Positions 1 to 53,711 of a stretch of 53,711 bases of DNA are shown here, one piece after another. This DNA is from a virus. Its lineage: Duplodnaviria > Caudoviricetes. How positions within the stretch are numbered: position 1 is the stretch's first letter; each line of letters starts with the position of its first letter. Under the pieces are notes generated by a model. That model saw only the letters and a list, made by a program, of their open reading frames with translations. It was not told the origin of the DNA and made no database searches. Location: the IMG/VR virus record IMGVR_UViG_3300017734_000008, positions 1 to 53,711 of that record; one strand, written 5' to 3'. The translations under genes and the position numbers were made by a program.

Positions 1-76
1 AGAACTTCGACAGCATGAATATAAATCAGGCACAAGTAATGAGTATCAAGACCAAACGTTAGGTTTTAGATTTAGA

Positions 77-355
77 ATGCCTTTGGGTGCTGTGTGTAGT
101 GATGAGTATATTGCAGAAATGCAGAAGAAAAGTAAAATAAAAACCCAACTTGAACTTATAAAAGAGTGTAAAAGAATACCTAATATTAGTCCTCCACCAG
201 TAGAATTTGCAGAGTTATTTAATATGTGTAATAAATTAGGAGTTGTTAAGTTTATTGACAAGAAACCAGAGGGTAGTCATTGGGAAAATTTAAAGATACA
301 ATATTTAAAAGATAATCCTGATGTTGTAATAATGGAACAGGCAATGCCAAAATGA
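77..355 (+). CDS. hypothetical protein, probably 5'-truncated by window edge
   Basis: ORF track; ATGA coupling to next gene. Confidence 0.6.
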   Translation: MPLGAVCSDEYIAEMQKKSKIKTQLELIKECKRIPNISPPPVEFAELFNMCNKLGVVKFIDKKPEGSHWENLKIQYLKDNPDVVIMEQAMPK

Positions 356-714
356 AATTAAATGAAGGAACAAAAGTAAGCACAGATCTTAAGACGATTT
401 TAGGGATTGTTGCAGGTGTAGCATTAGGTGTGTTAGGTTATACAGAACTCACTGGGAGATTAGTATCGTTGGAGACTTCACGTGAACTGATGCAAGCTGA
501 TTTACTCAAGGCTTCAGATCAAAAGCCAGTGGATCAAGAACAGCTGATGTTGTTGGAGGATCTTTATAAGACCACCGAGAAGATAGAAAAAAGAATTGAA
601 GATATGATGCATAATAAAGTCAACATACAATTCTTACAAAAACAGATGGAAAAAGCTTTAACAGATATAGAAGTATTAAAAGATAAGGTAAGAGCAAATG
701 GAAAGAGTCACTAA
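352..714 (+). CDS. N-terminal TM + coiled-coil membrane protein
   Basis: Hydrophobic ILGIVAGVALGVLGY followed by heptad-like helix. Confidence 0.7.
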   Translation: MKLNEGTKVSTDLKTILGIVAGVALGVLGYTELTGRLVSLETSRELMQADLLKASDQKPVDQEQLMLLEDLYKTTEKIEKRIEDMMHNKVNIQFLQKQMEKALTDIEVLKDKVRANGKSH

Positions 715-865
715 AAAAATTTTAGATTATATCTCTGATCAAGAGAAAAAAGCAAAGCAAATGAGCTATGTAAAAGATCTCAAAAAAGAAGTAGAGATCA
801 ATGGCACAGGCACACATAAGTATAGAATTAAATACGGACCAAACAGAGGTAAAGTAGTAAGATGA
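698..865 (+). CDS. small hypothetical protein (55 aa, MERVTKK...GKVVR), not in ORF track
   Basis: Hand translation; fills the gap, ATGA overlap with 862. Confidence 0.7.
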   Translation: MERVTKKILDYISDQEKKAKQMSYVKDLKKEVEINGTGTHKYRIKYGPNRGKVVR

Positions 866-1074
866 TAGAGCACATTGTAGCCCTTTTAATGTTTGTAGGA
901 CCTGATATCAAAGAGCATCGTATTCAGGAGTCTATGTCCGTTTGTTTGAAGCACCGTAGAGAAGCTACTCGACTACCAAAAGAAAACATACAATATAAAT
1001 GTATTAAATCTAAAGCAGAACTTGAAAAAAATATTGATGGATCTTACTCCATAAAATCGTTAATATTAGAGTAA
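862..1074 (+). CDS. small hypothetical protein with hydrophobic N-terminus and two Cys
   Basis: ORF track; coupled at both ends. Confidence 0.7.
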   Translation: MIEHIVALLMFVGPDIKEHRIQESMSVCLKHRREATRLPKENIQYKCIKSKAELEKNIDGSYSIKSLILE

Positions 1075-1130
1075 TGGAAATAATTTGTTACGTGTTTATT
1101 ATATTGTGGATAATGGGAGTATCTGAATAA
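1074..1130 (+). CDS. 18-aa hydrophobic micropeptide MEIICYVFIILWIMGVSE
   Basis: TAATG coupling at both ends. Confidence 0.5.
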   Translation: MEIICYVFIILWIMGVSE

Positions 1131-1213
1131 TGGAGCCATTTATACCCATCAATACTATTATAGCTTTTATTTTACTTTGTGTGGTAATATGGTATGGATT
1201 AAATGATAAATGA
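1130..1213 (+). CDS. 27-aa single-TM micropeptide MEPFIPINTIIAFILLCVVIWYGLNDK
   Basis: TAATG upstream, ATGA overlap with 1210. Confidence 0.55.
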   Translation: MEPFIPINTIIAFILLCVVIWYGLNDK

Positions 1214-1857
1214 GCTACTTAAACGCAAACATACCTGTGGAATATGCACAGATAAGAAGGGAGTATCTTTATGATCTTAAAAAACATCATGGAGAAGTTG
1301 AAGACTGCATTATCTTCGGTATATCAGCTATTACGGGGCGTAGTCCTCTTTTTCATTGTATTATGGAAAATGGAGCTGTCTTCTACCGTTTACCAATATC
1401 TGCATTCATTCAAAGAGGCTTTAAACCGAATGATGTTCCTAAACGTAGGCTTGATGAGTTGGTTCTATGGAACTGTTTTAGTTATTATCCTGCTGTTCAT
1501 TCTTGGGACATTTTAGAATCACAAGCTGGTAAATACATCGGTAAAGATAAAAAATGGCATCATGGTAAATATTTATTTACAATTGATTTTGCTCATCCTG
1601 ATCCAAACATTCTAGATACTGATCATTCTGAAATACCACACGAACATAAGTGTGCACATGTATTGGCATTAGATGACGGTAACTATGCAGCACAACCTAA
1701 CAATAGATTAATTTGGGATATTCCATCTTTTACTGTAAAAGATAATATTCCAGATTGGAAAGTACAAACAAATGAATGGAATGTTGAGGATACGAGTAAA
1801 TGGAGAACTGAAGACACAGATAAATTCTTTTATGAAATAGAAGAAAAGAAAAAATGA
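1210..1857 (+). CDS. conserved marine-phage hypothetical protein (His-rich EHKCAH, AQPNNR)
   Basis: 215-aa ORF; family recognised from marine phages, function unknown. Confidence 0.8.
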   Translation: MSYLNANIPVEYAQIRREYLYDLKKHHGEVEDCIIFGISAITGRSPLFHCIMENGAVFYRLPISAFIQRGFKPNDVPKRRLDELVLWNCFSYYPAVHSWDILESQAGKYIGKDKKWHHGKYLFTIDFAHPDPNILDTDHSEIPHEHKCAHVLALDDGNYAAQPNNRLIWDIPSFTVKDNIPDWKVQTNEWNVEDTSKWRTEDTDKFFYEIEEKKK

Positions 1858-2375
1858 AAATTAAAACATTAGTAAAGAGTAAAATAGAACAAGACTATCT
1901 CTTTGTAGAATCAATAATTGAAACAGATGTAGACTATTTAAAGAAAAAAATAGATATGTTAGTTTCTAATAGCAACAATCCCATAGGAAGCATAAGAGGA
2001 TTGAGCACTGATTGGAAAGCTTTCTGCGATGATGAAATCTTTCTAAGATCTTTGTTTCCTTTATTTGATTATTTAGAAAATAAAATAAAAGCCAAACCTT
2101 TTATGTTGACAGAAGCATGGGGTCTTAAAGAGGGACTAGGTGGTTTTACTGCTGCACACGATCATTTTCCTGCATATTTATCAGGAGTATTATACTTAAA
2201 CGACCATGAACAATTATTAAATTTTCCTGAAATAGATAGACAAGTTCAACCAGCTGCTGGTAAACTAGTTCTATTCTCAGGATTTTTAAAACATTATTGT
2301 GATAGAATTACTGAAAATAAATTTAAGTACGCTATATCTTTTAATTTTAGCGTTCAAACCGATGGAGGTAAATAA
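1854..2375 (+). CDS. putative 2OG-Fe(II) oxygenase (TIGR02466-like)
   Basis: HDH...SGVLYL...LFSGFLKH...ISFN. Confidence 0.75.
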   Translation: MKIKTLVKSKIEQDYLFVESIIETDVDYLKKKIDMLVSNSNNPIGSIRGLSTDWKAFCDDEIFLRSLFPLFDYLENKIKAKPFMLTEAWGLKEGLGGFTAAHDHFPAYLSGVLYLNDHEQLLNFPEIDRQVQPAAGKLVLFSGFLKHYCDRITENKFKYAISFNFSVQTDGGK

Positions 2376-2378
2376 ATT

Positions 2379-2852
2379 ATGAAGCTAACAGCTAACATAA
2401 CCTTAGACGAGCTTACCAAAAGCCAAATAGCAGAGCGTAAGGGAATAAATAACAATCCTAACCCTGCACAGATAGAAAATTTAAAAGCATTAGCTACAAA
2501 CATATTGCAACCAGTGAGATCTCATTTTGATAAACCATTAATTATATCATCAGGATTCCGTTGTGCCCAGCTGTGCATAGAAATAGGTAGCGTACCCACC
2601 AGTCAGCACGTGGCAGATGACAATGCAGCCGCAGCAGACTTTGAGATACCTGGTGTAGATAATAGAGAGCTAGCTCTTTGGATTAAATCAGAACTAGACT
2701 ATGATCAACTTATATTAGAATTTTACAAAGATAACGAACCTACGTCTGGCTGGATTCACTGTAGTTATTCTACAGATCGCAATAGAAGTCAATCATTACG
2801 AGCTCAAAGAGTTGATGGTAAAGTATCTTATACTCCTTGGTTAGAGGGATAA
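2379..2852 (+). CDS. peptidase M15 (D-Ala-D-Ala carboxypeptidase-like), probable endolysin
   Basis: SSGFRC...SQH...AADF...WIH Zn-ligand motifs. Confidence 0.9.
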   Translation: MKLTANITLDELTKSQIAERKGINNNPNPAQIENLKALATNILQPVRSHFDKPLIISSGFRCAQLCIEIGSVPTSQHVADDNAAAADFEIPGVDNRELALWIKSELDYDQLILEFYKDNEPTSGWIHCSYSTDRNRSQSLRAQRVDGKVSYTPWLEG

Positions 2853-3394
2853 TGTTTCCTTTAAACAAAGTTGAAGTAATTGATAATATTTTGACTCAAA
2901 GCTCAAATGTTGATTTAATTACTTATCTTATCAAACAAAATAATTGGGGATTCACTGAGGAAAAACCTTACGATGCCTTAGAAGGAGCTAATCATTTATT
3001 TGATTGTTTTACAAAAAATAAATCTTTTGGTTTATCTTGTCCAACTTTATTGAATAATAAACAGGTAACCGAAACACCTTTAAACATTTACGCAAAAATT
3101 ATTTTGGATACTGTAATGGAAAAAATAAATTTAAAATATAAAAGTATTTTTAGATTCTATTGGAACTATTATTTTCCAGGTAATAGTGCAGTTGAACACA
3201 TAGATCACTCAAACTTCGATCATATTTCAATAATATATAACCCACATACAAGTGAGGGCGGTACTAAAATCGATGGGAAATTTTATCCAGACGTAATGGG
3301 ACAAGCAAAAGTTTTTAATAGTGCAACGTTACATCAAGGTATTATTCAAGAAAAAGGGTATAGATTTAATTTGAATATTATAGTAAAATTATAA
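2852..3394 (+). CDS. putative 2OG-Fe(II) oxygenase
   Basis: HID...GGT...H...R(F)NLN; ATG start by TAATG coupling. Confidence 0.7.
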   Translation: MFPLNKVEVIDNILTQSSNVDLITYLIKQNNWGFTEEKPYDALEGANHLFDCFTKNKSFGLSCPTLLNNKQVTETPLNIYAKIILDTVMEKINLKYKSIFRFYWNYYFPGNSAVEHIDHSNFDHISIIYNPHTSEGGTKIDGKFYPDVMGQAKVFNSATLHQGIIQEKGYRFNLNIIVKL

Positions 3395-3395
3395 T

Positions 3396-3767
3396 ATGCC
3401 AATAGGAAGATCACAGATACCAAAACAAATTGAAGGAAAGTTAAGAGGTGCTCGTGACGAAAAAAGAAAAGTCAAATTATATTCAAACGGTGGAAATCCT
3501 AGAGTAGGCACAGGTAAAAAACCTAAGGGTTCGGGTAGAAGACTTTATACAGATGAAAACCCAAGAGATACTGTTCGTATAAAGTTTACCACACCATCTG
3601 ATGCTAGAGCCACGGTAAAAAAAGTTAAAAATATCAATAAACCATTTGCTAGAAAAATACAGATATTAACTGTTATGGAGCAACGTGCTAAAGTAATGGG
3701 AAAAAGACAGGTGGTTAATATTGCAAACCAAGCCAAAAAACAAATTCGCAAAACTCGTAAGGTCTAG
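3396..3767 (+). CDS. basic hypothetical protein with YSNGG motif
   Basis: K/R-rich; GSGRRLYTDENP block. Confidence 0.75.
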   Translation: MPIGRSQIPKQIEGKLRGARDEKRKVKLYSNGGNPRVGTGKKPKGSGRRLYTDENPRDTVRIKFTTPSDARATVKKVKNINKPFARKIQILTVMEQRAKVMGKRQVVNIANQAKKQIRKTRKV

Positions 3768-3867
3768 AACATTTCGACCGAAAGTGATACAATCCAAGAA
3801 GTTGTACAACCGTAAAAAGGAGAAGAATGTCTCTTCCAATGCGGCCGCACAAGAAAATAAGGAGTAA
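3721..3867 (+). CDS. ArfA-like small basic protein (48 aa), not in ORF track
   Basis: TTG start after AGGTGG; NKFAKLVRSRTFRPKVIQSKKLYNRKK. Confidence 0.55.
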   Translation: MQTKPKNKFAKLVRSRTFRPKVIQSKKLYNRKKEKNVSSNAAAQENKE

Positions 3868-3869
3868 AA

Positions 3870-4253
3870 ATGACAAAACTTTGTCCGAGAGGGAAAGCAG
3901 CAGCAAAGCGAAAATTCGCTGTGTATCCCTCAGCATATGCTAACGCCTACGCATCTAAAATCTGCGCTGGAAAAATTAAAGATCCATCTGGTGTAAAAAG
4001 AAAAGATTTTAAAGGACCTAAACCTGCTATGAAAGGTGGCATGATGAAATATGCTAAGGGGGATCAGGTTAAAGTAAATAAAGTTGCTGGAGCTTTAAGA
4101 AAAGCATCTAAGTTACATGCTGCGCAAGCAAAAGTTTTAAGCACAGTAAAAGCAAGTGAAGGAAAATATATTGGTTCATACATAAAAAGTGAAATAGATG
4201 GTAAAAAAATTTCTAATAAGTCTTATGAGTCTTATTACAAAGGTATGATCTAA
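3870..4253 (+). CDS. basic hypothetical protein (YPSAYAN family) with xxxGG motifs
   Basis: SD AAGGAG; AMKGG, YAKGD. Confidence 0.8.
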   Translation: MTKLCPRGKAAAKRKFAVYPSAYANAYASKICAGKIKDPSGVKRKDFKGPKPAMKGGMMKYAKGDQVKVNKVAGALRKASKLHAAQAKVLSTVKASEGKYIGSYIKSEIDGKKISNKSYESYYKGMI

Positions 4254-4834
4254 TGGCTAGAGGAACTTGCTGGGTAGGATACGAACAAAAAGGAATGAAG
4301 AAAAAAGGAAATAAAATGGTTCCAAATTGTGTTCCAGCAGGAATGAAAAAAGGTGGTTTAAAAGATTGGTTTGCTCAGAAGTGGGTAGACATAGGATCAA
4401 AGAAAAAAGGTGGGGGATTTAGAGAATGTGGAAGAAAATCTGCGAGTTCATCAAAACGAAAATATCCAAAGTGCGTGCCTGCTGCAAAAGCAGCAAGCAT
4501 GACAGACTCTCAAAGGAGGAGTGCCGTTGTAAGAAAAAGAGCTAAGGCACAAGGTGTAGGTGGTAAACCTACTAATGTAAAAACAATTTTGAAAAGAGAT
4601 GTTGGTGGAACTATAAAAATACCAAGTTATAAAAAAGGAAAATTTGGATTTAATTTATTTGAAGTTTCAAATTTACAAATAGACCCTAATTTAGCAAATT
4701 TAGAAAAAAATATTAGGAAGTCAAAAGCAAAAATTAATCCTGAATTAAATTACGGTACAATTTATAAAAAGGGAGAGTTGAATATAGGTATTAACAAAGA
4801 TAGACTAAGAATAGGATTTAAAAAGAGGTTTTAA
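4253..4834 (+). CDS. basic multi-module hypothetical protein (CWxGY...VPNCVP; WVDI...YPKCVP)
   Basis: Modules separated by MKKGG and RDVGG. Confidence 0.8.
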   Translation: MARGTCWVGYEQKGMKKKGNKMVPNCVPAGMKKGGLKDWFAQKWVDIGSKKKGGGFRECGRKSASSSKRKYPKCVPAAKAASMTDSQRRSAVVRKRAKAQGVGGKPTNVKTILKRDVGGTIKIPSYKKGKFGFNLFEVSNLQIDPNLANLEKNIRKSKAKINPELNYGTIYKKGELNIGINKDRLRIGFKKRF

Positions 4835-4836
4835 TT

Positions 4837-5535
4837 ATGGCAACATCAGGATCAACATCATTTAATTTAAACATTGACGAGGTAATAGACGAAGGATACG
4901 AAAGATGTGGTTTAAGACCAATGGCTGGTTATGATTTGAAAACAGCAAGAAGATCTTTAAATTTATTATTTGCTGATTGGGGTAATAGAGGTATTCATCT
5001 TTGGAAAGTTGAATTAAATGAACAAGCACTTACTGCTGGAACCGCAACATACACAGTTGCTGCAAATGTAAATGATGTCTTAGAAGCTTACATTTCTACT
5101 ACGGCTGCTGCAGGTGATAATGCTAATACGCAAGATGTAGCCCTTACAAAAATAGATAGATCTGCTTATTCAGCTTTGCCAAATAAATTAGCTACAGGTC
5201 AACCCTCACAGTATTATGTAGATAGACAAACAACTCCAAAAATTAGTTTGTATGTGGCACCCGATGCTTCAACTTACACGACATTAAAATTTTACACTAT
5301 TAACAGAATTGAAGATGCTACAGCTTATAATGATCAACAAGCAGACGTAGCATATAGATTTTTACCGTGTATGTGTGCAGGTCTTGCTTATTACTTAGCT
5401 ATGAAAAAAGCACCTGAGAGAATACAACCTATGAAATTAATTTACGAAGATGAATTGAAGAGGGCTTTGGAAGAAGATGGACAGAGAACATCATTGTATG
5501 TATCTCCACAATCGTACTATCCAAATTTATCATAA
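4837..5535 (+). CDS. virion structural protein, head-tail adaptor-like
   Basis: Position in structural operon; ARRSLNLL..W.NRG family. Confidence 0.65.
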   Translation: MATSGSTSFNLNIDEVIDEGYERCGLRPMAGYDLKTARRSLNLLFADWGNRGIHLWKVELNEQALTAGTATYTVAANVNDVLEAYISTTAAAGDNANTQDVALTKIDRSAYSALPNKLATGQPSQYYVDRQTTPKISLYVAPDASTYTTLKFYTINRIEDATAYNDQQADVAYRFLPCMCAGLAYYLAMKKAPERIQPMKLIYEDELKRALEEDGQRTSLYVSPQSYYPNLS

Positions 5536-5975
5536 TGGCTAAATACGCAAACGGCACTAGATCACAAGCAATATCTGATAGAAGTGGACAAGCCTTCCCA
5601 TATCAAGAAATGGTAACTGAGTGGAACGGATCTTTTGTTCATATTTCTGAATTTGAATCAAAACACCCTCAGATAAGAAGGAAAAGGGTTACCGCTGATG
5701 CAATTGCTTTACAAAAAGTTAGACCTATGAGATTTCAACAACCTAAAACTGTAGCTTCTAACGATGTTACATTAGCTGATTCAGGAGGTACTTCAGTTGG
5801 TGTAGCTAACTTAACTTTACCTGGAGACTTTGCTTTTGAAACTTTTGAAACTGAAGTTACAAGTAACGGAATTACAACAAGTTTACAAACAATGACACCA
5901 AGAGATCCATCTTTACAAAACAGAAGAAGAGAAGCTTCTTCTAGAGTAGGGTCTGTAACAGTGAGCATATCATAA
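5535..5975 (+). CDS. conserved hypothetical virion-module protein
   Basis: AISDRSG...EWNG...E.KHPQ; TAATG coupling. Confidence 0.75.
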   Translation: MAKYANGTRSQAISDRSGQAFPYQEMVTEWNGSFVHISEFESKHPQIRRKRVTADAIALQKVRPMRFQQPKTVASNDVTLADSGGTSVGVANLTLPGDFAFETFETEVTSNGITTSLQTMTPRDPSLQNRRREASSRVGSVTVSIS

Positions 5976-6628
5976 TGGCAATCACATATACAAATTTTTT
6001 AACTCAAGTAAGAAACTACACTGAAGTGGATAGTAATGTTCTAAGTGATACATTATTAGATCAGTTCATAAGAAATACAGAGTTAGATATAGCTGGTCAG
6101 GTAGATTACGATGATTTAAGAAAATACGCAACTTCAAATACAACAAACGGTAACAGATATGTTTCTATGCCTAGTGATGCTTTAATATTAAGATCTGTTC
6201 AAGTTATTAATTCTAATGTTAGAGACTTTTTGGAAAAAAGAGATACTAGCTTCATATCTGAGTTTTCCCCAAATGACACGGTAACAGGGACCCCAAAATA
6301 TTATGCTAACTGGGATGAGACTAATATTCTATTGGCTCCTACGCCTAATGCAGCCTTTCAAATACAAATAAACTATATAAAAGATCCTCCGCATTTCGAC
6401 AGTTCAACAAATACTTATTTATCAGAACACCAAGAAGCTATGCTCCTTTATGGAGTTTTACGAGAGTGTTTTGGATTTTTAAAGGGACCTGAAGATCTAT
6501 ACAAACTCTCTTCTGACAGGTATAATCAAAGCATACAAGCTTTTGGTCTACAGCAAATGGGTAGACGAAGAAGAGGAGAGTACGACAGTGGAGTTCCTCG
6601 AATAAAAATACCTTCACCGTCACCATAA
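5975..6628 (+). CDS. head-tail adaptor (P22 gp4 / T7 gp11-like)
   Basis: TYT.L...G.PKYY..LAPTP...LLYG.L.E pattern. Confidence 0.7.
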   Translation: MAITYTNFLTQVRNYTEVDSNVLSDTLLDQFIRNTELDIAGQVDYDDLRKYATSNTTNGNRYVSMPSDALILRSVQVINSNVRDFLEKRDTSFISEFSPNDTVTGTPKYYANWDETNILLAPTPNAAFQIQINYIKDPPHFDSSTNTYLSEHQEAMLLYGVLRECFGFLKGPEDLYKLSSDRYNQSIQAFGLQQMGRRRRGEYDSGVPRIKIPSPSP

Positions 6629-6647
6629 ATTTAATTAAGGAGAAAAA

Positions 6648-7085
6648 ATGGCAATAACAACTAACGCAATTTGTAATTCTTTTAAAAAAGAATTATTAGA
6701 AGCAACTCACAATTTTAGTAACCCAGGTGGTAACTCATTTAAACTATCAATGTACACTAACTCGGCTACTTTAGGAAAATCGACAACATCTTTTACAACG
6801 GGTAACGAAGTATCTTCACCATCAGGTGGATACTCTTCAGGTGGTAAAGCACTTGTAAACACAGGAACGTCTTTAGCTACTAACACAGCTATTACAGACT
6901 TTGCTGATTTATCTTTTGTGGGAGTAACTTTGACAGCAAGAGGAGCTTTAATTTACAACGACACTAACGCTGATAAAGCTGTGGCTGTTTTGGATTTTGG
7001 CGGTGACAAAACTGCAACTGCAGGAACTTTTACTATTCAGTTTCCAGCATTTACAACGAGTGCAGCAATATTGAGAATCGCATAA
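6648..7085 (+). CDS. structural protein (tail or baseplate-associated)
   Basis: SFKKELL...ARGALIYN...VLDFG.DKT; SD AAGGAG. Confidence 0.7.
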   Translation: MAITTNAICNSFKKELLEATHNFSNPGGNSFKLSMYTNSATLGKSTTSFTTGNEVSSPSGGYSSGGKALVNTGTSLATNTAITDFADLSFVGVTLTARGALIYNDTNADKAVAVLDFGGDKTATAGTFTIQFPAFTTSAAILRIA

Positions 7086-7091
7086 TTTAAA

Positions 7092-7145
7092 GGAGGTACC
7101 TGCTATGGTTAACATTACTAATTTGTTTTCTATAGCGGGTATTCC
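7092..7145 (+). promoter_or_regulatory. RNA hairpin sequestering AGGAGG and ATG(7105) of a 20-aa uORF
   Basis: GGTACCTGCTATGG pairs with CTATAGCGGGTATT using G-U pairs valid on + strand. Confidence 0.55.
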
Positions 7146-7159
7146 GTTTGGAGTTCTTC

Positions 7160-8053
7160 ATGGCTAATACATGGGGAGCACTGACATGGGGACAAGGTAA
7201 CTGGGGCGATGCATCAAGCACCACAGTTCAACTTACAGGACTTTCAGTAACATCATCGGTAGGAGAAGAAGCATTTGCTGGAGCAGGTGAAGGTTGGGGT
7301 AGACCTGCTTGGGGATCTGGATCATGGGGAATAACAGGTGATGTACTTGCACAAGGTCAAGGGTTAACTTCTGCAATTGGCTCAGTAACCGCTGAAGGTT
7401 TAGTAGAAATTGGTTGGGGCCGAGGCGGTTGGGGTAACCGAGCTTGGGGTGATACATTCTCAGCACAAGCTACTGGTCAGACATTGACATCATCTATTAA
7501 TGCTGTAAGTCCTAAAACAGACGTATCTGTTTCTGTTTCGGGATTAGATTTATTAACTATAACTCAAGGTTTAAATTCAATACAAATAGATTCAAGTATT
7601 TTTGTCTTTGTTGGTGAAGATGCAATGACTCTTTCACAAGGTTCACAAAGTTTAGTACAGTCTACTGTTGAATCACCAGCTACCGCTGGTTTATTACAAA
7701 CTGGAATTGGTAACACTGTTGCAGGATTAAAGATAGGTGTAGATGTAACAGGAATACAAGCAACCTTAACATTAGGATCTATAAGTTTACAGCAAAGCAC
7801 ATTTGAACCAGTTTCTGGTCAGGCAGCTGCCTTAAGCTTAGGTACGCCTGCTGAGATACCTGGACAATTAGTGGGAATTACTGGATTTAATTTAACAAGT
7901 GCTATTGGTTCTACAACATCCACAGGAACTGCAAACATACCGTTAACTGGTATAGGGTTGACAGCAAATATTGGTTCAGCTAATGTAACTGCATGGGCAG
8001 AAATTGATCCTGGTGTAAATAATGTTTGGACCGAGGTTGATCGAGCCGCTTAA
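7160..8053 (+). CDS. Gly/Thr/Ser-rich structural protein with WG repeats
   Basis: Three WGxxxWGxxxWG blocks; GGAG SD before ATG 7160. Confidence 0.75.
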   Translation: MANTWGALTWGQGNWGDASSTTVQLTGLSVTSSVGEEAFAGAGEGWGRPAWGSGSWGITGDVLAQGQGLTSAIGSVTAEGLVEIGWGRGGWGNRAWGDTFSAQATGQTLTSSINAVSPKTDVSVSVSGLDLLTITQGLNSIQIDSSIFVFVGEDAMTLSQGSQSLVQSTVESPATAGLLQTGIGNTVAGLKIGVDVTGIQATLTLGSISLQQSTFEPVSGQAAALSLGTPAEIPGQLVGITGFNLTSAIGSTTSTGTANIPLTGIGLTANIGSANVTAWAEIDPGVNNVWTEVDRAA

Positions 8054-8074
8054 TTTTGTTAAAATAAGGATATT

Positions 8075-9499
8075 ATGTCAGCTTATTCTACAGATCTAAA
8101 ACTCGAATTAATGGTAACTGGCCAAAACGCTGGTACTTGGGGTGATAAAACAAACACAAATTTAAATTTAGTTCAACAAGCTATTGCAGGTTTTGAACAA
8201 GTTACATTATCAAGCGGTGGAACTTTAGCATTGGTAATGAGTAATGCTACTTTATCGAACGCAAGAAATATGGTAATTAAATTTGCTACTGCATCTATTG
8301 CATCTAGCACAGTTTGTACGATACCTGATGGCATAGAAAAATATTATATTTTTGATTGCACAGGTTTAACTAATCCAACTAACTTAACAATTAAAACTGC
8401 TTCAGGAACAGGTTTTTCTCCTGACAGAGCAGCGATATTTGGTGCTTACGCAGACGGCACAAATTTAAAAGAAATTTCTTTAGACACTATGGGCGGAACT
8501 ATAGCTGCAGCTCAAATTGCATCTGATGCTGTAACAACTGCAAAAATTTTACAATCAAACGTTACACAAAATAAAATGGCAACAAACTCTGTAGGAACTG
8601 CACAAATTCTACAGTCAAACGTAACTACAGCTAAACTTGCAGCAAACTCTGTAACATCAAATCAAATTACACAATCAAACGTAACCTTAACAAAAATGGC
8701 AGCCAACTCCGTTGGACCAAGCCAATTACAATCTACAGCAGTAACAGCAGGATCATATACACTTGCTTCAATTACAGTTGATGAGGACGGAAGATTAACC
8801 GCAGCGTCAACAGGAACTGCAGGTGGAGGAAATATGAGACTTACTACAATGATTACTAGTAACGATCAAATAACACCCTCACCACTTTTAGTAGACACTA
8901 CGAACGGAAAGTCGGGCACATTTACTGCAAATCCAAACAGTTCTAAAATTCATTTATACGCAAGAGGCGGTGGAGGAGGCCGAGGACCGAATCAATCTAA
9001 CCCTGGTCCAGCAAACACAAGAGGAGGACACGGTGGATTTGGTTTATTTGTAATTCCAATTTCACAACCGTACTCTGTGCCTTTTTCTATTGGTGCCATC
9101 CCAGTACAACCTATGGGACCTACACAACCATTTACAAACGGTAACCCAGTTGTTTGGAACACAAACATCATTTGCACAGGTGGTCAATCAGGAAGATCGG
9201 GTGGTTCACCAGGACCAGGTGCTCCAGGCAGAGCAAACACTGGACCCGTAGATCCAGATTATGATTTTTCTACAAAACCTGATGGCAATACAGCTGCAAA
9301 TAGTGACGGAGTTGGATATTTTATGATGAAATTTCCAATGACAAATTCTCCTGATAACAGCTATGCGTACTTTCCTACAGTTAATAACGCATCAGCAGCT
9401 TTGATACCTGGTGAAGCACAAGAAATTGGAGGTGGTGCAGGGCAAACGCAAAATACTGGTTCACTTGGCGGTTTTATGATATTTGAGGATATAGGATAA
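8075..9499 (+). CDS. tail fibre / receptor-binding protein
   Basis: N-terminal G.NAGTWG..TN.N, 10-aa shaft repeats, ITVDEDGRLT, Gly/Pro-rich tip. Confidence 0.75.
   Translation: MSAYSTDLKLELMVTGQNAGTWGDKTNTNLNLVQQAIAGFEQVTLSSGGTLALVMSNATLSNARNMVIKFATASIASSTVCTIPDGIEKYYIFDCTGLTNPTNLTIKTASGTGFSPDRAAIFGAYADGTNLKEISLDTMGGTIAAAQIASDAVTTAKILQSNVTQNKMATNSVGTAQILQSNVTTAKLAANSVTSNQITQSNVTLTKMAANSVGPSQLQSTAVTAGSYTLASITVDEDGRLTAASTGTAGGGNMRLTTMITSNDQITPSPLLVDTTNGKSGTFTANPNSSKIHLYARGGGGGRGPNQSNPGPANTRGGHGGFGLFVIPISQPYSVPFSIGAIPVQPMGPTQPFTNGNPVVWNTNIICTGGQSGRSGGSPGPGAPGRANTGPVDPDYDFSTKPDGNTAANSDGVGYFMMKFPMTNSPDNSYAYFPTVNNASAALIPGEAQEIGGGAGQTQNTGSLGGFMIFEDIG
8515..8730 (+). repeat. coding tandem repeat, 10-aa units with 20-aa (60-bp) period
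   Basis: ILQSNVT / ILQSNVT / ITQSNVT; TCAAACGT recurring every 60 bp. Confidence 0.8.
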
Positions 9500-9933
9500 T
9501 GGCAAAATTATTTTTTTCTAGCCCTGATTTAGAACCCTGTGGTTGCGTACACGCAACTAAAACAGAGGCGGATGAAAGTTACATCAATAACAAAGAAGGT
9601 TTAACTGTAATTGAAGTAAGTGATTCAGATTATGACAACTTTTTCGATGGTACAAGTGCAATAGAATGCAATGGAAACAATGTTTCATTTGTGACAAACA
9701 CCATTGACGAAACACAAGAAGTTGAAGATGAATACAAAAATGATTTTTCTGTATTCAAAGCTACGCTTGAAGGAAAAGTGGCATACAAAACAAATCACTC
9801 AAAAATAGCAGAAGCACAGGCTTGTTTAAATTACTTAAACTCAGTAGATGTAGATAATCAGACTTATCCAAGAACACCATTAAGAAAAGAACTTAAAGAT
9901 AATGGAGTTTTTGTTGCATTACACTGTTTTTAA
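9499..9933 (+). CDS. acidic protein, possible tail-fibre assembly chaperone
   Basis: Coupled directly after fibre gene. Confidence 0.5.
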   Translation: MAKLFFSSPDLEPCGCVHATKTEADESYINNKEGLTVIEVSDSDYDNFFDGTSAIECNGNNVSFVTNTIDETQEVEDEYKNDFSVFKATLEGKVAYKTNHSKIAEAQACLNYLNSVDVDNQTYPRTPLRKELKDNGVFVALHCF

Positions 9934-9945
9934 TATTATAAGTGG

Positions 9946-10707
9946 ATGATGTTTTCATCATCAAAACACATAAAATTCATATATCCAAATTCAACACATG
10001 AAATATTTAAAGATATAGATCCTGTTCCTATTTCTGAAAACATACCTGATTGGTATAAAAAATTAAAACATAAAATTAATAGTAAAACTTTGAAAGGATG
10101 CATGCCTTTTTTAGATTCTTTAACAGCAGGATATCTTTTAAAAATGCCACAAGATATGATTTTGCGTTTTAATGTAAAAAAAGAAGATGGTAAAAGAGAC
10201 ACTTTTACAGGTTTTTCATATTCTGACGTAGAAACACTTTGCAGAGGATTTATGCTAAATGTTAATGATTCTATAATTCAAGCTCACCCCGTGCATCAAT
10301 TAGGAACTGAGTGTCCATATGTCAAACAAAATAAATCTCAACCAATTATTAAAATTTTAAATCCTATTATGATACAAACTCCACCAGGTTACTCATGTTT
10401 ATTTTTACCACCTTTACACAGTGATGAAGATAGGTTTCAAATAATACCTGGCATTGTAGATACGGACCTATATCCTTCAACTATTAATTTTCCAATAGTT
10501 GTAAATGGATCAAAGTATGATGAATTAGATACGATTATTAAAAGGGGAACACCTTATGCACAAGTAATACCTTTTAAAAGAGACAATTGGACATCTTCTG
10601 TAGAGGAAAGACCAAGGTTGAATTTTATGAGTGGACTTGTTAAATTAAAAGGACATTTATACAAAAACTATCAAAAACTATTTTGGCGTAAAAAAAAATG
10701 GAATTAA
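9946..10707 (+). CDS. conserved hypothetical protein (DUF6065-like) usually beside oxygenases
   Basis: K.CMPFLD...TPPGYS...PGIVDTD...GTP.AQVIPFKR. Confidence 0.7.
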   Translation: MMFSSSKHIKFIYPNSTHEIFKDIDPVPISENIPDWYKKLKHKINSKTLKGCMPFLDSLTAGYLLKMPQDMILRFNVKKEDGKRDTFTGFSYSDVETLCRGFMLNVNDSIIQAHPVHQLGTECPYVKQNKSQPIIKILNPIMIQTPPGYSCLFLPPLHSDEDRFQIIPGIVDTDLYPSTINFPIVVNGSKYDELDTIIKRGTPYAQVIPFKRDNWTSSVEERPRLNFMSGLVKLKGHLYKNYQKLFWRKKKWN

Positions 10708-11282
10708 AAGATTTTATAAAAGTGTATGACAATACATTATCCCCTAAAATAATTGGATCATTAATAAAATATTTAAATGATAAAGGTGATTTCTACGATG
10801 CCTCAATTGTTGGTTCTGATGTAAAAAAACGTGAAGTTCATAAAAAAGTTAGAGACACAAAAACACATGATTTTGGAAACAAAAACACTATGACAGATAC
10901 TCACTGGACACATTTTTTGACAAATGTATTCAGACAATGTGCGCATAAGTATGAAAAAGATGTAGGTAGCGCAACAGGAACGTTAGCACAAAGAATTACT
11001 AATGTTACTGCCTTGAAATATGGTGAAGGAGGACATTACGTTCCTCACGTTGATCATGGTCACGATGTGCCTAGGACACTAAGTATAATTTATTTTTTAA
11101 ATAATGATTATGAGGGTGGGGATTTAAGATTTCATAATCCTGATAAAAATTCAGAGGTTTATAAAACAGTAACAAGTGCACCTGGCAGAGTAATTATTTG
11201 GCCTTCAAATTTTTTATATCCACACTCAGTAACTCCAGTCACAAAAGGAAAGAGGTTTGTATTAGTATCATGGTTGCTTTAA
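10698..11282 (+). CDS. 2OG-Fe(II) oxygenase, prolyl-4-hydroxylase-like
   Basis: HVD...LNNDYEGG...YPHSV.PVTKGKR. Confidence 0.9.
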   Translation: MELKDFIKVYDNTLSPKIIGSLIKYLNDKGDFYDASIVGSDVKKREVHKKVRDTKTHDFGNKNTMTDTHWTHFLTNVFRQCAHKYEKDVGSATGTLAQRITNVTALKYGEGGHYVPHVDHGHDVPRTLSIIYFLNNDYEGGDLRFHNPDKNSEVYKTVTSAPGRVIIWPSNFLYPHSVTPVTKGKRFVLVSWLL

Positions 11283-11815
11283 ATAAATTATCATATAAAT
11301 TTGTTCCAGGTTTACTAAGCCAAGATGAGATAGCTCTGATTAGATCATACTGCAAAAAAAGACATTATGAAAATTTTGATAGCTTTGACGTAATGCAAAA
11401 TAATAACGGTGATACTTACTTTTATAAAGATCTTTTAATGCAAACAATCCTAGAATTAAAAAAACCTATTTTTGAAAAAGCAACTGGTATTGATCTGCTA
11501 GAAACTTATACTTTTTGGAGATGTTATACATACAATGCTATTTTAGAAAAACACAAAGATCGTCCTTCATGTGAAATTAGTGCAACAGTTTGTATTGATT
11601 CTGATCATTACGATTGGCCAATATACATGGATGGTAAACCTTTAGTTCTACAAGCTGGTGATGCCGTAATATATAATGGTTGTGATGTCGAGCATTGGAG
11701 AGAGGCTTTTCCTGGGGATTATCATATGCAAGTATTTCTACATTATGTAGATGCTAAAGGACCTTATAAAGACCATAAAGGAGACCAAATAAATGAAAAT
11801 AGTCCAAGATCCTGA
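11270..11815 (+). CDS. 2OG-Fe(II) oxygenase-like protein
   Basis: HKDRPSCEIS...HWRE...QVFLHY; ATG 11270 preferred as start. Confidence 0.8.
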   Translation: MVALNKLSYKFVPGLLSQDEIALIRSYCKKRHYENFDSFDVMQNNNGDTYFYKDLLMQTILELKKPIFEKATGIDLLETYTFWRCYTYNAILEKHKDRPSCEISATVCIDSDHYDWPIYMDGKPLVLQAGDAVIYNGCDVEHWREAFPGDYHMQVFLHYVDAKGPYKDHKGDQINENSPRS

Positions 11816-12005
11816 TACTGGCGCAGCAAAATTTACTTTTAGTGCCAAAGAAATAAAAACAATAAAGAAGAAAAAAGAGTTAACTTTTAGTGTTGATGCT
11901 ACCTCTAAACTTTCCCAAATATTAGTTCATGTGGGTATTAAAATGCAAGAAGGATTACCGCCAGAAAAGCAAAATATTGTGGATGATGCAAACAACATAC
12001 TTTAG
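11793..12005 (+). CDS. hypothetical protein
   Basis: ORF track; SD AAGGAG. Confidence 0.65.
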   Translation: MKIVQDPDTGAAKFTFSAKEIKTIKKKKELTFSVDATSKLSQILVHVGIKMQEGLPPEKQNIVDDANNIL

Positions 12006-12019
12006 TGGTATAATTCCGT

Positions 12020-14200
12020 ATGCCTTTAGCAAAAGTAAATATAGCACCAGGATTCGACAAACAATCCACACCTGCGGATGCAGAGGGTAGGTTTGTTGAT
12101 GGTGACAATATTAGGTTTAGATATGGCGAACCTGAAAAAATAGGTGGGTGGCAAGCTCTTGTAAACGAAAAATTAGTTGGAGCAGCAAGAGCACAGCACG
12201 TTTGGGCTAATACTGAAGGAAAAAAATATGCTGCTATTGGAACTGATAAGGTATTAATAATATATTTTGGTGGTGCCTTTTATGACATTACTCCTTTAGA
12301 TACTGACAATTTTTCTACAGGTGCAGATATTACAACGACCAACGGATCAGCAACAATTACAATTACTACAACAGCAGCACATAATTTAGCTGTGGGTGAT
12401 TTAATTACTTTTGCAAACGCTGGGTCTTTTACGGGTGCAAATACAGATTTCACAGCTTCTGACTTTGACGACAAACTTTTTGAAGTAAAGTCTGTACCAA
12501 CAATTACAACCTTAACAATTACTATGCCATCATCAGAAAGCAAATCAGGTGTAACTAATGACGGAACACTTGATGTAAGACCTTATGTAACCGTTGGACC
12601 GTTAACACAAAGTGCAGGATATGGATGGGGAACTTATCTTTGGGGTGGACGTACAGTGGCACAAGTTACTACAACCGTAAATAATGGAGGAGTAATGTTG
12701 ATAGGTGCTACTTCGGTAGTTTTAACCAGCACCGCTAGTTTTCCAAGCTCAGGGAAAATAAGAATTGGTTCAGAAGATATGAGCTATACTTCTAACAATA
12801 CGGGAACAAACACAATTAGCGGAATTTCTAGAGGAATAAATTCAACAACAGCTGTAGAGCACGCCAATGGTTCTACTGTAACAGATATTTCAGAATACAT
12901 AGGATGGGGTGATGCCTCTACCTCTAGCACAGTGACTATTGATCCAGCAAATTGGTCTTTAGATAACTTTGGAAATTTTTTAATTGCTACAGTGCATAAT
13001 GGTGAAACATTTACTTGGGATGCTGCAGCAAGTAACGCTTTACAAACTAGAGCTGTTATTGGCACAGGGATGCCAACTAAATCTGTAATGACTATTGTTT
13101 CTGATAGAGATAGACATCTTTTTCATTTAGGTACAGAAACAACAATTGGAACACCTTCATCTCAAGATAAGATGTTTATAAGATTTTCTGATCAAGAAAA
13201 CAAAAGTGATTATGCACCTACTTCAACGAACACCGCAGGAACATTTAAACTAGACGATGGAACACAAATTGTAGGAGCTTTCAAAGGTAAAGATTATATT
13301 TTAGTTTTAACAGATACTGCTGCGTATGAAATGCAATTTGTAGGACCGCCTTTTACTTTTTCTATAAGAAAGGTTGGATCTAATGCTGGTTTGTTAGGAC
13401 AACATGCAGGGGTATTTGCAAATGGTGCAGTCTTTTGGATGGGAAAAACAGGGGGATTTTTTGTATATGATGGTACAGTAAAATCACTACCATGTCTTGT
13501 AGAAGATTTTGTATTTACCACATCAGGAAACAACCCAGGTATAAATTTTGATTCAGGGCAAATAGTTTATGGTGGAATAAATGAATTGTATTCTGAAATA
13601 AATTGGTTTTATCCTTCATCAGGTTCTACAAACATAGATAAAGTTGTTACCTATAATTATGCTGAAAACGTTTGGACCACTGGTACTTTAGACAGGACCA
13701 CTTGGATGGGATCTACTGTATTTGAGGTACCTTATGCAACAGATTTTGAAGCCAATGATACTCCTACCTTTCCTGTTGTAAGTGGGGTATCTAATGGTGC
13801 AACAATTTATTACGCACATGAAATAGGTGTAAACCAACTCAATGGAGATGGCACAACTACAGCTATTCCAGCGTTTATAAAATCAGGTGAGTTTGATTTG
13901 AATGGTAGGCAGGGAGTTCCAGGAGATGGAGAGTTTTTAATGAGTGTAAAAAGATTTATGCCTGACTTTAAAAGAATTAGCGGTAATGCAAAAGTAACAA
14001 TATTTTTAAATGCTTTTCCTCAAGGAAGCACTGCAGCCTCTAGTCCACTTGGTCCATTCACTGTTACATCGAGTACAACAAAAATTGACACTAGAGCTAG
14101 AGCTAGATTAGCTGCTGTACAAATAGAATGTGATAGCGTTGATGAAACTTGGAGATATGGCACTTTTAGATTTGATGTAAGAGTAGATGGAAGAAGGTAA
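12020..14200 (+). CDS. tail nozzle / packaged-DNA stabilisation protein (P22 gp10 / T7 gp12-like)
   Basis: 726 aa, beta-rich; RFSDQE, EINWFYPS, C-terminal WRYG.FR.D...DGRR. Confidence 0.75.
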   Translation: MPLAKVNIAPGFDKQSTPADAEGRFVDGDNIRFRYGEPEKIGGWQALVNEKLVGAARAQHVWANTEGKKYAAIGTDKVLIIYFGGAFYDITPLDTDNFSTGADITTTNGSATITITTTAAHNLAVGDLITFANAGSFTGANTDFTASDFDDKLFEVKSVPTITTLTITMPSSESKSGVTNDGTLDVRPYVTVGPLTQSAGYGWGTYLWGGRTVAQVTTTVNNGGVMLIGATSVVLTSTASFPSSGKIRIGSEDMSYTSNNTGTNTISGISRGINSTTAVEHANGSTVTDISEYIGWGDASTSSTVTIDPANWSLDNFGNFLIATVHNGETFTWDAAASNALQTRAVIGTGMPTKSVMTIVSDRDRHLFHLGTETTIGTPSSQDKMFIRFSDQENKSDYAPTSTNTAGTFKLDDGTQIVGAFKGKDYILVLTDTAAYEMQFVGPPFTFSIRKVGSNAGLLGQHAGVFANGAVFWMGKTGGFFVYDGTVKSLPCLVEDFVFTTSGNNPGINFDSGQIVYGGINELYSEINWFYPSSGSTNIDKVVTYNYAENVWTTGTLDRTTWMGSTVFEVPYATDFEANDTPTFPVVSGVSNGATIYYAHEIGVNQLNGDGTTTAIPAFIKSGEFDLNGRQGVPGDGEFLMSVKRFMPDFKRISGNAKVTIFLNAFPQGSTAASSPLGPFTVTSSTTKIDTRARARLAAVQIECDSVDETWRYGTFRFDVRVDGRR

Positions 14201-14364
14201 TGGCTAAAATAACAATACAAATACCTGAACCCAAATCTCAATATTCTCAAGAAGATCAAAGACAAATTCTACAAGCATTCAGAACTTTGCAGTCTCAGTT
14301 GAACTTCTCATATGAGAATGATATAAAAAATAAACAGGATGCATTTACTTACTTTTTATCATGA
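14200..14364 (+). CDS. small tail-module protein (54 aa), not in ORF track
   Basis: TAATG and ATGA coupling; MAKITIQIPEP... Confidence 0.75.
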   Translation: MAKITIQIPEPKSQYSQEDQRQILQAFRTLQSQLNFSYENDIKNKQDAFTYFLS

Positions 14365-14702
14365 CAATACAATACAAAAATCAAGGAATTAATTTAACTA
14401 CAACAGACACAACATCTATTTTGTCTTGTCCAACAAGTGCTACTTTTTTATTAAAACAAATTCAGATAGATAATTCTAGTAGTAATCCAGTAAGCTTGTC
14501 AGTGCAAGTTACAGACACTTCAGCTTCAGCTACTTTTTCTATATCTAGAAAAGAAATAGCAGCAAATACTGTTTCAAATATAATTACTCAAACCTTAGTT
14601 CTTGAGGGAGGTGATATACTTAAAATGACAGCGGGCACGGCAAATGAAATACAGGGTATAATATCTTACGCACAAATAGATAGATCGCAGGAAAATGGCT
14701 AA
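14361..14702 (+). CDS. small beta-rich structural protein
   Basis: LVLE.GD.L motif. Confidence 0.7.
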   Translation: MTIQYKNQGINLTTTDTTSILSCPTSATFLLKQIQIDNSSSNPVSLSVQVTDTSASATFSISRKEIAANTVSNIITQTLVLEGGDILKMTAGTANEIQGIISYAQIDRSQENG

Positions 14703-14829
14703 GAAGAAACCTATGTTTGGGGTAAATAATTATCACAAACGAACACCAAAGAAACGGCCTGGTCAGCATGCCAAAAGTTATAGTAAAAGAATTTCCTCGC
14801 GTAAGAAATATATTGGACAAGGACGTTAG
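14695..14829 (+). CDS. 44-aa very basic protein ending KKYIGQGR, not in ORF track
   Basis: Hand translation; resembles the YRGQG[RK] small phage protein family. Confidence 0.7.
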   Translation: MAKKKPMFGVNNYHKRTPKKRPGQHAKSYSKRISSRKKYIGQGR

Positions 14830-14848
14830 TATAGTATAAATAAATTTT

Positions 14849-15025
14849 ATGACAGTTTACCACAAAATTAAATGCGAAACAAAAACGATTTATAGAAGTA
14901 TGAAAACAGGGGAGAGGTACGAAACAAAAGAGGCTTTTTTGAAAGAACACCCCCAAGAAGATTTAGCCACTGATGTTGAAGTACAGGTTCCTGACCTTCC
15001 CATGTTTAGTAAAACTCAAAAATGA
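14849..15025 (+). CDS. 58-aa hypothetical protein, not in ORF track
   Basis: Hand translation MTVYHKIKCE...; ATGA overlap with 15022. Confidence 0.7.
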   Translation: MTVYHKIKCETKTIYRSMKTGERYETKEAFLKEHPQEDLATDVEVQVPDLPMFSKTQK

Positions 15026-15474
15026 GTCCTTATATAGATATTCGTTACGATATCTTTTCTAATAATGAAATAAACAAAATGTTAATGGGATTTCATTCTA
15101 ATCAAAACAATTTAAAAAAATATAGAGATACGTTTGTTCTGTCACTTGAAGGTCAAGATCTGCCTTGGCTCAATAAAAAATATGAACCTTATGTGTATGA
15201 TAATACAATTTCATGGACGCAAATGGTTTTATGGCCAAACGGGTCTTCACAAAAATTACACGTTGATGATCGTGAGAAAGATATAACAATTGCATCTATT
15301 ACGTTTTTGAATGATAATTTTGATGGAGGCGAGACTTATTTTGGAGAGGGAACTATAGTAAGACCCTTTAAAAATAAAACAATCTTTTTTACAGGTAAGG
15401 AATTAATTCATGGAGTAAAGAAAGTTACCAACGGTGAAAGATACACTATTGCAACTTGGTATAAAAAAAAGTAA
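15022..15474 (+). CDS. 2OG-Fe(II) oxygenase, prolyl-hydroxylase-like
   Basis: HVD...LNDNFDGGET...HGV..V..GERYT..W. Confidence 0.88.
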   Translation: MSPYIDIRYDIFSNNEINKMLMGFHSNQNNLKKYRDTFVLSLEGQDLPWLNKKYEPYVYDNTISWTQMVLWPNGSSQKLHVDDREKDITIASITFLNDNFDGGETYFGEGTIVRPFKNKTIFFTGKELIHGVKKVTNGERYTIATWYKKK

Positions 15475-15483
15475 AACTTAAAG

Positions 15484-15990
15484 ATGATTTGCACACAAAT
15501 AGATAATTTTTTTGAATTACCTGAAGTAATCTATGCAGAAGCTAAAAAAACAAAATTATATTCTTTGAACGAACACCCTGACCGCATAGGTAAAAAAGAT
15601 TTAACAAGTTGGCCTGGAAAGAGAAGTGAAGAATTAGGTGATGTTAATCCATTATTTAAATATCACATTATGAAATATCTTACTATTTCGAATATAAATG
15701 TGCGAGGTAGAGATGTAAGTTTATATATTCACGCTAGAAATGCAAGTGATATGGCAGATGATTTTATTCATTCAGATGAGTGCTTGTACTCAATGTTAAT
15801 TTATTTAAGTAATACAAACCTAAACAGCGGTACGAAATTTTTTGATACCGAAGATCAAATGGTAAACGATTTTAAGTTTGTAAAAAATAGGTTAGTATGG
15901 TTTGATGCAAGATATAGACATACAGCTTACGGTCATCACGGAGATAATATTGACAACTGTAGATTAACTATAAATGGATTTATAAGATGA
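15484..15990 (+). CDS. 2OG-Fe(II) oxygenase-like (DUF6445-like)
   Basis: IDNFF..P, WPGKRS, HSD, SGT.F, NRLV, H, RLT. Confidence 0.75.
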   Translation: MICTQIDNFFELPEVIYAEAKKTKLYSLNEHPDRIGKKDLTSWPGKRSEELGDVNPLFKYHIMKYLTISNINVRGRDVSLYIHARNASDMADDFIHSDECLYSMLIYLSNTNLNSGTKFFDTEDQMVNDFKFVKNRLVWFDARYRHTAYGHHGDNIDNCRLTINGFIR

Positions 15991-16925
15991 AACCATCAGG
16001 CGGAACTGAACTACAATATAAATTTTTAAAACAGTATGTTTCAGAAGATATTTTAGATCAATGTCAAATTTGTTTATCTGTACCAGGACAAGTTCCTCTT
16101 TCTGCAAATAAGATAAATATACTTTGGCAAAAGATGGCTCTCGATCAACCACACTTTCAACAATTTTTTAAAGATAAAGAACAAATAAATCAATATGATT
16201 ATTATGTATTTAATTCACATTGGAATTACGAACAATTTAGAAAGACCTTTGATATACCAGCTGAAAAAAGCACAGTAATAAAAAATGGTATACCTGAAAT
16301 AAAATTAAGAGATCCAAAACCAAAAAGAGAAAAAATTAAATTAATTTATCATCCAACTCCTTGGAGGGGATTATCTGTTTTATTAGGGGCTATGCAATTA
16401 GTAAAAAATCCTAACATTTCACTAGATGTTTACAGTAGCACAAAAGTTTATGGCAGTGATTTTGAAAAAGATAATGATGATGGATATAAAAAATTATATG
16501 AACAAGCGGAAAATTTACCTAATGTAAATTATATAGGATACAAACCTAATGAATATATATTAGATAATCTGCATACTTATGATGCTTTTGTTTATCCTAA
16601 TATTTGGGAAGAGTCTTTCTGTATATCTGCTCTTGAATCTTTGGCTTGTGGTCTCTATGTAGCAACAACGGACAACGGAGCACTTTATGAGACTTGTTCT
16701 GAGTTTCCAGTTTACATACCCACGGATAAAAATTATAGAAATTTAGCTATGCAATTTGCATCTGTAATTGATGGAATACCTGAACAAATTAATGATGAAC
16801 AATTACACATACATCTTAAGTTTCAACAAAACTTTTTTAATCATTTTTATAGCTGGAAGTCTATAGGTGACCAATGGAAAAGATTTTTAGAAGGAGCAAT
16901 CAATGCAAAACGAACAAGACCCTAG
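15987..16925 (+). CDS. glycosyltransferase (GT-B / GT4-like)
   Basis: GGTE; PWRGL; YPNIWEESFCISALESLACG. Confidence 0.88.
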   Translation: MKPSGGTELQYKFLKQYVSEDILDQCQICLSVPGQVPLSANKINILWQKMALDQPHFQQFFKDKEQINQYDYYVFNSHWNYEQFRKTFDIPAEKSTVIKNGIPEIKLRDPKPKREKIKLIYHPTPWRGLSVLLGAMQLVKNPNISLDVYSSTKVYGSDFEKDNDDGYKKLYEQAENLPNVNYIGYKPNEYILDNLHTYDAFVYPNIWEESFCISALESLACGLYVATTDNGALYETCSEFPVYIPTDKNYRNLAMQFASVIDGIPEQINDEQLHIHLKFQQNFFNHFYSWKSIGDQWKRFLEGAINAKRTRP

Positions 16926-17739
16926 TAAGCCAATTTGGTTTAATGAACCAAAAAAAGAAATAAAAACTGAAAAACTTAAACCTAAAAAGTTTTCTATTTT
17001 TGTAGCCACACCTGTACATAGTGATGTTTCTATACATTACTTTCAAGCTTGTTTGGAGTTTCAAAAACATTGTGTAACTAACGATATCCAAGCATCATTT
17101 CAAGTTATGAAATCGTCTTTGATTACTCAAGGTAGAAATTTATGTGTATCAAGTTTTATGCAGAGCAACCATACTCATTTATTGTTTATAGACTCAGACA
17201 TTGAGTTTCAAACACAATCTATTTTTAAAATGATAGCATCAGATAAAGAAGTCATTTCTGTGCCTTATCCATTAAAGCAACTTTTTTGGGACAAAGCTTG
17301 GGAAAGAATATCAAAAGGTAATATTAAGAATGCTAAAGATTTAAAGTTTAAGGGATTATATTCGTATCCAATGAAGGTTGAAGATGATAAAAATATAAAA
17401 ATAAAAGATGGTGTCATTGAGGTTACACACTCACCCACGGGATGTATGCTTATTAAAAGAGAAGCACTAGAGAAAATGATCAAAGCTTATCCTGAAAAAG
17501 AAATAGTTCAAAAGTCTGTTATTAATGGTGAGTTAATAAAAGTACCGTTTTTATATAATCTTTTTGATACAGAATTTGACCCCAAAACAAAAAACTACCT
17601 TGGTGAAGACTTTGCGTTTTGTAAAAGATGGAAACAAATTGGTGGTAAATGTTATGCCTTAATAACCGACCGAATAACACATGCTGGCGAACATCAGTAT
17701 AGGGGCTGTTTTGCTGATGAGTTGATAAAGACTGAGTAA
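16903..17739 (+). CDS. glycosyltransferase (GT-A fold)
   Basis: FIDSD DxD motif; TGCMLIKR; GEDFAFC. Confidence 0.82.
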   Translation: MQNEQDPSKPIWFNEPKKEIKTEKLKPKKFSIFVATPVHSDVSIHYFQACLEFQKHCVTNDIQASFQVMKSSLITQGRNLCVSSFMQSNHTHLLFIDSDIEFQTQSIFKMIASDKEVISVPYPLKQLFWDKAWERISKGNIKNAKDLKFKGLYSYPMKVEDDKNIKIKDGVIEVTHSPTGCMLIKREALEKMIKAYPEKEIVQKSVINGELIKVPFLYNLFDTEFDPKTKNYLGEDFAFCKRWKQIGGKCYALITDRITHAGEHQYRGCFADELIKTE

Positions 17740-17785
17740 AATGGTAATATTTCTAACTTAGCTAATTTAAGGAATATATAATATT

Positions 17786-18847
17786 ATGGCAGGACCACTC
17801 GCATTTTTACCCTACGCACTAGCAGCCTACGGAGGATACAAAGGTTATAAAGGATCTAAAGACGCTGGTGGATCAGGAATTCAAAGATTATTAGGCGGAC
17901 TTACAGGAGCTGCAGCTGGATACTATGGGGGTAAAGGAATTTTAGGTGGCGGATCAGCTTTAGGCATTCCAGGTTTTGCAGGAGCACAACAATCATTTAC
18001 TCCTATCACAAGTATGTTCCCTCAGTTTGCTTCAATACCTGGAGTTGGACAAACACAACCTGAATTTTTAGGAACAGATAAATTTGGTAATTTAATTCCA
18101 AATAGAACAGCATCAGATTACTTAGCTGCAGCTACTCAAACTAATGCACCAACTGTTGACAATAGAAACGTGTTACAAAAATTATTTATGAGATCAAGAA
18201 AAGGTGTGCCTGGTGAAATGGAAATAGATCCACTAAAGGCGGCTTTTGGTGTTGGAGCACTAAGTTATTTCTCAGGTGCTTTTGAACCTCAACCACAAGA
18301 CGTGTTTACACCAACATATAATTTAGCTGTAGCCGAACTACAAAAACAAAGAGGTGGATTTAAATATATTGACCCAGTAGACGGTACAGAAAAAACTTTT
18401 GAACAACCATACATACCTGAAGCCGATCCTAAAAATCAAGGTGACTTTAGAATGGGCTCTTATGCAATAGAAAGAAACAGACTAAAAGAAGGTGGGCTAG
18501 CAGAAATTAAAAACTTTAATGAAGGTGGTATAAATTACTTACCAAGTAAAAGAACCCATAGTGAAGATGATTCGAACAACTATGTTAGAGCATCAGGATA
18601 TGTCGAAGATGGGTCTGGCACAGGAGATAAAGACGAGGATACAATGTTAGCTCAACTAGCGGACGGAGAGTTTGTAACAAGAGCAGATGGAGTATTAGGC
18701 GCAGGAATCATAGCTGGTGCAAATCCAAGTAGCATGAAAGATATGAGAGAAAAAGGTGCACAATACTTCTACGAACAACAGAAACGATATAAAAGAGTTT
18801 TTGATTTATTAGAAGGAAGTAGAAATGCAAAAGCCCAAGCCAATTAA
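17786..18847 (+). CDS. internal virion / ejection protein with C-terminal tape-measure-like GEFV domain
   Basis: Gly/Ala-rich hydrophobic N-terminus; GSGTGDKDEDTMLAQLADGEFV. Confidence 0.65.
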   Translation: MAGPLAFLPYALAAYGGYKGYKGSKDAGGSGIQRLLGGLTGAAAGYYGGKGILGGGSALGIPGFAGAQQSFTPITSMFPQFASIPGVGQTQPEFLGTDKFGNLIPNRTASDYLAAATQTNAPTVDNRNVLQKLFMRSRKGVPGEMEIDPLKAAFGVGALSYFSGAFEPQPQDVFTPTYNLAVAELQKQRGGFKYIDPVDGTEKTFEQPYIPEADPKNQGDFRMGSYAIERNRLKEGGLAEIKNFNEGGINYLPSKRTHSEDDSNNYVRASGYVEDGSGTGDKDEDTMLAQLADGEFVTRADGVLGAGIIAGANPSSMKDMREKGAQYFYEQQKRYKRVFDLLEGSRNAKAQAN

Positions 18848-19280
18848 ACCTGATATATCTGTTTTATCAGTAGAGCCAAAATACATAGATAAGTTTTGGC
18901 CATTATGTGATTTTATGATTGCAGAGGCATTGAAATACTCAGGGGGTTTTGCAGAACCCAAAGATATTAAAGACTTACTTAAAAAAGACGAAGCTCAATT
19001 GTTTCTTGTCTTCGGTAGCGATGAAGAAGAACTAAATCAAGTTTTTGCTCTATTTGTAACTCGTATTGCTGCTTTACCAAGTTATTCTCAACTTGAATCG
19101 ATTATATGTACTGGGAGAAAAAGACATTTATGGGAGGACAAGATAGTGAATACAGTCACAAAGTTTGCTAAACTAAACGGATGCAAAAAGCTTAGCTTTT
19201 GGGTAAGACCAGGTTGGTCTAAGGTATCAAAAAAATGGGGATGGAAAGCTAAACATATACAAATGGAGAAAGATTTATAA
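18825..19280 (+). CDS. GNAT-fold-like virion assembly protein (T7 gp13-like position)
   Basis: FAKLNGCK...RPGW.K pattern, placed before ejection genes. Confidence 0.55.
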   Translation: MQKPKPIKPDISVLSVEPKYIDKFWPLCDFMIAEALKYSGGFAEPKDIKDLLKKDEAQLFLVFGSDEEELNQVFALFVTRIAALPSYSQLESIICTGRKRHLWEDKIVNTVTKFAKLNGCKKLSFWVRPGWSKVSKKWGWKAKHIQMEKDL

Positions 19281-20143
19281 TGGGATCTATAGTATCAAGT
19301 ATATTTGGTGGAGGCGGTAGTAATGCACCTGCCCCAGCTTCAAGTGGAAATCAATTTACTCAATCTGTAATTAGAGAAGCTCCAGGTATCGAAGAACGAA
19401 AAATAGAATTAATGGATTTAGCTCGTGGTGTTGCGGGAAAACCAGTAGCAATACCTGCTATGCAGGTTGCACCTTTTAGTGCTTTAGAGCAACAAGGATT
19501 CACAGCAGCAGGAACAACAGGAGTAGGTCAACCAACAGTAACATCGGGCATCGGACAACTACTTGCTGCACAAACACCAAACATAAATCAATTTTTAAAT
19601 CCTTATCAATCATATGTAGTAGATGAAATTAATAGACAAGCAGCACAAGCTCAAAATAGATTATCAGCAAGTGCAGTATCGTCAGGAGCTTTTGGTGGAG
19701 GTAGAGAGGGAGTTGCACAAGCAGAATTAGAAAGAGCTAGATTAGGTCAAGTTGGTTTAGCTCAACAAAGAGGTTTTGGTCAAGCGTTAACTGCTGCTCA
19801 ACAACAGCAACAAATGCAAGGCAATATAGGAACTCAACTGGCAAACATTGGTCAAGGTCAGCAACAAATGGCACAAGCTGATTTAAATCAATTGTTACAA
19901 GCAGGTGGTTTACAAAGACAACTAGCTCAAACTACGTTAGATGCTGCTAGACAATCACAACTACAACAATCTTTTGAACCTTTTCAAAGAGCTGAATTTT
20001 TATCTAATGTTTATGCTGCTGGACCTAAATCACAATCTTCATTAACAGCTGCAACTACACCTCAGACTAGCCCATTAGCTCAATCTATAGGAACTGGTAT
20101 CGGAGCATTCCAAGCATTCCAAGGTATGCAGGGAGGGAAGTAA
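19280..20143 (+). CDS. Gln/Ala/Gly-rich DNA ejection (pilot) protein
   Basis: NPYQ..V, GAFGG.R motifs. Confidence 0.7.
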   Translation: MGSIVSSIFGGGGSNAPAPASSGNQFTQSVIREAPGIEERKIELMDLARGVAGKPVAIPAMQVAPFSALEQQGFTAAGTTGVGQPTVTSGIGQLLAAQTPNINQFLNPYQSYVVDEINRQAAQAQNRLSASAVSSGAFGGGREGVAQAELERARLGQVGLAQQRGFGQALTAAQQQQQMQGNIGTQLANIGQGQQQMAQADLNQLLQAGGLQRQLAQTTLDAARQSQLQQSFEPFQRAEFLSNVYAAGPKSQSSLTAATTPQTSPLAQSIGTGIGAFQAFQGMQGGK

Positions 20144-22440
20144 TGTCCCTAAATAAAGTTTTAAATAGACCATTATTTAGAAAACAAGCTTTAAAAAAAG
20201 GTGCATTAAAACCTATTAAAGCAGCAAATGGAGAAATGATCGGTCCTATGCCTCCTAATTTAAGACAAAGATTTACTAACACAATGTCTTCAGGTATAGG
20301 CGCATTAAAAAATTTTGGTAAAGATGCATTAAGAACTGGACCAGGTGGCGTTGCTGTTTATGGTGGATTAGAAGCTATTGATCCGAGACTAGCAGCTGGA
20401 GTTGGTGCAGGAGAATTAAGTTTATTAGGTGCTCGTTTTATTCCTGGTGCTAAACAAGCAGTAAATAGAATTTCAAGATTCACTCCTTTTGGTATGCTAA
20501 GTAACATGCCATTTAAAAGAGCTACTGGAATAGGTTTAGCTACATTAGCTGGCGGTAAAATGATTCAAGGTTTTAAGAATCGTAATAGAGAAAGAGAGTT
20601 TGTTAAAGAATATGCAAAAAGAAATAATTTAGATGTTGATGAAACGTTATCATTATACGAAAGAGATCTACCAGGACTTACTAGAGGTTTTAGTGGATTA
20701 AGAACATCTGATTTAGCAAAAGCTACTACTATAGCATCACAAGATTTTAAAACTGCTGCTACTCCATTGACTGAAGAGCAGAAAGAAAAAATAGGAAACA
20801 TAAATAAATTTATTGAAAAAAGATATAACTACCAAGATTTAGATTCTTTAGCGCAAGACACAAAAAAAGCTAAAACTGTTTTGGATGAAGGTGTGAGAGT
20901 AGACGAGACATTAACCTCTGATCCTGACTCTGAAATGGCAATATTAGATGAGGCACAAAGAAAAGAACAAACTAATTTAGAGGACACAAGAAATAAAGCA
21001 GCAATACTTACGGGACAATTGATGAGTAAATTTAATATTACTGATCAACTCAAAGCTTTGAATATAGCCTCTGCTATGACAGATGGTTTAATCTCAGAAG
21101 GTCAAGTGCAAACAGTGTTAGATAATCCAGATGAATATGGAAAGATACCAAACAAATCTAATGATCCTAACCATCCAACAGCTGTGGCTGATAAACCTGA
21201 GACTATACAAGACGCTAAAGAAGACCCTAATGTTACATTATCAAAAACTTTGGGCGTAGAAACTGAACAAAGCACACCATCAGGCGATAAAGAAATTGAT
21301 TTAGGTAAAAAGTTTTTAGTAGATTTACAAAATCCGAGAGAGACTGAAGTTAATCCTAAAAGTTATTTTTTAACAAAATTAGCTCTAGGTTTGATTTCAG
21401 GAAAAACAAATAAAAGAGGATTGGCAGGAGCTGTAGAAATAGCTGCAACAGTTATGGGACCTGCGTTTGATGGAGCTATTGCTTTAAAAATGAAAAACGA
21501 TGAAAATTATAGAGATTTTGTAACTGCAGCTACAGATAGAAACATAAAATTGTATGAAATGTTTAATAAAGATAGAAAACAAGGTAAGTTTGATAACGGA
21601 TCTATCTTAATAAATGGAATATATTATGAAGCTAAACAAGATAGAGACACAGGTAATTATTTTGTTGTTGATGAACAAAATAATTTGAGACCTGTAAATC
21701 AAAATGCAGGTACATTCTACAAAAGAACGATAGATAAAAATTATTTTGATCAAGTAAAACTTTTATCTGATGGATATATTTCTCAAGATATCTTAGAAGA
21801 TTCAATAAAATTATTCAAAGACCCACAAATCGGAAGCAAAGTAAAAGGTCCTGCTGCTATAATTTTAAGTGCTGCTGATACATTGAAAGCTTTACCTAGT
21901 GCCGTAATTGAAGGAATCAAAGGAGCAGGTGGTGACTTTACAATGACAAATGTTGAAGATCCATTATCAGAAAAAGAATTTAGTAATTTACAAAAGAGAA
22001 CAGATAATGCTTTAAAAAAATTAGAAAAAGAGTTTCAAGCAGGTTTGGATGAGGGTAATGAAGCTGCAAAAGTATTAGGACAATTAGAAGTTAATGCAAG
22101 ATTCTTAACTTATTCATTAGCTAATGCTTTGAAAGAAAAAGACAGGTTAACAAACAGAGACTTACAACTTTTAGAAGAGCTTACAGAGTTCAGATTAATT
22201 AAAAACCCTGCTCGTATTCAAGAAAAATATGAAGAACTATTAAGAAGAGTTAAACAGAAGAATGCTGTTAGAAGAACTAGATTTGGAACTCTTGGTAATT
22301 CAGACATAGCAATTCAAAATATTATAGGACAAATATATAAAGCAACAAAAGCTGCGCCTAGAAAAAATGAGAAAACTGTAAAACCAAAATCAACTGAGGA
22401 TGCCTTTGATATTTTAATTCAAAAGGCAATACCAAACTAA
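20143..22440 (+). CDS. large internal virion / ejection protein
   Basis: 765 aa, helical; N-terminal LNRPLFR; position. Confidence 0.6.
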   Translation: MSLNKVLNRPLFRKQALKKGALKPIKAANGEMIGPMPPNLRQRFTNTMSSGIGALKNFGKDALRTGPGGVAVYGGLEAIDPRLAAGVGAGELSLLGARFIPGAKQAVNRISRFTPFGMLSNMPFKRATGIGLATLAGGKMIQGFKNRNREREFVKEYAKRNNLDVDETLSLYERDLPGLTRGFSGLRTSDLAKATTIASQDFKTAATPLTEEQKEKIGNINKFIEKRYNYQDLDSLAQDTKKAKTVLDEGVRVDETLTSDPDSEMAILDEAQRKEQTNLEDTRNKAAILTGQLMSKFNITDQLKALNIASAMTDGLISEGQVQTVLDNPDEYGKIPNKSNDPNHPTAVADKPETIQDAKEDPNVTLSKTLGVETEQSTPSGDKEIDLGKKFLVDLQNPRETEVNPKSYFLTKLALGLISGKTNKRGLAGAVEIAATVMGPAFDGAIALKMKNDENYRDFVTAATDRNIKLYEMFNKDRKQGKFDNGSILINGIYYEAKQDRDTGNYFVVDEQNNLRPVNQNAGTFYKRTIDKNYFDQVKLLSDGYISQDILEDSIKLFKDPQIGSKVKGPAAIILSAADTLKALPSAVIEGIKGAGGDFTMTNVEDPLSEKEFSNLQKRTDNALKKLEKEFQAGLDEGNEAAKVLGQLEVNARFLTYSLANALKEKDRLTNRDLQLLEELTEFRLIKNPARIQEKYEELLRRVKQKNAVRRTRFGTLGNSDIAIQNIIGQIYKATKAAPRKNEKTVKPKSTEDAFDILIQKAIPN

Positions 22441-25400
22441 TGGCTACTTTAAAACAACAACAATTCGCTGATAAAATTACTCAAGCGATTAAAGATAACA
22501 AATTTGCACCAGAAAATTTAAATGCAAATGAAAGAGAAGCTGTAGATGTTTTAATTAAAAATGGTGTAATTAAATCTGAGAAAAATGTTAATCAGATATT
22601 AGATGAAAGAAACAAAGCTAGAATAGATATTTCACAAGCCCAAACTGTTGCAAGAGATCCTCTTTCAGCTGCATTTGAATTAGACGATTCTAAAATACCT
22701 TTAGCTGATTCTATATTCACGGGTAGAACTACATCAGTTTTAGCTGGTGATGTGGGTGGAGCTGTAGCCTATCAATATTTTAATAAAGATAAAGTTCTTC
22801 AACAATACAAAGACCGAGGAAAATTAAAAACAAAAGGCATAAGATTTTTTGAAAATTTAGCAAATAAATTACCAGCAAGATTTAAATTTACAAAAGCTGC
22901 TGCCACAGCTGCAGCTAAATTAGGTGATACGTTTGCAGCAAGACCCATCACAAGAATAGCAAAAAGTCCTTTAGGTAGATTTGAAGTAGGAACAGCAGTA
23001 GCGGGTACAGCAGGCGCAGGTGTCGGAGATTTAGCTTATTCAGCTGCCGATGCTATTTTAGGAGAAGACATTTATAACGGTATCATGGAAGATTTATCAG
23101 AAATACCTTACAAACCACCTGAAAAATTAAATGCTGTAGAATCAGCTTTAGTCTCAGTGAAAAACGCTGCTTTATTTAATGCGGCAGCCACAGGTATTAC
23201 CCCTTTATTTATGGCATTAGGTAAAGGCTTAAATAAAATTTTTGGTACAACAGGTGCTGCGCAAAAAAAGTATGCAGAATTTGCTAGAGATAAAGGATTG
23301 GATGCTCCCTTACTTGGATTTTTAAGAGATGGTAGTTTGTCAGAACCAGCAAGAAATTTTTTTAAAACTATTGGTGTTTTCCCAGGTATCTCTCCGATAG
23401 CTGATAAAGCTTTACTTAAAACAGAACAAGCGACCTCTAAAGTATTTTTTGATAATGTAGAATCTATTGCTCCTGTTTATCACCAAGCTTTTTTAGGTCA
23501 AGAAGTAATAGATCAAATGAGAAAAGTGTACGCACAAAACGTAGCTGCGTATGATAAATTATACGATAACTTTTATAAAGCTGCAGATCTTGCTTTAGAT
23601 CCTGCTATTATGAGCACTGACAATATAGTCAAAGAGGCAGAATTATTTTTATCAAGAAGAAGTGCTGAAATACCAGATGCTTTCAAAGCGTTTCAGGAAG
23701 GTAATTCAGCAGCAGCACAAAAGTTATTAGAGGAGGGTGATCCATTAAATACATTCATGGCAATGACTGGCGCATTGAAAGGTAAAAACATTACTTTTAA
23801 ACAATTTAAATTCATGAATAAACTTTTAAACGATGTAGGAAACCAAACAAAATATTACGCTATGAACCAAGAATTTGGTGCTTTAAAAAACGCGTTAGAA
23901 TTAGATGTAGCTAGTTTTGGAAAAAATTTAAATGCTAATGCATTAATGAAAGATGAAAAATTTGCTCAGGCTGTTGCTGGAGCTGGTGGTCTTCGAAGTG
24001 CTGGTGGTAAACAACTTATAGATACGACAGTAAAAGCAGGAAATTCTTTGCTTACAAAAATGAAAAATGCAAATGAGGCTTTTTCTAGAACGATGAAACT
24101 TTATGATAATGAAGGTTATTTTTTAAAAAAAAAATTACAAAAAATAGATTCCAACGCTTTAACAGGTAAAGGTTTGATAAACTTTTTAGGTAGAACTAAT
24201 ATGCCGAAAGAAGATTTATTTAAAACATTTGAAGACGCTGTATTCACATCAAGATCTCCATCAGCATTACAAACTTATAAAAAAATGATTGGAGCACAAA
24301 AAGGTTTTGAGGGTTTTAGTGAAAAAGGTGTTAAATTATTTAAATCATCTTTTTCTAAATTTTTACATGACGCGTACATAGGATCTTTTGTTGGTAAACC
24401 ATTGCAAGGTGCGGTAGGTCAAGGACAAATTTCATTAGGTGTAATGGGTAAAATATTCAGAGGTGGTGATTTGTCTGTAAAACCTTTCACATCTGTAATG
24501 GATGATGCTAATCGTTTAGCAGAATTAACACAAGCAGGTGGATCTTACAGTACAAAAACAAGTGCAGATAATTTAGTAAACACAAAAAATTACAAATTTG
24601 GTCCTGATGATTTTAAAGAATTTGATGCCAATACGTTTATTGATACTCTAGGTATTGGAGCAACGAGACAAGCTCAATCTGCATCTCAGATGTTAGAAGA
24701 TGCATATTTCACAATTACAGGAAGCAGACAAGCAGCTAAAAGATCTGTACAAGATTTAAGAGATTTTGCTCAACATTTACAACTGATTTCAGATGTGCCA
24801 GTAACAAACTCATCTACTTTCATTCAAAGAAGATTACAATTATCTGGTATCGGAGGTTTGACAGGAGTAGCAATTGGTGCGGGAGCTGGAGCTGCTACTG
24901 ACAGCCCTTTAATAACATTTTTATCTCTTTTACTTGTAGGTAGATATGCTGGTAGAGTTTTAACTGATCCTCAATTACTAAGAGTTGTTAATGATACGTT
25001 GAGACCTCAAGAGATAGCCCAAATTGTTGGCACGAAGGTAACTCCAAAAGCAAAAATTTTACCTGCACAAAAAAGAGAAACATTTTTTAAAGCATTAAAT
25101 AAATTCTTTAATGATGACGATGATTTTATAAAAATTGATCCAAAACAAGTAGACTTTGAACAAATAACAAATTACTTGGACAGCAAAGCTGTATCCATAG
25201 ATACTCCTAATTATGGTCCTAATTTAGAAAATGTTCCTGAATCTACTGTTCTAGCTATGTATGATGAAGAGCTTACACAATTACCAAGTGAGAAACAAAA
25301 AGAAGAAGAGGTAGCTTTATATAACGGTATGGCTACGAGTATTGACCAAGCAAGAGATGCATTTGAAGATCCAAGAGATGACAGATCTCAAACAGAGGTT

Positions 25401-25538
25401 CCAAATTTACCATTACCACAAGTACCACAAATGACCACACAACCCACAGGACAGGTTAGTGCACAACAAGTTCAACAGTTATTCCCATTTGACACAACTG
25501 CTGCAGCTATAGCTCAAAGGAGACAGAATCGTGGCTAA
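22440..25538 (+). CDS. large internal virion / ejection protein
   Basis: 1032 aa, Ala-rich helical with hydrophobic Gly-rich segments. Confidence 0.62.
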   Translation: MATLKQQQFADKITQAIKDNKFAPENLNANEREAVDVLIKNGVIKSEKNVNQILDERNKARIDISQAQTVARDPLSAAFELDDSKIPLADSIFTGRTTSVLAGDVGGAVAYQYFNKDKVLQQYKDRGKLKTKGIRFFENLANKLPARFKFTKAAATAAAKLGDTFAARPITRIAKSPLGRFEVGTAVAGTAGAGVGDLAYSAADAILGEDIYNGIMEDLSEIPYKPPEKLNAVESALVSVKNAALFNAAATGITPLFMALGKGLNKIFGTTGAAQKKYAEFARDKGLDAPLLGFLRDGSLSEPARNFFKTIGVFPGISPIADKALLKTEQATSKVFFDNVESIAPVYHQAFLGQEVIDQMRKVYAQNVAAYDKLYDNFYKAADLALDPAIMSTDNIVKEAELFLSRRSAEIPDAFKAFQEGNSAAAQKLLEEGDPLNTFMAMTGALKGKNITFKQFKFMNKLLNDVGNQTKYYAMNQEFGALKNALELDVASFGKNLNANALMKDEKFAQAVAGAGGLRSAGGKQLIDTTVKAGNSLLTKMKNANEAFSRTMKLYDNEGYFLKKKLQKIDSNALTGKGLINFLGRTNMPKEDLFKTFEDAVFTSRSPSALQTYKKMIGAQKGFEGFSEKGVKLFKSSFSKFLHDAYIGSFVGKPLQGAVGQGQISLGVMGKIFRGGDLSVKPFTSVMDDANRLAELTQAGGSYSTKTSADNLVNTKNYKFGPDDFKEFDANTFIDTLGIGATRQAQSASQMLEDAYFTITGSRQAAKRSVQDLRDFAQHLQLISDVPVTNSSTFIQRRLQLSGIGGLTGVAIGAGAGAATDSPLITFLSLLLVGRYAGRVLTDPQLLRVVNDTLRPQEIAQIVGTKVTPKAKILPAQKRETFFKALNKFFNDDDDFIKIDPKQVDFEQITNYLDSKAVSIDTPNYGPNLENVPESTVLAMYDEELTQLPSEKQKEEEVALYNGMATSIDQARDAFEDPRDDRSQTEVPNLPLPQVPQMTTQPTGQVSAQQVQQLFPFDTTAAAIAQRRQNRG

Positions 25539-25731
25539 CGGAAAAACTCCTAAAACAACTGGTGAGCATATTATTGCTTTATACGGACACATATCTGGTC
25601 TAAAAAAACAACAAGACCATATGCATAAAGGACTGGATGATGTAAGACAGAAAGTAAACTGGTTCTTTGTTGCATTAGTTGGTGGTATGGGTGCAATTAT
25701 TTTGACTTTGGTAAATTTATTAGCTAATTAG
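25531..25731 (+). CDS. small coiled-coil + C-terminal TM protein
   Basis: WFFVALVGGMGAIILTLV. Confidence 0.7.
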   Translation: MANGKTPKTTGEHIIALYGHISGLKKQQDHMHKGLDDVRQKVNWFFVALVGGMGAIILTLVNLLAN

Positions 25732-25735
25732 TGTA

Positions 25736-26410
25736 ATGTCACTAATTAAAATAAACAAAAAATATTCTTATAAAAAACATAACAGATTTCAATCAGAGAC
25801 AGGAAGAAAGTATTTGGTTGATGAAGCTCCTGTACCAAGTGTAACAACAATTTTATCTGCTACAAAAGACAGAAAGTTTTTAGATGATTGGAGAAGAAGA
25901 GTTGGTCATCAAGAAGCTGACAGAATTATGAATAATGCATCTACAGTAGGTACTGAAATGCATCGAGTCCTTGAGTATTATTATAATGGTGAAAAATACT
26001 TTAATGAAACTCAAGAAGGAATTAAACCTAGAAAAATGGCTGAAGTCATAAAGGATTCTTTAAGAATAGACGAGGTATGGGGTAATGAGGTTTCATTAGC
26101 TTATAAAAAAGAATACGCAGGAACTACAGATCTAGTAGCTATGGCATATGGAAAACCATCAATAGTTGATTTTAAACAATCCAATAAACCAAAAAGGGAA
26201 GAATGGGTAGAAGACTATAAATGTCAGCTAGGTGCCTATTATTTAGCCCATAAAACGCATTACGGGCCCATAGAGCAGGGTGTAGTGGCTATTGCGACCC
26301 GAGACCTGCAATACCAAGAATTCAAGCTCTCAGAGCCTGTATTACACGAATACGCTGATAAATTCCTTGAGAGATTAGAGCAGTATAAAAAAGCAATGGT
26401 AAAAGGTTAA
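25736..26410 (+). CDS. PD-(D/E)XK exonuclease
   Basis: PSVTTIL, GT.MH, AGTTD, DFK, QL.AY. Confidence 0.88.
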   Translation: MSLIKINKKYSYKKHNRFQSETGRKYLVDEAPVPSVTTILSATKDRKFLDDWRRRVGHQEADRIMNNASTVGTEMHRVLEYYYNGEKYFNETQEGIKPRKMAEVIKDSLRIDEVWGNEVSLAYKKEYAGTTDLVAMAYGKPSIVDFKQSNKPKREEWVEDYKCQLGAYYLAHKTHYGPIEQGVVAIATRDLQYQEFKLSEPVLHEYADKFLERLEQYKKAMVKG

Positions 26411-27840
26411 AGTAGCCAATCTTTGGCTTTGTCACCTAAAGTTTTAGCAGATAGTTGAATCTTCTTCTTAAGAGCTTGGACGATTCGCTCGTCAATTGTG
26501 TCTTTTGCTATAATATCTATATAGACTACATTTTTAGTTTGTCCGATTCTATGAGCACGATCTTCAGATTGTAAACGAACTTCTAAATTATAATTGTTAG
26601 AATAATAAATTACATACTTTGCAGCAGTCAAAGTTAATCCATAACCACCTGTAGTAGGATTACCAACAAAGAATCTACATTTAGAATCTTTTTGAAAACG
26701 GTCAACGGCAACCATTCTATCTTGTTGTGATACTTCACCAAAAATAGATACTACAGATTCGCTTCCATATTTTTCACTTAGCTTTCCTATTATTTCATGT
26801 ATGTTATGAACATATGTTGCCCATATAATAACCTTCTGATCTGTTTCTTCTAATATCTCAAGCAGGGCTTTTAGTTTTTCATTATCAAATTGTATTATTT
26901 CACCATCATCACTTTTACAATACCCATTTGCAACTTGATGTAGTCTAAGTATTTCTGTCAATTGATTATGAACTGATATTGTTTCATTCTCAAATTTAGC
27001 TAATGCCTCTATCTTAAGTCTTTGATAAACTCTTCTTTGCTCGCCTGAAATCTCTATCTCTCTTTTTTGATAAATCTTTTCAGGAATATCTAGACACTCA
27101 TCTTTAGTCAATCTTAATGAAAAATCTTTAAGCTTTTGTTCTAACTCATCCAAATTAGTAAATCCGTCAGGCACCATAATAGCTTCACCTCTTGCTACAT
27201 AGACCTCATCAAAGGTGCAGTATCTATTCCTAAAAGCATAAAAGCTTTTAAATCCTAATAATGCTGGATCAAGGAAAGCACATTGTGTATAAAGATCTAA
27301 TGGAGATTTTGTTACTGGTGATCCTGTTAATATACGCCTCATACGCGCTCGCCATCTTAATGCTAAAATGTTTTTTGTTCGTTTTGCTTTTGGGTTTTTT
27401 ATGGTCGTGGATTCATCAATTACCATTATATTATTTGGCTGGTTAATTAAAAATCTATTACATTCATCCAATCCTTTTTTTGTAGACAACGCTTCTACAT
27501 TGATTAAAAAAAACTTTAATTTATTTTTTTCAGTTAAAAATTTTTTATATTGTTTTGGTTTATCAACTTTCCACGCAAACACAGATCTATCAATCTCTGT
27601 GGGTAAATGTGTGTCTATCTCATTTCGCCAAACTGTATAAACAGATTTTGGGGCAACAATAAGCGCAGCATCTATACGTTTTTTTAAAAATAGGTAACCA
27701 ATGTTGTCTATTGTAGTTTTAGTTTTACCCGTTCCCATCTCCATAAACAATGCATAAGTAGTTCTATCAGCTGATTCGGCTAATGCTTGTCTTTGATGTT
27801 CATAGGGTTTCGTCTTATAGGGGTATTTCCATTCAGCCAT
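26407..27840 (-). CDS. SNF2-family (SF2) helicase
   Basis: MEMGTGKT, DES, LTGSP, QSEDRAHRIGQ; start taken at MAEW. Confidence 0.92.
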   Translation of the reverse strand: MAEWKYPYKTKPYEHQRQALAESADRTTYALFMEMGTGKTKTTIDNIGYLFLKKRIDAALIVAPKSVYTVWRNEIDTHLPTEIDRSVFAWKVDKPKQYKKFLTEKNKLKFFLINVEALSTKKGLDECNRFLINQPNNIMVIDESTTIKNPKAKRTKNILALRWRARMRRILTGSPVTKSPLDLYTQCAFLDPALLGFKSFYAFRNRYCTFDEVYVARGEAIMVPDGFTNLDELEQKLKDFSLRLTKDECLDIPEKIYQKREIEISGEQRRVYQRLKIEALAKFENETISVHNQLTEILRLHQVANGYCKSDDGEIIQFDNEKLKALLEILEETDQKVIIWATYVHNIHEIIGKLSEKYGSESVVSIFGEVSQQDRMVAVDRFQKDSKCRFFVGNPTTGGYGLTLTAAKYVIYYSNNYNLEVRLQSEDRAHRIGQTKNVVYIDIIAKDTIDERIVQALKKKIQLSAKTLGDKAKDWLL

Positions 27841-27867
27841 ATCCAAATAACTTGTATATTTTTCTAT

Positions 27868-27895
27868 TTGACTTTGCAAGAGGAAAGTCTATAAA
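27868..27895 (+). promoter_or_regulatory. sigma70-type promoter of replication operon, overlapping a divergent helicase promoter
   Basis: TTGACT-16 bp-TATAAA. Confidence 0.65.
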
Positions 27896-27906
27896 CCGAA
27901 TTAGAT

Positions 27907-28449
27907 ATGGATATCGAAAAGTTTTCAAATTTAGAAGTTGATACTGCAAGCACGAAATCAATCTCAGATGCTTGTAATGAAATGAAAAAACTTGAAAATG
28001 AAATAGACCAAGCTGAGGAAGTTCTTTCTCTCAAAAAAGCTAAATACAAAGATTATCAGGAACGAAAAATACCAGAGCTTATGCAAGAAGCTGGTGTGAA
28101 CGCAATCAAACTTGCTGATGGTACGCAAGTTGAAGTTAAACCATTTTATGGTGCAAGAATACCTGAAAGTCGTACCGATGAAGCTTTTAGTTGGCTTCGA
28201 GATAAGGGTTTTGGAGATTTAATAAAGAATACAGTCACTACAACTTTTAACAGAGGACAAGACAATCAAGTTGCAGAATTAGTAAAGGTTTGCGAAAACT
28301 TTGGTTTTAAATATTTGCAAAAGCAAAAGGTAGAACCAATGACTTTAAAAGCATTTGCTAAAGAACAAGTTGAAAAAGGAAAGGAACTCCCGTTTGATTT
28401 ATTTGGTATCTATATTGCAAATAAAGCAAAACTAAAAACGAAGGAGTAA
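27907..28449 (+). CDS. conserved phage replication-module protein
   Basis: IPE.M...AF.WLR..G.GDLIKN...VEPMTLKAF. Confidence 0.8.
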   Translation: MDIEKFSNLEVDTASTKSISDACNEMKKLENEIDQAEEVLSLKKAKYKDYQERKIPELMQEAGVNAIKLADGTQVEVKPFYGARIPESRTDEAFSWLRDKGFGDLIKNTVTTTFNRGQDNQVAELVKVCENFGFKYLQKQKVEPMTLKAFAKEQVEKGKELPFDLFGIYIANKAKLKTKE

Positions 28450-28451
28450 AC

Positions 28452-29231
28452 ATGTCTAACGCGAAAGACGTAGCTACAAAAAAGAAAAACGAAGTAGCAA
28501 CAATCGACATCGAAAAATTTGCAGATCAAGGTTTTGAAAACATTGATAGCAAATCATTGCAGTTACCATTTCTTAAAATCTTAGGACAGTTATCACCGCA
28601 AGTGACAGCTGGGGATTCTAAATATATTGATGCTGCTAAACCAGGAATGATCTATAATACTGTTACAGATAAACTCTATGATGGTAATGAAGGCATGCTG
28701 GTAATACCTGCTTATTACAAATTTGAATACATTGAATGGGCAGACAGAGGACAAGAAGGTAGTAATGCACCTAGAAATATCTATCCAGCTGACAGCGATA
28801 TCATGTCTAAAACAAATAGAGGTGATGACGGCAAAGATAGATTGGAATCTGGTAACTACATTGAGGAGACAGCTTCTCATTTTGTAGTCGTAGTCGAAGA
28901 AAGTATGGCCAGCGAAGCATTAATCACAATGAAATCTACTCAAAGGAAAAAATCTAAAAAGTGGAATTCAATGATGAATATGATGCAAGTGCCTAAAAAA
29001 GACGGCAAAGGTTTCTTTAGACCTGCACCATTTACTCAACAATATAGACTAAAAACTGTGTTGGAGAAAAACCAATTAGGTTCTTGGTATGGTTGGGAAA
29101 TCACATCTGAAGGATTGGTTCAAGACGAAAGCTTAGTAAATAGAGCTTATAAGTTTAGACAATCTTTAATGAGTGGAAGTGTTAAAGTAAAACACGGCCA
29201 AGAAGAAGCATCAGAAAAAACTCCATTTTAA
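28452..29231 (+). CDS. putative ssDNA-binding protein
   Basis: LPFLK.L..LSP; acidic tail ending PF; placed before primase. Confidence 0.6.
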   Translation: MSNAKDVATKKKNEVATIDIEKFADQGFENIDSKSLQLPFLKILGQLSPQVTAGDSKYIDAAKPGMIYNTVTDKLYDGNEGMLVIPAYYKFEYIEWADRGQEGSNAPRNIYPADSDIMSKTNRGDDGKDRLESGNYIEETASHFVVVVEESMASEALITMKSTQRKKSKKWNSMMNMMQVPKKDGKGFFRPAPFTQQYRLKTVLEKNQLGSWYGWEITSEGLVQDESLVNRAYKFRQSLMSGSVKVKHGQEEASEKTPF

Positions 29232-29233
29232 AT

Positions 29234-30805
29234 ATGGACTTAAGTAAATCCTTGGAGCAGTTTAAAAAGCTGTTCCAAGGGTCTGATACATATCACGGTC
29301 AATCTAAAAAGTTGGGTAAGCAAAGATCTGACGGAAAAGACGAATGGCGTAGTTGGATAAACCCTATCCCTATGACAGATCAAAATTGGTTAGATCATTT
29401 AGAAGGTAAAGATAGTTTTGGAACTGTGCCAATACGAGATGACTCAACAACAAGTTGGGGTGTTATAGATGTTGATAGATATAATATTGACCATAAAAAA
29501 TTTATTAAAACAATTAGAGAAAGAAAATATCCATTTGTACCTTATAGATCAAAATCAAATGGCTTACATTTAATATTACATTTATCAGAACCTGTAGCTG
29601 CAGCTGACATGAGAAAAAAGATGATAGCAATTGCATCTGATCTTGGTGTCAACGATACAAAGACTGATATTTTTCCTGCACAAGATACAGTAGATTTGAC
29701 TCCTGAAAAATGGGACGACAAACAAAAAGGACAATTTGTTAATTTACCTTATCACAATGCAAAGTTTCCTACACGATGTGCAATGGATGATGAGGCACAA
29801 AGTTTATCTTTTGATAAGTACATAGAATATGTTAAAAAATTTATAATTACAAAAGAACAATTCACCAAACTTAAAACAGCAACGGACAACGAAGACAAGC
29901 AATGGCCAAATTGTGTAAATAAATTTGTAAGAAACCAAATAAGAGAGGGTGAAGGTCGTAATGATGCTATGTTTAACGTTGGTGTTTTATGTAAAAAAAT
30001 AAATGAAGATAAAGATTATTGGGAAGCTGAAATTAGAGAGATGAATAAAACTATTTGTGTACCGCCACTTACACCAAAAGAAATAGCAAAAGTAATAGAT
30101 CAAGTAGATAAGAAAGATTATTCATACAAGTGCGGAACATCAGTAGCTAGGATGTATTGTAATGGGTCTACACAATGTGCCAAAAGAAAATATGGTATAG
30201 GATTAAATGAAGCTATACCTGAGGTTGGTAAATTAGTTAAAGTTAATTCGTATCCCGATCCTTATTGGTTGTTACCCATACAAGGTAAAGTGGTAAAGCT
30301 AGATACAAAACAACTCTACCAACAACAATTACTTGGAGAGAGATTGTTAAATTATGATATTGTTTGGAGACCATTAAAACCAAGTAAAAGAGATCCCGAT
30401 CCTTATAGAGATTGGCTTGAAGAATTAATAACAAATAAGCAAGATATGGAAGGCTTTGACGGAGAGGAAGAGAAAAAAGAAGTATTTAATACAAGAATAA
30501 TAAAATTCTTTGAAGATACAGACACCATTACAGAGTTTGATCAAATAGAACATGATAATATTTTTCAAGATGGTAAAGAAATTAGATTTAAACTTGAGAC
30601 TTTTAGACAGTTTATGAAAAAACAAGGCTACAATTGGTCGGAAAAAGATTGTACAATATTCTTGCAAGGAGCAGGTTGTGAGAAAAAAGCAAAATTCCAA
30701 GGTATACAAGCGAGACATTGGGTTGCAACATTACCAAAACAAACAGAACACAGAAACAAAGATGTCAAATTTACTAAAGCAAAAGCTCCATGGGAAAACA
30801 ATTAA
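29234..30805 (+). CDS. AEP-type primase (prim-pol) with PriCT-like domain
   Basis: IDVD, RSKSNGLH, NLPY, EGEGRNDAMF. Confidence 0.8.
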   Translation: MDLSKSLEQFKKLFQGSDTYHGQSKKLGKQRSDGKDEWRSWINPIPMTDQNWLDHLEGKDSFGTVPIRDDSTTSWGVIDVDRYNIDHKKFIKTIRERKYPFVPYRSKSNGLHLILHLSEPVAAADMRKKMIAIASDLGVNDTKTDIFPAQDTVDLTPEKWDDKQKGQFVNLPYHNAKFPTRCAMDDEAQSLSFDKYIEYVKKFIITKEQFTKLKTATDNEDKQWPNCVNKFVRNQIREGEGRNDAMFNVGVLCKKINEDKDYWEAEIREMNKTICVPPLTPKEIAKVIDQVDKKDYSYKCGTSVARMYCNGSTQCAKRKYGIGLNEAIPEVGKLVKVNSYPDPYWLLPIQGKVVKLDTKQLYQQQLLGERLLNYDIVWRPLKPSKRDPDPYRDWLEELITNKQDMEGFDGEEEKKEVFNTRIIKFFEDTDTITEFDQIEHDNIFQDGKEIRFKLETFRQFMKKQGYNWSEKDCTIFLQGAGCEKKAKFQGIQARHWVATLPKQTEHRNKDVKFTKAKAPWENN

Positions 30806-32372
30806 GTTTTTTGGTCCACCAGGAACAGGTAAAACCCACAGACTTTTAAAAAGAGTAGCAAGATTTTTAAAAAGAGGTATCTCTCCTGATGAGATTTGTT
30901 ATATCTCATTTACAAACAAAGCTGTTGAAGAATGTAGAGACAGAGTGCGAAAACAATTTAAAGGTTATGATGAAGATGATTTTAAATATTTTAGAACTCT
31001 ACATAGTTTAGCTAGACAACAATTCTCTGACATACCTGTGTTAGATCCAAAAGTAGATATGCTGCAATTTCACACTCAATATGGCACAGTCAAAATAAAC
31101 TATAAACCTACTTGGGATGACCAAAGAGTTTACAACAACTGGTCCTTACAAATTTATGATAGAGCAAGAAATATGAAAATGAATCCAATAGATTTGTATA
31201 AGAAAGAACCTAGAAAGAAAGTTAGACTACAACAATTTAAATCAATAATTGCAGGATACGAACAATATAAAACTTACGAAGCTAACCCAGGTGAATTTAA
31301 AAACGATAGATTAGATTTTACAGACATGGTGCAAAAATATATTGAGTCGGGTTTAGCATTACCTTTTAAAATATTAATGGTAGATGAAGCTCAAGATCTT
31401 ACTCCTCTGCAATGGGACATGGTTGTTAAGTTAGCTATGAATGCAGATAAAGTTTATATAGCAGGTGATGATGATCAAGCTATTTACGAATGGAATGGTG
31501 CTGATGTTATCTTTTTTCAAACCTTTCCTGGCAAAGTAAAAATACTTAAACAATCTAGAAGACTAAACAAAAAAGTACATTTCTTTTCTAAATGTCTTTT
31601 AAACGGTATGGAAGGTCATCGAATAAAAAAAGAATTTACATCTAACGGTAGTGATGGAGAGATCTATAAATGGAGTACATTAAAAAAGATACCTTGGGAG
31701 ATACAAGGATCTTGGATGGTGCTTGCACGAATCAATGATGTAAAGAAAGAGATGCAAGACGAAGCCAGAAAGCTAGGTTTATATTTTCAAGATATGCGTG
31801 GGAACAAATCATTTGATATTAATCAATGGAAAGCTATTGGTGATTGGCAAACTATATGCGATGGTGGTGCAATAACGAGAGAAGATGCCTGTAACATGTA
31901 TAACTACTTGCTAAACATAGATCACGGCTACCGATCAGCGGACAGCAAGAAGTGGAGCTTTGCCCACCCAAATCAAGTATTTAATTTTGAGCAATTACAT
32001 TTACAAGGTGGAATGGTAGAGGAACGTAAACCTTGGATAGACGCTTTTCAGAGAAAGTTTAAAGATAAAGAGAAATACTACTTTAGAAAGCTTCTAAACA
32101 GCGAAGTAAATTTAGATGATAAAGCAAGAATCATCATAGATACTATACATCAAGTTAAGGGAGGTGAAGCTGACAATGTTGTAATCTCGGCCAAGTGTAA
32201 TTTTCCATCGCATTTTGATAGAAAAAATTTAGAAGACAGAGTAAAAGAGTTACGTGTTTGGTATACAGGAGTTACTAGAACTATAAATACTTTACACTTA
32301 TTAGGTACATATCATAAGTATCATTTTCCCTTGTCTAAATATTATAAATTGTATAAAAGTAATTATGCCTAA
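30762..32372 (+). CDS. UvrD/Rep SF1 helicase
   Basis: GPPGTGKT, DEAQD, GDDDQAIY, TIH..KGGEAD. Confidence 0.92.
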   Translation: MSNLLKQKLHGKTIKFFGPPGTGKTHRLLKRVARFLKRGISPDEICYISFTNKAVEECRDRVRKQFKGYDEDDFKYFRTLHSLARQQFSDIPVLDPKVDMLQFHTQYGTVKINYKPTWDDQRVYNNWSLQIYDRARNMKMNPIDLYKKEPRKKVRLQQFKSIIAGYEQYKTYEANPGEFKNDRLDFTDMVQKYIESGLALPFKILMVDEAQDLTPLQWDMVVKLAMNADKVYIAGDDDQAIYEWNGADVIFFQTFPGKVKILKQSRRLNKKVHFFSKCLLNGMEGHRIKKEFTSNGSDGEIYKWSTLKKIPWEIQGSWMVLARINDVKKEMQDEARKLGLYFQDMRGNKSFDINQWKAIGDWQTICDGGAITREDACNMYNYLLNIDHGYRSADSKKWSFAHPNQVFNFEQLHLQGGMVEERKPWIDAFQRKFKDKEKYYFRKLLNSEVNLDDKARIIIDTIHQVKGGEADNVVISAKCNFPSHFDRKNLEDRVKELRVWYTGVTRTINTLHLLGTYHKYHFPLSKYYKLYKSNYA

Positions 32373-32634
32373 GAAACAAATTGGTGGATCTCACTATAAA
32401 TCTTTTGTCATAGAACCTTGGACATTTATCCAAGAAAATAGCCTAAATCCCTTTCAAGCCAATGTAATTAGATATACGTGCAGATATAAAAACAAAGGTG
32501 GAATTCAAGATTTAGAAAAAATAATTCATTATTGTGAAATGGAGATAGACTTTATGAAAAAGAAAATTCCTGATGATACACCTGAAAAAGAGGAGGAGTG
32601 GGCACAAATGATAGCTCAAATGCAAGACTCATGA
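32365..32634 (+). CDS. DUF3310 / T7 gp1.7-like nucleotide kinase
   Basis: QIGGSHY...NVIRY.CRY..KGG..DL.K. Confidence 0.8.
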   Translation: MPKKQIGGSHYKSFVIEPWTFIQENSLNPFQANVIRYTCRYKNKGGIQDLEKIIHYCEMEIDFMKKKIPDDTPEKEEEWAQMIAQMQDS

Positions 32635-34502
32635 GTCATCAATTAAATTTCATTTACAATGATAGTGATTGGGTCGCGCCATCAGAGTACCCTGATCTTA
32701 GAGCTGCCGATGAGGTTGCGATAGATTTAGAAACAAAAGATCCTAACTTAAAAACGAAAGGATCTGGATGGGCAACTTTTGATGGAGGTATTGTAGGTTT
32801 TGCTGTAGCTGCACTAGGTCAGCAATGGTATTTTCCAATACAACACGATGCTGGTGGTAATATGGATCTAGCTGTAACAACTGCGTTCATGGTTGATTTA
32901 CTTAAGAGACCTAGCACAAAAATATTCCACAACGCTTCTTATGATGTGGGTTGGTTATTAGCAAACGGTTTTGAAATAAACGGTAAGATTGTAGATACCA
33001 TGGTAGCTGCAGCTTTGATTGATGAAAATAGATGGAGCTTTTCACTTAACGCATGTGCTAAAGATTATTTAGGTGAGATAAAAAATGAAACTTTTTTAAA
33101 AGAGAAAGCAAAAGAATGGGGTATAGATCCTAAACAAGATCTTTGGAAAATGCCTGCAGGGTACGTTGGTTTTTATGCAGAGCAAGACGCTGCACTTACT
33201 TTAAAACTATGGCAGAGATTTAAAGGTGAGATACAAAAACAATCAATCAATGATGTATGGGAGATGGAAATGGAACTTTTACCTATATTAATTGAAATGA
33301 GACGTACAGGGATAAGAGTTGATGAAAGAAAAGCAGCATTACTCAAAAAAGAATTTAGATTAAAAGAAAAAGAAGTTTTACATAAAATTAAAAAAGAGAC
33401 TACCTTAGATGTAGATATTTGGGCTGCAAGAAGTGTAGCACAAGTGTTTGACAGACTAGGTGTAGAGTATCCAAGAACTGCAAAATCTGATGAACCATCT
33501 TTCACTACTAACTGGTTACAGAACTGTGAGCATCCTATAGCTGGCCTTGTAAGAGAAGCAAGAGAAATAAATAAATTTCATTCGACATTTATAGATTCAA
33601 TTCAAAGATATGTACATAAAGGCAGAATACACGCAGAGATAAACCAATTGAGATCAGATCAAGGTGGAACTGTATCGGGCAGATTATCTTACGCGAATCC
33701 TAATCTTCAACAAATACCAGCTAGGAATAAAGAATACGGTAACAAAATAAGGTCTCTATTTCTTCCTGAGGAAGGCAGACAGTGGGGTTCATTTGATTAT
33801 TCACAGCAGGAGCCACGATTGGTAGCACACTACTCAGCGTCTATCGGAGAGCGTCTTGATGGATCTGATGAGTTTATTCAAGCTTATGCAGACGAATCAG
33901 CAGACTTTCATCAAATTGTAGCTGATATGGCTGGAATATCTAGAACTCAAGCGAAGACGATCAATTTGGGTCTTTTCTATGGCATGGGTAAAGCAAAGTT
34001 ATCAAAGGAGTTAGGTATTGATAAGGATAGAGCAGAGATACTTTTAAATAAATATAATTCAAGAGTGCCTTTTGTAAAAAAATTAGCTAGTGCAGTTACA
34101 CAATCAGCAAGTAAGTTTGGTTTTATAAGAACTATAAAAGGTCGTAAATGTAGATTTGATAAATGGGAGCCAGCAACTTTTGGTATGAATCAAGTTATGG
34201 ATTATAATGAAGCTAAAGCTAATTATGGAAACAATATCAGAAGAGCATTTACATACAAGGCCTTAAATAGATTGATACAAGGATCTGCTGCAGACCAAGC
34301 CAAACAAGCTATGATTGATTGTCATAAAGCTGGTCATCTACCATTGTTACAGATACATGATGAATTATGTTTTAGTATTGGATCCGATAAAGAGACCACA
34401 ACCATAAGAGATAAAATGGAAAATGCAGTGGAGAATTTAAAAGTGCCTTTCAAGTGTGATGTAGCTTTAGGTAAATCTTGGGGCGAAGCTAAAGATGAAT
34501 GA
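32631..34502 (+). CDS. polA: family A DNA polymerase with 3'-5' exonuclease
   Basis: DLET / HNASYD / YAEQD exo motifs; DYSQQEPR, KTINLGLFYG, QIHDE. Confidence 0.95.
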   Translation: MSHQLNFIYNDSDWVAPSEYPDLRAADEVAIDLETKDPNLKTKGSGWATFDGGIVGFAVAALGQQWYFPIQHDAGGNMDLAVTTAFMVDLLKRPSTKIFHNASYDVGWLLANGFEINGKIVDTMVAAALIDENRWSFSLNACAKDYLGEIKNETFLKEKAKEWGIDPKQDLWKMPAGYVGFYAEQDAALTLKLWQRFKGEIQKQSINDVWEMEMELLPILIEMRRTGIRVDERKAALLKKEFRLKEKEVLHKIKKETTLDVDIWAARSVAQVFDRLGVEYPRTAKSDEPSFTTNWLQNCEHPIAGLVREAREINKFHSTFIDSIQRYVHKGRIHAEINQLRSDQGGTVSGRLSYANPNLQQIPARNKEYGNKIRSLFLPEEGRQWGSFDYSQQEPRLVAHYSASIGERLDGSDEFIQAYADESADFHQIVADMAGISRTQAKTINLGLFYGMGKAKLSKELGIDKDRAEILLNKYNSRVPFVKKLASAVTQSASKFGFIRTIKGRKCRFDKWEPATFGMNQVMDYNEAKANYGNNIRRAFTYKALNRLIQGSAADQAKQAMIDCHKAGHLPLLQIHDELCFSIGSDKETTTIRDKMENAVENLKVPFKCDVALGKSWGEAKDE

Positions 34503-34728
34503 TAATTATAATGGTGGCACTGCGTATAGGGCCATGTTAAAATTATTTAGAGAAGCTAAATTAGATATGGAAAATAAAAATAAAAATACACCTTGCCTAA
34601 GATGTAAAGACACGCGTGAGGTTTGGGTATGGAAAGATACTGCTGAATCTGAAAAGATTAAAGTAGACTGCCCACTGTGTAGCAAACAACGGCCACCGCA
34701 AGAACTAAGAGATCTAGGAATTATTTAA
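34495..34728 (+). CDS. small Zn-finger protein
   Basis: CLRC...CPLC. Confidence 0.65.
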   Translation: MNDNYNGGTAYRAMLKLFREAKLDMENKNKNTPCLRCKDTREVWVWKDTAESEKIKVDCPLCSKQRPPQELRDLGII

Positions 34729-34901
34729 GTTTATTTTTTTTTAACAGAACCTGATCTTTTATAGTCTTTCCATTTACAATTGAATGTTTTGAGTCCTGTT
34801 TCAGTAAGAATTTTAATAATGTGGCCTCGTTCGGTTGATTCAACATAGTGCCTAATATAGTTAGGAATATCAGCATACGAGTCTCCTTTGTTTGATGGCA
34901 T
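34725..34901 (-). CDS. 58-aa hypothetical protein, not in ORF track
   Basis: Hand translation MPSNKGDSY... Confidence 0.55.
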
Positions 34902-34952
34902 AGATAGCCTGTCTTATAAATGATTTTTTGATAGGTTGCTAGTATTTTTTTA

Positions 34953-35135
34953 CTAGCTATTTAGAAGACTTTCAGATGCATCAATAACGCTTTGTTCATT
35001 GATTCTTTTCTTTAAGTCTTTAATCTTTATATCAATCCACTTCATATCAGTAGTTACTCTACCCTGTTGTAACGCCTGACTGGCCCACTTGGACTCCAAC
35101 TGAAGCTTCTCCGATATTAGCATTTGTAGTGCCAT
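34953..35135 (-). CDS. hypothetical protein
   Basis: SD GAGGAG; LESKWA...MKWID. Confidence 0.75.
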   Translation of the reverse strand: MALQMLISEKLQLESKWASQALQQGRVTTDMKWIDIKIKDLKKRINEQSVIDASESLLNS

Positions 35136-35319
35136 TTTTTAGCTCCTCATATGTGATGAACACAAATTTTTTTGTATAAAGAGGTTCATCGTTTGCTTTG
35201 ATTTCACCATTGTGCAGTTTTTTACCGAACTGTTGTAAAGCCAAAACATCGTTGTCAGCCTTAATTATCCCATCATAATGCTTACCTTCGTATCTCATCT
35301 GAACGCGATAACTTTTCAT
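35059..35319 (-). CDS. hypothetical protein
   Basis: TATACT 5 nt before ATG (leaderless-like). Confidence 0.7.
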   Translation of the reverse strand: MKSYRVQMRYEGKHYDGIIKADNDVLALQQFGKKLHNGEIKANDEPLYTKKFVFITYEELKNGTTNANIGEASVGVQVGQSGVTTG

Positions 35320-35356
35320 AAGATAGTATATAACAAAATATGGTAGGAATACAACC

Positions 35357-35569
35357 CTATGTGCCTACAGCTGGTGTACAAGTATATTTAGTGGCTAGTC
35401 TATTAGATTCTACTATATCTTGTGGCACTGAAGTAATTAAGGCTTTAGATTCATCGAAAGCTTTAACTGTACATTCTGCCCAAGAATTAAAAGTATCGGG
35501 ATGGGTAACACCTGGAGCGCAAGTGAAGTCCATGAAAGAACAAACATAAATAGTCAAAATAAATTTCAT
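35357..35569 (-). CDS. small Cys-containing secreted-type protein (MKFILTIYVCS...)
   Basis: C-terminal part of track ORF; four Cys; hydrophobic start. Confidence 0.65.
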   Translation of the reverse strand: MKFILTIYVCSFMDFTCAPGVTHPDTFNSWAECTVKAFDESKALITSVPQDIVESNRLATKYTCTPAVGT

Positions 35570-35639
35570 AATATCCCATTTAGTCCTTGCATTTAATATT
35601 GAAATAAGTATAAATTCAAGGAAACAATAGGAGTATATC

Positions 35640-35951
35640 ATGGAAGACAATGACAACAAACCAAGTACACTTGAAAAGGTGGTAGAAAACTTAACGCACC
35701 CTACTACTAACATCAGAGAAGTTAATTTTAAGAATAAACCTGATGACATTGTACAAACACTAGGTGCAGACACCGATGCTATATTGATTACTTTTGAAAG
35801 AGATAAAGGTGAACTAAAACTTTATCACAATGGAGTCGAAATAGATAAAGCTGTATTTGCTAGAGTATTAAAAGCAGAGACAAGCTACTATGCTGTTTTT
35901 GATTTTATACAAGATAAGTTTAAATCATGGAGGGACGCATGGGTGAATTAA
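35640..35951 (+). CDS. hypothetical protein
   Basis: SD AGGAG; upstream TTGCAT-16-TATAAA promoter. Confidence 0.75.
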   Translation: MEDNDNKPSTLEKVVENLTHPTTNIREVNFKNKPDDIVQTLGADTDAILITFERDKGELKLYHNGVEIDKAVFARVLKAETSYYAVFDFIQDKFKSWRDAWVN

Positions 35952-36217
35952 GACTTAAAAGTAGCTCTAAAGCCTTTGCTAAATTTGTAAAGGACGTAGA
36001 TGATATTTTATCAAAAGTACATACACATGACAAAGAAGGTAACAAATGTGAATGCACATCTGAAAGCTTTGTGGATAGCCGAGATAGGTTAGTTAATGTA
36101 GAACTTGACTTTAAAGATGGACATCCAGCAAAGATACTTAATATGTGGGTTGCAGCAGATTTTGTTGATGATGAAATAGAAAGTCTTGAAGCAATCAATG
36201 AAAAGAGGGATCAATGA
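35927..36217 (+). CDS. hypothetical protein
   Basis: ORF track; coupled to neighbours. Confidence 0.65.
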   Translation: MEGRMGELRLKSSSKAFAKFVKDVDDILSKVHTHDKEGNKCECTSESFVDSRDRLVNVELDFKDGHPAKILNMWVAADFVDDEIESLEAINEKRDQ

Positions 36218-36321
36218 AATATTTAGGAAGATTATTACTTTTATTAGCAATATTAATAATACCTCCTAAAATTTTATTTATTATTATAGGAGTATTAGCC
36301 TATACAATTTATAACTCATAA
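36214..36321 (+). CDS. 35-aa membrane hairpin peptide
   Basis: MKYLGRLLLLLAILIIPPKILFIIIGVLAYTIYNS; ATGA coupling. Confidence 0.65.
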   Translation: MKYLGRLLLLLAILIIPPKILFIIIGVLAYTIYNS

Positions 36322-36330
36322 GGAGAACCA

Positions 36331-36492
36331 ATGAGAATAGTAACAATTCTAGCATTATTTTTATTTCTAACGGGTTGTGGTTACACAATGAAGTTAGGTA
36401 AAAAATGTACACCAGGACATGACGAGTGGTCATATGTTTGGTTTGTAGAGAAGGATGGTAACAATGTCAGCAGAAAAAATTGTACCAAGTAA
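36331..36492 (+). CDS. 53-aa lipoprotein, not in ORF track
   Basis: SD AAGGAG; signal peptide + lipobox LTGC. Confidence 0.75.
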   Translation: MRIVTILALFLFLTGCGYTMKLGKKCTPGHDEWSYVWFVEKDGNNVSRKNCTK

Positions 36493-36661
36493 AGATTGGC
36501 GCGAAAGAAGAATCGCTGCCATTAATAGACAAACAAACAAATTTAATGGTATGAGATCTGTGGCCGAATACTATGCAGATGAACACCTACAAATTTGTCA
36601 AAGTAAATGCAAAACTAAAGCGGAGTATAAAATATGGACACGAGAAAATGGAAAAGTGTAG
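36455..36661 (+). CDS. hypothetical protein
   Basis: ORF track; WRERRIAAINR. Confidence 0.65.
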   Translation: MVTMSAEKIVPSKDWRERRIAAINRQTNKFNGMRSVAEYYADEHLQICQSKCKTKAEYKIWTRENGKV

Positions 36662-36849
36662 CTGTAGATATAGAAAACTATAAAATTATTACAGCTATGG
36701 GTGAGAAAGGTTTTAGAAGACCAGGGGCAATGATAGCAAAACTTGTTGACTCTGAACTTAAAACCATTGCTAAGAAAACAGGTAAATCAATTGATAAATT
36801 GAGAGCTGATCTACTTGTACAAGGAGGCCGTAAATTAAATGGACGATAG
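36634..36849 (+). CDS. small ribbon-helix-helix-like DNA-binding protein
   Basis: KWKSVAV strand followed by two helices. Confidence 0.55.
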   Translation: MDTRKWKSVAVDIENYKIITAMGEKGFRRPGAMIAKLVDSELKTIAKKTGKSIDKLRADLLVQGGRKLNGR

Positions 36850-37033
36850 TAGTAATAGAACAACTAAGAACGAAAAGATAATAATTGAGATAAATGAGTC
36901 TACTAAAGGTAAGACCCACGCCATGGCAATAGAACTAGCGCTTACATTAAGCAAACAGTTAGAACCGTGGAAGAGGCATGTAAAGGGGCTCACAATAAAG
37001 AAAAACAATAAGATTTTCAAAAAAGTATCTTAA
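36839..37033 (+). CDS. hypothetical protein
   Basis: SD AGGAGG; ORF track. Confidence 0.6.
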   Translation: MDDSSNRTTKNEKIIIEINESTKGKTHAMAIELALTLSKQLEPWKRHVKGLTIKKNNKIFKKVS

Positions 37034-37196
37034 TCAAGATATTGTGTGGCAGGTGTAAGAAAACACTTGATCTTGTGCCTGCCATTTGTTACAGATCATC
37101 TGTATTCCTCATAACCTAATGAAAAGTAGAGGTTTCAATCTACTTAGATTACCGAACAGCGAACAACCTTTTTTATTAACTTAAAAGGAGATTGTT

Positions 37197-37445
37197 TTGG
37201 CAGAAACGAAGCGAAAGCCATTAGAAGAAGTTTTAGATCAGGGTTTAAATAAGTTAGTGATGTCATGTCCTAATAAAAAAACCTATGATGAAATTACTTC
37301 AATAATGTTTCAGCTTTATAATGGTAATGATTACGGTATGGGGAACTTTAGCTTACAGTTTTTAAGTAAAATTGACCAAGCTTGGCGAAAAGGACGAAAA
37401 CAAACTGCAAAAAAGTTGGGATTGTCTTTAGTTAAGAATGTGTAG
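37197..37445 (+). CDS. hypothetical protein
   Basis: SD AAGGAG + TTG. Confidence 0.7.
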   Translation: MAETKRKPLEEVLDQGLNKLVMSCPNKKTYDEITSIMFQLYNGNDYGMGNFSLQFLSKIDQAWRKGRKQTAKKLGLSLVKNV

Positions 37446-37492
37446 CCACCAGTTTCCATATCCATATCATTGTCTTTCCAAAACTGGTGGTT

Positions 37493-37675
37493 ATGCAGAT
37501 GAGTTTATTTGATCATAGTCTAAGTGACGTAAATGAAATGAGTGGTATTGATCGAACTCATTTTATGAATGATATTTATTTAGATTGGCAAGCCTCCAAG
37601 AGTCTCCGACAAAAGAAAATGGAGACTTTTTATCTTGAGTTACTCAAACAACTTATTAAAGATTATGGGCACTAA
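37493..37675 (+). CDS. hypothetical protein
   Basis: ORF track; ATG lies in hairpin arm. Confidence 0.6.
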   Translation: MQMSLFDHSLSDVNEMSGIDRTHFMNDIYLDWQASKSLRQKKMETFYLELLKQLIKDYGH

Positions 37676-38072
37676 TATTGCGACAGAAATATTAAAAACT
37701 CATTTGAGATCTGAACATAGACTTTATCAAGCTATAGTTGTTCAAGCGTTTGAAGATTGTTTATATACTTTAGGTGGTAAGAATGAAGCTTATAATAAAA
37801 AAGAAGCTCATGAATGGTTTATGGCTAATGGTAAAGATTTTAGACAGATCTGTGATCTAGCTAATTTAGATCCCGATCATGTACACGGTAGGTACAAGTG
37901 GTGTTTAAACAATAAAGTGATTGTTTTTACAGAAATTCAATGTTATTGGATTGAGTATAAAAATGAATATAAGAAATATAGGGCCGTGGGCACTAAAGAA
38001 GAAAGAAAAACCATCAAAGAAAGAATTGACCAAATAAGGTTTAAACTTAAATTGAAGGATAAAAGAAAATGA
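37665..38072 (+). CDS. conserved hypothetical protein
   Basis: RL..AI..QA.ED...A..WF...DF..IC.LA.LDP. Confidence 0.75.
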   Translation: MGTNIATEILKTHLRSEHRLYQAIVVQAFEDCLYTLGGKNEAYNKKEAHEWFMANGKDFRQICDLANLDPDHVHGRYKWCLNNKVIVFTEIQCYWIEYKNEYKKYRAVGTKEERKTIKERIDQIRFKLKLKDKRK

Positions 38073-38269
38073 AAATTAAAATTTTAAAAGCATTAGAAGA
38101 TAAATACCATGCTAAAATTAGTGAGGCCGAGGCTACTTTAGAAATATACCTTACTAAATCTGTAGGAATTGGAGAGCACCCGCAACATATAGATGAAGCT
38201 GATAAACTTGTTGATACGATAGCGCAGAATGAAGAGAAGTTAGGTGTTATACATAGACTAAAACAATGA
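38069..38269 (+). CDS. conserved hypothetical protein (VGIGEHP family)
   Basis: VGIGEHP motif common in marine phages. Confidence 0.8.
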   Translation: MKIKILKALEDKYHAKISEAEATLEIYLTKSVGIGEHPQHIDEADKLVDTIAQNEEKLGVIHRLKQ

Positions 38270-38477
38270 AAGAATTAGTCATAGGTCTACTTATTTTAGT
38301 GAGTGGAGAAAAAATTGAGACAAGACATATTACTATTTACGAATCATGTTATACGTGGTATCAGAAGAACGTAGAAATGAAAGAGATAAAGACTACCTTT
38401 TTAGCCGAAGATCTTATCATTTGTATGAAGGCCAACGAGTCGTTGGTTTTATTTGTAGTGATAAAGAACCTAAATGA
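38266..38477 (+). pseudogene. small protein with apparent -1 frameshift at T-run 38398-38402
   Basis: -1 frame reads SRRSYHLYEGQRVVGFICSDKEPK* and ends in ATGA coupling. Confidence 0.45.
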
Positions 38478-38584
38478 GTATTAGAAAAAAAATTTGTGCT
38501 AAATTAAGATTAAACTGGATGAGAACCCTCTACATCGGTTTGGCCTGTTTGTGGTCTTTTTTAATTTATGTCCCCTTTAAATAA
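38474..38584 (+). CDS. 36-aa basic/TM peptide
   Basis: Hand translation MSIRKKICAK... Confidence 0.5.
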   Translation: MSIRKKICAKLRLNWMRTLYIGLACLWSFLIYVPFK

Positions 38585-38729
38585 AATTAACATTGCAGCT
38601 GTAAATTGGGAAAGAACGAAAGATCCGAAATATAAGAAAGAGTGGTATATTTTAATTAAAAGGTGGTCTGAGTCTATCCGAAAAAAACCCAAGCAAATAT
38701 TAGAGTACAAGTGGCCGCTGTTAAAATAA
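38568..38729 (+). CDS. 53-aa hypothetical protein (TKDPKYKKEWY)
   Basis: Hand translation. Confidence 0.6.
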   Translation: MSPLNKINIAAVNWERTKDPKYKKEWYILIKRWSESIRKKPKQILEYKWPLLK

Positions 38730-38759
38730 AAAAAGTAAAATCATCGAAATTCATAAGGT

Positions 38760-38861
38760 TAACTAAGATAGGGTAACATGTAATAACCTTTTCTAGGGGA
38801 AAAGATGTCGAGAGAGCATGCTACCCTATCGACCATAGTTATGTCATTGTTCCTCCGATCT
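38760..38861 (-). ncRNA. candidate small RNA 2
   Basis: Promoter TTGTCC-17-TATACT (38896-38868, minus); 14-bp stem with G-U valid on minus strand; no ORF. Confidence 0.5.
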
Positions 38862-38897
38862 GTCTACAGTATATATGGAAAACGGATAACGGACAAC

Positions 38898-38960
38898 GAA
38901 AAAAGGGCGCTTCAGTCTCCCTCCACGCCCTAAAGATAACAAGAAATGATGTTATATAAC
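38898..38960 (-). ncRNA. candidate small RNA 1 (about 62 nt)
   Basis: Promoter TTGATT-17-TACAAT (38995-38967, minus); ends in AGGGCG/CGCCCT hairpin + U-run. Confidence 0.55.
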
Positions 38961-39064
38961 GCTATAATTGTATAGTATTCGTTAATCTAAATCAACGAAG
39001 TAAAAAATCTACTATATAGATTATCTAGACCCCTATGCACTTTTTTTAGTCAGAGGTCAAAAGT

Positions 39065-39169
39065 GGTGTATCTGGTGTATCTGATGATTATAATTGTTGT
39101 ATATCAACACTTATAATCGATTTTAAGGTGTATCCGTAGGTGTATCCGTGGTGTATCTGGATACACCAC
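39065..39169. repeat. iteron-like GGTGTATCY array with palindromes (origin or packaging site candidate)
   Basis: Five direct copies (39065, 39074, 39127, 39139, 39150) plus one inverted (39159). Confidence 0.8.
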
Positions 39170-39318
39170 AATATCAATATTTCCTTGCGTAGTGCAAAAA
39201 TGTTAGTTTGGGTAACCTAGTCGGGGGTTAAAATAATCTATATAATAGAATTTGCGGTGGGCGGCAAATCTCAAGACATTGCTGAAGATGATCTTGATAA
39301 CGCCCGCCCCGTAAAATT

Positions 39319-39666
39319 ATGGTAATAGCTAAAACAATTATAAAAGCAGCAATCAAGAGAGCTAAGAAAAAGGCCGCTGCAACTAAAGGCAGGAAGCTTA
39401 CTAAAAGCTTGGATAAATACAATATTCATGCTGGTGGAGGTAAAGGCCCTGTACCTATTAAGAAACAATCATTACAAAAAAGCACATTAAGTGGTAGAAC
39501 TTATTCTATAAGTACCAATAAACTAAGCGCTAAAACAATGCTTGATATAGGTGGTGGTTATGGAACTACATCTACAGCAAGGTTTCAAGATGCAGTTAAG
39601 GACTTGATTGGTTTAGATAAGCTAAGTATAAGAAAAGCATTCAAAAGAGGGAAAGGAAAAAAATAA
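39319..39666 (+). CDS. very basic hypothetical protein
   Basis: Lys-rich, amphipathic N-terminus; TAATG coupling. Confidence 0.7.
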   Translation: MVIAKTIIKAAIKRAKKKAAATKGRKLTKSLDKYNIHAGGGKGPVPIKKQSLQKSTLSGRTYSISTNKLSAKTMLDIGGGYGTTSTARFQDAVKDLIGLDKLSIRKAFKRGKGKK

Positions 39667-39938
39667 TGAAACAAAAAAAGTTATTACTAGGTGGACTTCT
39701 ATCTGCAGGTATAAAATATGCTGCTAAAAAGTATATGAAACGAAGCGGCAGAAATATATCTAAATTAACTAAAATGCAGCCAAAACTCTCAAAAAACAAA
39801 AGAGCTGGTGCTAAACATGATATGGCAACCGCTATACAAATGCAAGGAACCAAAAGTTTTCTGAACCCTAAGGGCATGACAATGAAAGATGTAAATAAAT
39901 TACAATCTTATAAAAATAGACTACCAAAGAATTACTAA
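39666..39938 (+). CDS. basic protein with KKLLLGG leader
   Basis: TAATG coupling at both ends. Confidence 0.7.
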   Translation: MKQKKLLLGGLLSAGIKYAAKKYMKRSGRNISKLTKMQPKLSKNKRAGAKHDMATAIQMQGTKSFLNPKGMTMKDVNKLQSYKNRLPKNY

Positions 39939-40462
39939 TGGCATTAAAAGCAAAAGCACTTAGAACTATAGATGATTTGACTCCCAAACAAAGAAAGTTT
40001 GTAGATATACTTGTAGCGAACTGGGGTGAAATCACAAAAGCCGAGGCCTGTAAAAGAGCTGGTTATGAAGCAAAGAATGATAAGAATTTTTCCGATATTG
40101 GAAGTAGACTAACTTTAAGACGACACAATCCACACGTAGTAAAATATATGGATCAACAGCTTGAAAAAGCTAAGGCCAAATATGAAAAGGATAGACTGCG
40201 TAGATACAAAAGATTAGAAAAATATGCTGACAATGCATTTGAAGATAAACAATATGCGTCAGCTATAAATGCTGAGTATAGATCAGGACAATTAGCTGGT
40301 TTATATGTAGATAAAAAAGAAGTAAAAGTATCAGGATTGGAGGGTATGTCACGTGCAGAGCTTGAGAAGAAACTCACAGAGCTTTCAAACAAGATCGATG
40401 GTTTCAACGCCAAAACGATCGAAGTTGAGCCAGAGACAAAAAAATTATCTAGTAAGTCATAA
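39938..40462 (+). CDS. terS: terminase small subunit
   Basis: LTPKQRKFV...A..RAGY HTH; GQLAGLYVDKKEV. Confidence 0.8.
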   Translation: MALKAKALRTIDDLTPKQRKFVDILVANWGEITKAEACKRAGYEAKNDKNFSDIGSRLTLRRHNPHVVKYMDQQLEKAKAKYEKDRLRRYKRLEKYADNAFEDKQYASAINAEYRSGQLAGLYVDKKEVKVSGLEGMSRAELEKKLTELSNKIDGFNAKTIEVEPETKKLSSKS

Positions 40463-40533
40463 TTGGACTTCCTTCATTACTGTTTTTAACGAGGTGCATA
40501 ACGCTGATCTCAACGTAAACTTAGGCAAAATTA

Positions 40534-40830
40534 ATGTTAAGACGGAAGAAAAGTAAATACAAACAAGCTCTCGTAGGTAATAAAAAATATTATTACTACA
40601 GAATTTATTGGTTAGATCCCTGCGGAGATGCTGGGCATGCGGAGGCTAGTGAGGTAAAAAAACTAAAGCCAGCCAAGATGATAACTCATGCATTTATTTT
40701 TGAGAAAAACCATAAATATGTTTGGACATTTGCTTCTTATGACGAAGAAGCTGCTGTATTTTCCGACAGGAATTGTCTACTTAGATCTAGTGTTTATAAG
40801 TTTGAAAGAGTATTAAACCGATCTGAATAA
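40534..40830 (+). CDS. conserved hypothetical protein
   Basis: I.W.D..GD.G...TFASYD. Confidence 0.7.
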   Translation: MLRRKKSKYKQALVGNKKYYYYRIYWLDPCGDAGHAEASEVKKLKPAKMITHAFIFEKNHKYVWTFASYDEEAAVFSDRNCLLRSSVYKFERVLNRSE

Positions 40831-40833
40831 TTT

Positions 40834-41322
40834 ATGAAGAAGCGTGAGTCTAAACTCTGGCAAAGAATAAAAAAACACATAACAAAACCACATTTAATTC
40901 GTGTAGAATCTAATACTATCAATGGTATTCCTGACATAAATGGTTGTTGGAGTGGCAAAGAATTTTGGATTGAACTTAAATCGGACAAGGTAGGATATCC
41001 TAAGCTATCTAAATGGCAAATTAGTTGGATCAATAAACGAATCAAACACGGTGGTATAGTAATTATCTGCAATGAGACCCTCTCGCAGAGAGTTTTCCAA
41101 CTGTACAGACCGTTGTCCGCGATTACTGATGCTCGTTTACTGAAACCTCGGTGCTCGTTCTCATTTCCCGTACAATGGCCATCGGTGCAGGATGCCCTCT
41201 GGGATCTCCTGCAGCTGGATCCTGAAGCTCGTTCTCGTTCTCGTGACAAAGATCAACGAATCGGGGAAGAAATAATAAGGAACTCAGGCAGCATCACAAG
41301 TGAGGACTTGTCTGGTATCTGA
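40834..41322 (+). CDS. VRR-NUC / Holliday-junction resolvase-like nuclease
   Basis: ES.LW...RVE...GIPD...WIELK...Q..W. Confidence 0.8.
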   Translation: MKKRESKLWQRIKKHITKPHLIRVESNTINGIPDINGCWSGKEFWIELKSDKVGYPKLSKWQISWINKRIKHGGIVIICNETLSQRVFQLYRPLSAITDARLLKPRCSFSFPVQWPSVQDALWDLLQLDPEARSRSRDKDQRIGEEIIRNSGSITSEDLSGI

Positions 41323-41589
41323 TTCTCGTTTATTCTCGTTGTCGGGGGCCAACTTTTCTATCATTGTTTTCCGTTGAGCCCCCTTCAGGAGCTGGTGCAG
41401 CACACTCCGTGTTCTCGTTTATAGAAGCTCGTTCTCGTTTTAAGAAAGGTATATCAATGTGTACCTGCAGCTACAGCCTCAGGACACAGGTACGGAAGCT
41501 GGGTGGACAAAAAGTTCCTGAACTTCCTACTTGACTTATCTCCCATCTGGTCTTATGTACACATCTGGATTAACAACGAAAGGATAACA

Positions 41590-41907
41590 ATGAAAACACA
41601 TGTAATTAAGGATGACGGTACGGTGACCGTGGTAGAAGGAAAGATAGAAGATCTAGATGCGATGCAGAAGCTCGTAAAGGGATCTATTGAAATAGTAAAC
41701 GCAGCAATGCCTGCAGCATCTCCTGAGCTGCCAGGAGGAAAAGATCTTAAAGAGATGATAGTGAATGAAGAAGGTCTCTTCAACACTGCGTTCAAAACGA
41801 ATCACAAAGCTAGGAAGCTTATAGCTCAAGGACTGGACGTGCAGCTGGAGAACATTCAGGACATCCGTGGTGATGTCTTCGTGACTGACGGATGGCGGAT
41901 CGCGTGA
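41590..41907 (+). CDS. DUF3846-like protein
   Basis: MQKLVKG.IE...IVNEEG...N..A...I.GDV; SD AAGGA. Confidence 0.75.
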   Translation: MKTHVIKDDGTVTVVEGKIEDLDAMQKLVKGSIEIVNAAMPAASPELPGGKDLKEMIVNEEGLFNTAFKTNHKARKLIAQGLDVQLENIQDIRGDVFVTDGWRIA

Positions 41908-41999
41908 TGTCGTTCATTTTAATTCTCGCCCTGCTCTGGCCGAAGATTACCATGCCAGCACTGGGGCTCCTGGTGGTTACGCTGGTGGCAGTCTTGTGA
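41907..41999 (+). CDS. 30-aa membrane hairpin peptide
   Basis: MSFILILALLWPKITMPALGLLVVTLVAVL; TGATG coupling. Confidence 0.55.
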   Translation: MSFILILALLWPKITMPALGLLVVTLVAVL

Positions 42000-42114
42000 A
42001 GCTCTCGCTCGTTCTCGTTGGAGTGCGCCTTGTTTAGAACTATTCTAAAGTGGATAGCATCACACGGGGGGCGGGCGTGGCAGTTTTTAGGTAAGACTTG
42101 TGGAATTTTTTTAT

Positions 42115-42143
42115 TTGACTTATAGGTGGGATATGATAAGACA
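42115..42143 (+). promoter_or_regulatory. repeated early promoter, copy 1
   Basis: TTGACT-16-TAAGAC containing GTGGGATATGATAAGACA. Confidence 0.65.
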
Positions 42144-42172
42144 ATGGAGAAAGATAACAAAAGGAGAAAAAT

Positions 42173-42589
42173 ATGGGACTAGATCAATTCGCACACATAA
42201 GAGACAAACAAAGTGGGCAGATGAAGCGACCAGACTTTGAAAAAGTCTATTCAGATAAATACGAGCCAACAATAGATGGTTTCGTTTGGAGAAAGCACTC
42301 ACGACTTCAACAGTTTATGCAAAATATTTGGGCAGAACAAAATCCAAATAGTGAAGAGGCAATGAATGGAGAAGATGAACTGACGCTGAATAAAGATATT
42401 ATAACCAACTTACGTAAAGAGATAGATGGCAACTATCATAATTCGTTTTGTAGTGGTGGCTTTTTTTGGGGACATCAGTTTCAAGAAGAAGCCGTCAAAG
42501 AATACTCCAAGCAAGATGTTCAGTTCTGTGATTGGGCTTTGGCACAAATCGAAAAGGGCGAAACTGTCGTCTATAATTGCTCGTGGTAA
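42173..42589 (+). CDS. conserved phage early protein (MGLDQ...WRKH family)
   Basis: MGLDQ, WRKH, GFFWG, C-terminal Y.CSW. Confidence 0.85.
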   Translation: MGLDQFAHIRDKQSGQMKRPDFEKVYSDKYEPTIDGFVWRKHSRLQQFMQNIWAEQNPNSEEAMNGEDELTLNKDIITNLRKEIDGNYHNSFCSGGFFWGHQFQEEAVKEYSKQDVQFCDWALAQIEKGETVVYNCSW

Positions 42590-42638
42590 ATCTCTCGTTG
42601 TTGCTTATCTCGTTGTTTAAAAAGAAAAGGGGGTACAA

Positions 42639-42737
42639 ATGATGGGGGGACTAATTTGGTTTTCGCCATTAATATTTATCTACATATTATTAGTGATGGA
42701 TATTATTAGTTTAGGTTCTGTTTTTAGTTTGTTCTAG
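42639..42737 (+). CDS. 32-aa hydrophobic peptide
   Basis: SD AGGGGG; MMGGLIWFSPLIFIYILLVM... Confidence 0.5.
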   Translation: MMGGLIWFSPLIFIYILLVMDIISLGSVFSLF

Positions 42738-42793
42738 CTTTGTCTGTGGAAAACCCATTATGAACAGGCAGACCCATAATGGACACAAAGTTG

Positions 42794-42822
42794 TTGAAGT
42801 TAATGTGGGATATGATAAGACA
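42794..42822 (+). promoter_or_regulatory. repeated early promoter, copy 2
   Basis: TTGAAG-16-TAAGAC; same 18-mer as copy 1. Confidence 0.65.
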
Positions 42823-42852
42823 GGCTATTACTAACACTAACAAAGGAAAACA

Positions 42853-43179
42853 ATGAGTAATGCAATAAGAAAGCTAAAGGCAGATGAGAAAAAAATCATC
42901 TTGGCTTATGCTACAATTAAACTGCAAGCAAATCGTTTATCTAAAGAGTTAGATACAATGAAACAAAACTTGGTTGATGTGTTTGAGAGAACCAAACAAA
43001 ATCTAGTTATTGTTCAAGATGAGAATGGTTGTAGTTTTGGAGTGCAGAAAATCAAACGTAAAAGAAAGAAGTTTGAAACTGCTAACTTTAAAATAAAACA
43101 TAATGATTTATTCAATCAGTTCTGTACTGAAATTGAATATAATGAGTTTAAAGCTATTGGGGATAGTAATGACAAATAG
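42853..43179 (+). CDS. hypothetical protein
   Basis: SD AAGGA; ORF track. Confidence 0.75.
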   Translation: MSNAIRKLKADEKKIILAYATIKLQANRLSKELDTMKQNLVDVFERTKQNLVIVQDENGCSFGVQKIKRKRKKFETANFKIKHNDLFNQFCTEIEYNEFKAIGDSNDK

Positions 43180-43414
43180 TTTGATGAACATATCTAAAGT
43201 ATTAGCCGAGCAATCGGCTAATGCTCAACTTACTGACAACGTAAAGTTAGAACCTGACGCAGTTAGTAAATTAAATTATGAAGTTATGTATAAAATGTTA
43301 GAGGGCGAAGTAGAAAAGCTAATACTAGAAAATAATGGCAACCCTTTAATCGATAACTTTAAAACTAGGATTGTAAGAAAATTTAGTTACTTAATAGAAA
43401 AGTTAAGTAGCTAA
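43169..43414 (+). CDS. hypothetical protein
   Basis: ATG 43169 after GGGGA. Confidence 0.65.
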   Translation: MTNSLMNISKVLAEQSANAQLTDNVKLEPDAVSKLNYEVMYKMLEGEVEKLILENNGNPLIDNFKTRIVRKFSYLIEKLSS

Positions 43415-43422
43415 CTACAACC

Positions 43423-43460
43423 AACACCAATAGCCCGTAAGGGCTATTGGTGTTCTCTTA
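43423..43460 (+). terminator. intrinsic terminator
   Basis: Perfect 14-bp stem AACACCAATAGCCC-GTAA-GGGCTATTGGTGTT after operon end. Confidence 0.75.
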
Positions 43461-43627
43461 TAGAAGGCTCAGCAAAACCAACAACCTGCTTTTCTTAATT
43501 TTTTTACGCTGGTCGCGTTGATATACAAGGTACTTGTATATTGTAAGAGTTTATAGCAAGTCGAATAGAAGTAGTGTATGCTGAAACGGTATGGTATAAA
43601 GGGACCCAAGAAAACAGAATTTTTAAG

Positions 43628-45112
43628 ATGAGTACATTAGATCAATTAACAGATGATGAATTAAGAACCTTAATTCTTAAGAAGCAGATCGAATATATAA
43701 AATTATGTCAGGATGACTTTTTATTATTCGTGAAAGCTATGTGGCCTGATTTTATTTATAGGAACACAGAGGACCCTGAGAAATGGGGGCACCATCAAAT
43801 AATAGCAAATGAGTTTCAAGACATAGCTTCAAAAGAATCTAAACGTCTTATTGTGAATATGCCACCAAGGCATACTAAATCAGAGTTCGCTTCATATTTA
43901 TTTCCTGCTTGGATGATTGGTAAGAATCCTAAGATGAAACTTATGCAAGTATCACACAATGCTGAACTTGCTTCGCGGTTCGGTAGCAAAGTTAGAAACT
44001 TAATGGAAACCGAAGACTACAAAAGTATCTTCGGAGATGTTAGTCTAAGAGAAGATAGTAAGGCTAAAGGACGTTGGGAGACCAATCATGGTGGAGAATA
44101 TTTTGCAGCGGGGGTAGGCGGTTCAATCACAGGACGAGGGGCGGACTTACTTATTATTGATGACCCACATACTGAACAAGACTCAATGTCTGACTCTGCT
44201 ATGGAAAGAGCTTTTGAATGGTATTCATCAGGACCCCGACAACGTTTACAACCAGGAGGCTCAATCGTAGTTGTAATGACAAGATGGGCAACGGATGATT
44301 TAACAGGGAGGCTCATCAAATCACAATCTGAACCTAAATCAGATTCGTGGCGCGTTATTAATTTTCCAGCAATACTTCCCTCAGGTAATCCTGTATGGCC
44401 TGAATACTGGCCACTCGATGAATTAGAAAAAGTTAAAGCATCGGTGACAACGAAAAACTGGAATGCACAATACATGCAGGACCCAACGTCAGAGGAAGGT
44501 GCAATTATTAAAAGAGATTGGTGGCAACCGTGGAACGAAGAACGGATACCGACACTTAAACATGTGATGCAAAGTTATGATACTGCGTATTCTAAAAAAG
44601 AATCTGCAGATTACTCAGCTATTACAACGTGGGGAATATTTCAACCTGCAGAAGGTTATGAAGATTGTTTAATTTTATTAGATGCAATAAAAGGAAGGTT
44701 CGACTTTCCTGATCTTAAGAATTTAGCACTAGAGCAATATCAATACTGGCAACCTGAAACAACTATTGTTGAAGCTAAAGCTACAGGACAACCTTTGATT
44801 CATGAATTAAGACGAGCAGGTATACCTGTAATAGATTATGTTCCTGCAAGAGGTAGAGATAAGCATACTAGAATTAACTCAGTAGCCCCTATATTTGAGT
44901 CTGGTATGGTTTTTGCCCCAACAGATGAGAAATTTGCACAAGATGTTATTGAAGAAGTAGCTGCTTTTCCTCACGGTCAATACGATGACTATGTTGACTC
45001 TATGACCCAAGCAGTGATAAGATTCAGGGAAGGTGGATTTGTTACAACTTATTCTGATGCAATAGACGAACCTAATTTTAAGATTGAAAAAGATTATAGA
45101 TACTATGGATAG
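43628..45112 (+). CDS. terL: terminase large subunit
   Basis: MPPRHTKS Walker A, LLIIDD Walker B, MTRW, SYDTA, DDYVDS. Confidence 0.95.
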   Translation: MSTLDQLTDDELRTLILKKQIEYIKLCQDDFLLFVKAMWPDFIYRNTEDPEKWGHHQIIANEFQDIASKESKRLIVNMPPRHTKSEFASYLFPAWMIGKNPKMKLMQVSHNAELASRFGSKVRNLMETEDYKSIFGDVSLREDSKAKGRWETNHGGEYFAAGVGGSITGRGADLLIIDDPHTEQDSMSDSAMERAFEWYSSGPRQRLQPGGSIVVVMTRWATDDLTGRLIKSQSEPKSDSWRVINFPAILPSGNPVWPEYWPLDELEKVKASVTTKNWNAQYMQDPTSEEGAIIKRDWWQPWNEERIPTLKHVMQSYDTAYSKKESADYSAITTWGIFQPAEGYEDCLILLDAIKGRFDFPDLKNLALEQYQYWQPETTIVEAKATGQPLIHELRRAGIPVIDYVPARGRDKHTRINSVAPIFESGMVFAPTDEKFAQDVIEEVAAFPHGQYDDYVDSMTQAVIRFREGGFVTTYSDAIDEPNFKIEKDYRYYG

Positions 45113-45122
45113 GATTTAAATT

Positions 45123-45344
45123 ATGCCAATAAAAGTAACACCAATCAAAGGTGGAAAATATGATAAAGCTGATGCTCAAGATAAAATGGAAAAAATTGGT
45201 AAAGCTAAGGAAAAAACTAAATTAAAACCAATAGGCGCACAGCCCGCAAACAAAGTTGAAAAAGTTGAAGGTATGATGACTGGTGGTATGTGCAGAGGTA
45301 TGGGCGCAGCTATCAAAGGTGGAAAGTTTGGAGGAGTTAAGTAA
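45123..45344 (+). CDS. small basic protein with MMTGG and RGMGAAIKGGKF
   Basis: ORF track; coupled to next gene. Confidence 0.75.
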   Translation: MPIKVTPIKGGKYDKADAQDKMEKIGKAKEKTKLKPIGAQPANKVEKVEGMMTGGMCRGMGAAIKGGKFGGVK

Positions 45345-46393
45345 TGGGTGATGTGAGGACAGAAAGAAGAAAGCTTCTATTAATGAAAGAAGCTGAAATG
45401 AGATCTAAAAGAAAAAAAATGGGTAGAATGGGGCCTCTTAAACCAACTAGGATGGGAAAAATAGAAGAAAGACCTTTAATGACTAGAGGCATGATTGAGA
45501 GAAGAAAAGAAATGGAAAAAAGAAATTCAAGAGCATTACCACCAGCAGCAGGTATGTTATCAGGTGGCCAAGCTAAGATTGCAGCTAAAGCTCCACCACG
45601 AAATAAAATCAATGCAAAAGATTTTGAAGTGCTTAGAGCTGAAAAAGCTAAAGGCAGAGGACAAGGTTTACAAGACGAGAAATTAAAACCAGGTAAAGTT
45701 ACTAAAGCAGCACTTGGTGTATTAGCTGCAGGTTTAAGCGCAAAAAAAAGAATGGATGAGAAAAAAATGGCACCCGTTGGAATAGGTGGTATAGGAGCTA
45801 GTATGGCTAGACTCGATGCTATAAAAAAAATTTTAGGAAAAAATAAAGGTGGTGTTATGAAAGCTAACGAAGGCGGTATGGGTGAAGCTAAAGGTTACAA
45901 AAAATATTTAAAAGGATTAAAGAAAGCTGAGGGAGCACAATTTAGAGCTAAATTCAAAGCAAAAGAAATAGCTAAAGCTGGTGGTAAAGCAGCTTTGAGA
46001 GCAGCTAAAGCTTCTAGAATAGGTAAGATCGCAGCTGGTGTAGCAGCAGTAGGATTGGGAGCAAAAGAATTTTTAAAAAGAAAAATGGAAAAGAATAAAA
46101 ACAAGCCACAGAAAAAAATGGGCGGTGGCATGATGATGCAAAGACCTATTAAAGCTGTAGGAGGTGCTGCCATATCAGCAATAGCTGCTGGGGCAGGAAC
46201 AATAGGTGCTGCTGCTTTAAGAGCAAACAAAAAACTTGCTGAAAAAAAAGCCAAAGAGAAAAAAAAGAAAATGGAAAAGCCTAAAAAGAAAATGGGCGGT
46301 GGCATGATGCAAAGACCTATGGGATATTCAAAAGGTACGTCTGTAAAAGTTAAATGTAAACTTGGTAGAAACAAACCTACTAAAATGTACTAG
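45344..46393 (+). CDS. K/A/G/M-rich low-complexity polyprotein-like protein
   Basis: Repeated xxxGG linkers; duplicated KKMGGGMM(M)QRP. Confidence 0.75.
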   Translation: MGDVRTERRKLLLMKEAEMRSKRKKMGRMGPLKPTRMGKIEERPLMTRGMIERRKEMEKRNSRALPPAAGMLSGGQAKIAAKAPPRNKINAKDFEVLRAEKAKGRGQGLQDEKLKPGKVTKAALGVLAAGLSAKKRMDEKKMAPVGIGGIGASMARLDAIKKILGKNKGGVMKANEGGMGEAKGYKKYLKGLKKAEGAQFRAKFKAKEIAKAGGKAALRAAKASRIGKIAAGVAAVGLGAKEFLKRKMEKNKNKPQKKMGGGMMMQRPIKAVGGAAISAIAAGAGTIGAAALRANKKLAEKKAKEKKKKMEKPKKKMGGGMMQRPMGYSKGTSVKVKCKLGRNKPTKMY

Positions 46394-46401
46394 GAGGGTC
46401 A

Positions 46402-48282
46402 ATGGCCCTCAAAGATCTTTTCAAACGAGGTATATCTTCACTTTTAAAAAAACAAAAAAAGGATGTTGTTGATCCTAGCGCAGTTCAACGTGTTCAAAAT
46501 CAACCACAACAAGTTCTACCACAAGAAACTAAAGGTACTGCCTTACAGACTGTAAGAAAAGATTTAGCCATTCAACAATACCCAACTCCACCAAGAACAG
46601 GTGCCTTACAAATGGGTACACCTCCAACTCAAAATTTAATGTTTGGTAGTGCGTTGTACGACCGTATAGCACAAAAAGGCCCAGGCACATTCACAGCTGA
46701 TGAATGGATGAAATTCTTAACAGATGTGAGAGAAAGAAATTTAAAAATATTTGGACAAAACTATAAAGAAAAAGTTTTGAATCCTGTCAAATTTAATTAT
46801 GATAACACATCGGGGTATCTAGCTGGTAAACAAACTTCGGTTCCATTAGAAGAATTATTTGATTCTAATATAGCAGCTTTTTCACCTACAGGTGAATTAA
46901 CAGGTGGTGTCTTGCATGCAGCTAAATTAGCAGGTGTCAAAGTGCCAGGTAAAGTTTTGACTGACTTAGTAAGACTTAACCCAGTAAATAGATTACAAGC
47001 TACAGAGTTTTCAAACTCGTTAACTGAACCAGTCAAAAAAAGATTATATCAAAAATTTAAAAACACTTTCGATAAAATAAATAATCAAGTAAACGATCCT
47101 GAGTTTTCGCAAGTTTTAAACCGTTACACAGATGCATTAGAGAGGGGAATACCTGCTAAACCAAACATTCCTATGTTAATGGGTAGATACCCACAGTTTA
47201 AAAAAGAGCTTCAACAATTAGACTTTGAATTTGATGATTTATCAAGAGTTAGAAAAAATTTAAAACCTCCAAGATATGAAAACGAAAGCGGTTATACTTT
47301 TGAAGGTGGTCAAAACTATAGAGAAACAGTTATATCTTTACCTGAAGAAATAGTTGGTAACAGACCAACAAAATATTTTGGACACTATAAAGATAAAGGT
47401 TTAGAAAATCCTATCATGCATATTAGATACGATACAAGATTTGCACCTAACGGTGATAAAATATTAATGATACACGAAATTCAATCAGACACTCAACAAC
47501 AAATTGCTAAAGCATTAAGACAAAACAAAATATCAGGTTATGACGCATCCCTTAGAGTAAACCCATACCAAAAAGATACAGAAATTGCTTTCTTATTACA
47601 AGCTAGACAAAAACTCGGAGACAAAATTTTAGCAGGTAACATGGGTAGATTAGAAAGTGATCAAGCAGCAAGGGGTATAAAATCAATTGATAAAGTTTTA
47701 ATCAACAAAGGTGCTGGGCAACCAGCAAGGATTGGATCGAATTATGGCGGTGCTGATGCAAACTTTTACCCTTTGTTAGATAGAAGTAGTTATAATAACT
47801 ATGCTTTAAAATATTTATTAAATAAGGCAGCAAAAGAAAAATTTGATTATGTGGCTGTTATACCTACAAATTATGTAAGTAGAGGCGGTGGCAGTGGTAA
47901 AGCTTTAGGGACAATAGAAAATTATGGTTTTGCTAATGGTGGTAAAACTCCTACGGGAAAATCATTAGCAGTCATTCCAGCTGAAATGAAAAAACAAGCA
48001 AAGTTATTTGATACAAAGTCAGGAAAGATTAAATTTAGCTTATCTGATCCTAACAAACCATACAAAAAGGTGTCCACAAAAGATGTTGATATGGGAGGTA
48101 AAACATACAAAATAAAATACCATGAAGATGCTCAAGAATTTCAGCAACCAGACACAAGGTTTATTGGCAAATTTGATTTAAACTTGTATGGTGAGGCGTA
48201 TGGTGTTAAAGTATCTCCATTAATGCTGCAAACCCAAAAATTATATAAAAAAGAAGGTGGCTTAGTACAATATGGCGGTTGA
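46402..48282 (+). CDS. large polyvalent-protein-like virion protein
   Basis: NYRE...GHY...H.R...HEIQSD block; C-terminal YKKEGGLV. Confidence 0.6.
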   Translation: MALKDLFKRGISSLLKKQKKDVVDPSAVQRVQNQPQQVLPQETKGTALQTVRKDLAIQQYPTPPRTGALQMGTPPTQNLMFGSALYDRIAQKGPGTFTADEWMKFLTDVRERNLKIFGQNYKEKVLNPVKFNYDNTSGYLAGKQTSVPLEELFDSNIAAFSPTGELTGGVLHAAKLAGVKVPGKVLTDLVRLNPVNRLQATEFSNSLTEPVKKRLYQKFKNTFDKINNQVNDPEFSQVLNRYTDALERGIPAKPNIPMLMGRYPQFKKELQQLDFEFDDLSRVRKNLKPPRYENESGYTFEGGQNYRETVISLPEEIVGNRPTKYFGHYKDKGLENPIMHIRYDTRFAPNGDKILMIHEIQSDTQQQIAKALRQNKISGYDASLRVNPYQKDTEIAFLLQARQKLGDKILAGNMGRLESDQAARGIKSIDKVLINKGAGQPARIGSNYGGADANFYPLLDRSSYNNYALKYLLNKAAKEKFDYVAVIPTNYVSRGGGSGKALGTIENYGFANGGKTPTGKSLAVIPAEMKKQAKLFDTKSGKIKFSLSDPNKPYKKVSTKDVDMGGKTYKIKYHEDAQEFQQPDTRFIGKFDLNLYGEAYGVKVSPLMLQTQKLYKKEGGLVQYGG

Positions 48283-50599
48283 AAAAAATAACGAAATTAC
48301 TGAGAAGGTAGAGGAAATAGTAGATGAAGTTTCTCCTGGCGTAGAAGACGTTAATGTTAGTGTAGAGGGAGAAGAACAAGTCGAAGAACAAGTTAATGAT
48401 GACTTCAATGCTAATTTAGCTGAGGACATGGATGAAAGAACTCTCAAGCGTTTAGGCATGGAGTTAATCACTGAATACAGAAAAGATAAAGAATCTAGAA
48501 AAGAATGGGAAGAAGGTTACACAAAAGGTTTAGATCTTTTAGGTGTTAAATACAATGAGCAAACAAGACCTTTCAAAGGTGCATCAGGTGTCACCCATCC
48601 GTTGTTAAGTGAAAGTGCTACGACTTTCCAAGCTTCAGCATACAAAGAATTATTACCAAGTGACGGCCCAGTAAGAACACAAGTTCTAGGTATACGTACA
48701 CCGAACACCGAACAACAAGCTGATCGTGTTCAAGAATATATGAATTATCTTCTTATGGAAAAGATGGAGGACTACACGACTGACATGGATCAGATGTTAT
48801 ATTACTTACCACTATCAGGATCTACATTTAAAAAAGTTTACTATGATGAATTCTTACAAAGACCTGTATCTAAATTTATACCTGCTGAAGATTTAGTTGT
48901 GCCTTACTATGCATCAGATTTAAAAGACGCAGGTAGAATTACACATGTCATAAAAATGACAGAGAATGAAGTAAATAAAAAAATGGCCGCTGAATTCTAT
49001 AGAGATATAGATTTACCTAAACCTAATGTATCAGATACAGATCTTCAACAAAAAATTGATGAACTTGATGGAGTTAAACCAGGTTTTACAGATTATATTC
49101 ACACAATACTTGAGATGCATGTTGATTTAAATTTAGATGATTATGAAAACTTTGATAATAGAACTAAAAAAGCAATAAAGATTCCATACATCGTAACTAT
49201 AGACGAAAGCTCAGGAGAAGTTTTATCTATTTATAGAAATTACAGATTAGATGATACTAATTACACAAGAGTAGAAAACTTTGTGCATTATAAGTTTTTA
49301 CCAGGATTAGGTTTTTATGGTTTTGGTTTAATACATACAATAGGTGGTCTATCAAGAGCAGCTACTGTTGCCCTAAGACAATTAATTGATGCAGGAACTT
49401 TGAAAAACTTACCTGCTGGATTTAAGTCTAGAGGTATTAGAGTGAGAGATGACGACCAACCAATACAACCTGGAGAGTTCAGAGATGTAGATGCACCAGG
49501 CGGAAACATACGAGATCAATTTTTTAATTTACCTTTTTCTGAACCAAGCACAACTTTATTCAATCTTTTAGGTTTTGTAGTGCAAGCGGGTCAAAAATTT
49601 GCTGCGATAACCGATACTGCAGTAGGTAATGACACGCAAAACAGAGCTGTGGGCACAACTATCGCCATGATGGAACGTGGTTCTAGGGTGATGAGTGGTG
49701 TTCATAAGCGATGTTACTACGCAATGAGATTAGAATTTAAAATTTTGGCAAGAATTTGTTCTGAATATTTACCACCAGAGTACCCATACGATGTTTATGG
49801 TGGTCCAAGACAAATTAAAGCTGCAGATTTTGATAAAAGAATAGATGTTTTACCTGTTGCTGACCCAAATATTATGTCTATGGCACAAAGAGTTACGTTA
49901 GCACAAACACAATTACAAATTGCTAGTTCAAATCCACAATTACACAACATTCACGAAGCATATAGAAGAGTTTATGAAGCTTTAGGAACAAAACAAATCG
50001 AAACTTTACTTAAACCACCGAAAAGACAACCTGAACCAATGGATCCTGCTAAAGAAAACGCAAGAGCATTACAAATGCAGCTACTTACTGCCTTTGAATT
50101 TCAAGATCATGATGCTCACATAGCTGCACACACAGCTTTTATGGAATCTAGAATGGTGCAAATTAATCCTTCTGTCTATGCGCTATTACAATCACATGTT
50201 TCAGACCATATTTCTTTCAAAGCAAGAAAAGAAGTTGGTGAACAGATGATGCAAGATCCAAATCTAGTCAGATTACAACAGGAAGACCCAAGATCTTTCC
50301 AAATTGCATTTGATAATGCGGTTGCAACTGCTGTTGCAGAGATAACATCTGAATTAGTTAAGGGAGAGATGCAGGCAAACATGGCTAAAAATGATCCACT
50401 TGTAAGAATTAAACAACAAGAAGTTGATTTGAGAGCTATGGACCTACAAAGAAAATCAGATGAAACAAGATTTAAGCAAGATCAAGAAAATCAAAGACAA
50501 ACAAACAAATTAAATCTTGAATATGATAGATTAGCTCAACAGGATGAGCAATCTGATAAAAGATTAGATATTGCAGAGAGAAAATTAGAAAAAAAATAA
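48272..50599 (+). CDS. portal protein
   Basis: 775 aa after TerL; G..FKKVY, GFYGFGLIH, LRQLIDAGTL.NLPAGFK.RG. Confidence 0.9.
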   Translation: MAVEKNNEITEKVEEIVDEVSPGVEDVNVSVEGEEQVEEQVNDDFNANLAEDMDERTLKRLGMELITEYRKDKESRKEWEEGYTKGLDLLGVKYNEQTRPFKGASGVTHPLLSESATTFQASAYKELLPSDGPVRTQVLGIRTPNTEQQADRVQEYMNYLLMEKMEDYTTDMDQMLYYLPLSGSTFKKVYYDEFLQRPVSKFIPAEDLVVPYYASDLKDAGRITHVIKMTENEVNKKMAAEFYRDIDLPKPNVSDTDLQQKIDELDGVKPGFTDYIHTILEMHVDLNLDDYENFDNRTKKAIKIPYIVTIDESSGEVLSIYRNYRLDDTNYTRVENFVHYKFLPGLGFYGFGLIHTIGGLSRAATVALRQLIDAGTLKNLPAGFKSRGIRVRDDDQPIQPGEFRDVDAPGGNIRDQFFNLPFSEPSTTLFNLLGFVVQAGQKFAAITDTAVGNDTQNRAVGTTIAMMERGSRVMSGVHKRCYYAMRLEFKILARICSEYLPPEYPYDVYGGPRQIKAADFDKRIDVLPVADPNIMSMAQRVTLAQTQLQIASSNPQLHNIHEAYRRVYEALGTKQIETLLKPPKRQPEPMDPAKENARALQMQLLTAFEFQDHDAHIAAHTAFMESRMVQINPSVYALLQSHVSDHISFKARKEVGEQMMQDPNLVRLQQEDPRSFQIAFDNAVATAVAEITSELVKGEMQANMAKNDPLVRIKQQEVDLRAMDLQRKSDETRFKQDQENQRQTNKLNLEYDRLAQQDEQSDKRLDIAERKLEKK

Positions 50600-50608
50600 T
50601 GTATTCTT

Positions 50609-50734
50609 ATGGCAAGAACAGCAAGAGAGAAAAGAAAAGGTCTTAGTGGCGGAAAAAAATTTGGACCACCACCAAAAAGAGGACCAAACCCGCAAGGTAT
50701 TACAATTCCCAGTAAAAGAAAAAAGAGAATCTAA
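50609..50734 (+). CDS. 41-aa basic peptide (GGKKFGPPPKRGPNPQG), not in ORF track
   Basis: Hand translation; motif recalled after portal in related phages. Confidence 0.6.
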   Translation: MARTAREKRKGLSGGKKFGPPPKRGPNPQGITIPSKRKKRI

Positions 50735-51101
50735 TCAAGAAGCATATTTCGCAGGTATTATTGATGGCGAAGGGTATATTTCATACGAAAAAACTAAAAA
50801 AAATTACTCAATACCTTCTGTTTCTGTTGAAATGACAGACAAAGATGTAATTGATGGAATATATAAATTTTTCAATACTGGATCTGTTGTTTATATCAAA
50901 CCAAGGCAAAAACATCATTTAGATAGCTGGAGATGGAGAGCTAGAGGTAAATCTGCAGTGAATATTTACTTCAAAATATATAATTATTTAAGTGCGAGAA
51001 GAAAAGGTAAGATAGATGAGGTATTGAAAAAATACTGTGAAGATGCTAACGGTAGAGAGAAGTATAAAAAATTAGAAAGGGTATTAAATGGCGTGGTTTA
51101 G
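50646..51101 (+). CDS. single-motif LAGLIDADG homing-endonuclease-like protein
   Basis: AYFAGIIDGEGYI...V.MTD...W.W...YL..R. Confidence 0.85.
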   Translation: MAEKNLDHHQKEDQTRKVLQFPVKEKRESNQEAYFAGIIDGEGYISYEKTKKNYSIPSVSVEMTDKDVIDGIYKFFNTGSVVYIKPRQKHHLDSWRWRARGKSAVNIYFKIYNYLSARRKGKIDEVLKKYCEDANGREKYKKLERVLNGVV

Positions 51102-51474
51102 TTTAGCAAAAATAGCTTTACAAGCAGGAAGTAAGATTTACGCGAATAAACAAAAAACTAAGATGGCTATGTCTGATGCACAATTAATGCATGCAGAAAA
51201 AATGGCTCGAGGTGAGGAAGCTTACCAAGGAAAATTACTTGAAGCGAGACAAAACGATTATAAAGATGAATTTGTACTCGTAATCATCTCAGCGCCCATC
51301 ATTGTGTTAATGTGGGCAGTTATGTCTGACGATCCAACTGCGATGGAGAAGGTGAAATTGTTTTTCGAGTATTTCCAGTCGCTTCCGAAATGGTTCACAA
51401 ATTTATGGATTCTTGTCGTGGCTAGTATTTTTGGTATAAAGGGTACACAAATATTCCGTGGCGGTAAGAAATAA
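51088..51474 (+). CDS. holin-like membrane protein
   Basis: KDEF + TM, LP.W + TM, ASIFGIKG. Confidence 0.6.
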   Translation: MAWFSLAKIALQAGSKIYANKQKTKMAMSDAQLMHAEKMARGEEAYQGKLLEARQNDYKDEFVLVIISAPIIVLMWAVMSDDPTAMEKVKLFFEYFQSLPKWFTNLWILVVASIFGIKGTQIFRGGKK

Positions 51475-51476
51475 TT

Positions 51477-52064
51477 ATGATTCAAGGCGATAGTGATGAT
51501 TATGCACTATTAAAAAAGTGGTCAAAAGATTTTGATTGTGCTGGATATTATTCCGTTGAGATTGGTGTTCGACAAGGTCAAGGTTCTAAAACCATAATGG
51601 ATAATGTAAAAAATAATTATTTACACATTGGTGTGGATCCTTATGGTGATTTAGATTATCAACATTTTGATAATCAAGAAGACTTTTCTTGGGAAGGGTG
51701 TGAAAAAGGTAAAGCACCAACTTATTCAGATAAAATGAAAGATCAAATGATTGAAGATTTTTCTGAGTATAGGAAAAAAGGTAAGTTTCATTTTGCTAAC
51801 ATGAAAGATAATGATTTTATGCAACACCCTGTTTACTCGGGATTGAAGTATTCATTTGTCTTTTTAGACGGGCCACATACGACTAAAGATGTGTTGGCAG
51901 AAGCAGTATGGTTTGCTAGTAGATCAGCTAAAAATACCCGTATGGTATTTGATGATTATTTGTATTATAAGATGGATCTAATTGAAGAGTGTTTATCTCA
52001 CTTTGGCTTTAAACAGCTTGAACGAGGTAAAAATAAATTTTGTATGGAGAAAAATGGCGATTGA
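51477..52064 (+). CDS. class I SAM-dependent methyltransferase (Methyltransf_24-like)
   Basis: EIGVRQG, VDPY, FLDGPH, FDD. Confidence 0.85.
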   Translation: MIQGDSDDYALLKKWSKDFDCAGYYSVEIGVRQGQGSKTIMDNVKNNYLHIGVDPYGDLDYQHFDNQEDFSWEGCEKGKAPTYSDKMKDQMIEDFSEYRKKGKFHFANMKDNDFMQHPVYSGLKYSFVFLDGPHTTKDVLAEAVWFASRSAKNTRMVFDDYLYYKMDLIEECLSHFGFKQLERGKNKFCMEKNGD

Positions 52065-52242
52065 TACAACTTCTAACGACATAATCAAAAAATTAATTAA
52101 TAGACGAAAAGACAGACTTACAGAAACTTTAGTAAGAGATGTTGACAATGTTAATGACCTTCACTATATTAGAGGACAGATCAAGTCACTTGATGACTTG
52201 CAGCAAGACATAATTGACTTGCTTAAAAAACAGGAGCGATAA
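52054..52242 (+). CDS. small conserved head-module protein
   Basis: SD GGAG; Y.RGQI.SL before GroES. Confidence 0.7.
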   Translation: MAIDTTSNDIIKKLINRRKDRLTETLVRDVDNVNDLHYIRGQIKSLDDLQQDIIDLLKKQER

Positions 52243-52244
52243 AA

Positions 52245-52691
52245 ATGACAGAGTCCACGGAGCAACCGAAACGGACTGAGACATTAAAAAAAGCTTACAA
52301 AGATGAAGCTAAAGTTAAAAAAGTCTTAGACCAAAAAGCAATAGATAAAAAACTTTTAGATAGATTACCTACGCCTACGGGTTACAGAATGTTAATTCTT
52401 CCCTACGCGGGTCCAGAAAAGACAAAAGGTGGTTTGTATTTAAGTGAAAACACTCAAGAAACAATTCAGTTAACAACAGTAGTTGGCCTTGTATTAAAAC
52501 AAGGTAACCTTTGTTATAGGGATAAAGAAAAGTTTCCCTTAGGCAAATGGTGCGCTGAACAAGATTGGGTTATCTTCGGAAGATACGCAGGCTCTCGATT
52601 CAAAATAGAAGGCGGAGAAGTGCGGATCTTAAATGATGATGAAATCATTGCGACCATATCTAATCCTGCCGATATTTTGCACCATTACTAG
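52245..52691 (+). CDS. groES: co-chaperonin GroES
   Basis: PTGYR.LI...KTKGGL.L...FGRYAG...E.RILNDDEIIA. Confidence 0.92.
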   Translation: MTESTEQPKRTETLKKAYKDEAKVKKVLDQKAIDKKLLDRLPTPTGYRMLILPYAGPEKTKGGLYLSENTQETIQLTTVVGLVLKQGNLCYRDKEKFPLGKWCAEQDWVIFGRYAGSRFKIEGGEVRILNDDEIIATISNPADILHHY

Positions 52692-52700
52692 GAGGGTAAA

Positions 52701-53711
52701 ATGGCAGAAGAAAACAAACCTCAAAATGAGGTTGATATCGACACTGATGGTGTTAATGAGGAGATCATCAATGTTGATAAACCAGTAGAACCTAATGAAG
52801 CTTTTTCTAAAAAAGAAGATGTAGATTTAGGATACACAAATCCAATACAGGAAACTAAAGTTGAAGATGAACCTGAAGAAAAAAAGGAAGAGCCTACAAC
52901 AGAAGTTGAAGTGGAGGATAAAAAAGTTGAAACTAAACCTGATAATTTAAAAGATAAACAATCTAATTATCAAAAAAGAATCAACGAATTAGTTTTCCAA
53001 GCTAAAGAAGCAGAGAGAAGAGAAAAAGCTGCTTTAAATTATGCGAAGGGACTAAAAAAGAAGTATCAGACCGTTGAAACAAAACTTAGCGAGACTGATA
53101 ATAATTACCTTAAAGAAATACAGGCACGAGTATCTTCTGAACAAGATAAGTTAAAAACTTCTCTTAAAGAAGCTATGGATTCACAGGATTCTGAAAAGGT
53201 AGCTGAGATAAACTCTCAAATGACGAAGTTAGCTGTTGAAAATGAAAAAGTTAATTTAACGTTGCAAGAGAGAGAAGCTCAGAAAAAACAAGCTGAGGAA
53301 AACAAAGACTCATCAAAAGAAGAACAAATACCTGGTGAACAACCAGTTCAAATAAGTCAAAAAGCTCAGGAATGGGCTTCAAAAAATGAATGGTTTGGCT
53401 CAGACAGAGTTATGACTGGAGCTGCTATGTCTATTCATGAAGACCTTATGGGGCAGGGTATTGTATCAGAGAGTGATGAGTATTATAATAACATTAACAA
53501 ACGAATGAAGGAGTATTTCCCTCAAAAGTTTGCCCAGGATTCGACTGATAAAGAACCTGTAGCTACAAAGCAACCCGTCCAAAATGTAGCTGGGGTAAGT
53601 CGAAGACAAGGAGGACGCAAGTCTGTGAAACTCACCAAATCACAGGTAGTAATCGCTAAGAAATTAGGGGTGCCACTAGAGGAATACGCAAAATTCGTGA
53701 AGGGAGGAAAC
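52701..53711 (+). CDS. capsid scaffolding protein (3'-truncated), not in ORF track
   Basis: SD GGAGG; acidic N-terminus, coiled coil, C-terminal VKLTKSQV.IAKKLGVPLEEYAK; open to window end. Confidence 0.75.
   Translation, partial: MAEENKPQNEVDIDTDGVNEEIINVDKPVEPNEAFSKKEDVDLGYTNPIQETKVEDEPEEKKEEPTTEVEVEDKKVETKPDNLKDKQSNYQKRINELVFQAKEAERREKAALNYAKGLKKKYQTVETKLSETDNNYLKEIQARVSSEQDKLKTSLKEAMDSQDSEKVAEINSQMTKLAVENEKVNLTLQEREAQKKQAEENKDSSKEEQIPGEQPVQISQKAQEWASKNEWFGSDRVMTGAAMSIHEDLMGQGIVSESDEYYNNINKRMKEYFPQKFAQDSTDKEPVATKQPVQNVAGVSRRQGGRKSVKLTKSQVVIAKKLGVPLEEYAKFVKGGN

Follow-up and report, generated by a model that had tools for sequence, protein, structure and literature searches.

In the siphovirus JBD30, a stretch of the tape measure protein gp46 was predicted by its authors to form a 'hook' (i.e., a helix or two helices plus a β-hairpin) serving as the baseplate anchor of the tape measure (PMC11445458), and they speculated, in analogy with T5, that this hook keeps the tape measure anchored inside the baseplate once the far C-terminus has left (PMC11445458). 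Only the last 33 residues of the JBD30 tape measure were structurally built. For T5 itself, the cryo-EM study (PMC10038345) describes the last 42–43 residues of pb2*, located behind a hydrophobic stretch of 46 residues, as wedged between hub subunits after receptor binding, and places the cut in pb2 after R1127, i.e., directly before AEGGMM. For lambda gpH, residues 818–849 are the only part of the C-terminus given as structurally built in the accessible sections of PMC12617516, and the region corresponding to the module described below lies outside that part. As for ejection proteins, the passages of PMC8954989 on tape measure, glycine and cleavage mention no motif common to ejection and tape measure proteins, and our literature search found no paper pairing GEFV with 'tape measure'. 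Here, we describe the GG...GEFV module of a pelagiphage protein, in which a tape-measure 'hook' module that is so far uncatalogued takes its terminal form, in a podovirus.

A conserved C-terminal module and its genomic setting

The window (i.e., the whole 53,711-nucleotide stretch that was analysed, IMG/VR virus record IMGVR_UViG_3300017734_000008) has 35% G+C and a CheckV completeness of about 89%, and its genes include those for terminase, portal, DNA polymerase, primase and helicases. Among cultured phages, Pelagibacter phage HTVC023P is the closest to it, and electron microscopy showed this phage to be a podovirus (bioRxiv 10.1101/2019.12.14.876532). Phages of this type are given as the most abundant group in most of the marine viromes examined (bioRxiv 10.1101/2019.12.14.876532; PMC9599517). 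The gene of interest (17786..18847, + strand, stop included) encodes a 353-aa homologue of HTVC023P gp79, a protein annotated as hypothetical with which it shares 43% identity over 72% of its length. More than 3492 clusters of relatives (90% identity), all of them unnamed, were found at E ≤ 1e-3 among 8000 scored candidates, and searches of Pfam and NCBIfam (both at E ≤ 0.1) and of PHROGs assigned the protein to no family. An Atlas lead to the crAss-like cargo protein 1 (PF25725) scored 0.79, i.e., below the bar, and was rejected, a six-frame search having given no match at E ≤ 10. Hydropathy analysis indicated no classical transmembrane helix in the protein (maximum Kyte–Doolittle 19-residue mean of 0.89). 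Some relatives have more hydrophobic N-terminal segments, including a classical membrane helix.

Mean pairwise identity varied strongly along the protein. An N-terminal Gly/Ala/Tyr-rich segment (residues 1–70, 17786..17995, + strand; 30% Gly) reached 74%, followed by a hypervariable, indel-rich linker (residues 71–150, 17996..18235, + strand) at 28%, by residues 151–231 at 66%, and by residues 232–353 at 83%. The latter contain a bipartite Gly-Gly joint RLKEGGLAEIKNFNEGG (residues 232–248, 18479..18529, + strand) that forms the N-terminal part of the module, the module core (residues 268–312, 18587..18721, + strand; 95% identity) with DTMLAQLADGEFV, which is common to tape measure proteins, and a helix-prone tail (residues 313–353, 18722..18844, + strand) with conserved R321, G324, A325 and Y329, which is specific to the terminal (non-tape-measure) form of the module. 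The entire module measures ca. 95–120 aa and is C-terminal in the window protein, and its GEFV core occurs as a single copy within the window. The full-length AlphaFold model is of low confidence (mean pLDDT of 47, and below 50 across residues 232–304), and places a helix at residues 317–352.

The LKEGG, FNEGG and DTMLAQLADGEFV block that the first-pass annotation had pointed out is entirely present in the 353-aa ORF (with RLKEGG at residues 232–237, from base 18479, FNEGG at 244–248, and GYVEDGSGTGDKDEDTMLAQLADGEFVTRADGV at 271–303), except that FNEGG does not directly precede GYVEDG as had been claimed, 22 residues (INYLPSKRTHSEDDSNNYVRAS) lying between them. Glycine makes up 14.2% of the protein, and GG dipeptides as such are not enriched (9 vs. 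about 7 expected from composition); it is the conservation and homology of the GG...GEFV block that go beyond chance, and not the number of its GG pairs. Indeed, G236, G237, G247, G248 and nearly all of residues 268–312 were invariant in an alignment of 24 homologues (A1). In two alignments that include more distant members (A2, with 27 sequences, and A3, with 46 sequences), the (nearly) invariant positions were G278, D285, A289, L291, D293, G294, E295, F296, V297, G305, G307, R321, G324, A325 and Y329.

When residues 225–353 were searched against 1.84 billion representatives, 117 proteins matched at E ≤ 1e-3. Two of these (P0207 and P0225) were repeat proteins with a low-complexity likeness and were dropped, while the remaining matches were proteins of 250–530 aa, or fragments, with the block at their C-terminus. 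The canonical marine form of the module reads φ-M-N-x-G-G-I-A-x-L-G-x-G-G-Y-P-R-R-T-G-x-I-x-G-P-G-T-x-T-S-D-S-I-P-A-M-L-S-D-G-E-F-V-x-T-A-K-A-V-R-G-A-G...G-A-K-x-M-Y-A-L-M. In 80 related viral loci, the module was present throughout (80/80), with the core pattern in 74 and the bipartite joint in 67 of them, the misses including loci that end at contig edges. When the C-terminus of the window protein itself was used to look for longer proteins, 268 candidates were obtained, none of them at E ≤ 0.01, so that the canonical form from P0211 was used instead. This retrieved 816 longer metagenomic proteins with the module at E ≤ 1e-3; among the 120 of these that were listed (439–2000 aa), the module lay within 20 residues of the C-terminus in 119, and one listed protein was a TP901-type tape measure with two internal module copies.

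Downstream, the gene overlaps by 23 bases with that of a syntenic 151-aa partner (p151; 18825..19280, + strand), followed by a gene for a 287-aa protein (p287; 19280..20143, + strand) that matches phrog_4287 'DNA ejection protein' (E of 7.2e-9), and by genes for two large proteins of 765 and 1032 aa (20143..25538, + strand) with hydrophobic segments and no family match, which are candidate ejection proteins. The order p726, glycosyltransferase, glycosyltransferase-like, target, p151, p287, p765, p1032 and exonuclease was kept in 81 loci (HTVC023P and 80 viral contigs), judged as far as each contig reached. The earlier designation as a podovirus ejection gene thus agrees with the position of the gene in a putative ejection-protein cassette, where the assignment of p287 to phrog_4287 is a label only. 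In the unrelated, metagenome-assembled phage DSL-LC04, a 759-aa module gene annotated as tape measure likewise has a phrog_4287 protein directly downstream, and genes annotated as 'DNA transfer protein' and 'stabilization protein' lie nearby.

Gly-Gly joints and the link to tape measure proteins

The window protein carries the core pattern G-x-G-T-x-x-x-D-x-x-x-A-x-L-x-(D/N)-G-E-F-V, with a significant profile match to tape measure copies. When the A1 profile was run against all PDB chain sequences, the mycobacteriophage Douge tape measure was the only match, twice in the chain and with a whole-sequence E of 2.7e-8, and the A3 profile recovered the same protein at an E of 5.6e-10 (with i-E values of 8.8e-6 and 1.4e-4 for its two copies). 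In a tblastn search, the 76 C-terminal residues of P0213, a distant relative, matched 878 phage records at E ≤ 1 (including 258 from Gordonia, 240 from Mycobacterium and 165 from Pseudomonas phages, next to Arthrobacter, Burkholderia and Vibrio phages and the pelagiphages HTVC023P, 103P and 104P), and among the 60 records listed nearly all matches fell under genes annotated as tape measure protein. HTVC103P gp79 and the proteins of DSL-LC04, P0263 and P0269 each matched five to eight tape measure PHROGs, only over 35–60 residues of the module. One module match was to a PHROG labelled endolysin. Furthermore, the C-terminus of the phi1026b tape measure matched those of JBD30 (8rk3_A, E of 3e-9) and Douge via the same motif. 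The suggestion that a similar block occurs in siphovirus tape measures was therefore confirmed by profile and BLAST searches for Douge, JBD30, phi1026b and Vibrio PG28.

The window protein itself does not classify as a tape measure protein, being 353 aa long, from a podovirus, and neighboured by glycosyltransferases and a putative ejection protein. It also matched none of the curated tape measure families PF06791, PF09718, PF10145, TIGR01541 and TIGR01760 at E ≤ 0.1, while lambda gpH and P0278 matched their own curated families.

With regard to lambda gpH, neither hhalign with the family profile nor the profile search of PDB sequences detected the protein. However, phi1026b, which has lambda-type M, L, K, I and J tail genes, matched lambda gpH by BLASTP (E of 5e-11), and in that alignment its FHLATGG...TSDSIPAQLSN-GEFV lies over lambda FHFATGG... 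and its FAAGGLVG over YATGGYVG. In lambda gpH, FATGG ends at residue 737, GEFV lies at 754 and YATGG ends at 782. The statement that lambda gpH contains FATGG...GEFV thus holds in the form of a degenerate copy at the homologous place. Processing near the module was also corroborated, in that the available parts of the respective reports describe the tape measures of lambda (PMC12617516) and T5 (PMC10038345) as being cut close by.

In the tape measures of lambda, phi1026b, PG28, Douge, JBD30 and P0278, a φ-x-x-G-G-φ joint directly precedes the core and a second one follows 15–35 residues after it. LKEGGL and FNEGGI of the window protein fit this joint, with invariant glycines in A1, and because such joints bracket the core in tape measure proteins, LKEGG and FNEGG are to be seen as the N-terminal joint of the module and not as separate substrates. 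The proposal that xxxGG motifs are separate targets was consequently abandoned for these two, which are part of the module itself, in cis. Among 349 module-bearing proteins, 223 had a bipartite GG within 80 residues upstream of the core, and 277 had at least one GG-hydrophobic motif. Elsewhere in the window, a 626-aa protein (46402–48282) ends in LYKKEGGLVQYGG, of which LYKxEGGLV was kept in 27/27 related loci and the terminal GG was not, and the Lys-rich 45344 protein has KMGGGMM repeats of variable copy number.

Predicted self-association and competing readings

Residues 225–353 were folded as three copies with alignment A3, next to three controls. The ipSAE values were 0.53, 0.48 and 0.48 (median of 0.48) vs. 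0.01 for the best of the three controls, with a partner pLDDT of at least 68 and at least 82% of contacts shared between runs. Of 30 proteins solved as one-chain pairs, 20 attain the ipSAE mark, as does 1 of 23 that were solved as single chains, a benchmark that is only rough here given the own alignment and the three copies. The confident interface, almost wholly between two of the copies, comprised residues 280–309 and 321–346 and contained most of the conserved residues, with V297–V297 among the lowest-error pairs. The module core (18587..18721, residues 268–312) coincides with this predicted self-association surface. Two copies were paired in the model and the third was nearly free, and the contacts fitted strand pairing plus a helix. 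The ends of tape measure proteins are trimeric, so that the paired dimer of the model presents a mismatch in stoichiometry. The three-copy model supports, rather than shows, self-association as a symmetric clasp through the GEFV strand.

On balance, we lean towards the module of the window protein being a non-enzymatic clasp or anchor of a virion-associated, probably ejected protein. Its C-terminal 120 residues would represent the terminal form of a widespread module on such a protein, composed of a φ-x-x-G-G-φ joint, a putative G-x-G-T-x-x-x-D loop, an A-x-L-(S/A)-(D/N)-G-E-F-V strand-turn-strand, a G-x-G turn and a helix. Judged by sequence pattern, the glycines and alternating hydrophobics of the module are what a strand-turn-strand would need. 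The tape measure proteins of siphoviruses have this core behind their Gly-rich hydrophobic stretch and ahead of the C-terminal extremity, which the baseplate hub holds. Copies would pair via the GEFV strand and the helix behind it, and the resulting clasp may keep the C-termini of the ejected protein together and/or attach them to the tail exit, in a role that would parallel that of the JBD30 'hook' and of the positionally equivalent, sequence-unrelated end of T5 pb2*. However, podoviruses to our knowledge lack a gp27-type baseplate hub, which counts against docking of the clasp as in siphoviruses, and the parallel of a hydrophobic stretch followed by an anchor is a loose one here because the window protein has no clear membrane segment. 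Also speaking against a clasp of an ejected protein is that the module-bearing HTVC103P gp79 (431 aa, with five xxGG-hydrophobic motifs) is encoded between the portal and capsid genes, i.e., outside any ejection cassette.

Alternatively, the joints might be cleavage or cassette-junction sites for another protease (of the host, or an unidentified one of the phage), with the GEFV core as the fragment that is released or retained, like lambda gpHC. The T5 site, where R1127 is followed by AEGGMM according to the available part of PMC10038345, fits this reading, as does an Arg located 1–7 residues before the joint following the core in seven tape measures read by eye (i.e., MRGYATGG in lambda, ARFAAGG in phi1026b, GRIPHFNTGG in PG28, PRFDSGG in Douge, QRFKEGG in P0278, VRHATGG in JBD30 and PRAEGG in T5), and the N-terminal parts to which the module is attached moreover range from 250 to about 1200 residues. 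Nevertheless, R232 in front of LKEGG is R, K or T among the close homologues of A1, and in lambda a cut after R777 would yield about 8 kDa and one after FATGG 12.2 kDa, vs. the ca. 14 kDa reported in the accessible sections of PMC12617516. We therefore regard cleavage by another protease as an unlikely explanation of the joints.

Binding of the module to an envelope component that is common to Gram-positive and Gram-negative hosts (e.g., peptidoglycan), which would fix the ejected protein in the wall, is quite improbable. Tape measure proteins often carry wall-directed domains, and the occurrence of the module in phages of Actinobacteria and Proteobacteria alike would argue for a universal partner, with the endolysin-labelled PHROG as a further pointer; but the module resembles no Pfam family, LysM, SH3b and PG_binding included, and self-association would provide an equally universal partner that has model support.

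Finally, the first-pass annotation had proposed that the module is a protease, or the 'reader' of one, and an autoprotease or its recognition subunit that cuts φ-x-x-G-G in cis and in other virion proteins would also account for the cut in lambda gpH. This proposal found no support. Neither A2 (27 sequences) nor A3 (46 sequences) shows a conserved Ser, Thr, Cys, His or Lys. In both alignments, position 286 may be T, S, D, E or K and residue K323 is variable; position 296 is F or Y, and the only universal polar residue of the module is the Glu of G-E-F-V. Accordingly, neither alignment contained a conserved nucleophile with a Lys or His partner as in Ser/Thr/Cys autoproteases (S24/S26, S74, Ntn-type, C39 or adenain-like), nor a conserved His as in glycyl-glycine metallopeptidases (M23; HxxxD + HxH) or JAB/MPN isopeptidases (JAMM), for which there was no Pfam match either. 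An S24/S26-like reading of SDSIPAxLSxGEFV against the S24/S26 motif GDSMxPTL was rejected because of the variation at position 286 and K323. Readings as an RTX or EF-hand calcium loop, as PAAR or as a SEA-type GSVVV were dropped for want of a family match and for misfit of the register. Prok-JAB (PF14464) as a GG-specific protease, an idea taken from lambda gpK, was absent from the window in six frames.

What favours an autoprotease is that D285, D293 and E295 are invariant in the terminal form (A2), that the window offers no other protease (its 48 further ORFs gave only a Peptidase_M15_3 lysin, and no Prok-JAB), that xxGG-hydrophobic motifs recur (cf. LYKxEGGLV near the end of the 626-aa protein in 27/27 loci), and that the cut in T5 pb2 falls after R1127, with EGGMM beginning two residues on (PMC10038345). 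Yet the tape measures of Douge, phi1026b, PG28 and JBD30 have Asn in place of D293, and neither Asp is found in register in lambda, so that the one phage with proven cleavage is devoid of the candidate catalytic residues. Moreover, there was no match to peptidase families in Pfam, NCBIfam or PHROGs, the JBD30 authors did not find a peptidase motif (PMC11445458), and a reference seen by its title points to host involvement in the tail protein cut of T5. A separate protease gene may also lie outside the window, because the record is about 89% complete. Altogether, an autoprotease is very improbable.

Comparison with known DNA-delivery proteins

The module ties the pelagiphage protein to the best-studied DNA-delivery proteins, and places a piece of a tape-measure C-terminus in phages without any tail tube that would need measuring. 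Although frequent (878 phage records at E ≤ 1, and 816 longer metagenomic proteins), the module is missing from Pfam and NCBIfam and, in its pelagiphage form, from PHROGs. In a wider and decidedly unlikely reading, GG...GEFV would be a shared 'leading-end' device of the DNA-delivery proteins of long- and short-tailed phages, i.e., a self-clasping hook with flanking Gly-Gly joints that are cut during maturation, in line with the T5 cut mapped just ahead of AEGG. Were this true, the pelagiphage protein would amount to a tape-measure C-terminus reduced to the minimum and lacking the ruler, and studying it would explain both the mechanism of, and the reason for, the processing of lambda gpH into gpH* and gpHC. 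In the available sections of PMC12617516, the lambda counterpart falls in the part of gpHC that is outside the built structure and adjoins the cleavage. A small, soluble and terminal version as found in the pelagiphage would be a convenient object for structure solution.

Compared with the ejection proteins gp14–16 of T7 and gp7, gp20 and gp16 of P22, as covered in the available part of PMC8954989, the window protein has no sequence likeness that could be found, but its gene similarly belongs to a cassette that follows the tail genes and in which gene size increases, with a neighbour that is labelled ejection protein.

Lambda gpHC (about residues 690–853) resembles the window module in its Gly-rich stretch, FATGG joint, GEFV and second joint YATGG, and the module equivalent is located within the part that is cut off during tail maturation (PMC12617516). 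It differs in that its core is degenerate and belongs to a tape measure, of which residues 818–849 bind gpI, a partner that is absent here (PMC12617516).

The T5 pb2* anchor (residues 1085–1127) is like the proposed clasp in that it docks an ejected, channel-forming protein to the opened tail tip, and the motif AEGGMM that follows it is of the φ-x-G-G-φ-φ type. In contrast, its partner is the baseplate hub protein pb3, as described in the available portion of the T5 study (PMC10038345), and the pb2 anchor did not match the module profile even at an E of 100. The relation to T5 is thus one of analogy, and not of module membership.

Douge gp16 (PDB 8zdo chain S; PMC13033339) was the best-scoring sequence of a solved entry, and has two copies of GPGTGRSDSMLARVSNGEFITRA, each located after YAGGGF or YANGGF and before RFDSGGL. 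Unlike in the window protein, these copies are internal (residues 952–998 and 1406–1445) to a 1699-aa protein, of which only residues 1658–1699 were modelled.

JBD30 gp46, finally, carries its module inside a 1158-aa siphovirus tape measure, with about 90 further residues that sit in the baseplate, and differs from the window protein by an Asn at the equivalent of D293, by lacking the conserved GA..FY..QQ terminal helix, and by a hook that was predicted rather than solved. Nevertheless, its residues 1022–1066 (PMC11445458; 8rk3 chain A) show the same core FASGGHIKGPGTGTSDSIPILASNDEFMTRAAVV, preceded by a φ-x-x-G-G joint, and the hook was proposed to be a non-enzymatic anchor (PMC11445458), as is proposed here for the pelagiphage module.

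Overlap between the module gene and p151

The gene for the 353-aa protein that ends in the GG...GEFV module (17786–18847, plus strand) overlaps the next gene, p151 (151 aa; 18825–19280, plus strand), by the stretch 18825–18847, the start codon of p151 being located 23 bases upstream of the end of the module gene's stop codon. In many related loci, the tblastn match to p151 likewise starts before that to the 353-aa protein has ended, and this recurring arrangement suggests that both genes are translationally coupled.

Other genes of the window

A Lys/Arg-rich 349-aa protein (45344–46393), for which family searches yielded no match, carries KMGGGMM repeats (one to four copies, the number differing between relatives), as well as two conserved parts: the block MLTGGQAK...DFxxLRAEKAKGRGQGLQDEK and, at the C-terminus, KVKCKLGRNKPTKMY. 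Between the terminase and portal genes lies a 626-aa protein (46402–48282) without a family in Pfam or PHROG searches. Its C-terminal LYKxEGGLV motif was conserved in every one of 27 related loci (identity 38–92%), while the last residues varied across related loci (i.e., YGG, YGN, HGN, YGS or VDIFKTL).

The portal gene is directly followed by a LAGLIDADG-type homing endonuclease ORF (50646–51101; PF05204, E 1.4e-5), and a GroES-like co-chaperonin (52245–52691; Cpn10, E 1e-8) is situated directly ahead of the gene that probably encodes the capsid protein (phrog_28737), which extends from 52701 as far as the window end. Two small basic Cys-containing proteins are encoded at 3870–4834; in the second, the segment spanning residues 4–30 (MARGTCWVGYEQKGMKKKGNKMVPNCVP) matches short regions in five unrelated function-unknown PHROGs, which marks it as a mobile mini-motif. 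Counted per family over the whole set of 48 smaller window ORFs, Pfam matches comprised SU10_adaptor, Pam3_Gp34, Pam3 gp33-like protein, 2OG-Fe(II) oxygenases (n = 3), Peptidase_M15_3 and VRR-NUC.

The module and its Gly-Gly joint in other phages

Two further genomes of ca. 52 kb, the 'Flyfo podovirus Tbat2_2' record and Morganella phage Henu15 (OL617040.1 and PQ197041.1), carry the module inside a gene annotated as tape measure protein, close to the genome start, and are possibly additional short-tailed phages with this module.

By-eye inspection of seven tape measure proteins (T5 pb2, lambda H, those of phi1026b and PG28, the module-bearing P0278, and the PDB sequences of Douge and JBD30) revealed an Arg 1–7 residues upstream of the Gly-Gly joint that follows the core in all seven. 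For T5 pb2, whose C-terminal anchor is comparable to the module by analogy only, the pre-joint Arg is R1127, the site at which cleavage has been mapped (PMC10038345).

Follow-up and report, generated by a model that had tools for sequence, protein, structure and literature searches.

Three stem-loops of an uncultured marine phage that are probably regulatory RNA loops directed against translation start sites

The genome of a phage related to Pelagibacter phage HTVC023P carries three stem-loops, here called H1, H2 and H3, that are probably regulatory RNAs with loops directed against translation start sites. The window that we analysed is the whole genome of 53.7 kb. Sequence comparison suggests that the phage may time its own protein synthesis by small antisense loops complementary to its own start regions. 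On balance we lean towards the reading that the three stem-loops (H2 by analogy with the other two) are regulatory RNAs encoded by the phage, with loops that would pair with particular phage mRNA start regions and so, most likely, block ribosome binding. In alignments of relatives we observe the stem structures, their RNA strands, and the joint change of loops and targets; the model further supposes that the hairpins are transcribed, that they act in trans, that repression is the direction of the effect, and that there are leaderless mRNAs among the targets.

All three stem-loops lie where the initial annotation had placed them, as RNAfold confirmed. They had been presented as one family; they are not homologous, and what they have in common are the features of any complement of a start region. 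The accompanying caution that such short matches could be due to chance was justified within the single genome, both by shuffled loops and by genome-wide match counts. Antisense matches of at least 11 nt to start regions number 41 genome-wide, against 32.8 expected, and a genome-wide scan of duplex energies did not single out the proposed targets. When shuffled loops were tried against 74 start regions, 105 of 500 trials equalled the duplex quality of H1 at one or more of them, and 165 of 500 that of H3. Single-genome matches are not significant; support for the pairing comes from the comparison of related contigs, which are not phylogenetically independent. Contigs from RNA libraries, mostly oligo-dT marine libraries, cover all three hairpins at a depth of only 2-4; they carry no strand or end information, and DNA carry-over is a possible source.

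H1, its setting, and the start codons fitted by its loop

The features considered here are the following:
37439-37497, plus strand: H1, a 17-bp stem with a 25-nt loop (37456-37480) and a conserved loop core (37458-37468)
27904-27914, plus strand: first proposed target of H1, the start codon region of gene 27907 (11-nt exact complement)
27832-27848, minus strand: second proposed target of H1, the start region of the divergent helicase (9-nt exact complement, 27837-27845)

On the plus strand H1 folds at -23.2 kcal/mol (RNAfold; z -5.2), and none of 200 shuffled sequences was as stable. It was found in 74 of 74 loci that extend far enough upstream (75 are listed; L023 falls short), and model R1 recovers it in four of five more distant records. 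In the alignment of 44 distinct sequences 99.7% of the cells are paired, and 4 of 13 pairs show changes on both sides; the covariation score is 0.301 versus 0.211 after shuffling (0 of 500 shuffles reach it), and slid control structures pair 27-52% of the cells. H1 is a structured RNA kept by selection: its compensatory changes exceed both the shuffled and the slid controls. Many of its G:U pairs are valid on the plus strand only, so the strand assigned earlier is right.

H1 separates two ORFs: the upstream one, of 82 aa, has its TAG stop (37443-37445) inside the 5' arm, and the downstream one has a conserved ATG (37499) 2 nt past the 3' arm. This layout, common to A, B, and C of the four diverged groups A to D, would suit a translational coupling device, the stem joining an upstream stop to a downstream start without Shine-Dalgarno sequence where ribosomes restart, and the loop being conserved for some other reason. 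In keeping with such a device, the first ATG (37493) is not conserved (ATA in L049, GTA in L016), nor by eye is there a conserved purine-rich motif before the downstream start. As the chief function of H1 coupling is nonetheless quite improbable: it accounts neither for the conservation of the loop nor for its fit to two start codons, and, by eye, the stem of the group D copy (L216) lacks a stop codon at its 5' base. Coupling and anti-start functions are not mutually exclusive.

The reported 11-nt complementarity of the H1 loop to the start of gene 27907 is exact, exceeds in length every other non-self antisense match that this loop has in the genome, and sits on the invariant loop core. The earlier emphasis on CATTGT and the pyrimidine tract was misplaced for H1: these form the variable part of the loop, and what is conserved is the 11-nt stretch upstream of them, which pairs with the start of gene 27907. 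Gene 27907 is a DUF7307, Pam3 gp33-like gene (Pfam match), with its ATG 11 nt after a TATAAA hexamer and no Shine-Dalgarno sequence visible. The corresponding start is also the longest non-self match of the loop in record G002 and one of three 11-nt matches in G001 (group B), and the 11-bp pairing of the core is kept in 13 of 13 contig pairs. Shuffled loops did as well at this type of start in 2 of 1000 cases for group A and in none of 1000 for group B; the more distant groups C and D were not better than shuffled loops (178-460 and 113 of 1000), and in a cross-group energy matrix the own pairs are without advantage. Because loop core and target start are both conserved, part of this agreement may be inherited and not reselected.

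The second proposed target belongs to a SNF2-type helicase (phrog_62), whose true start is likely the minus-strand ATG at 27840-27838; the conserved core of the H1 loop matches this start codon as well. When a stretch of 110-130 nt was searched, the best helicase-side duplex fell on the start codon in all five representatives of groups A to D; the shuffle tests for the four groups gave 24, 0, 11-32, and 11 of 1000. Loop and target change together: where the target reads GATATGG the loop reads CCATATC, and GATGTGG goes with CACAT. In group B nearly the whole H1 loop pairs with the helicase start region (18 bp, -26.6 kcal/mol, 0 of 2000 shuffles), and this is the best non-self site among 285 ORF starts, 10 kcal/mol ahead of the next. 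H1 had been thought to be aimed at a Shine-Dalgarno sequence plus AUG; it seems aimed instead at two near-leaderless start codons, those of gene 27907 and of the divergent helicase.

In the proposed mechanism, H1 would be embedded in the rightward mRNA of the replication genes, and its loop would comprise two overlapping anti-start sites. One would fit the 5' end of the mRNA of gene 27907, the first gene of the same operon, 9.5 kb upstream; the other would fit the helicase mRNA, which is transcribed divergently, at its 5' end. Neither target appears to have much of a leader, and the layout could be read as a negative feedback, acting with delay, on both genes next to the divergent promoter.

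H2, a structured RNA on the minus strand

H2 and its surroundings comprise, in the direction of reading:
38868-38896, minus strand: putative promoter-like site TTGTCC-17-TATACT upstream of H2 (consensus scan)
38839-38856, minus strand: GGAGGA followed by a two-codon mini-ORF (ATG ACA TAA), between the promoter-like site and H2
38767-38830, minus strand: H2, a 13-14-bp stem with a 36-nt loop (38781-38816)

H2 folds at -25.8 kcal/mol on the minus strand (z -4.2) versus -23.2 on the plus strand. The minus-strand alignment of 23 distinct sequences has 98.0% of its cells paired, changes on both sides in 7 of 13 pairs, and a consensus energy of -18.2; from the plus-strand alignment the stem was not recovered (consensus energy -4.95). 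The covariation score of 0.398 compares with 0.216 after shuffling, with 0 of 500 shuffles reaching it, and slid structures pair 35-47% of the cells. H2 too is a structured RNA kept by selection, with compensatory changes in excess of the shuffled and slid controls. The minus strand was named correctly for it, as its G:U pairs fit that strand only.

The 5' half of the H2 loop, with CAT and the pyrimidine tract, is conserved and the 3' half varies; no consistent phage target was identifiable. H2 would be a separate minus-strand RNA with a similar loop, the target of which is possibly a host mRNA. By eye, both promoter-like hexamers upstream are conserved in most aligned relatives, and the mini-ORF keeps its start and stop in the aligned relatives while its second codon varies (ACA; ACG in L076; AAA in L004). 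The idea that H2 is the cis-antisense RNA of a type I toxin-antitoxin system, which would call for a small and usually hydrophobic ORF kept among relatives on the opposite strand, was rejected: by eye, the 42-aa frame on the plus strand loses its ATG in L018, L023, and L039, and has an early stop in L010 and L021.

H3 and the start region of gene 42853

Three features enter the case of H3:
41308-41336, plus strand: putative promoter-like site TTGTCT-17-TATTCT, with its end 7 nt upstream of the first G of H3
41344-41383, plus strand (as judged from its target): H3, a GC-rich 10-bp stem with one bulged A and a 19-nt loop (41354-41372)
42845-42856, plus strand: proposed target of H3, from a Shine-Dalgarno-like GGA through the ATGA of gene 42853 (12-nt exact complement)

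H3 is present as a single copy in the genome and folds at -21.0 on the plus strand and -20.4 on the minus strand (RNAfold). Its arms are identical in 55 of 55 loci while the flanks vary; the invariant stem thus yields neither structural co-variation nor evidence of the strand. Near H3, GGACTTG and TAT(T/C)CT are conserved amid variable sequence (alignment, by eye), and the promoter-like site is below the threshold of the consensus scan.

The 12-nt complementarity to gene 42853, which encodes 108 aa of no family, is exact as previously described and is the longest non-self antisense match of the H3 loop in the genome. Co-variation of loop and target in related phages had been put forward as a check, and for H3 the loop and the gene-42853 start region do change together. 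In all 32 distinct loop/target combinations, drawn from 44 sequences, 9-13 nt of the loop remain Watson-Crick complementary to the start region on the same contig. Three loop types occur, each complements the start region of its own contig's gene-42853 homologue, and one of them pairs with a changed target: a T-rich type without CAT is found in 4 loci, the changed target is found in those 4 of 44 only, and 15 bp are formed in three of the four. Own pairs beat cross pairs both ways (-15.9 versus -7.9, and -15.6 versus -8.8 to -12.6). With the target fixed beforehand, shuffled loops were as good in 1-14 of 1000 cases for type ii, 2-9 of 1000 for type iii (3 loci), and 0 of 1000 for type ii_b; for L130, also of type iii, the pairing with the target is poor (-9.9 kcal/mol, equalled by 241 of 1000 shuffles). 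The register of pairing within the start region differs among the loop types, ranging from -18..-4 to -5..+5. BLAST found no H2 or H3 in group B (G001), nor does this record have a plus-strand hairpin complementary to the 42853-type start region.

H3 lies 22 nt past the stop of a VRR-NUC-like gene and possibly stands at the 5' end of its own transcript; gene 42853 follows 1.5 kb downstream in the same orientation, and the H3 loop would pair with its Shine-Dalgarno/AUG region. A stem that is invariant in all 55 loci is also what sequence-specific recognition predicts, and the hairpins might be structural or protein-binding RNA elements (transcript-end mRNA stabilisers, RNase processing sites, or sites for a phage RNA-binding protein) with incidental or inherited complementarity. 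H3 and a 5'-UTR hairpin at 39245-39311 would then be 'promoter plus 5' stem-loop' cassettes, presumably resembling the promoter-early stem-loop (PeSL) cassettes of T4-type phages. Promoter-like hexamers just upstream of both (by eye), the weak single-genome match statistics, and an H2 without phage target agree with such elements. However, they would leave unexplained why one and the same gene has its start region fitted by three different H3 loop types, why the best H1 duplex lies on the helicase start codon in five of five diverged representatives, with matching substitutions, and why, in group B, complementarity to the helicase start region extends over nearly the whole loop. We hold this explanation to be unlikely.

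The complementarities could, alternatively, act as DNA, in the form of short inverted repeats that are bound by one regulator of double-stranded DNA or kept alike by recombination; one pair of sites would be operators at the divergent promoter and in the H1 loop, and the other the H3 loop with the start region of gene 42853. By eye, the sequence at the 27907 start is close to a palindrome, so that a dimeric DNA-binding protein could read either strand; H3 offers no RNA-specific evidence; and a dense cluster of a 6-nt motif in one orientation surrounds H3 (13 of 16 plus-strand copies fall in 41000-42700), which suggests protein binding sites. Against this stand the many one-strand-only G:U pairs in the stems of H1 and H2, which denote selection at the RNA level, the several loop-target pairs kept by G:U wobble, and the varying registers of H3, which fit base pairing better than one protein on one site. 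Action as DNA appears very improbable.

The antisense interpretation also survives the observation that had been named as its refutation, namely that the loops are true Shine-Dalgarno plus ATG starts of small ORFs on the opposite strand. Such ORFs exist in the window (44 aa from 37465, minus strand; 42 aa from 38805, plus strand; about 26 aa from 41367, minus strand), but they are not conserved. The minus-strand frame at H1 ends after 7 codons in relatives with GCTTAG (e.g. L046, L048, L050), the plus-strand frame at H2 has ATA for ATG in the three loci named above and indels along with its early stop in the other two, and type iii loops of H3 have no ATG. Since, in addition, the G:U pairs of H1 and H2 assign the RNA to the strand on which CAT, and not ATG, stands in the loop, the micro-ORF explanation is largely refuted already and is scarcely credible.

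Relation to known antisense RNAs

Intrinsic (Rho-independent) terminators were rejected: none of the three hairpins is among the 4 terminator-like sites in 34500-44000, their loops measure 19-36 nt, and no T run follows. Rfam, C4 included, gave no match in the whole window at gathering thresholds, and a search of 36900-43500 up to E = 5 returned only weak, unrelated matches to RnaG and ceN53, both off the hairpins.

The c4 RNA shares the strand and the operon of its target, lies upstream of it, and is released by RNase P from a longer precursor transcript. Its gene order matches that of H3 relative to gene 42853, and that of H1 relative to the first gene of its own operon. According to PMC12197685, c4 of P1 and P7 acts via loops whose sequence is complementary to the ant mRNA in the region of its ribosome binding site, and the present RNAs would likewise be phage-encoded with loops complementary to such a region of a phage mRNA. 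Complementarity to a phage mRNA start region was found for the loops of H3 and H1, and no target for H2. The likeness to P1 C4 drawn in the initial annotation extends to the mechanism only; H1-H3 match neither C4 nor another Rfam family, and have no sequence or structure homology to c4. Unlike c4, which belongs to temperate phages, the hairpins occur in a phage related to the HTVC023P-type phages, of which HTVC027P is called lytic in PMC12753301. The targets also differ, being replication genes or genes of no assigned function and not an antirepressor: control of an antirepressor as in c4 immunity was rejected, as the targets are a DUF7307 protein, a SNF2-type helicase, and a 108-aa protein without family, and none of 30 ORFs scanned matched an antirepressor. 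H1, moreover, sits between two ORFs of an mRNA, and its targets look leaderless, one of them on the other strand.

IS10 RNA-OUT and plasmid CopA are loop-first antisense RNAs, in which the hairpin loop makes the first contact. The sar RNA of phage P22, in the account that PMC12197685 gives of it, is a small RNA that pairs with an mRNA start region and blocks translation initiation. As proposed for H1 and H3, a small RNA here meets an mRNA start region by pairing. These three RNAs come from the opposite strand of their targets and are fully complementary to them, whereas H1 and H3 are encoded 9.5 and 1.5 kb away and have 9-18 nt in common with theirs; H2, again unlike them, is antisense to nothing conserved as coding. 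The C-rich loop small RNAs of Firmicutes (RsaE/RoxS, RNAIII hairpins) use pyrimidine-rich loops to mimic the anti-Shine-Dalgarno sequence and to mask start regions, and the present loops are similarly pyrimidine-rich and directed to start regions. The Firmicutes RNAs are small RNAs of the host that have defined seed motifs and act on many targets; the phage loops appear tailored to one or two phage genes, and include the anti-start-codon CAT.

Source phage, relatives, and the chance level of the loop matches

The record is a single contig, taken here in its entirety (53,711 bases, G+C 34.7%), and its + strand carries nearly all of the long ORFs. Scans with PHROG and Pfam named a portal, a primase, a DNA polymerase, two helicases, and an exonuclease, and the large terminase shares 70% identity with its counterpart in Pelagibacter phage HTVC023P. 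The source is an uncultured phage akin to the HTVC023P type. PMC12753301 describes this type as the most abundant of the known phage groups that infect SAR11, the bacteria that dominate the surface ocean. DNA-similarity searches of deposited phages gave no match to 36500-42000 or to 41250-43200, and the only match to 37197-39000 was a coding stretch of 209 nt; cultured relatives are thus unusable for comparison over the studied region. The comparisons draw on related IMG/VR loci (77 around H1 and H2, 63 around H3, and 66 around gene 27907) and on two related records, G001 and G002, one complete and the other lacking its last 15 bases. Loci L068 and L062 were left out of the loop comparisons, and in one of these also L045, L034, and L004. 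The relatives bearing H1 fall into four diverged groups (A to D), with the window and G002 in A and G001 in B. No tRNA or tmRNA was detected, nor any relevant Rfam match for the hairpins, which are as follows:

37439-37497, + strand: hairpin H1, with its loop at 37456-37480
38767-38830, minus strand: hairpin H2
41344-41383, presumably + strand: hairpin H3

All three stem-loops described in the initial annotation were found in their places. They are mutually non-homologous and so constitute a functional class, not a family. The two complementarities quoted there, of the H1 loop to the start of gene 27907 and of the H3 loop to that of gene 42853, proved exact, and genome-wide they are the longest non-self antisense matches of their respective loops. 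The accompanying caution that matches this short could be chance was justified for this genome taken alone: shuffled loops did as well with some start region in 105 of 500 (H1) and 165 of 500 trials (H3), the window holds 41 antisense matches of at least 11 nt to start regions against 32.8 expected, and a genome-wide duplex-energy scan of the loops did not single out the proposed targets. Five marine RNA runs contain 8-14% of the sampled words of the window, and four runs yielded 28 short contigs (depth 2-4, strand and ends not given), some of which cover H1, H2, and H3.

Hairpin H3 and the start region of gene 42853

The arms of H3 are identical in all 55 loci while its flanks vary strongly; since both arms are invariant, H3 offers neither structural co-variation nor direct evidence of strand. 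Its loop, by contrast, occurs in three types, each of them Watson-Crick complementary over 9-13 nt to the start region of the same contig's 42853 homologue (44 sequences, 32 distinct combinations), in the registers -8 to +4 (type i), -5 to +5 (type ii), and -18 to -4 (type iii). The T-rich type iii loop, which is without CAT, occurs in four loci, and a changed target is found in exactly those 4 of the 44, three of them pairing over 15 bp. Own loop/target pairs are better than cross pairs in both directions, so that the check for loop-target co-variation in relatives came out positive for H3. With the target fixed beforehand, shuffled loops did as well in only 1-14 of 1000 trials for type ii and 2-9 of 1000 for three type iii loci; the fourth, L130, gave 241 of 1000. 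A rival explanation holds that the hairpins bind protein or stabilise RNA; the invariant arms of H3 would fit it, and the joint change of its loop and target speaks against it. In G001 none of the + strand hairpins is complementary to the 42853-type start region, and BLAST found neither H2 nor H3 there.

As an anti-start-site loop, H3 would mask the Shine-Dalgarno/AUG region of gene 42853 and block the access of ribosomes. Action in trans is more likely than action within one molecule, because in L081 and L130 a long, perfectly paired hairpin intervenes between H3 and gene 42853 (by eye; a T run follows it in one of the two, a shorter T run in the other), and because gene 42853 has a promoter-like site of its own. 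A separate RNA may begin with H3, as a conserved -35/-10-like pair (by eye) stops 7 nt short of it.

Several other features adjoin H3. The more distant loci L134-L137 carry at this position another hairpin, whose stem and 25-nt loop both differ from those of H3; a DUF3846 gene lies about 300 nt further downstream. H3 lies inside a G+C-rich island (41000-42100 / 41132-42609; 0.45-0.53 versus 0.35 for the genome); 13 of the 16 + strand copies of CTCGTT fall within 41000-42700, all in one orientation, and the VRR-NUC-like ORF 40834-41322 matches its family over residues 2-80 only, its remainder lying in the island. Genes 42173 and 42853 appear to share a promoter type (by eye): some 30 nt ahead of each stands one copy of an exact 18-nt direct repeat (42126-42143 and 42806-42823), itself preceded by a TTGA-type hexamer. 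Directly behind gene 43103 and ahead of the terminase gene, a hairpin of 14 perfectly matched bp and a 4-nt loop (43423-43454) is a likely transcription terminator; the sequences of relatives differ at this position and also form a hairpin (by eye).

Hairpin H1 and two divergent replication genes

H1 is present in all 74 listed loci that extend far enough upstream. RNAalifold on 44 distinct sequences gave 13 pairs, four of them changed on both sides, with 99.7% of the cells paired (27-52% for slid structures) and a covariation score reached by none of 500 shuffles. The stem contains many G:U pairs, which on the opposite strand would give A·C. It runs from the TAG that closes the upstream ORF to 2 nt short of the conserved ATG (37499) of the next, for which no Shine-Dalgarno is visible; the earlier ATG at 37493 is not conserved. 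The stem may accordingly be read as a device coupling the two ORFs, a reading compatible with a function of the loop. Translational bypassing, known from T4 gene 60, was considered for H1 and rejected: the codons before the TAG and at the landing site agree only where stem pairing forces them to (by eye), and the landing frame fails in L072. Upstream, at 37046-37085 (+ strand, intergenic region 37034-37196), a 9-bp GC-rich stem with a 22-nt loop forms the most stable large-loop hairpin of a crude scan.

The initial annotation saw the key part of the loop in CATTGT plus a pyrimidine tract; this did not survive comparison, as the element is variable in close relatives and absent in distant ones. 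The conserved core of the loop is the 11 nt complementary to the start of gene 27907, which encodes a DUF7307 protein and is the first gene to the right of the divergent promoter region. This 11-bp core pairing is kept in all 13 contig pairs, and in G002 the 27907-type start again is the single longest match of the H1 loop. Because the ATG of gene 27907 follows a -10-like hexamer by 10-12 nt, without a Shine-Dalgarno (groups A and B, by eye), its mRNA would be nearly leaderless. The start of the divergent helicase gene, most likely ATG 27840 on the minus strand, likewise lies close behind a -10-like hexamer. An unlikely rival takes the complementarities for DNA-level operators; the G:U pairs of the H1 stem speak against it.

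In G001, whose loop is different, three 11-nt matches occur, two of them at start codons, one that of the 27907 homologue and the other that of the divergent helicase. There, nearly all of the loop pairs with the start region of the helicase (18 bp plus one bulge, -26.6 kcal/mol); none of 2000 shuffles did as well, and the duplex is 10 kcal/mol better than that with any other non-self start (285 ORF starts). Of five more distant records searched with the covariance model R1, built on H1, four contain homologues; their stems and loops are new, and they make up groups C and D. In G011-G015, which are fragments 47-67% complete, R1 found no match. Within the 110-130-nt stretch on the helicase side the best duplex falls on the helicase start codon in all five representatives (A, B, C twice, and D). 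Loop and target change together: GATATGG in the target (A, D) faces CCATATC in the loop, and GATGTGG (B, C) faces CACAT. On the helicase side, shuffles equally good numbered 24, 0, 11-32, and 11 per 1000 in groups A to D; in the cross-group energy matrix the group B target was the best partner of every loop. For the 27907-type start, pairing in groups C and D was no better than with shuffled loops (178-460/1000; 113/1000), and own pairs had no advantage in the cross-group matrix.

The alignments show structure, strand, and co-variation; H1 and H3 are read as probable anti-start-site loop regulators, which would be transcribed and processed and would act in trans to repress their targets. H1 would mask the 5'-terminal AUGs of two near-leaderless mRNAs.

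Hairpin H2, known systems, and a candidate network

H2 had been placed on the minus strand, and this proved correct. On that strand 23 distinct sequences gave 13 pairs, seven changed on both sides (-18.2 kcal/mol), with 98.0% of the cells paired and a score reached by 0 of 500 shuffles; on the + strand the stem was not recovered (-4.95), so that H2 represents an RNA antisense to the surrounding genes. It lies within a 590-nt stretch without a long ORF and has a promoter-like site upstream on the minus strand. The 5' half of its loop (CAT plus pyrimidines) is conserved. That the loops are starts of opposite-strand micro-ORFs is largely excluded; the 42-aa + strand frame opposite H2 is not conserved among relatives. 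Compared with all ORF starts of the window and G002, the H2 loop showed no shared strong target, and no phage start region pairs with it convincingly or consistently. Overall, the antisense-loop interpretation is partly supported: support is good for H3 and for the pairing of H1 with the helicase start, moderate for its pairing with gene 27907, and absent for any target of H2.

Among known systems, the c4 RNA of P1/P7 comes closest in its mode of action; its loop sequences, in the relevant passages of PMC12197685, pair around the ribosome binding site of the ant mRNA. Membership of c4 itself was rejected, there being neither an Rfam match nor an antirepressor target. Very little has been described of regulation in HTVC023P-type phages. 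In the searched text of PMC9599517 (uncultivated HTVC023P-type genomes) the terms hairpin, intergenic, noncoding, promoter, terminal repeat, and antisense are all absent; the abstract and passages of the HTVC027P transcriptome (PMC12753301) contain nothing on non-coding RNA; and the 2025 review of phage small RNAs mentions RNAs of cyanophages and, in the same excerpts, no pelagiphage example (PMC12197685). The literature searched, represented in part by such extracts, holds no description of such loop elements in pelagiphages. Judged from comparative sequence evidence, they may be a new form of a known regulator type in an ecologically dominant phage group.

Taken with all its parts jointly, the following we regard as possible rather than probable. 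A widespread marine clade of HTVC023P-type relatives would time part of its gene expression by anti-start-site RNA loops, not by proteins. H1, embedded in a polycistronic mRNA where its stem would also bracket a stop and a start codon, would use two overlapping anti-start-codon sites to shut off two divergent, nearly leaderless replication genes; one of these would be the first gene of its own transcript, making H1 an mRNA-embedded feedback device acting on a 5'-terminal AUG. The second loop would govern the gene adjoining the packaging module, and the third, on the opposite strand, might be aimed at the host. If the loops act as proposed, the HTVC023P-type group would have its first proposed post-transcriptional regulators, and antisense control of leaderless mRNAs through a loop embedded in a coding transcript would have an example. 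The loops would also supply a simple search rule for metagenomes, namely to look for conserved hairpins with loops that change in step with a start region of the same contig, and the loop prediction can be tested without phage culture.

The surroundings of H2 contain further elements. On the minus strand, at 38839-38856 and 9 nt before H2, a strong GGAGGA precedes a two-codon mini-ORF (ATG ACA TAA). Relatives preserve its start and stop codons but differ in codon 2 (ACG in L076, AAA in L004), and it may be akin to the 'bar' minigenes of phage lambda, which likewise have two codons. At 38905-38930 (minus strand), immediately upstream of the promoter-like site of H2, a GC stem of 5-6 bp with compensatory variants in relatives and a conserved 16-nt loop is followed by six T, terminator-like for leftward transcription. 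The 590-nt stretch that lacks a long ORF also contains, at 39064-39175, five or six repeats of a 10-nt unit (GGTGTATC plus two bases), of which the last form a palindrome; these may be origin iterons or regulator sites. Read by eye, the + strand hairpin 39245-39311 shows clear compensatory changes in 17 relatives, begins a few nt past a conserved TATAAT, and resembles a structure of the 5' UTR; with its 3' arm it spans -19 to -8 of gene 39319, where a Shine-Dalgarno would be expected. The 11-nt G-rich stretch 42068-42078 is the exact complement of 39300-39310 in this C-rich 3' arm, a match unusual for a genome of 35% G+C, and the equivalent stretch differs in L081.

Follow-up and report, generated by a model that had tools for sequence, protein, structure and literature searches.

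A minus-strand cassette in a gap of a pelagiphage-like genome

The window, that is, the whole 53,711-nt stretch of DNA analysed here, is a 53.7-kb virus record from IMG/VR that is classified as linear and ~89% complete, in which the + strand carries nearly all ORFs. Its large terminase shares 70% identity with the one from Pelagibacter phage HTVC023P, so the earlier guess, made from the sequence alone, that the DNA comes from a SAR11 phage is a reasonable one. A series of small + strand ORFs is followed by a 590-bp gap (38730-39318), to the right of which lie two small ORFs and then a small-terminase-like gene (39938-40462; phrog_51, 2.5e-8). The following features lie at this gap:

38967-38995, minus strand: P1, a sigma70-type promoter (TTGATT 38995-38990, 17-bp spacer, TACAAT 38972-38967)
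38899-38960, minus strand: RNA 1, a predicted short RNA of ~62 nt (ends predicted; terminal hairpin and U6)
38904-38931, minus strand: GGGAGACUG hairpin, a 7-bp stem followed by T6 (38904-38899), a predicted intrinsic terminator
38868-38896, minus strand: P2, a promoter-like site (TTGTCC 38896-38891, 17-bp spacer, TATACT 38873-38868)
38839-38856, minus strand: GGAGGA Shine-Dalgarno sequence and start-stop mini-ORF ATG ACA TAA, kept in relatives
38760-38841, minus strand: bipartite leader stem (lower helix 38841-38836 / 38765-38760; 14-bp helix 38830-38817 / 38780-38767)
38674-38754, minus strand: 26-codon ORF encoding a hydrophobic peptide, MNFDDF... (ATG at 38754, stop codon 38676-38674)
39003-39253, no strand assigned: conserved control block of inverted repeats, iterons and a palindrome, outside the cassette

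Relatives were collected by scanning viral contigs with the small terminase; 165 related stretches were confirmed, and the best 80 of the 165 were kept as loci. The gap is conserved among them at the DNA level (blastn) and was aligned across 36 distinct sequences, leaving out L021, which carries a 600-nt insertion, while blastn of the gap against isolate phage genomes gave no match. No tRNA or tmRNA gene was found in the window, nor did any of the 27 window ORFs scanned against PHROGs match an RNA-polymerase family. According to the portion of PMC12753301 cited here, HTVC027P, an HTVC023P-type relative, has no RNA polymerase gene of its own and uses that of the host, a reliance that fits the host-type promoters at this locus; the abstract of the same paper describes this phage as lytic. 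One cited literature passage gives a figure of ~7.6% of viromic reads.

P1 precedes a predicted short RNA ending in a covarying hairpin

A promoter scan bore out the hexamers, positions and 17-bp spacers given for P1 and P2 in the preliminary description, although its wording "near-consensus" is too strong for sites that each match the consensus at 9 of 12 positions. The same scan returned 10 promoter-like sites in 37500-40500, as compared to 11.9 +/- 3.7 in shuffled sequence; the hexamers alone therefore prove nothing, and only conservation in relatives lifts them above chance. In 28 of 30 distinct relatives P1 reaches at least 9/12 at the corresponding alignment position, and it falls there into three sequence classes: TTGATT-17-TACAAT, TTGATT-16-TGaTATAAT and TTGCAG-17-TGTATAAT. 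The promoter is thus kept while its own sequence is replaced, as a functional promoter predicts.

RNA 1 would begin with a GTTATATAAC palindrome (38960-38951) and continue through a conserved single-stranded UUUCUUGUUAUC stretch into the terminal hairpin, with a predicted fold of -17.9 kcal/mol (z -2.6). We confirmed the GC hairpin at 38931-38904 and the T6 run at 38904-38899 that had been described, with the predicted end falling 2 nt before the second -35. Five of the 7 pairs in the stem are G-C and the T6 run follows, as in a GC-rich intrinsic terminator; with a loop of more than 8 nt (13 nt, itself structured), the hairpin escaped a simple terminator scan. Across the 28 distinct window-clade sequences of alignment A1, 100% of the cells in this stem are paired and 4 of the 7 stem pairs show double changes, a covariation reached by 0 of 500 shuffles. 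G-U pairs outnumber A-C pairs by 48 to 0 in the relatives, which identifies the minus strand as the RNA strand. The hairpin is followed by a U-run of at least 5 in 24 of the 28 sequences, by a weaker run in 3 and by TTTTCTTTT in 1. In L137 and its like, a second hairpin with U6 has been inserted behind the first, suggesting that termination is selected here.

The covariance model of RNA 1 (R1) finds one copy in the window, and further copies of the RNA only in closer relatives. The preliminary description had named conservation of the promoters and stems, and covariation, in relatives as checks: P1 is so conserved, and both stems, that of RNA 1 and that of the leader described below, covary. 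Taken together, the conserved promoter, the covarying hairpin, the frequent U-run and the terminator hairpin added in one lineage show a first unit with the behaviour of a genuine gene for a short, terminated minus-strand RNA.

The terminal hairpin belongs to a family found across marine phages

The hairpin that ends RNA 1 is one copy of a GGGAGACUG hairpin family with a stem of 7-11 bp, a 3x3 purine internal loop, G.U and G-C pairs and a GAGA tetraloop; in the window copy the internal loop is GGA/GAA and the tetraloop GAGA. The R1 model also matches Pelagibacter phage HTVC027P (E 1.5e-4), in which a hairpin sharing this loop core occurs 7 nt before the primase ATG, together with TATAAT and a GTTATAAC palindrome. 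Two scans of viral contigs with exact 14-mers gave at least 124 instances, at least 81 of them with a flanking stem of at least 7 bp, and at least 112 instances, at least 83 of them with such a stem. As a control, the first 14-mer was sought in bacterial and archaeal contigs, where 121 instances included 5 with flanks of at least 6 bp, none of them family-like.

We aligned 54 distinct hairpins (A4): that of the window, 20 from the window clade and 33 others. The window copy aligns column for column with the other 53. Because only hairpins with a stem were taken, the percentage paired is biased, though the covariation is not; double changes occur at 8 of 9 stem pairs (106 cells), and the score is reached by 0 of 500 shuffles. 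The apical module, consisting of the purine internal loop, the G.U and G-C pairs and the GAGA tetraloop, is invariant across the alignment, and the apical 8 nt never vary.

Among the first-scan matches listed, 75 of 81 stemmed hairpins lie 5-26 nt upstream of a long ORF, the complete ones encoding 497-548 residues, and all nine tested representatives of these ORFs are phrog_21866 primases. The window's own primase (29234) is likewise of phrog_21866, AEP type (Pfam AEP-TOTE 1.7e-12), and has no hairpin leader, so that the usual family position is not the one occupied here; the window hairpin instead lies 53 nt upstream of the mini-ORF. Four hairpins among the first-scan matches listed carry a U-run and precede a VRR-NUC-like gene. 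Of the five loci inspected for context in the second scan, one has the hairpin before a T7-type primase/helicase gene (phrog_239), two have it between a major head gene and a tail gene, and in two it ends a minus-strand gene run with a U-run. In T7-like contigs, hairpins between head and tail genes or before primase/helicase (L304:600, L333:366 and L362:3150) indicate that the family crosses phage groups, and in phage 023Pt_psg01 a variant abuts the start codon of peptide deformylase.

At least 5 T directly follow 20 of the 164 family hairpins among the matches listed; the other 144 have no U-run, so termination is not the primary role of the family, of which the window clade has the terminator version. 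The preliminary description had also pointed to Rfam, but neither RNA has a family there: Rfam 15 gave no match over the whole window at the gathering score, and relaxing the cutoff to E up to 10 added nothing but eukaryotic miRNA/snoRNA noise far below threshold. The HTVC027P copy of the hairpin likewise matched no Rfam family. A literature search with the loop string returned only unrelated primer or gene matches, and a search on HTVC023P and pelagiphage small RNA brought up no publication dealing with non-coding RNAs or micro-proteins of such phages. This uncatalogued family, which marks primase leaders and module boundaries, is a candidate for RNA family libraries and a route to a binding factor.

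A conserved iteron block adjoins the cassette

Upstream of P1, the block at 39003-39253 is bounded by outward-facing inverted repeats (39004-39033 / 39224-39253), 30 nt each with a TAATCTATATArTAGA core, of which the window has only two copies. Between them lie six GGTGTATC iterons (39065-39167), the block holding 6 of the 7 window copies against 0.75 expected, and an AT-rich palindrome (39086-39118). No other non-coding block of the lineage is as widely conserved: its identity is 84-90%, as compared to ~75% for the flanking genes. All iterons of the distant relatives L079 and L080 read GGTGGGTC instead, and such change in concert suggests a co-evolving DNA-binding protein, be it a packaging-site, origin or late-promoter regulator. 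The block may be functionally linked to the cassette.

Where block and cassette adjoin, at 38999-39008, most relatives carry a variable insert of 70-100 nt, of which the window has the shortest version; the insert is of two kinds, with GCAAC/GTTGC hairpin repeats or with GGGGGTAATGCATAATGC. Relatives also carry a tandem duplicate of a TAGACGGACGAAT motif that overlaps the P1 spacer.

Hairpin and iterons could together constitute a replication origin, the RNA or a displaced DNA strand being recognised by the phage primase. There are parallels in lambda oop, which lies beside ori, in the R-loop origins of T4 and in the ssi hairpins of RSF1010. The association of the hairpin family with two unrelated primase types, AEP (phrog_21866) and T7 (phrog_239), would agree with this, as would the position of the window hairpin, away from the primase gene and 70 nt from the block of iterons, palindrome and outward repeats, and the concerted change of the iterons in distant relatives. 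However, primase-leader hairpins have no iterons nearby: repeated 9-mers occur in 16 of the 124 instances listed, and none of the listed 9-mer repeats near family hairpins matches the window iteron motif. The hairpin is found between head and tail genes as well, the GC skew of the window is uniformly positive with no origin signal, and the iterons, lying as they do directly before the small terminase, might just as well be a site of packaging. The combination of a GNRA tetraloop and tandem purine pairs is, moreover, a motif typical of RNA, which counts against this reading. We consider an origin at this site distinctly unlikely.

P2 precedes a structured leader and a micro-peptide gene

The -35 of P2 lies within a conserved direct repeat, TTGTCCG TTATCCG (38896-38883). 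P2 reaches at least 9/12 in 12 of 23 distinct relatives, and most of the others have, at the corresponding place, a TGnTATAAA-type extended -10 without a good -35. The leader that follows comprises 107 nt ahead of the 26-codon ORF. GGAGGA-N3-ATG-NNN-TAA is present in 25 of 29 distinct relatives, and since a Shine-Dalgarno-like motif is found in ~20 of 45 sampled genes of the phage, the mini-ORF site is plausibly a strong ribosome-binding site. The mini-ORF stop codon falls within the 5' strand of the lower helix.

As had been described, the only non-canonical pair of the 14-bp helix is a G-U on the minus strand. This helix is paired in 99% of cells, with double changes at 6 pairs and a G-U to A-C count of 35 to 0 in the relatives; the lower helix, of about 5-6 bp, is 86% paired, and its 2 pairs with double changes come from one lineage only. 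The stem encloses an invariant CU-rich loop, CUCUCUCGACAUCUUUUCCCC. In the predicted leader fold the mini-ORF start region pairs with the peptide start region, and the outer long-range helices of this fold show no covariation in the relatives.

According to the preliminary description, no protein-coding gene follows either promoter. For P2 this is wrong: 12 nt after the 14-bp stem a conserved 26-codon ORF begins, its start codon 5 nt beyond the leader stem and without a Shine-Dalgarno site of its own. Among 16 distinct 81-nt coding sequences the peptide frame has a pN/pS of 0.30 and zero internal stops, as compared to 0.52-1.48 and 6-51 stops in the other five frames, so that an open frame under purifying selection is found in the peptide frame only; three different stop codons are used among these sequences. 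The gene is present in 30 of the 33 relatives that cover the site (three of the 36 sequences end before it). Of the aligned sequences, 27 of 36 carry the window-type peptide, and a variant, also of 26 residues, is found in L053, L056 and L050; alignment A3 contains 19 peptide variants. A single membrane helix is predicted, with one hydrophobic stretch, an acidic N-terminus and no basic residue. The peptide matched 0 Pfam families at E up to 1, and a peptide-based scan of viral contigs returned 27 loci, all of the same lineage and context and thus with no sign of mobility. By these coding tests, the ORF is a conserved gene for a predicted 26-residue membrane peptide that gene callers have overlooked.

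The proposal of two ORF-less small RNAs is consequently upheld in part: the first unit is RNA-like, but the second is the structured leader of a peptide gene. Leader and peptide are not strictly tied to each other. L033, L025, L016 and L009 lack the mini-ORF and keep the peptide, and L055, L057 and L042 show the reverse, keeping mini-ORF and stem with the peptide absent. Any coupling between the two is therefore not obligatory, and the latter three relatives suggest that the leader might also have a role of its own.

The peptide gene overlaps the tail of a + strand ORF of 53 residues (38568-38729) by 56 nt; the overlap is 32 nt in L033 and L049. Close relatives also preserve the tail of this ORF, IRKKPKQ..YKWPLLK, so coding on both strands is possible at 38674-38729. 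Two relatives have an insertion that separates the leader stem from the 26-codon ORF and contains a further small hydrophobic ORF, of 20-25 residues (L038:486-657 and L061:3402-3569, on the minus strand of the locus in each case).

If the 26-codon frame were incidental, both units could be trans-acting regulatory small RNAs without ORFs. Promoter-like sites and covarying stems in both units are consistent with this, RNA 1 looks typical in its U-rich single strand, terminator hairpin and U-tail, and three relatives, as noted, keep mini-ORF and stem without the peptide gene. This account has to contend with an ORF that stays the same length in 30 of 33 relatives through three stop codons, selected in that frame only, and with the lack of any terminator found between leader stem and ORF. 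Phage targets for RNA 1 are not above chance either: complements within the window number 6 against 11.5 expected for the loop and 13 against 17.8 expected for the single-stranded stretch. We regard it as improbable.

A type I toxin-antitoxin-like pair, in which the peptide is a membrane toxin and RNA 1 the antitoxin, acting through its G-rich loop on the CU-rich leader loop, is an attractive reading that fails the test of complementarity, and we think it improbable as well. A hydrophobic peptide of 26 residues falls within the limit of 60 residues for such toxins, and it is accompanied by a long structured leader and a ~60-nt RNA gene alongside. The pairing open to the two RNAs is, however, only a 6-7 bp loop-loop match, GGGAGA / UCUCUC, which is possible in all relatives and lies in two invariant loops. 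Duplex energies of RNA 1 with the leader are within the shuffle range for most relatives (z -0.6 to -2.3) and go beyond -3 in L053 and L056 only, with no extended complementarity. The RNA 1 loop is equally conserved in phages without such a peptide, so its conservation can be explained without pairing to the second RNA (RNA 2). Basic residues are absent from the peptide, none of the Pfam toxin families matches it, and we know of no described type I system with this tandem, same-strand layout. The lytic lifestyle described for the HTVC023P-type relative HTVC027P in the abstract of PMC12753301 also speaks against a toxin-antitoxin role.

We also considered full-length duplexes between RNA 1 and the leader; these pairings ignore the RNAs' own folds and are not significant for most relatives, and they are not counted as support.

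That the locus holds nothing but chance promoter-like and hairpin-like sequences in an AT-rich gap, as the shuffle-level frequency of promoter-like sites and the absence of an Rfam match might suggest, is extremely improbable, being already contradicted by conservation and compensatory changes in dozens of relatives whose flanks diverge.

RNA libraries give a weak hint of transcripts over the cassette

Eight RNA-library runs share 5-14% of the sampled words with the window, and the four of them aligned to it all consist of Logan contigs. Assembled contigs of one metatranscriptome lie over 38813-39115, and one RNA-library contig of 151 nt matches 38766-38916 exactly. These contigs carry no information on strand, ends or level, may derive from DNA carry-over and give no meaning to the parts left uncovered; they are a weak hint.

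Proposed organisation and function of the cassette

We propose, with a probability of roughly 0.6, that 38995-38674 is one minus-strand cassette consisting of a terminated RNA 1, a leader with mini-ORF and stem, a peptide gene, translational coupling between the two reading frames, and a hairpin recognised by a protein. The conservation, strand, folds and coding status of these elements are shown by comparison of the relatives. From them, we infer where transcripts end, how the peptide is translated and that a factor binds the hairpin.

In this HTVC023P-type pelagiphage lineage, the cassette is most likely read by the host RNA polymerase. Transcription from P1 would yield the ~62-nt RNA, stopping at the intrinsic terminator, whose stem-loop is a copy of the widespread phage RNA hairpin with the loop RRR-GG-GAGA-CU-GRR. 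Elsewhere in marine phages this hairpin sits in primase 5' leaders or between gene modules; here it has gained a U-run, with which it could both release a free short RNA and gate read-through from P1. Either P2 or such read-through may then produce a message with the 107-nt leader, the 5+14-bp stem and the 26-codon gene. As the mini-ORF stop codon is within the lower stem, ribosomes on the mini-ORF would melt that stem, and the peptide start codon would probably thereby be exposed. The conserved apical part of the hairpin may serve as a recognition site for a protein of phage or host.

A bolder extension, which we put forward tentatively and hold to be unlikely, is that the GGGAGACUG hairpin docks one conserved factor that times replication genes across several groups of the most abundant podoviruses in the ocean, and that it has here moved out of the primase leader and become a free terminated decoy or origin RNA by the iterons, coupled to a start-stop-gated micro-peptide. 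Were this so, the factor could be the primase or another replication protein, or else an RNA-binding protein or nuclease of the SAR11 host, and the locus would be a three-part RNA/peptide switch without a described counterpart.

Among known systems, the proposed cassette recalls promoter-proximal control in lambda, where the terminator tR' behind PR' and the 6S RNA is released by Q. Both have a host-type promoter with an intrinsic terminator within ~60 nt, so that a short RNA would be made by default and downstream genes would need read-through; both have a -10-like AT-rich palindrome in the first transcribed bases and repeated motifs in or beside the promoter spacer (TAGACGGACGAAT in relatives). 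The cassette differs in having no identified Q-like gene, a 26-codon gene downstream instead of a late operon, P2 after the terminator, and a terminator whose conserved complex loop is common to non-terminating hairpins. Lambda OOP RNA and P22 sar RNA are short phage RNAs whose synthesis opposes the prevailing direction of transcription. RNA 1 resembles them in its size (~60-80 nt), in its own promoter and intrinsic terminator, in opposing the flanking operons and in lying beside a control or origin-like region. Unlike them, it is intergenic, with no annotated gene opposite it; overlap with a + strand ORF (56 nt) is confined to the peptide message.

The loci hok/mok/sok, tisB/istR-1 and zorO/orzO share with the cassette a tiny hydrophobic peptide, a long folded leader and an adjoining short RNA, and its upstream small reading frame could, like mok, couple translation. 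The cassette has neither the antisense overlap nor the complementarity of at least 18 nt of hok/sok-type loci, its units are in tandem on one strand, and the peptide lacks basic residues. A minimal ORF at the foot of a stem, with the next start past the 3' side of that stem, is also found in the CaMV 35S leader and in bacterial start-stop elements; by analogy shunting or reinitiation of ribosomes may occur here, although, unlike the CaMV 35S leader, the cassette is bacterial and four relatives without the mini-ORF keep the peptide. In recurring at gene boundaries, the hairpin family is like the T4 and T7 boundary hairpins and RNase III sites (CUUCGG; T-phi after the capsid gene). Its 14-nt invariant apical module, however, goes far beyond the needs of a stable tetraloop, its stems fall short of the length of a classical RNase III site, and the family is not in Rfam 15.

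The analysis thus provides three testable objects, namely a comparatively supported short phage RNA, a hairpin family and a 26-residue membrane peptide, which bear on gene timing in phages that depend on the RNA polymerase of a host that has very few regulators. Of most value are the hairpin family, which is uncatalogued, and the micro-peptide gene, which had been hidden.

Further minus-strand genes in the window and in HTVC023P

The sole large minus-strand gene of the window, at 26407-27879, is helicase-like (phrog_62, 3.4e-129) and breaks the one-directional gene order. In HTVC023P, the gap upstream of the small terminase is a different one of 1.2 kb (L144:1600-2900), with no copy of RNA 1, other repeats of the TTTCCTAG type and a minus-strand gene of 132 residues that has a terminator of its own. 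Ahead of the small terminase, then, this phage again has a minus-strand unit, with different content.
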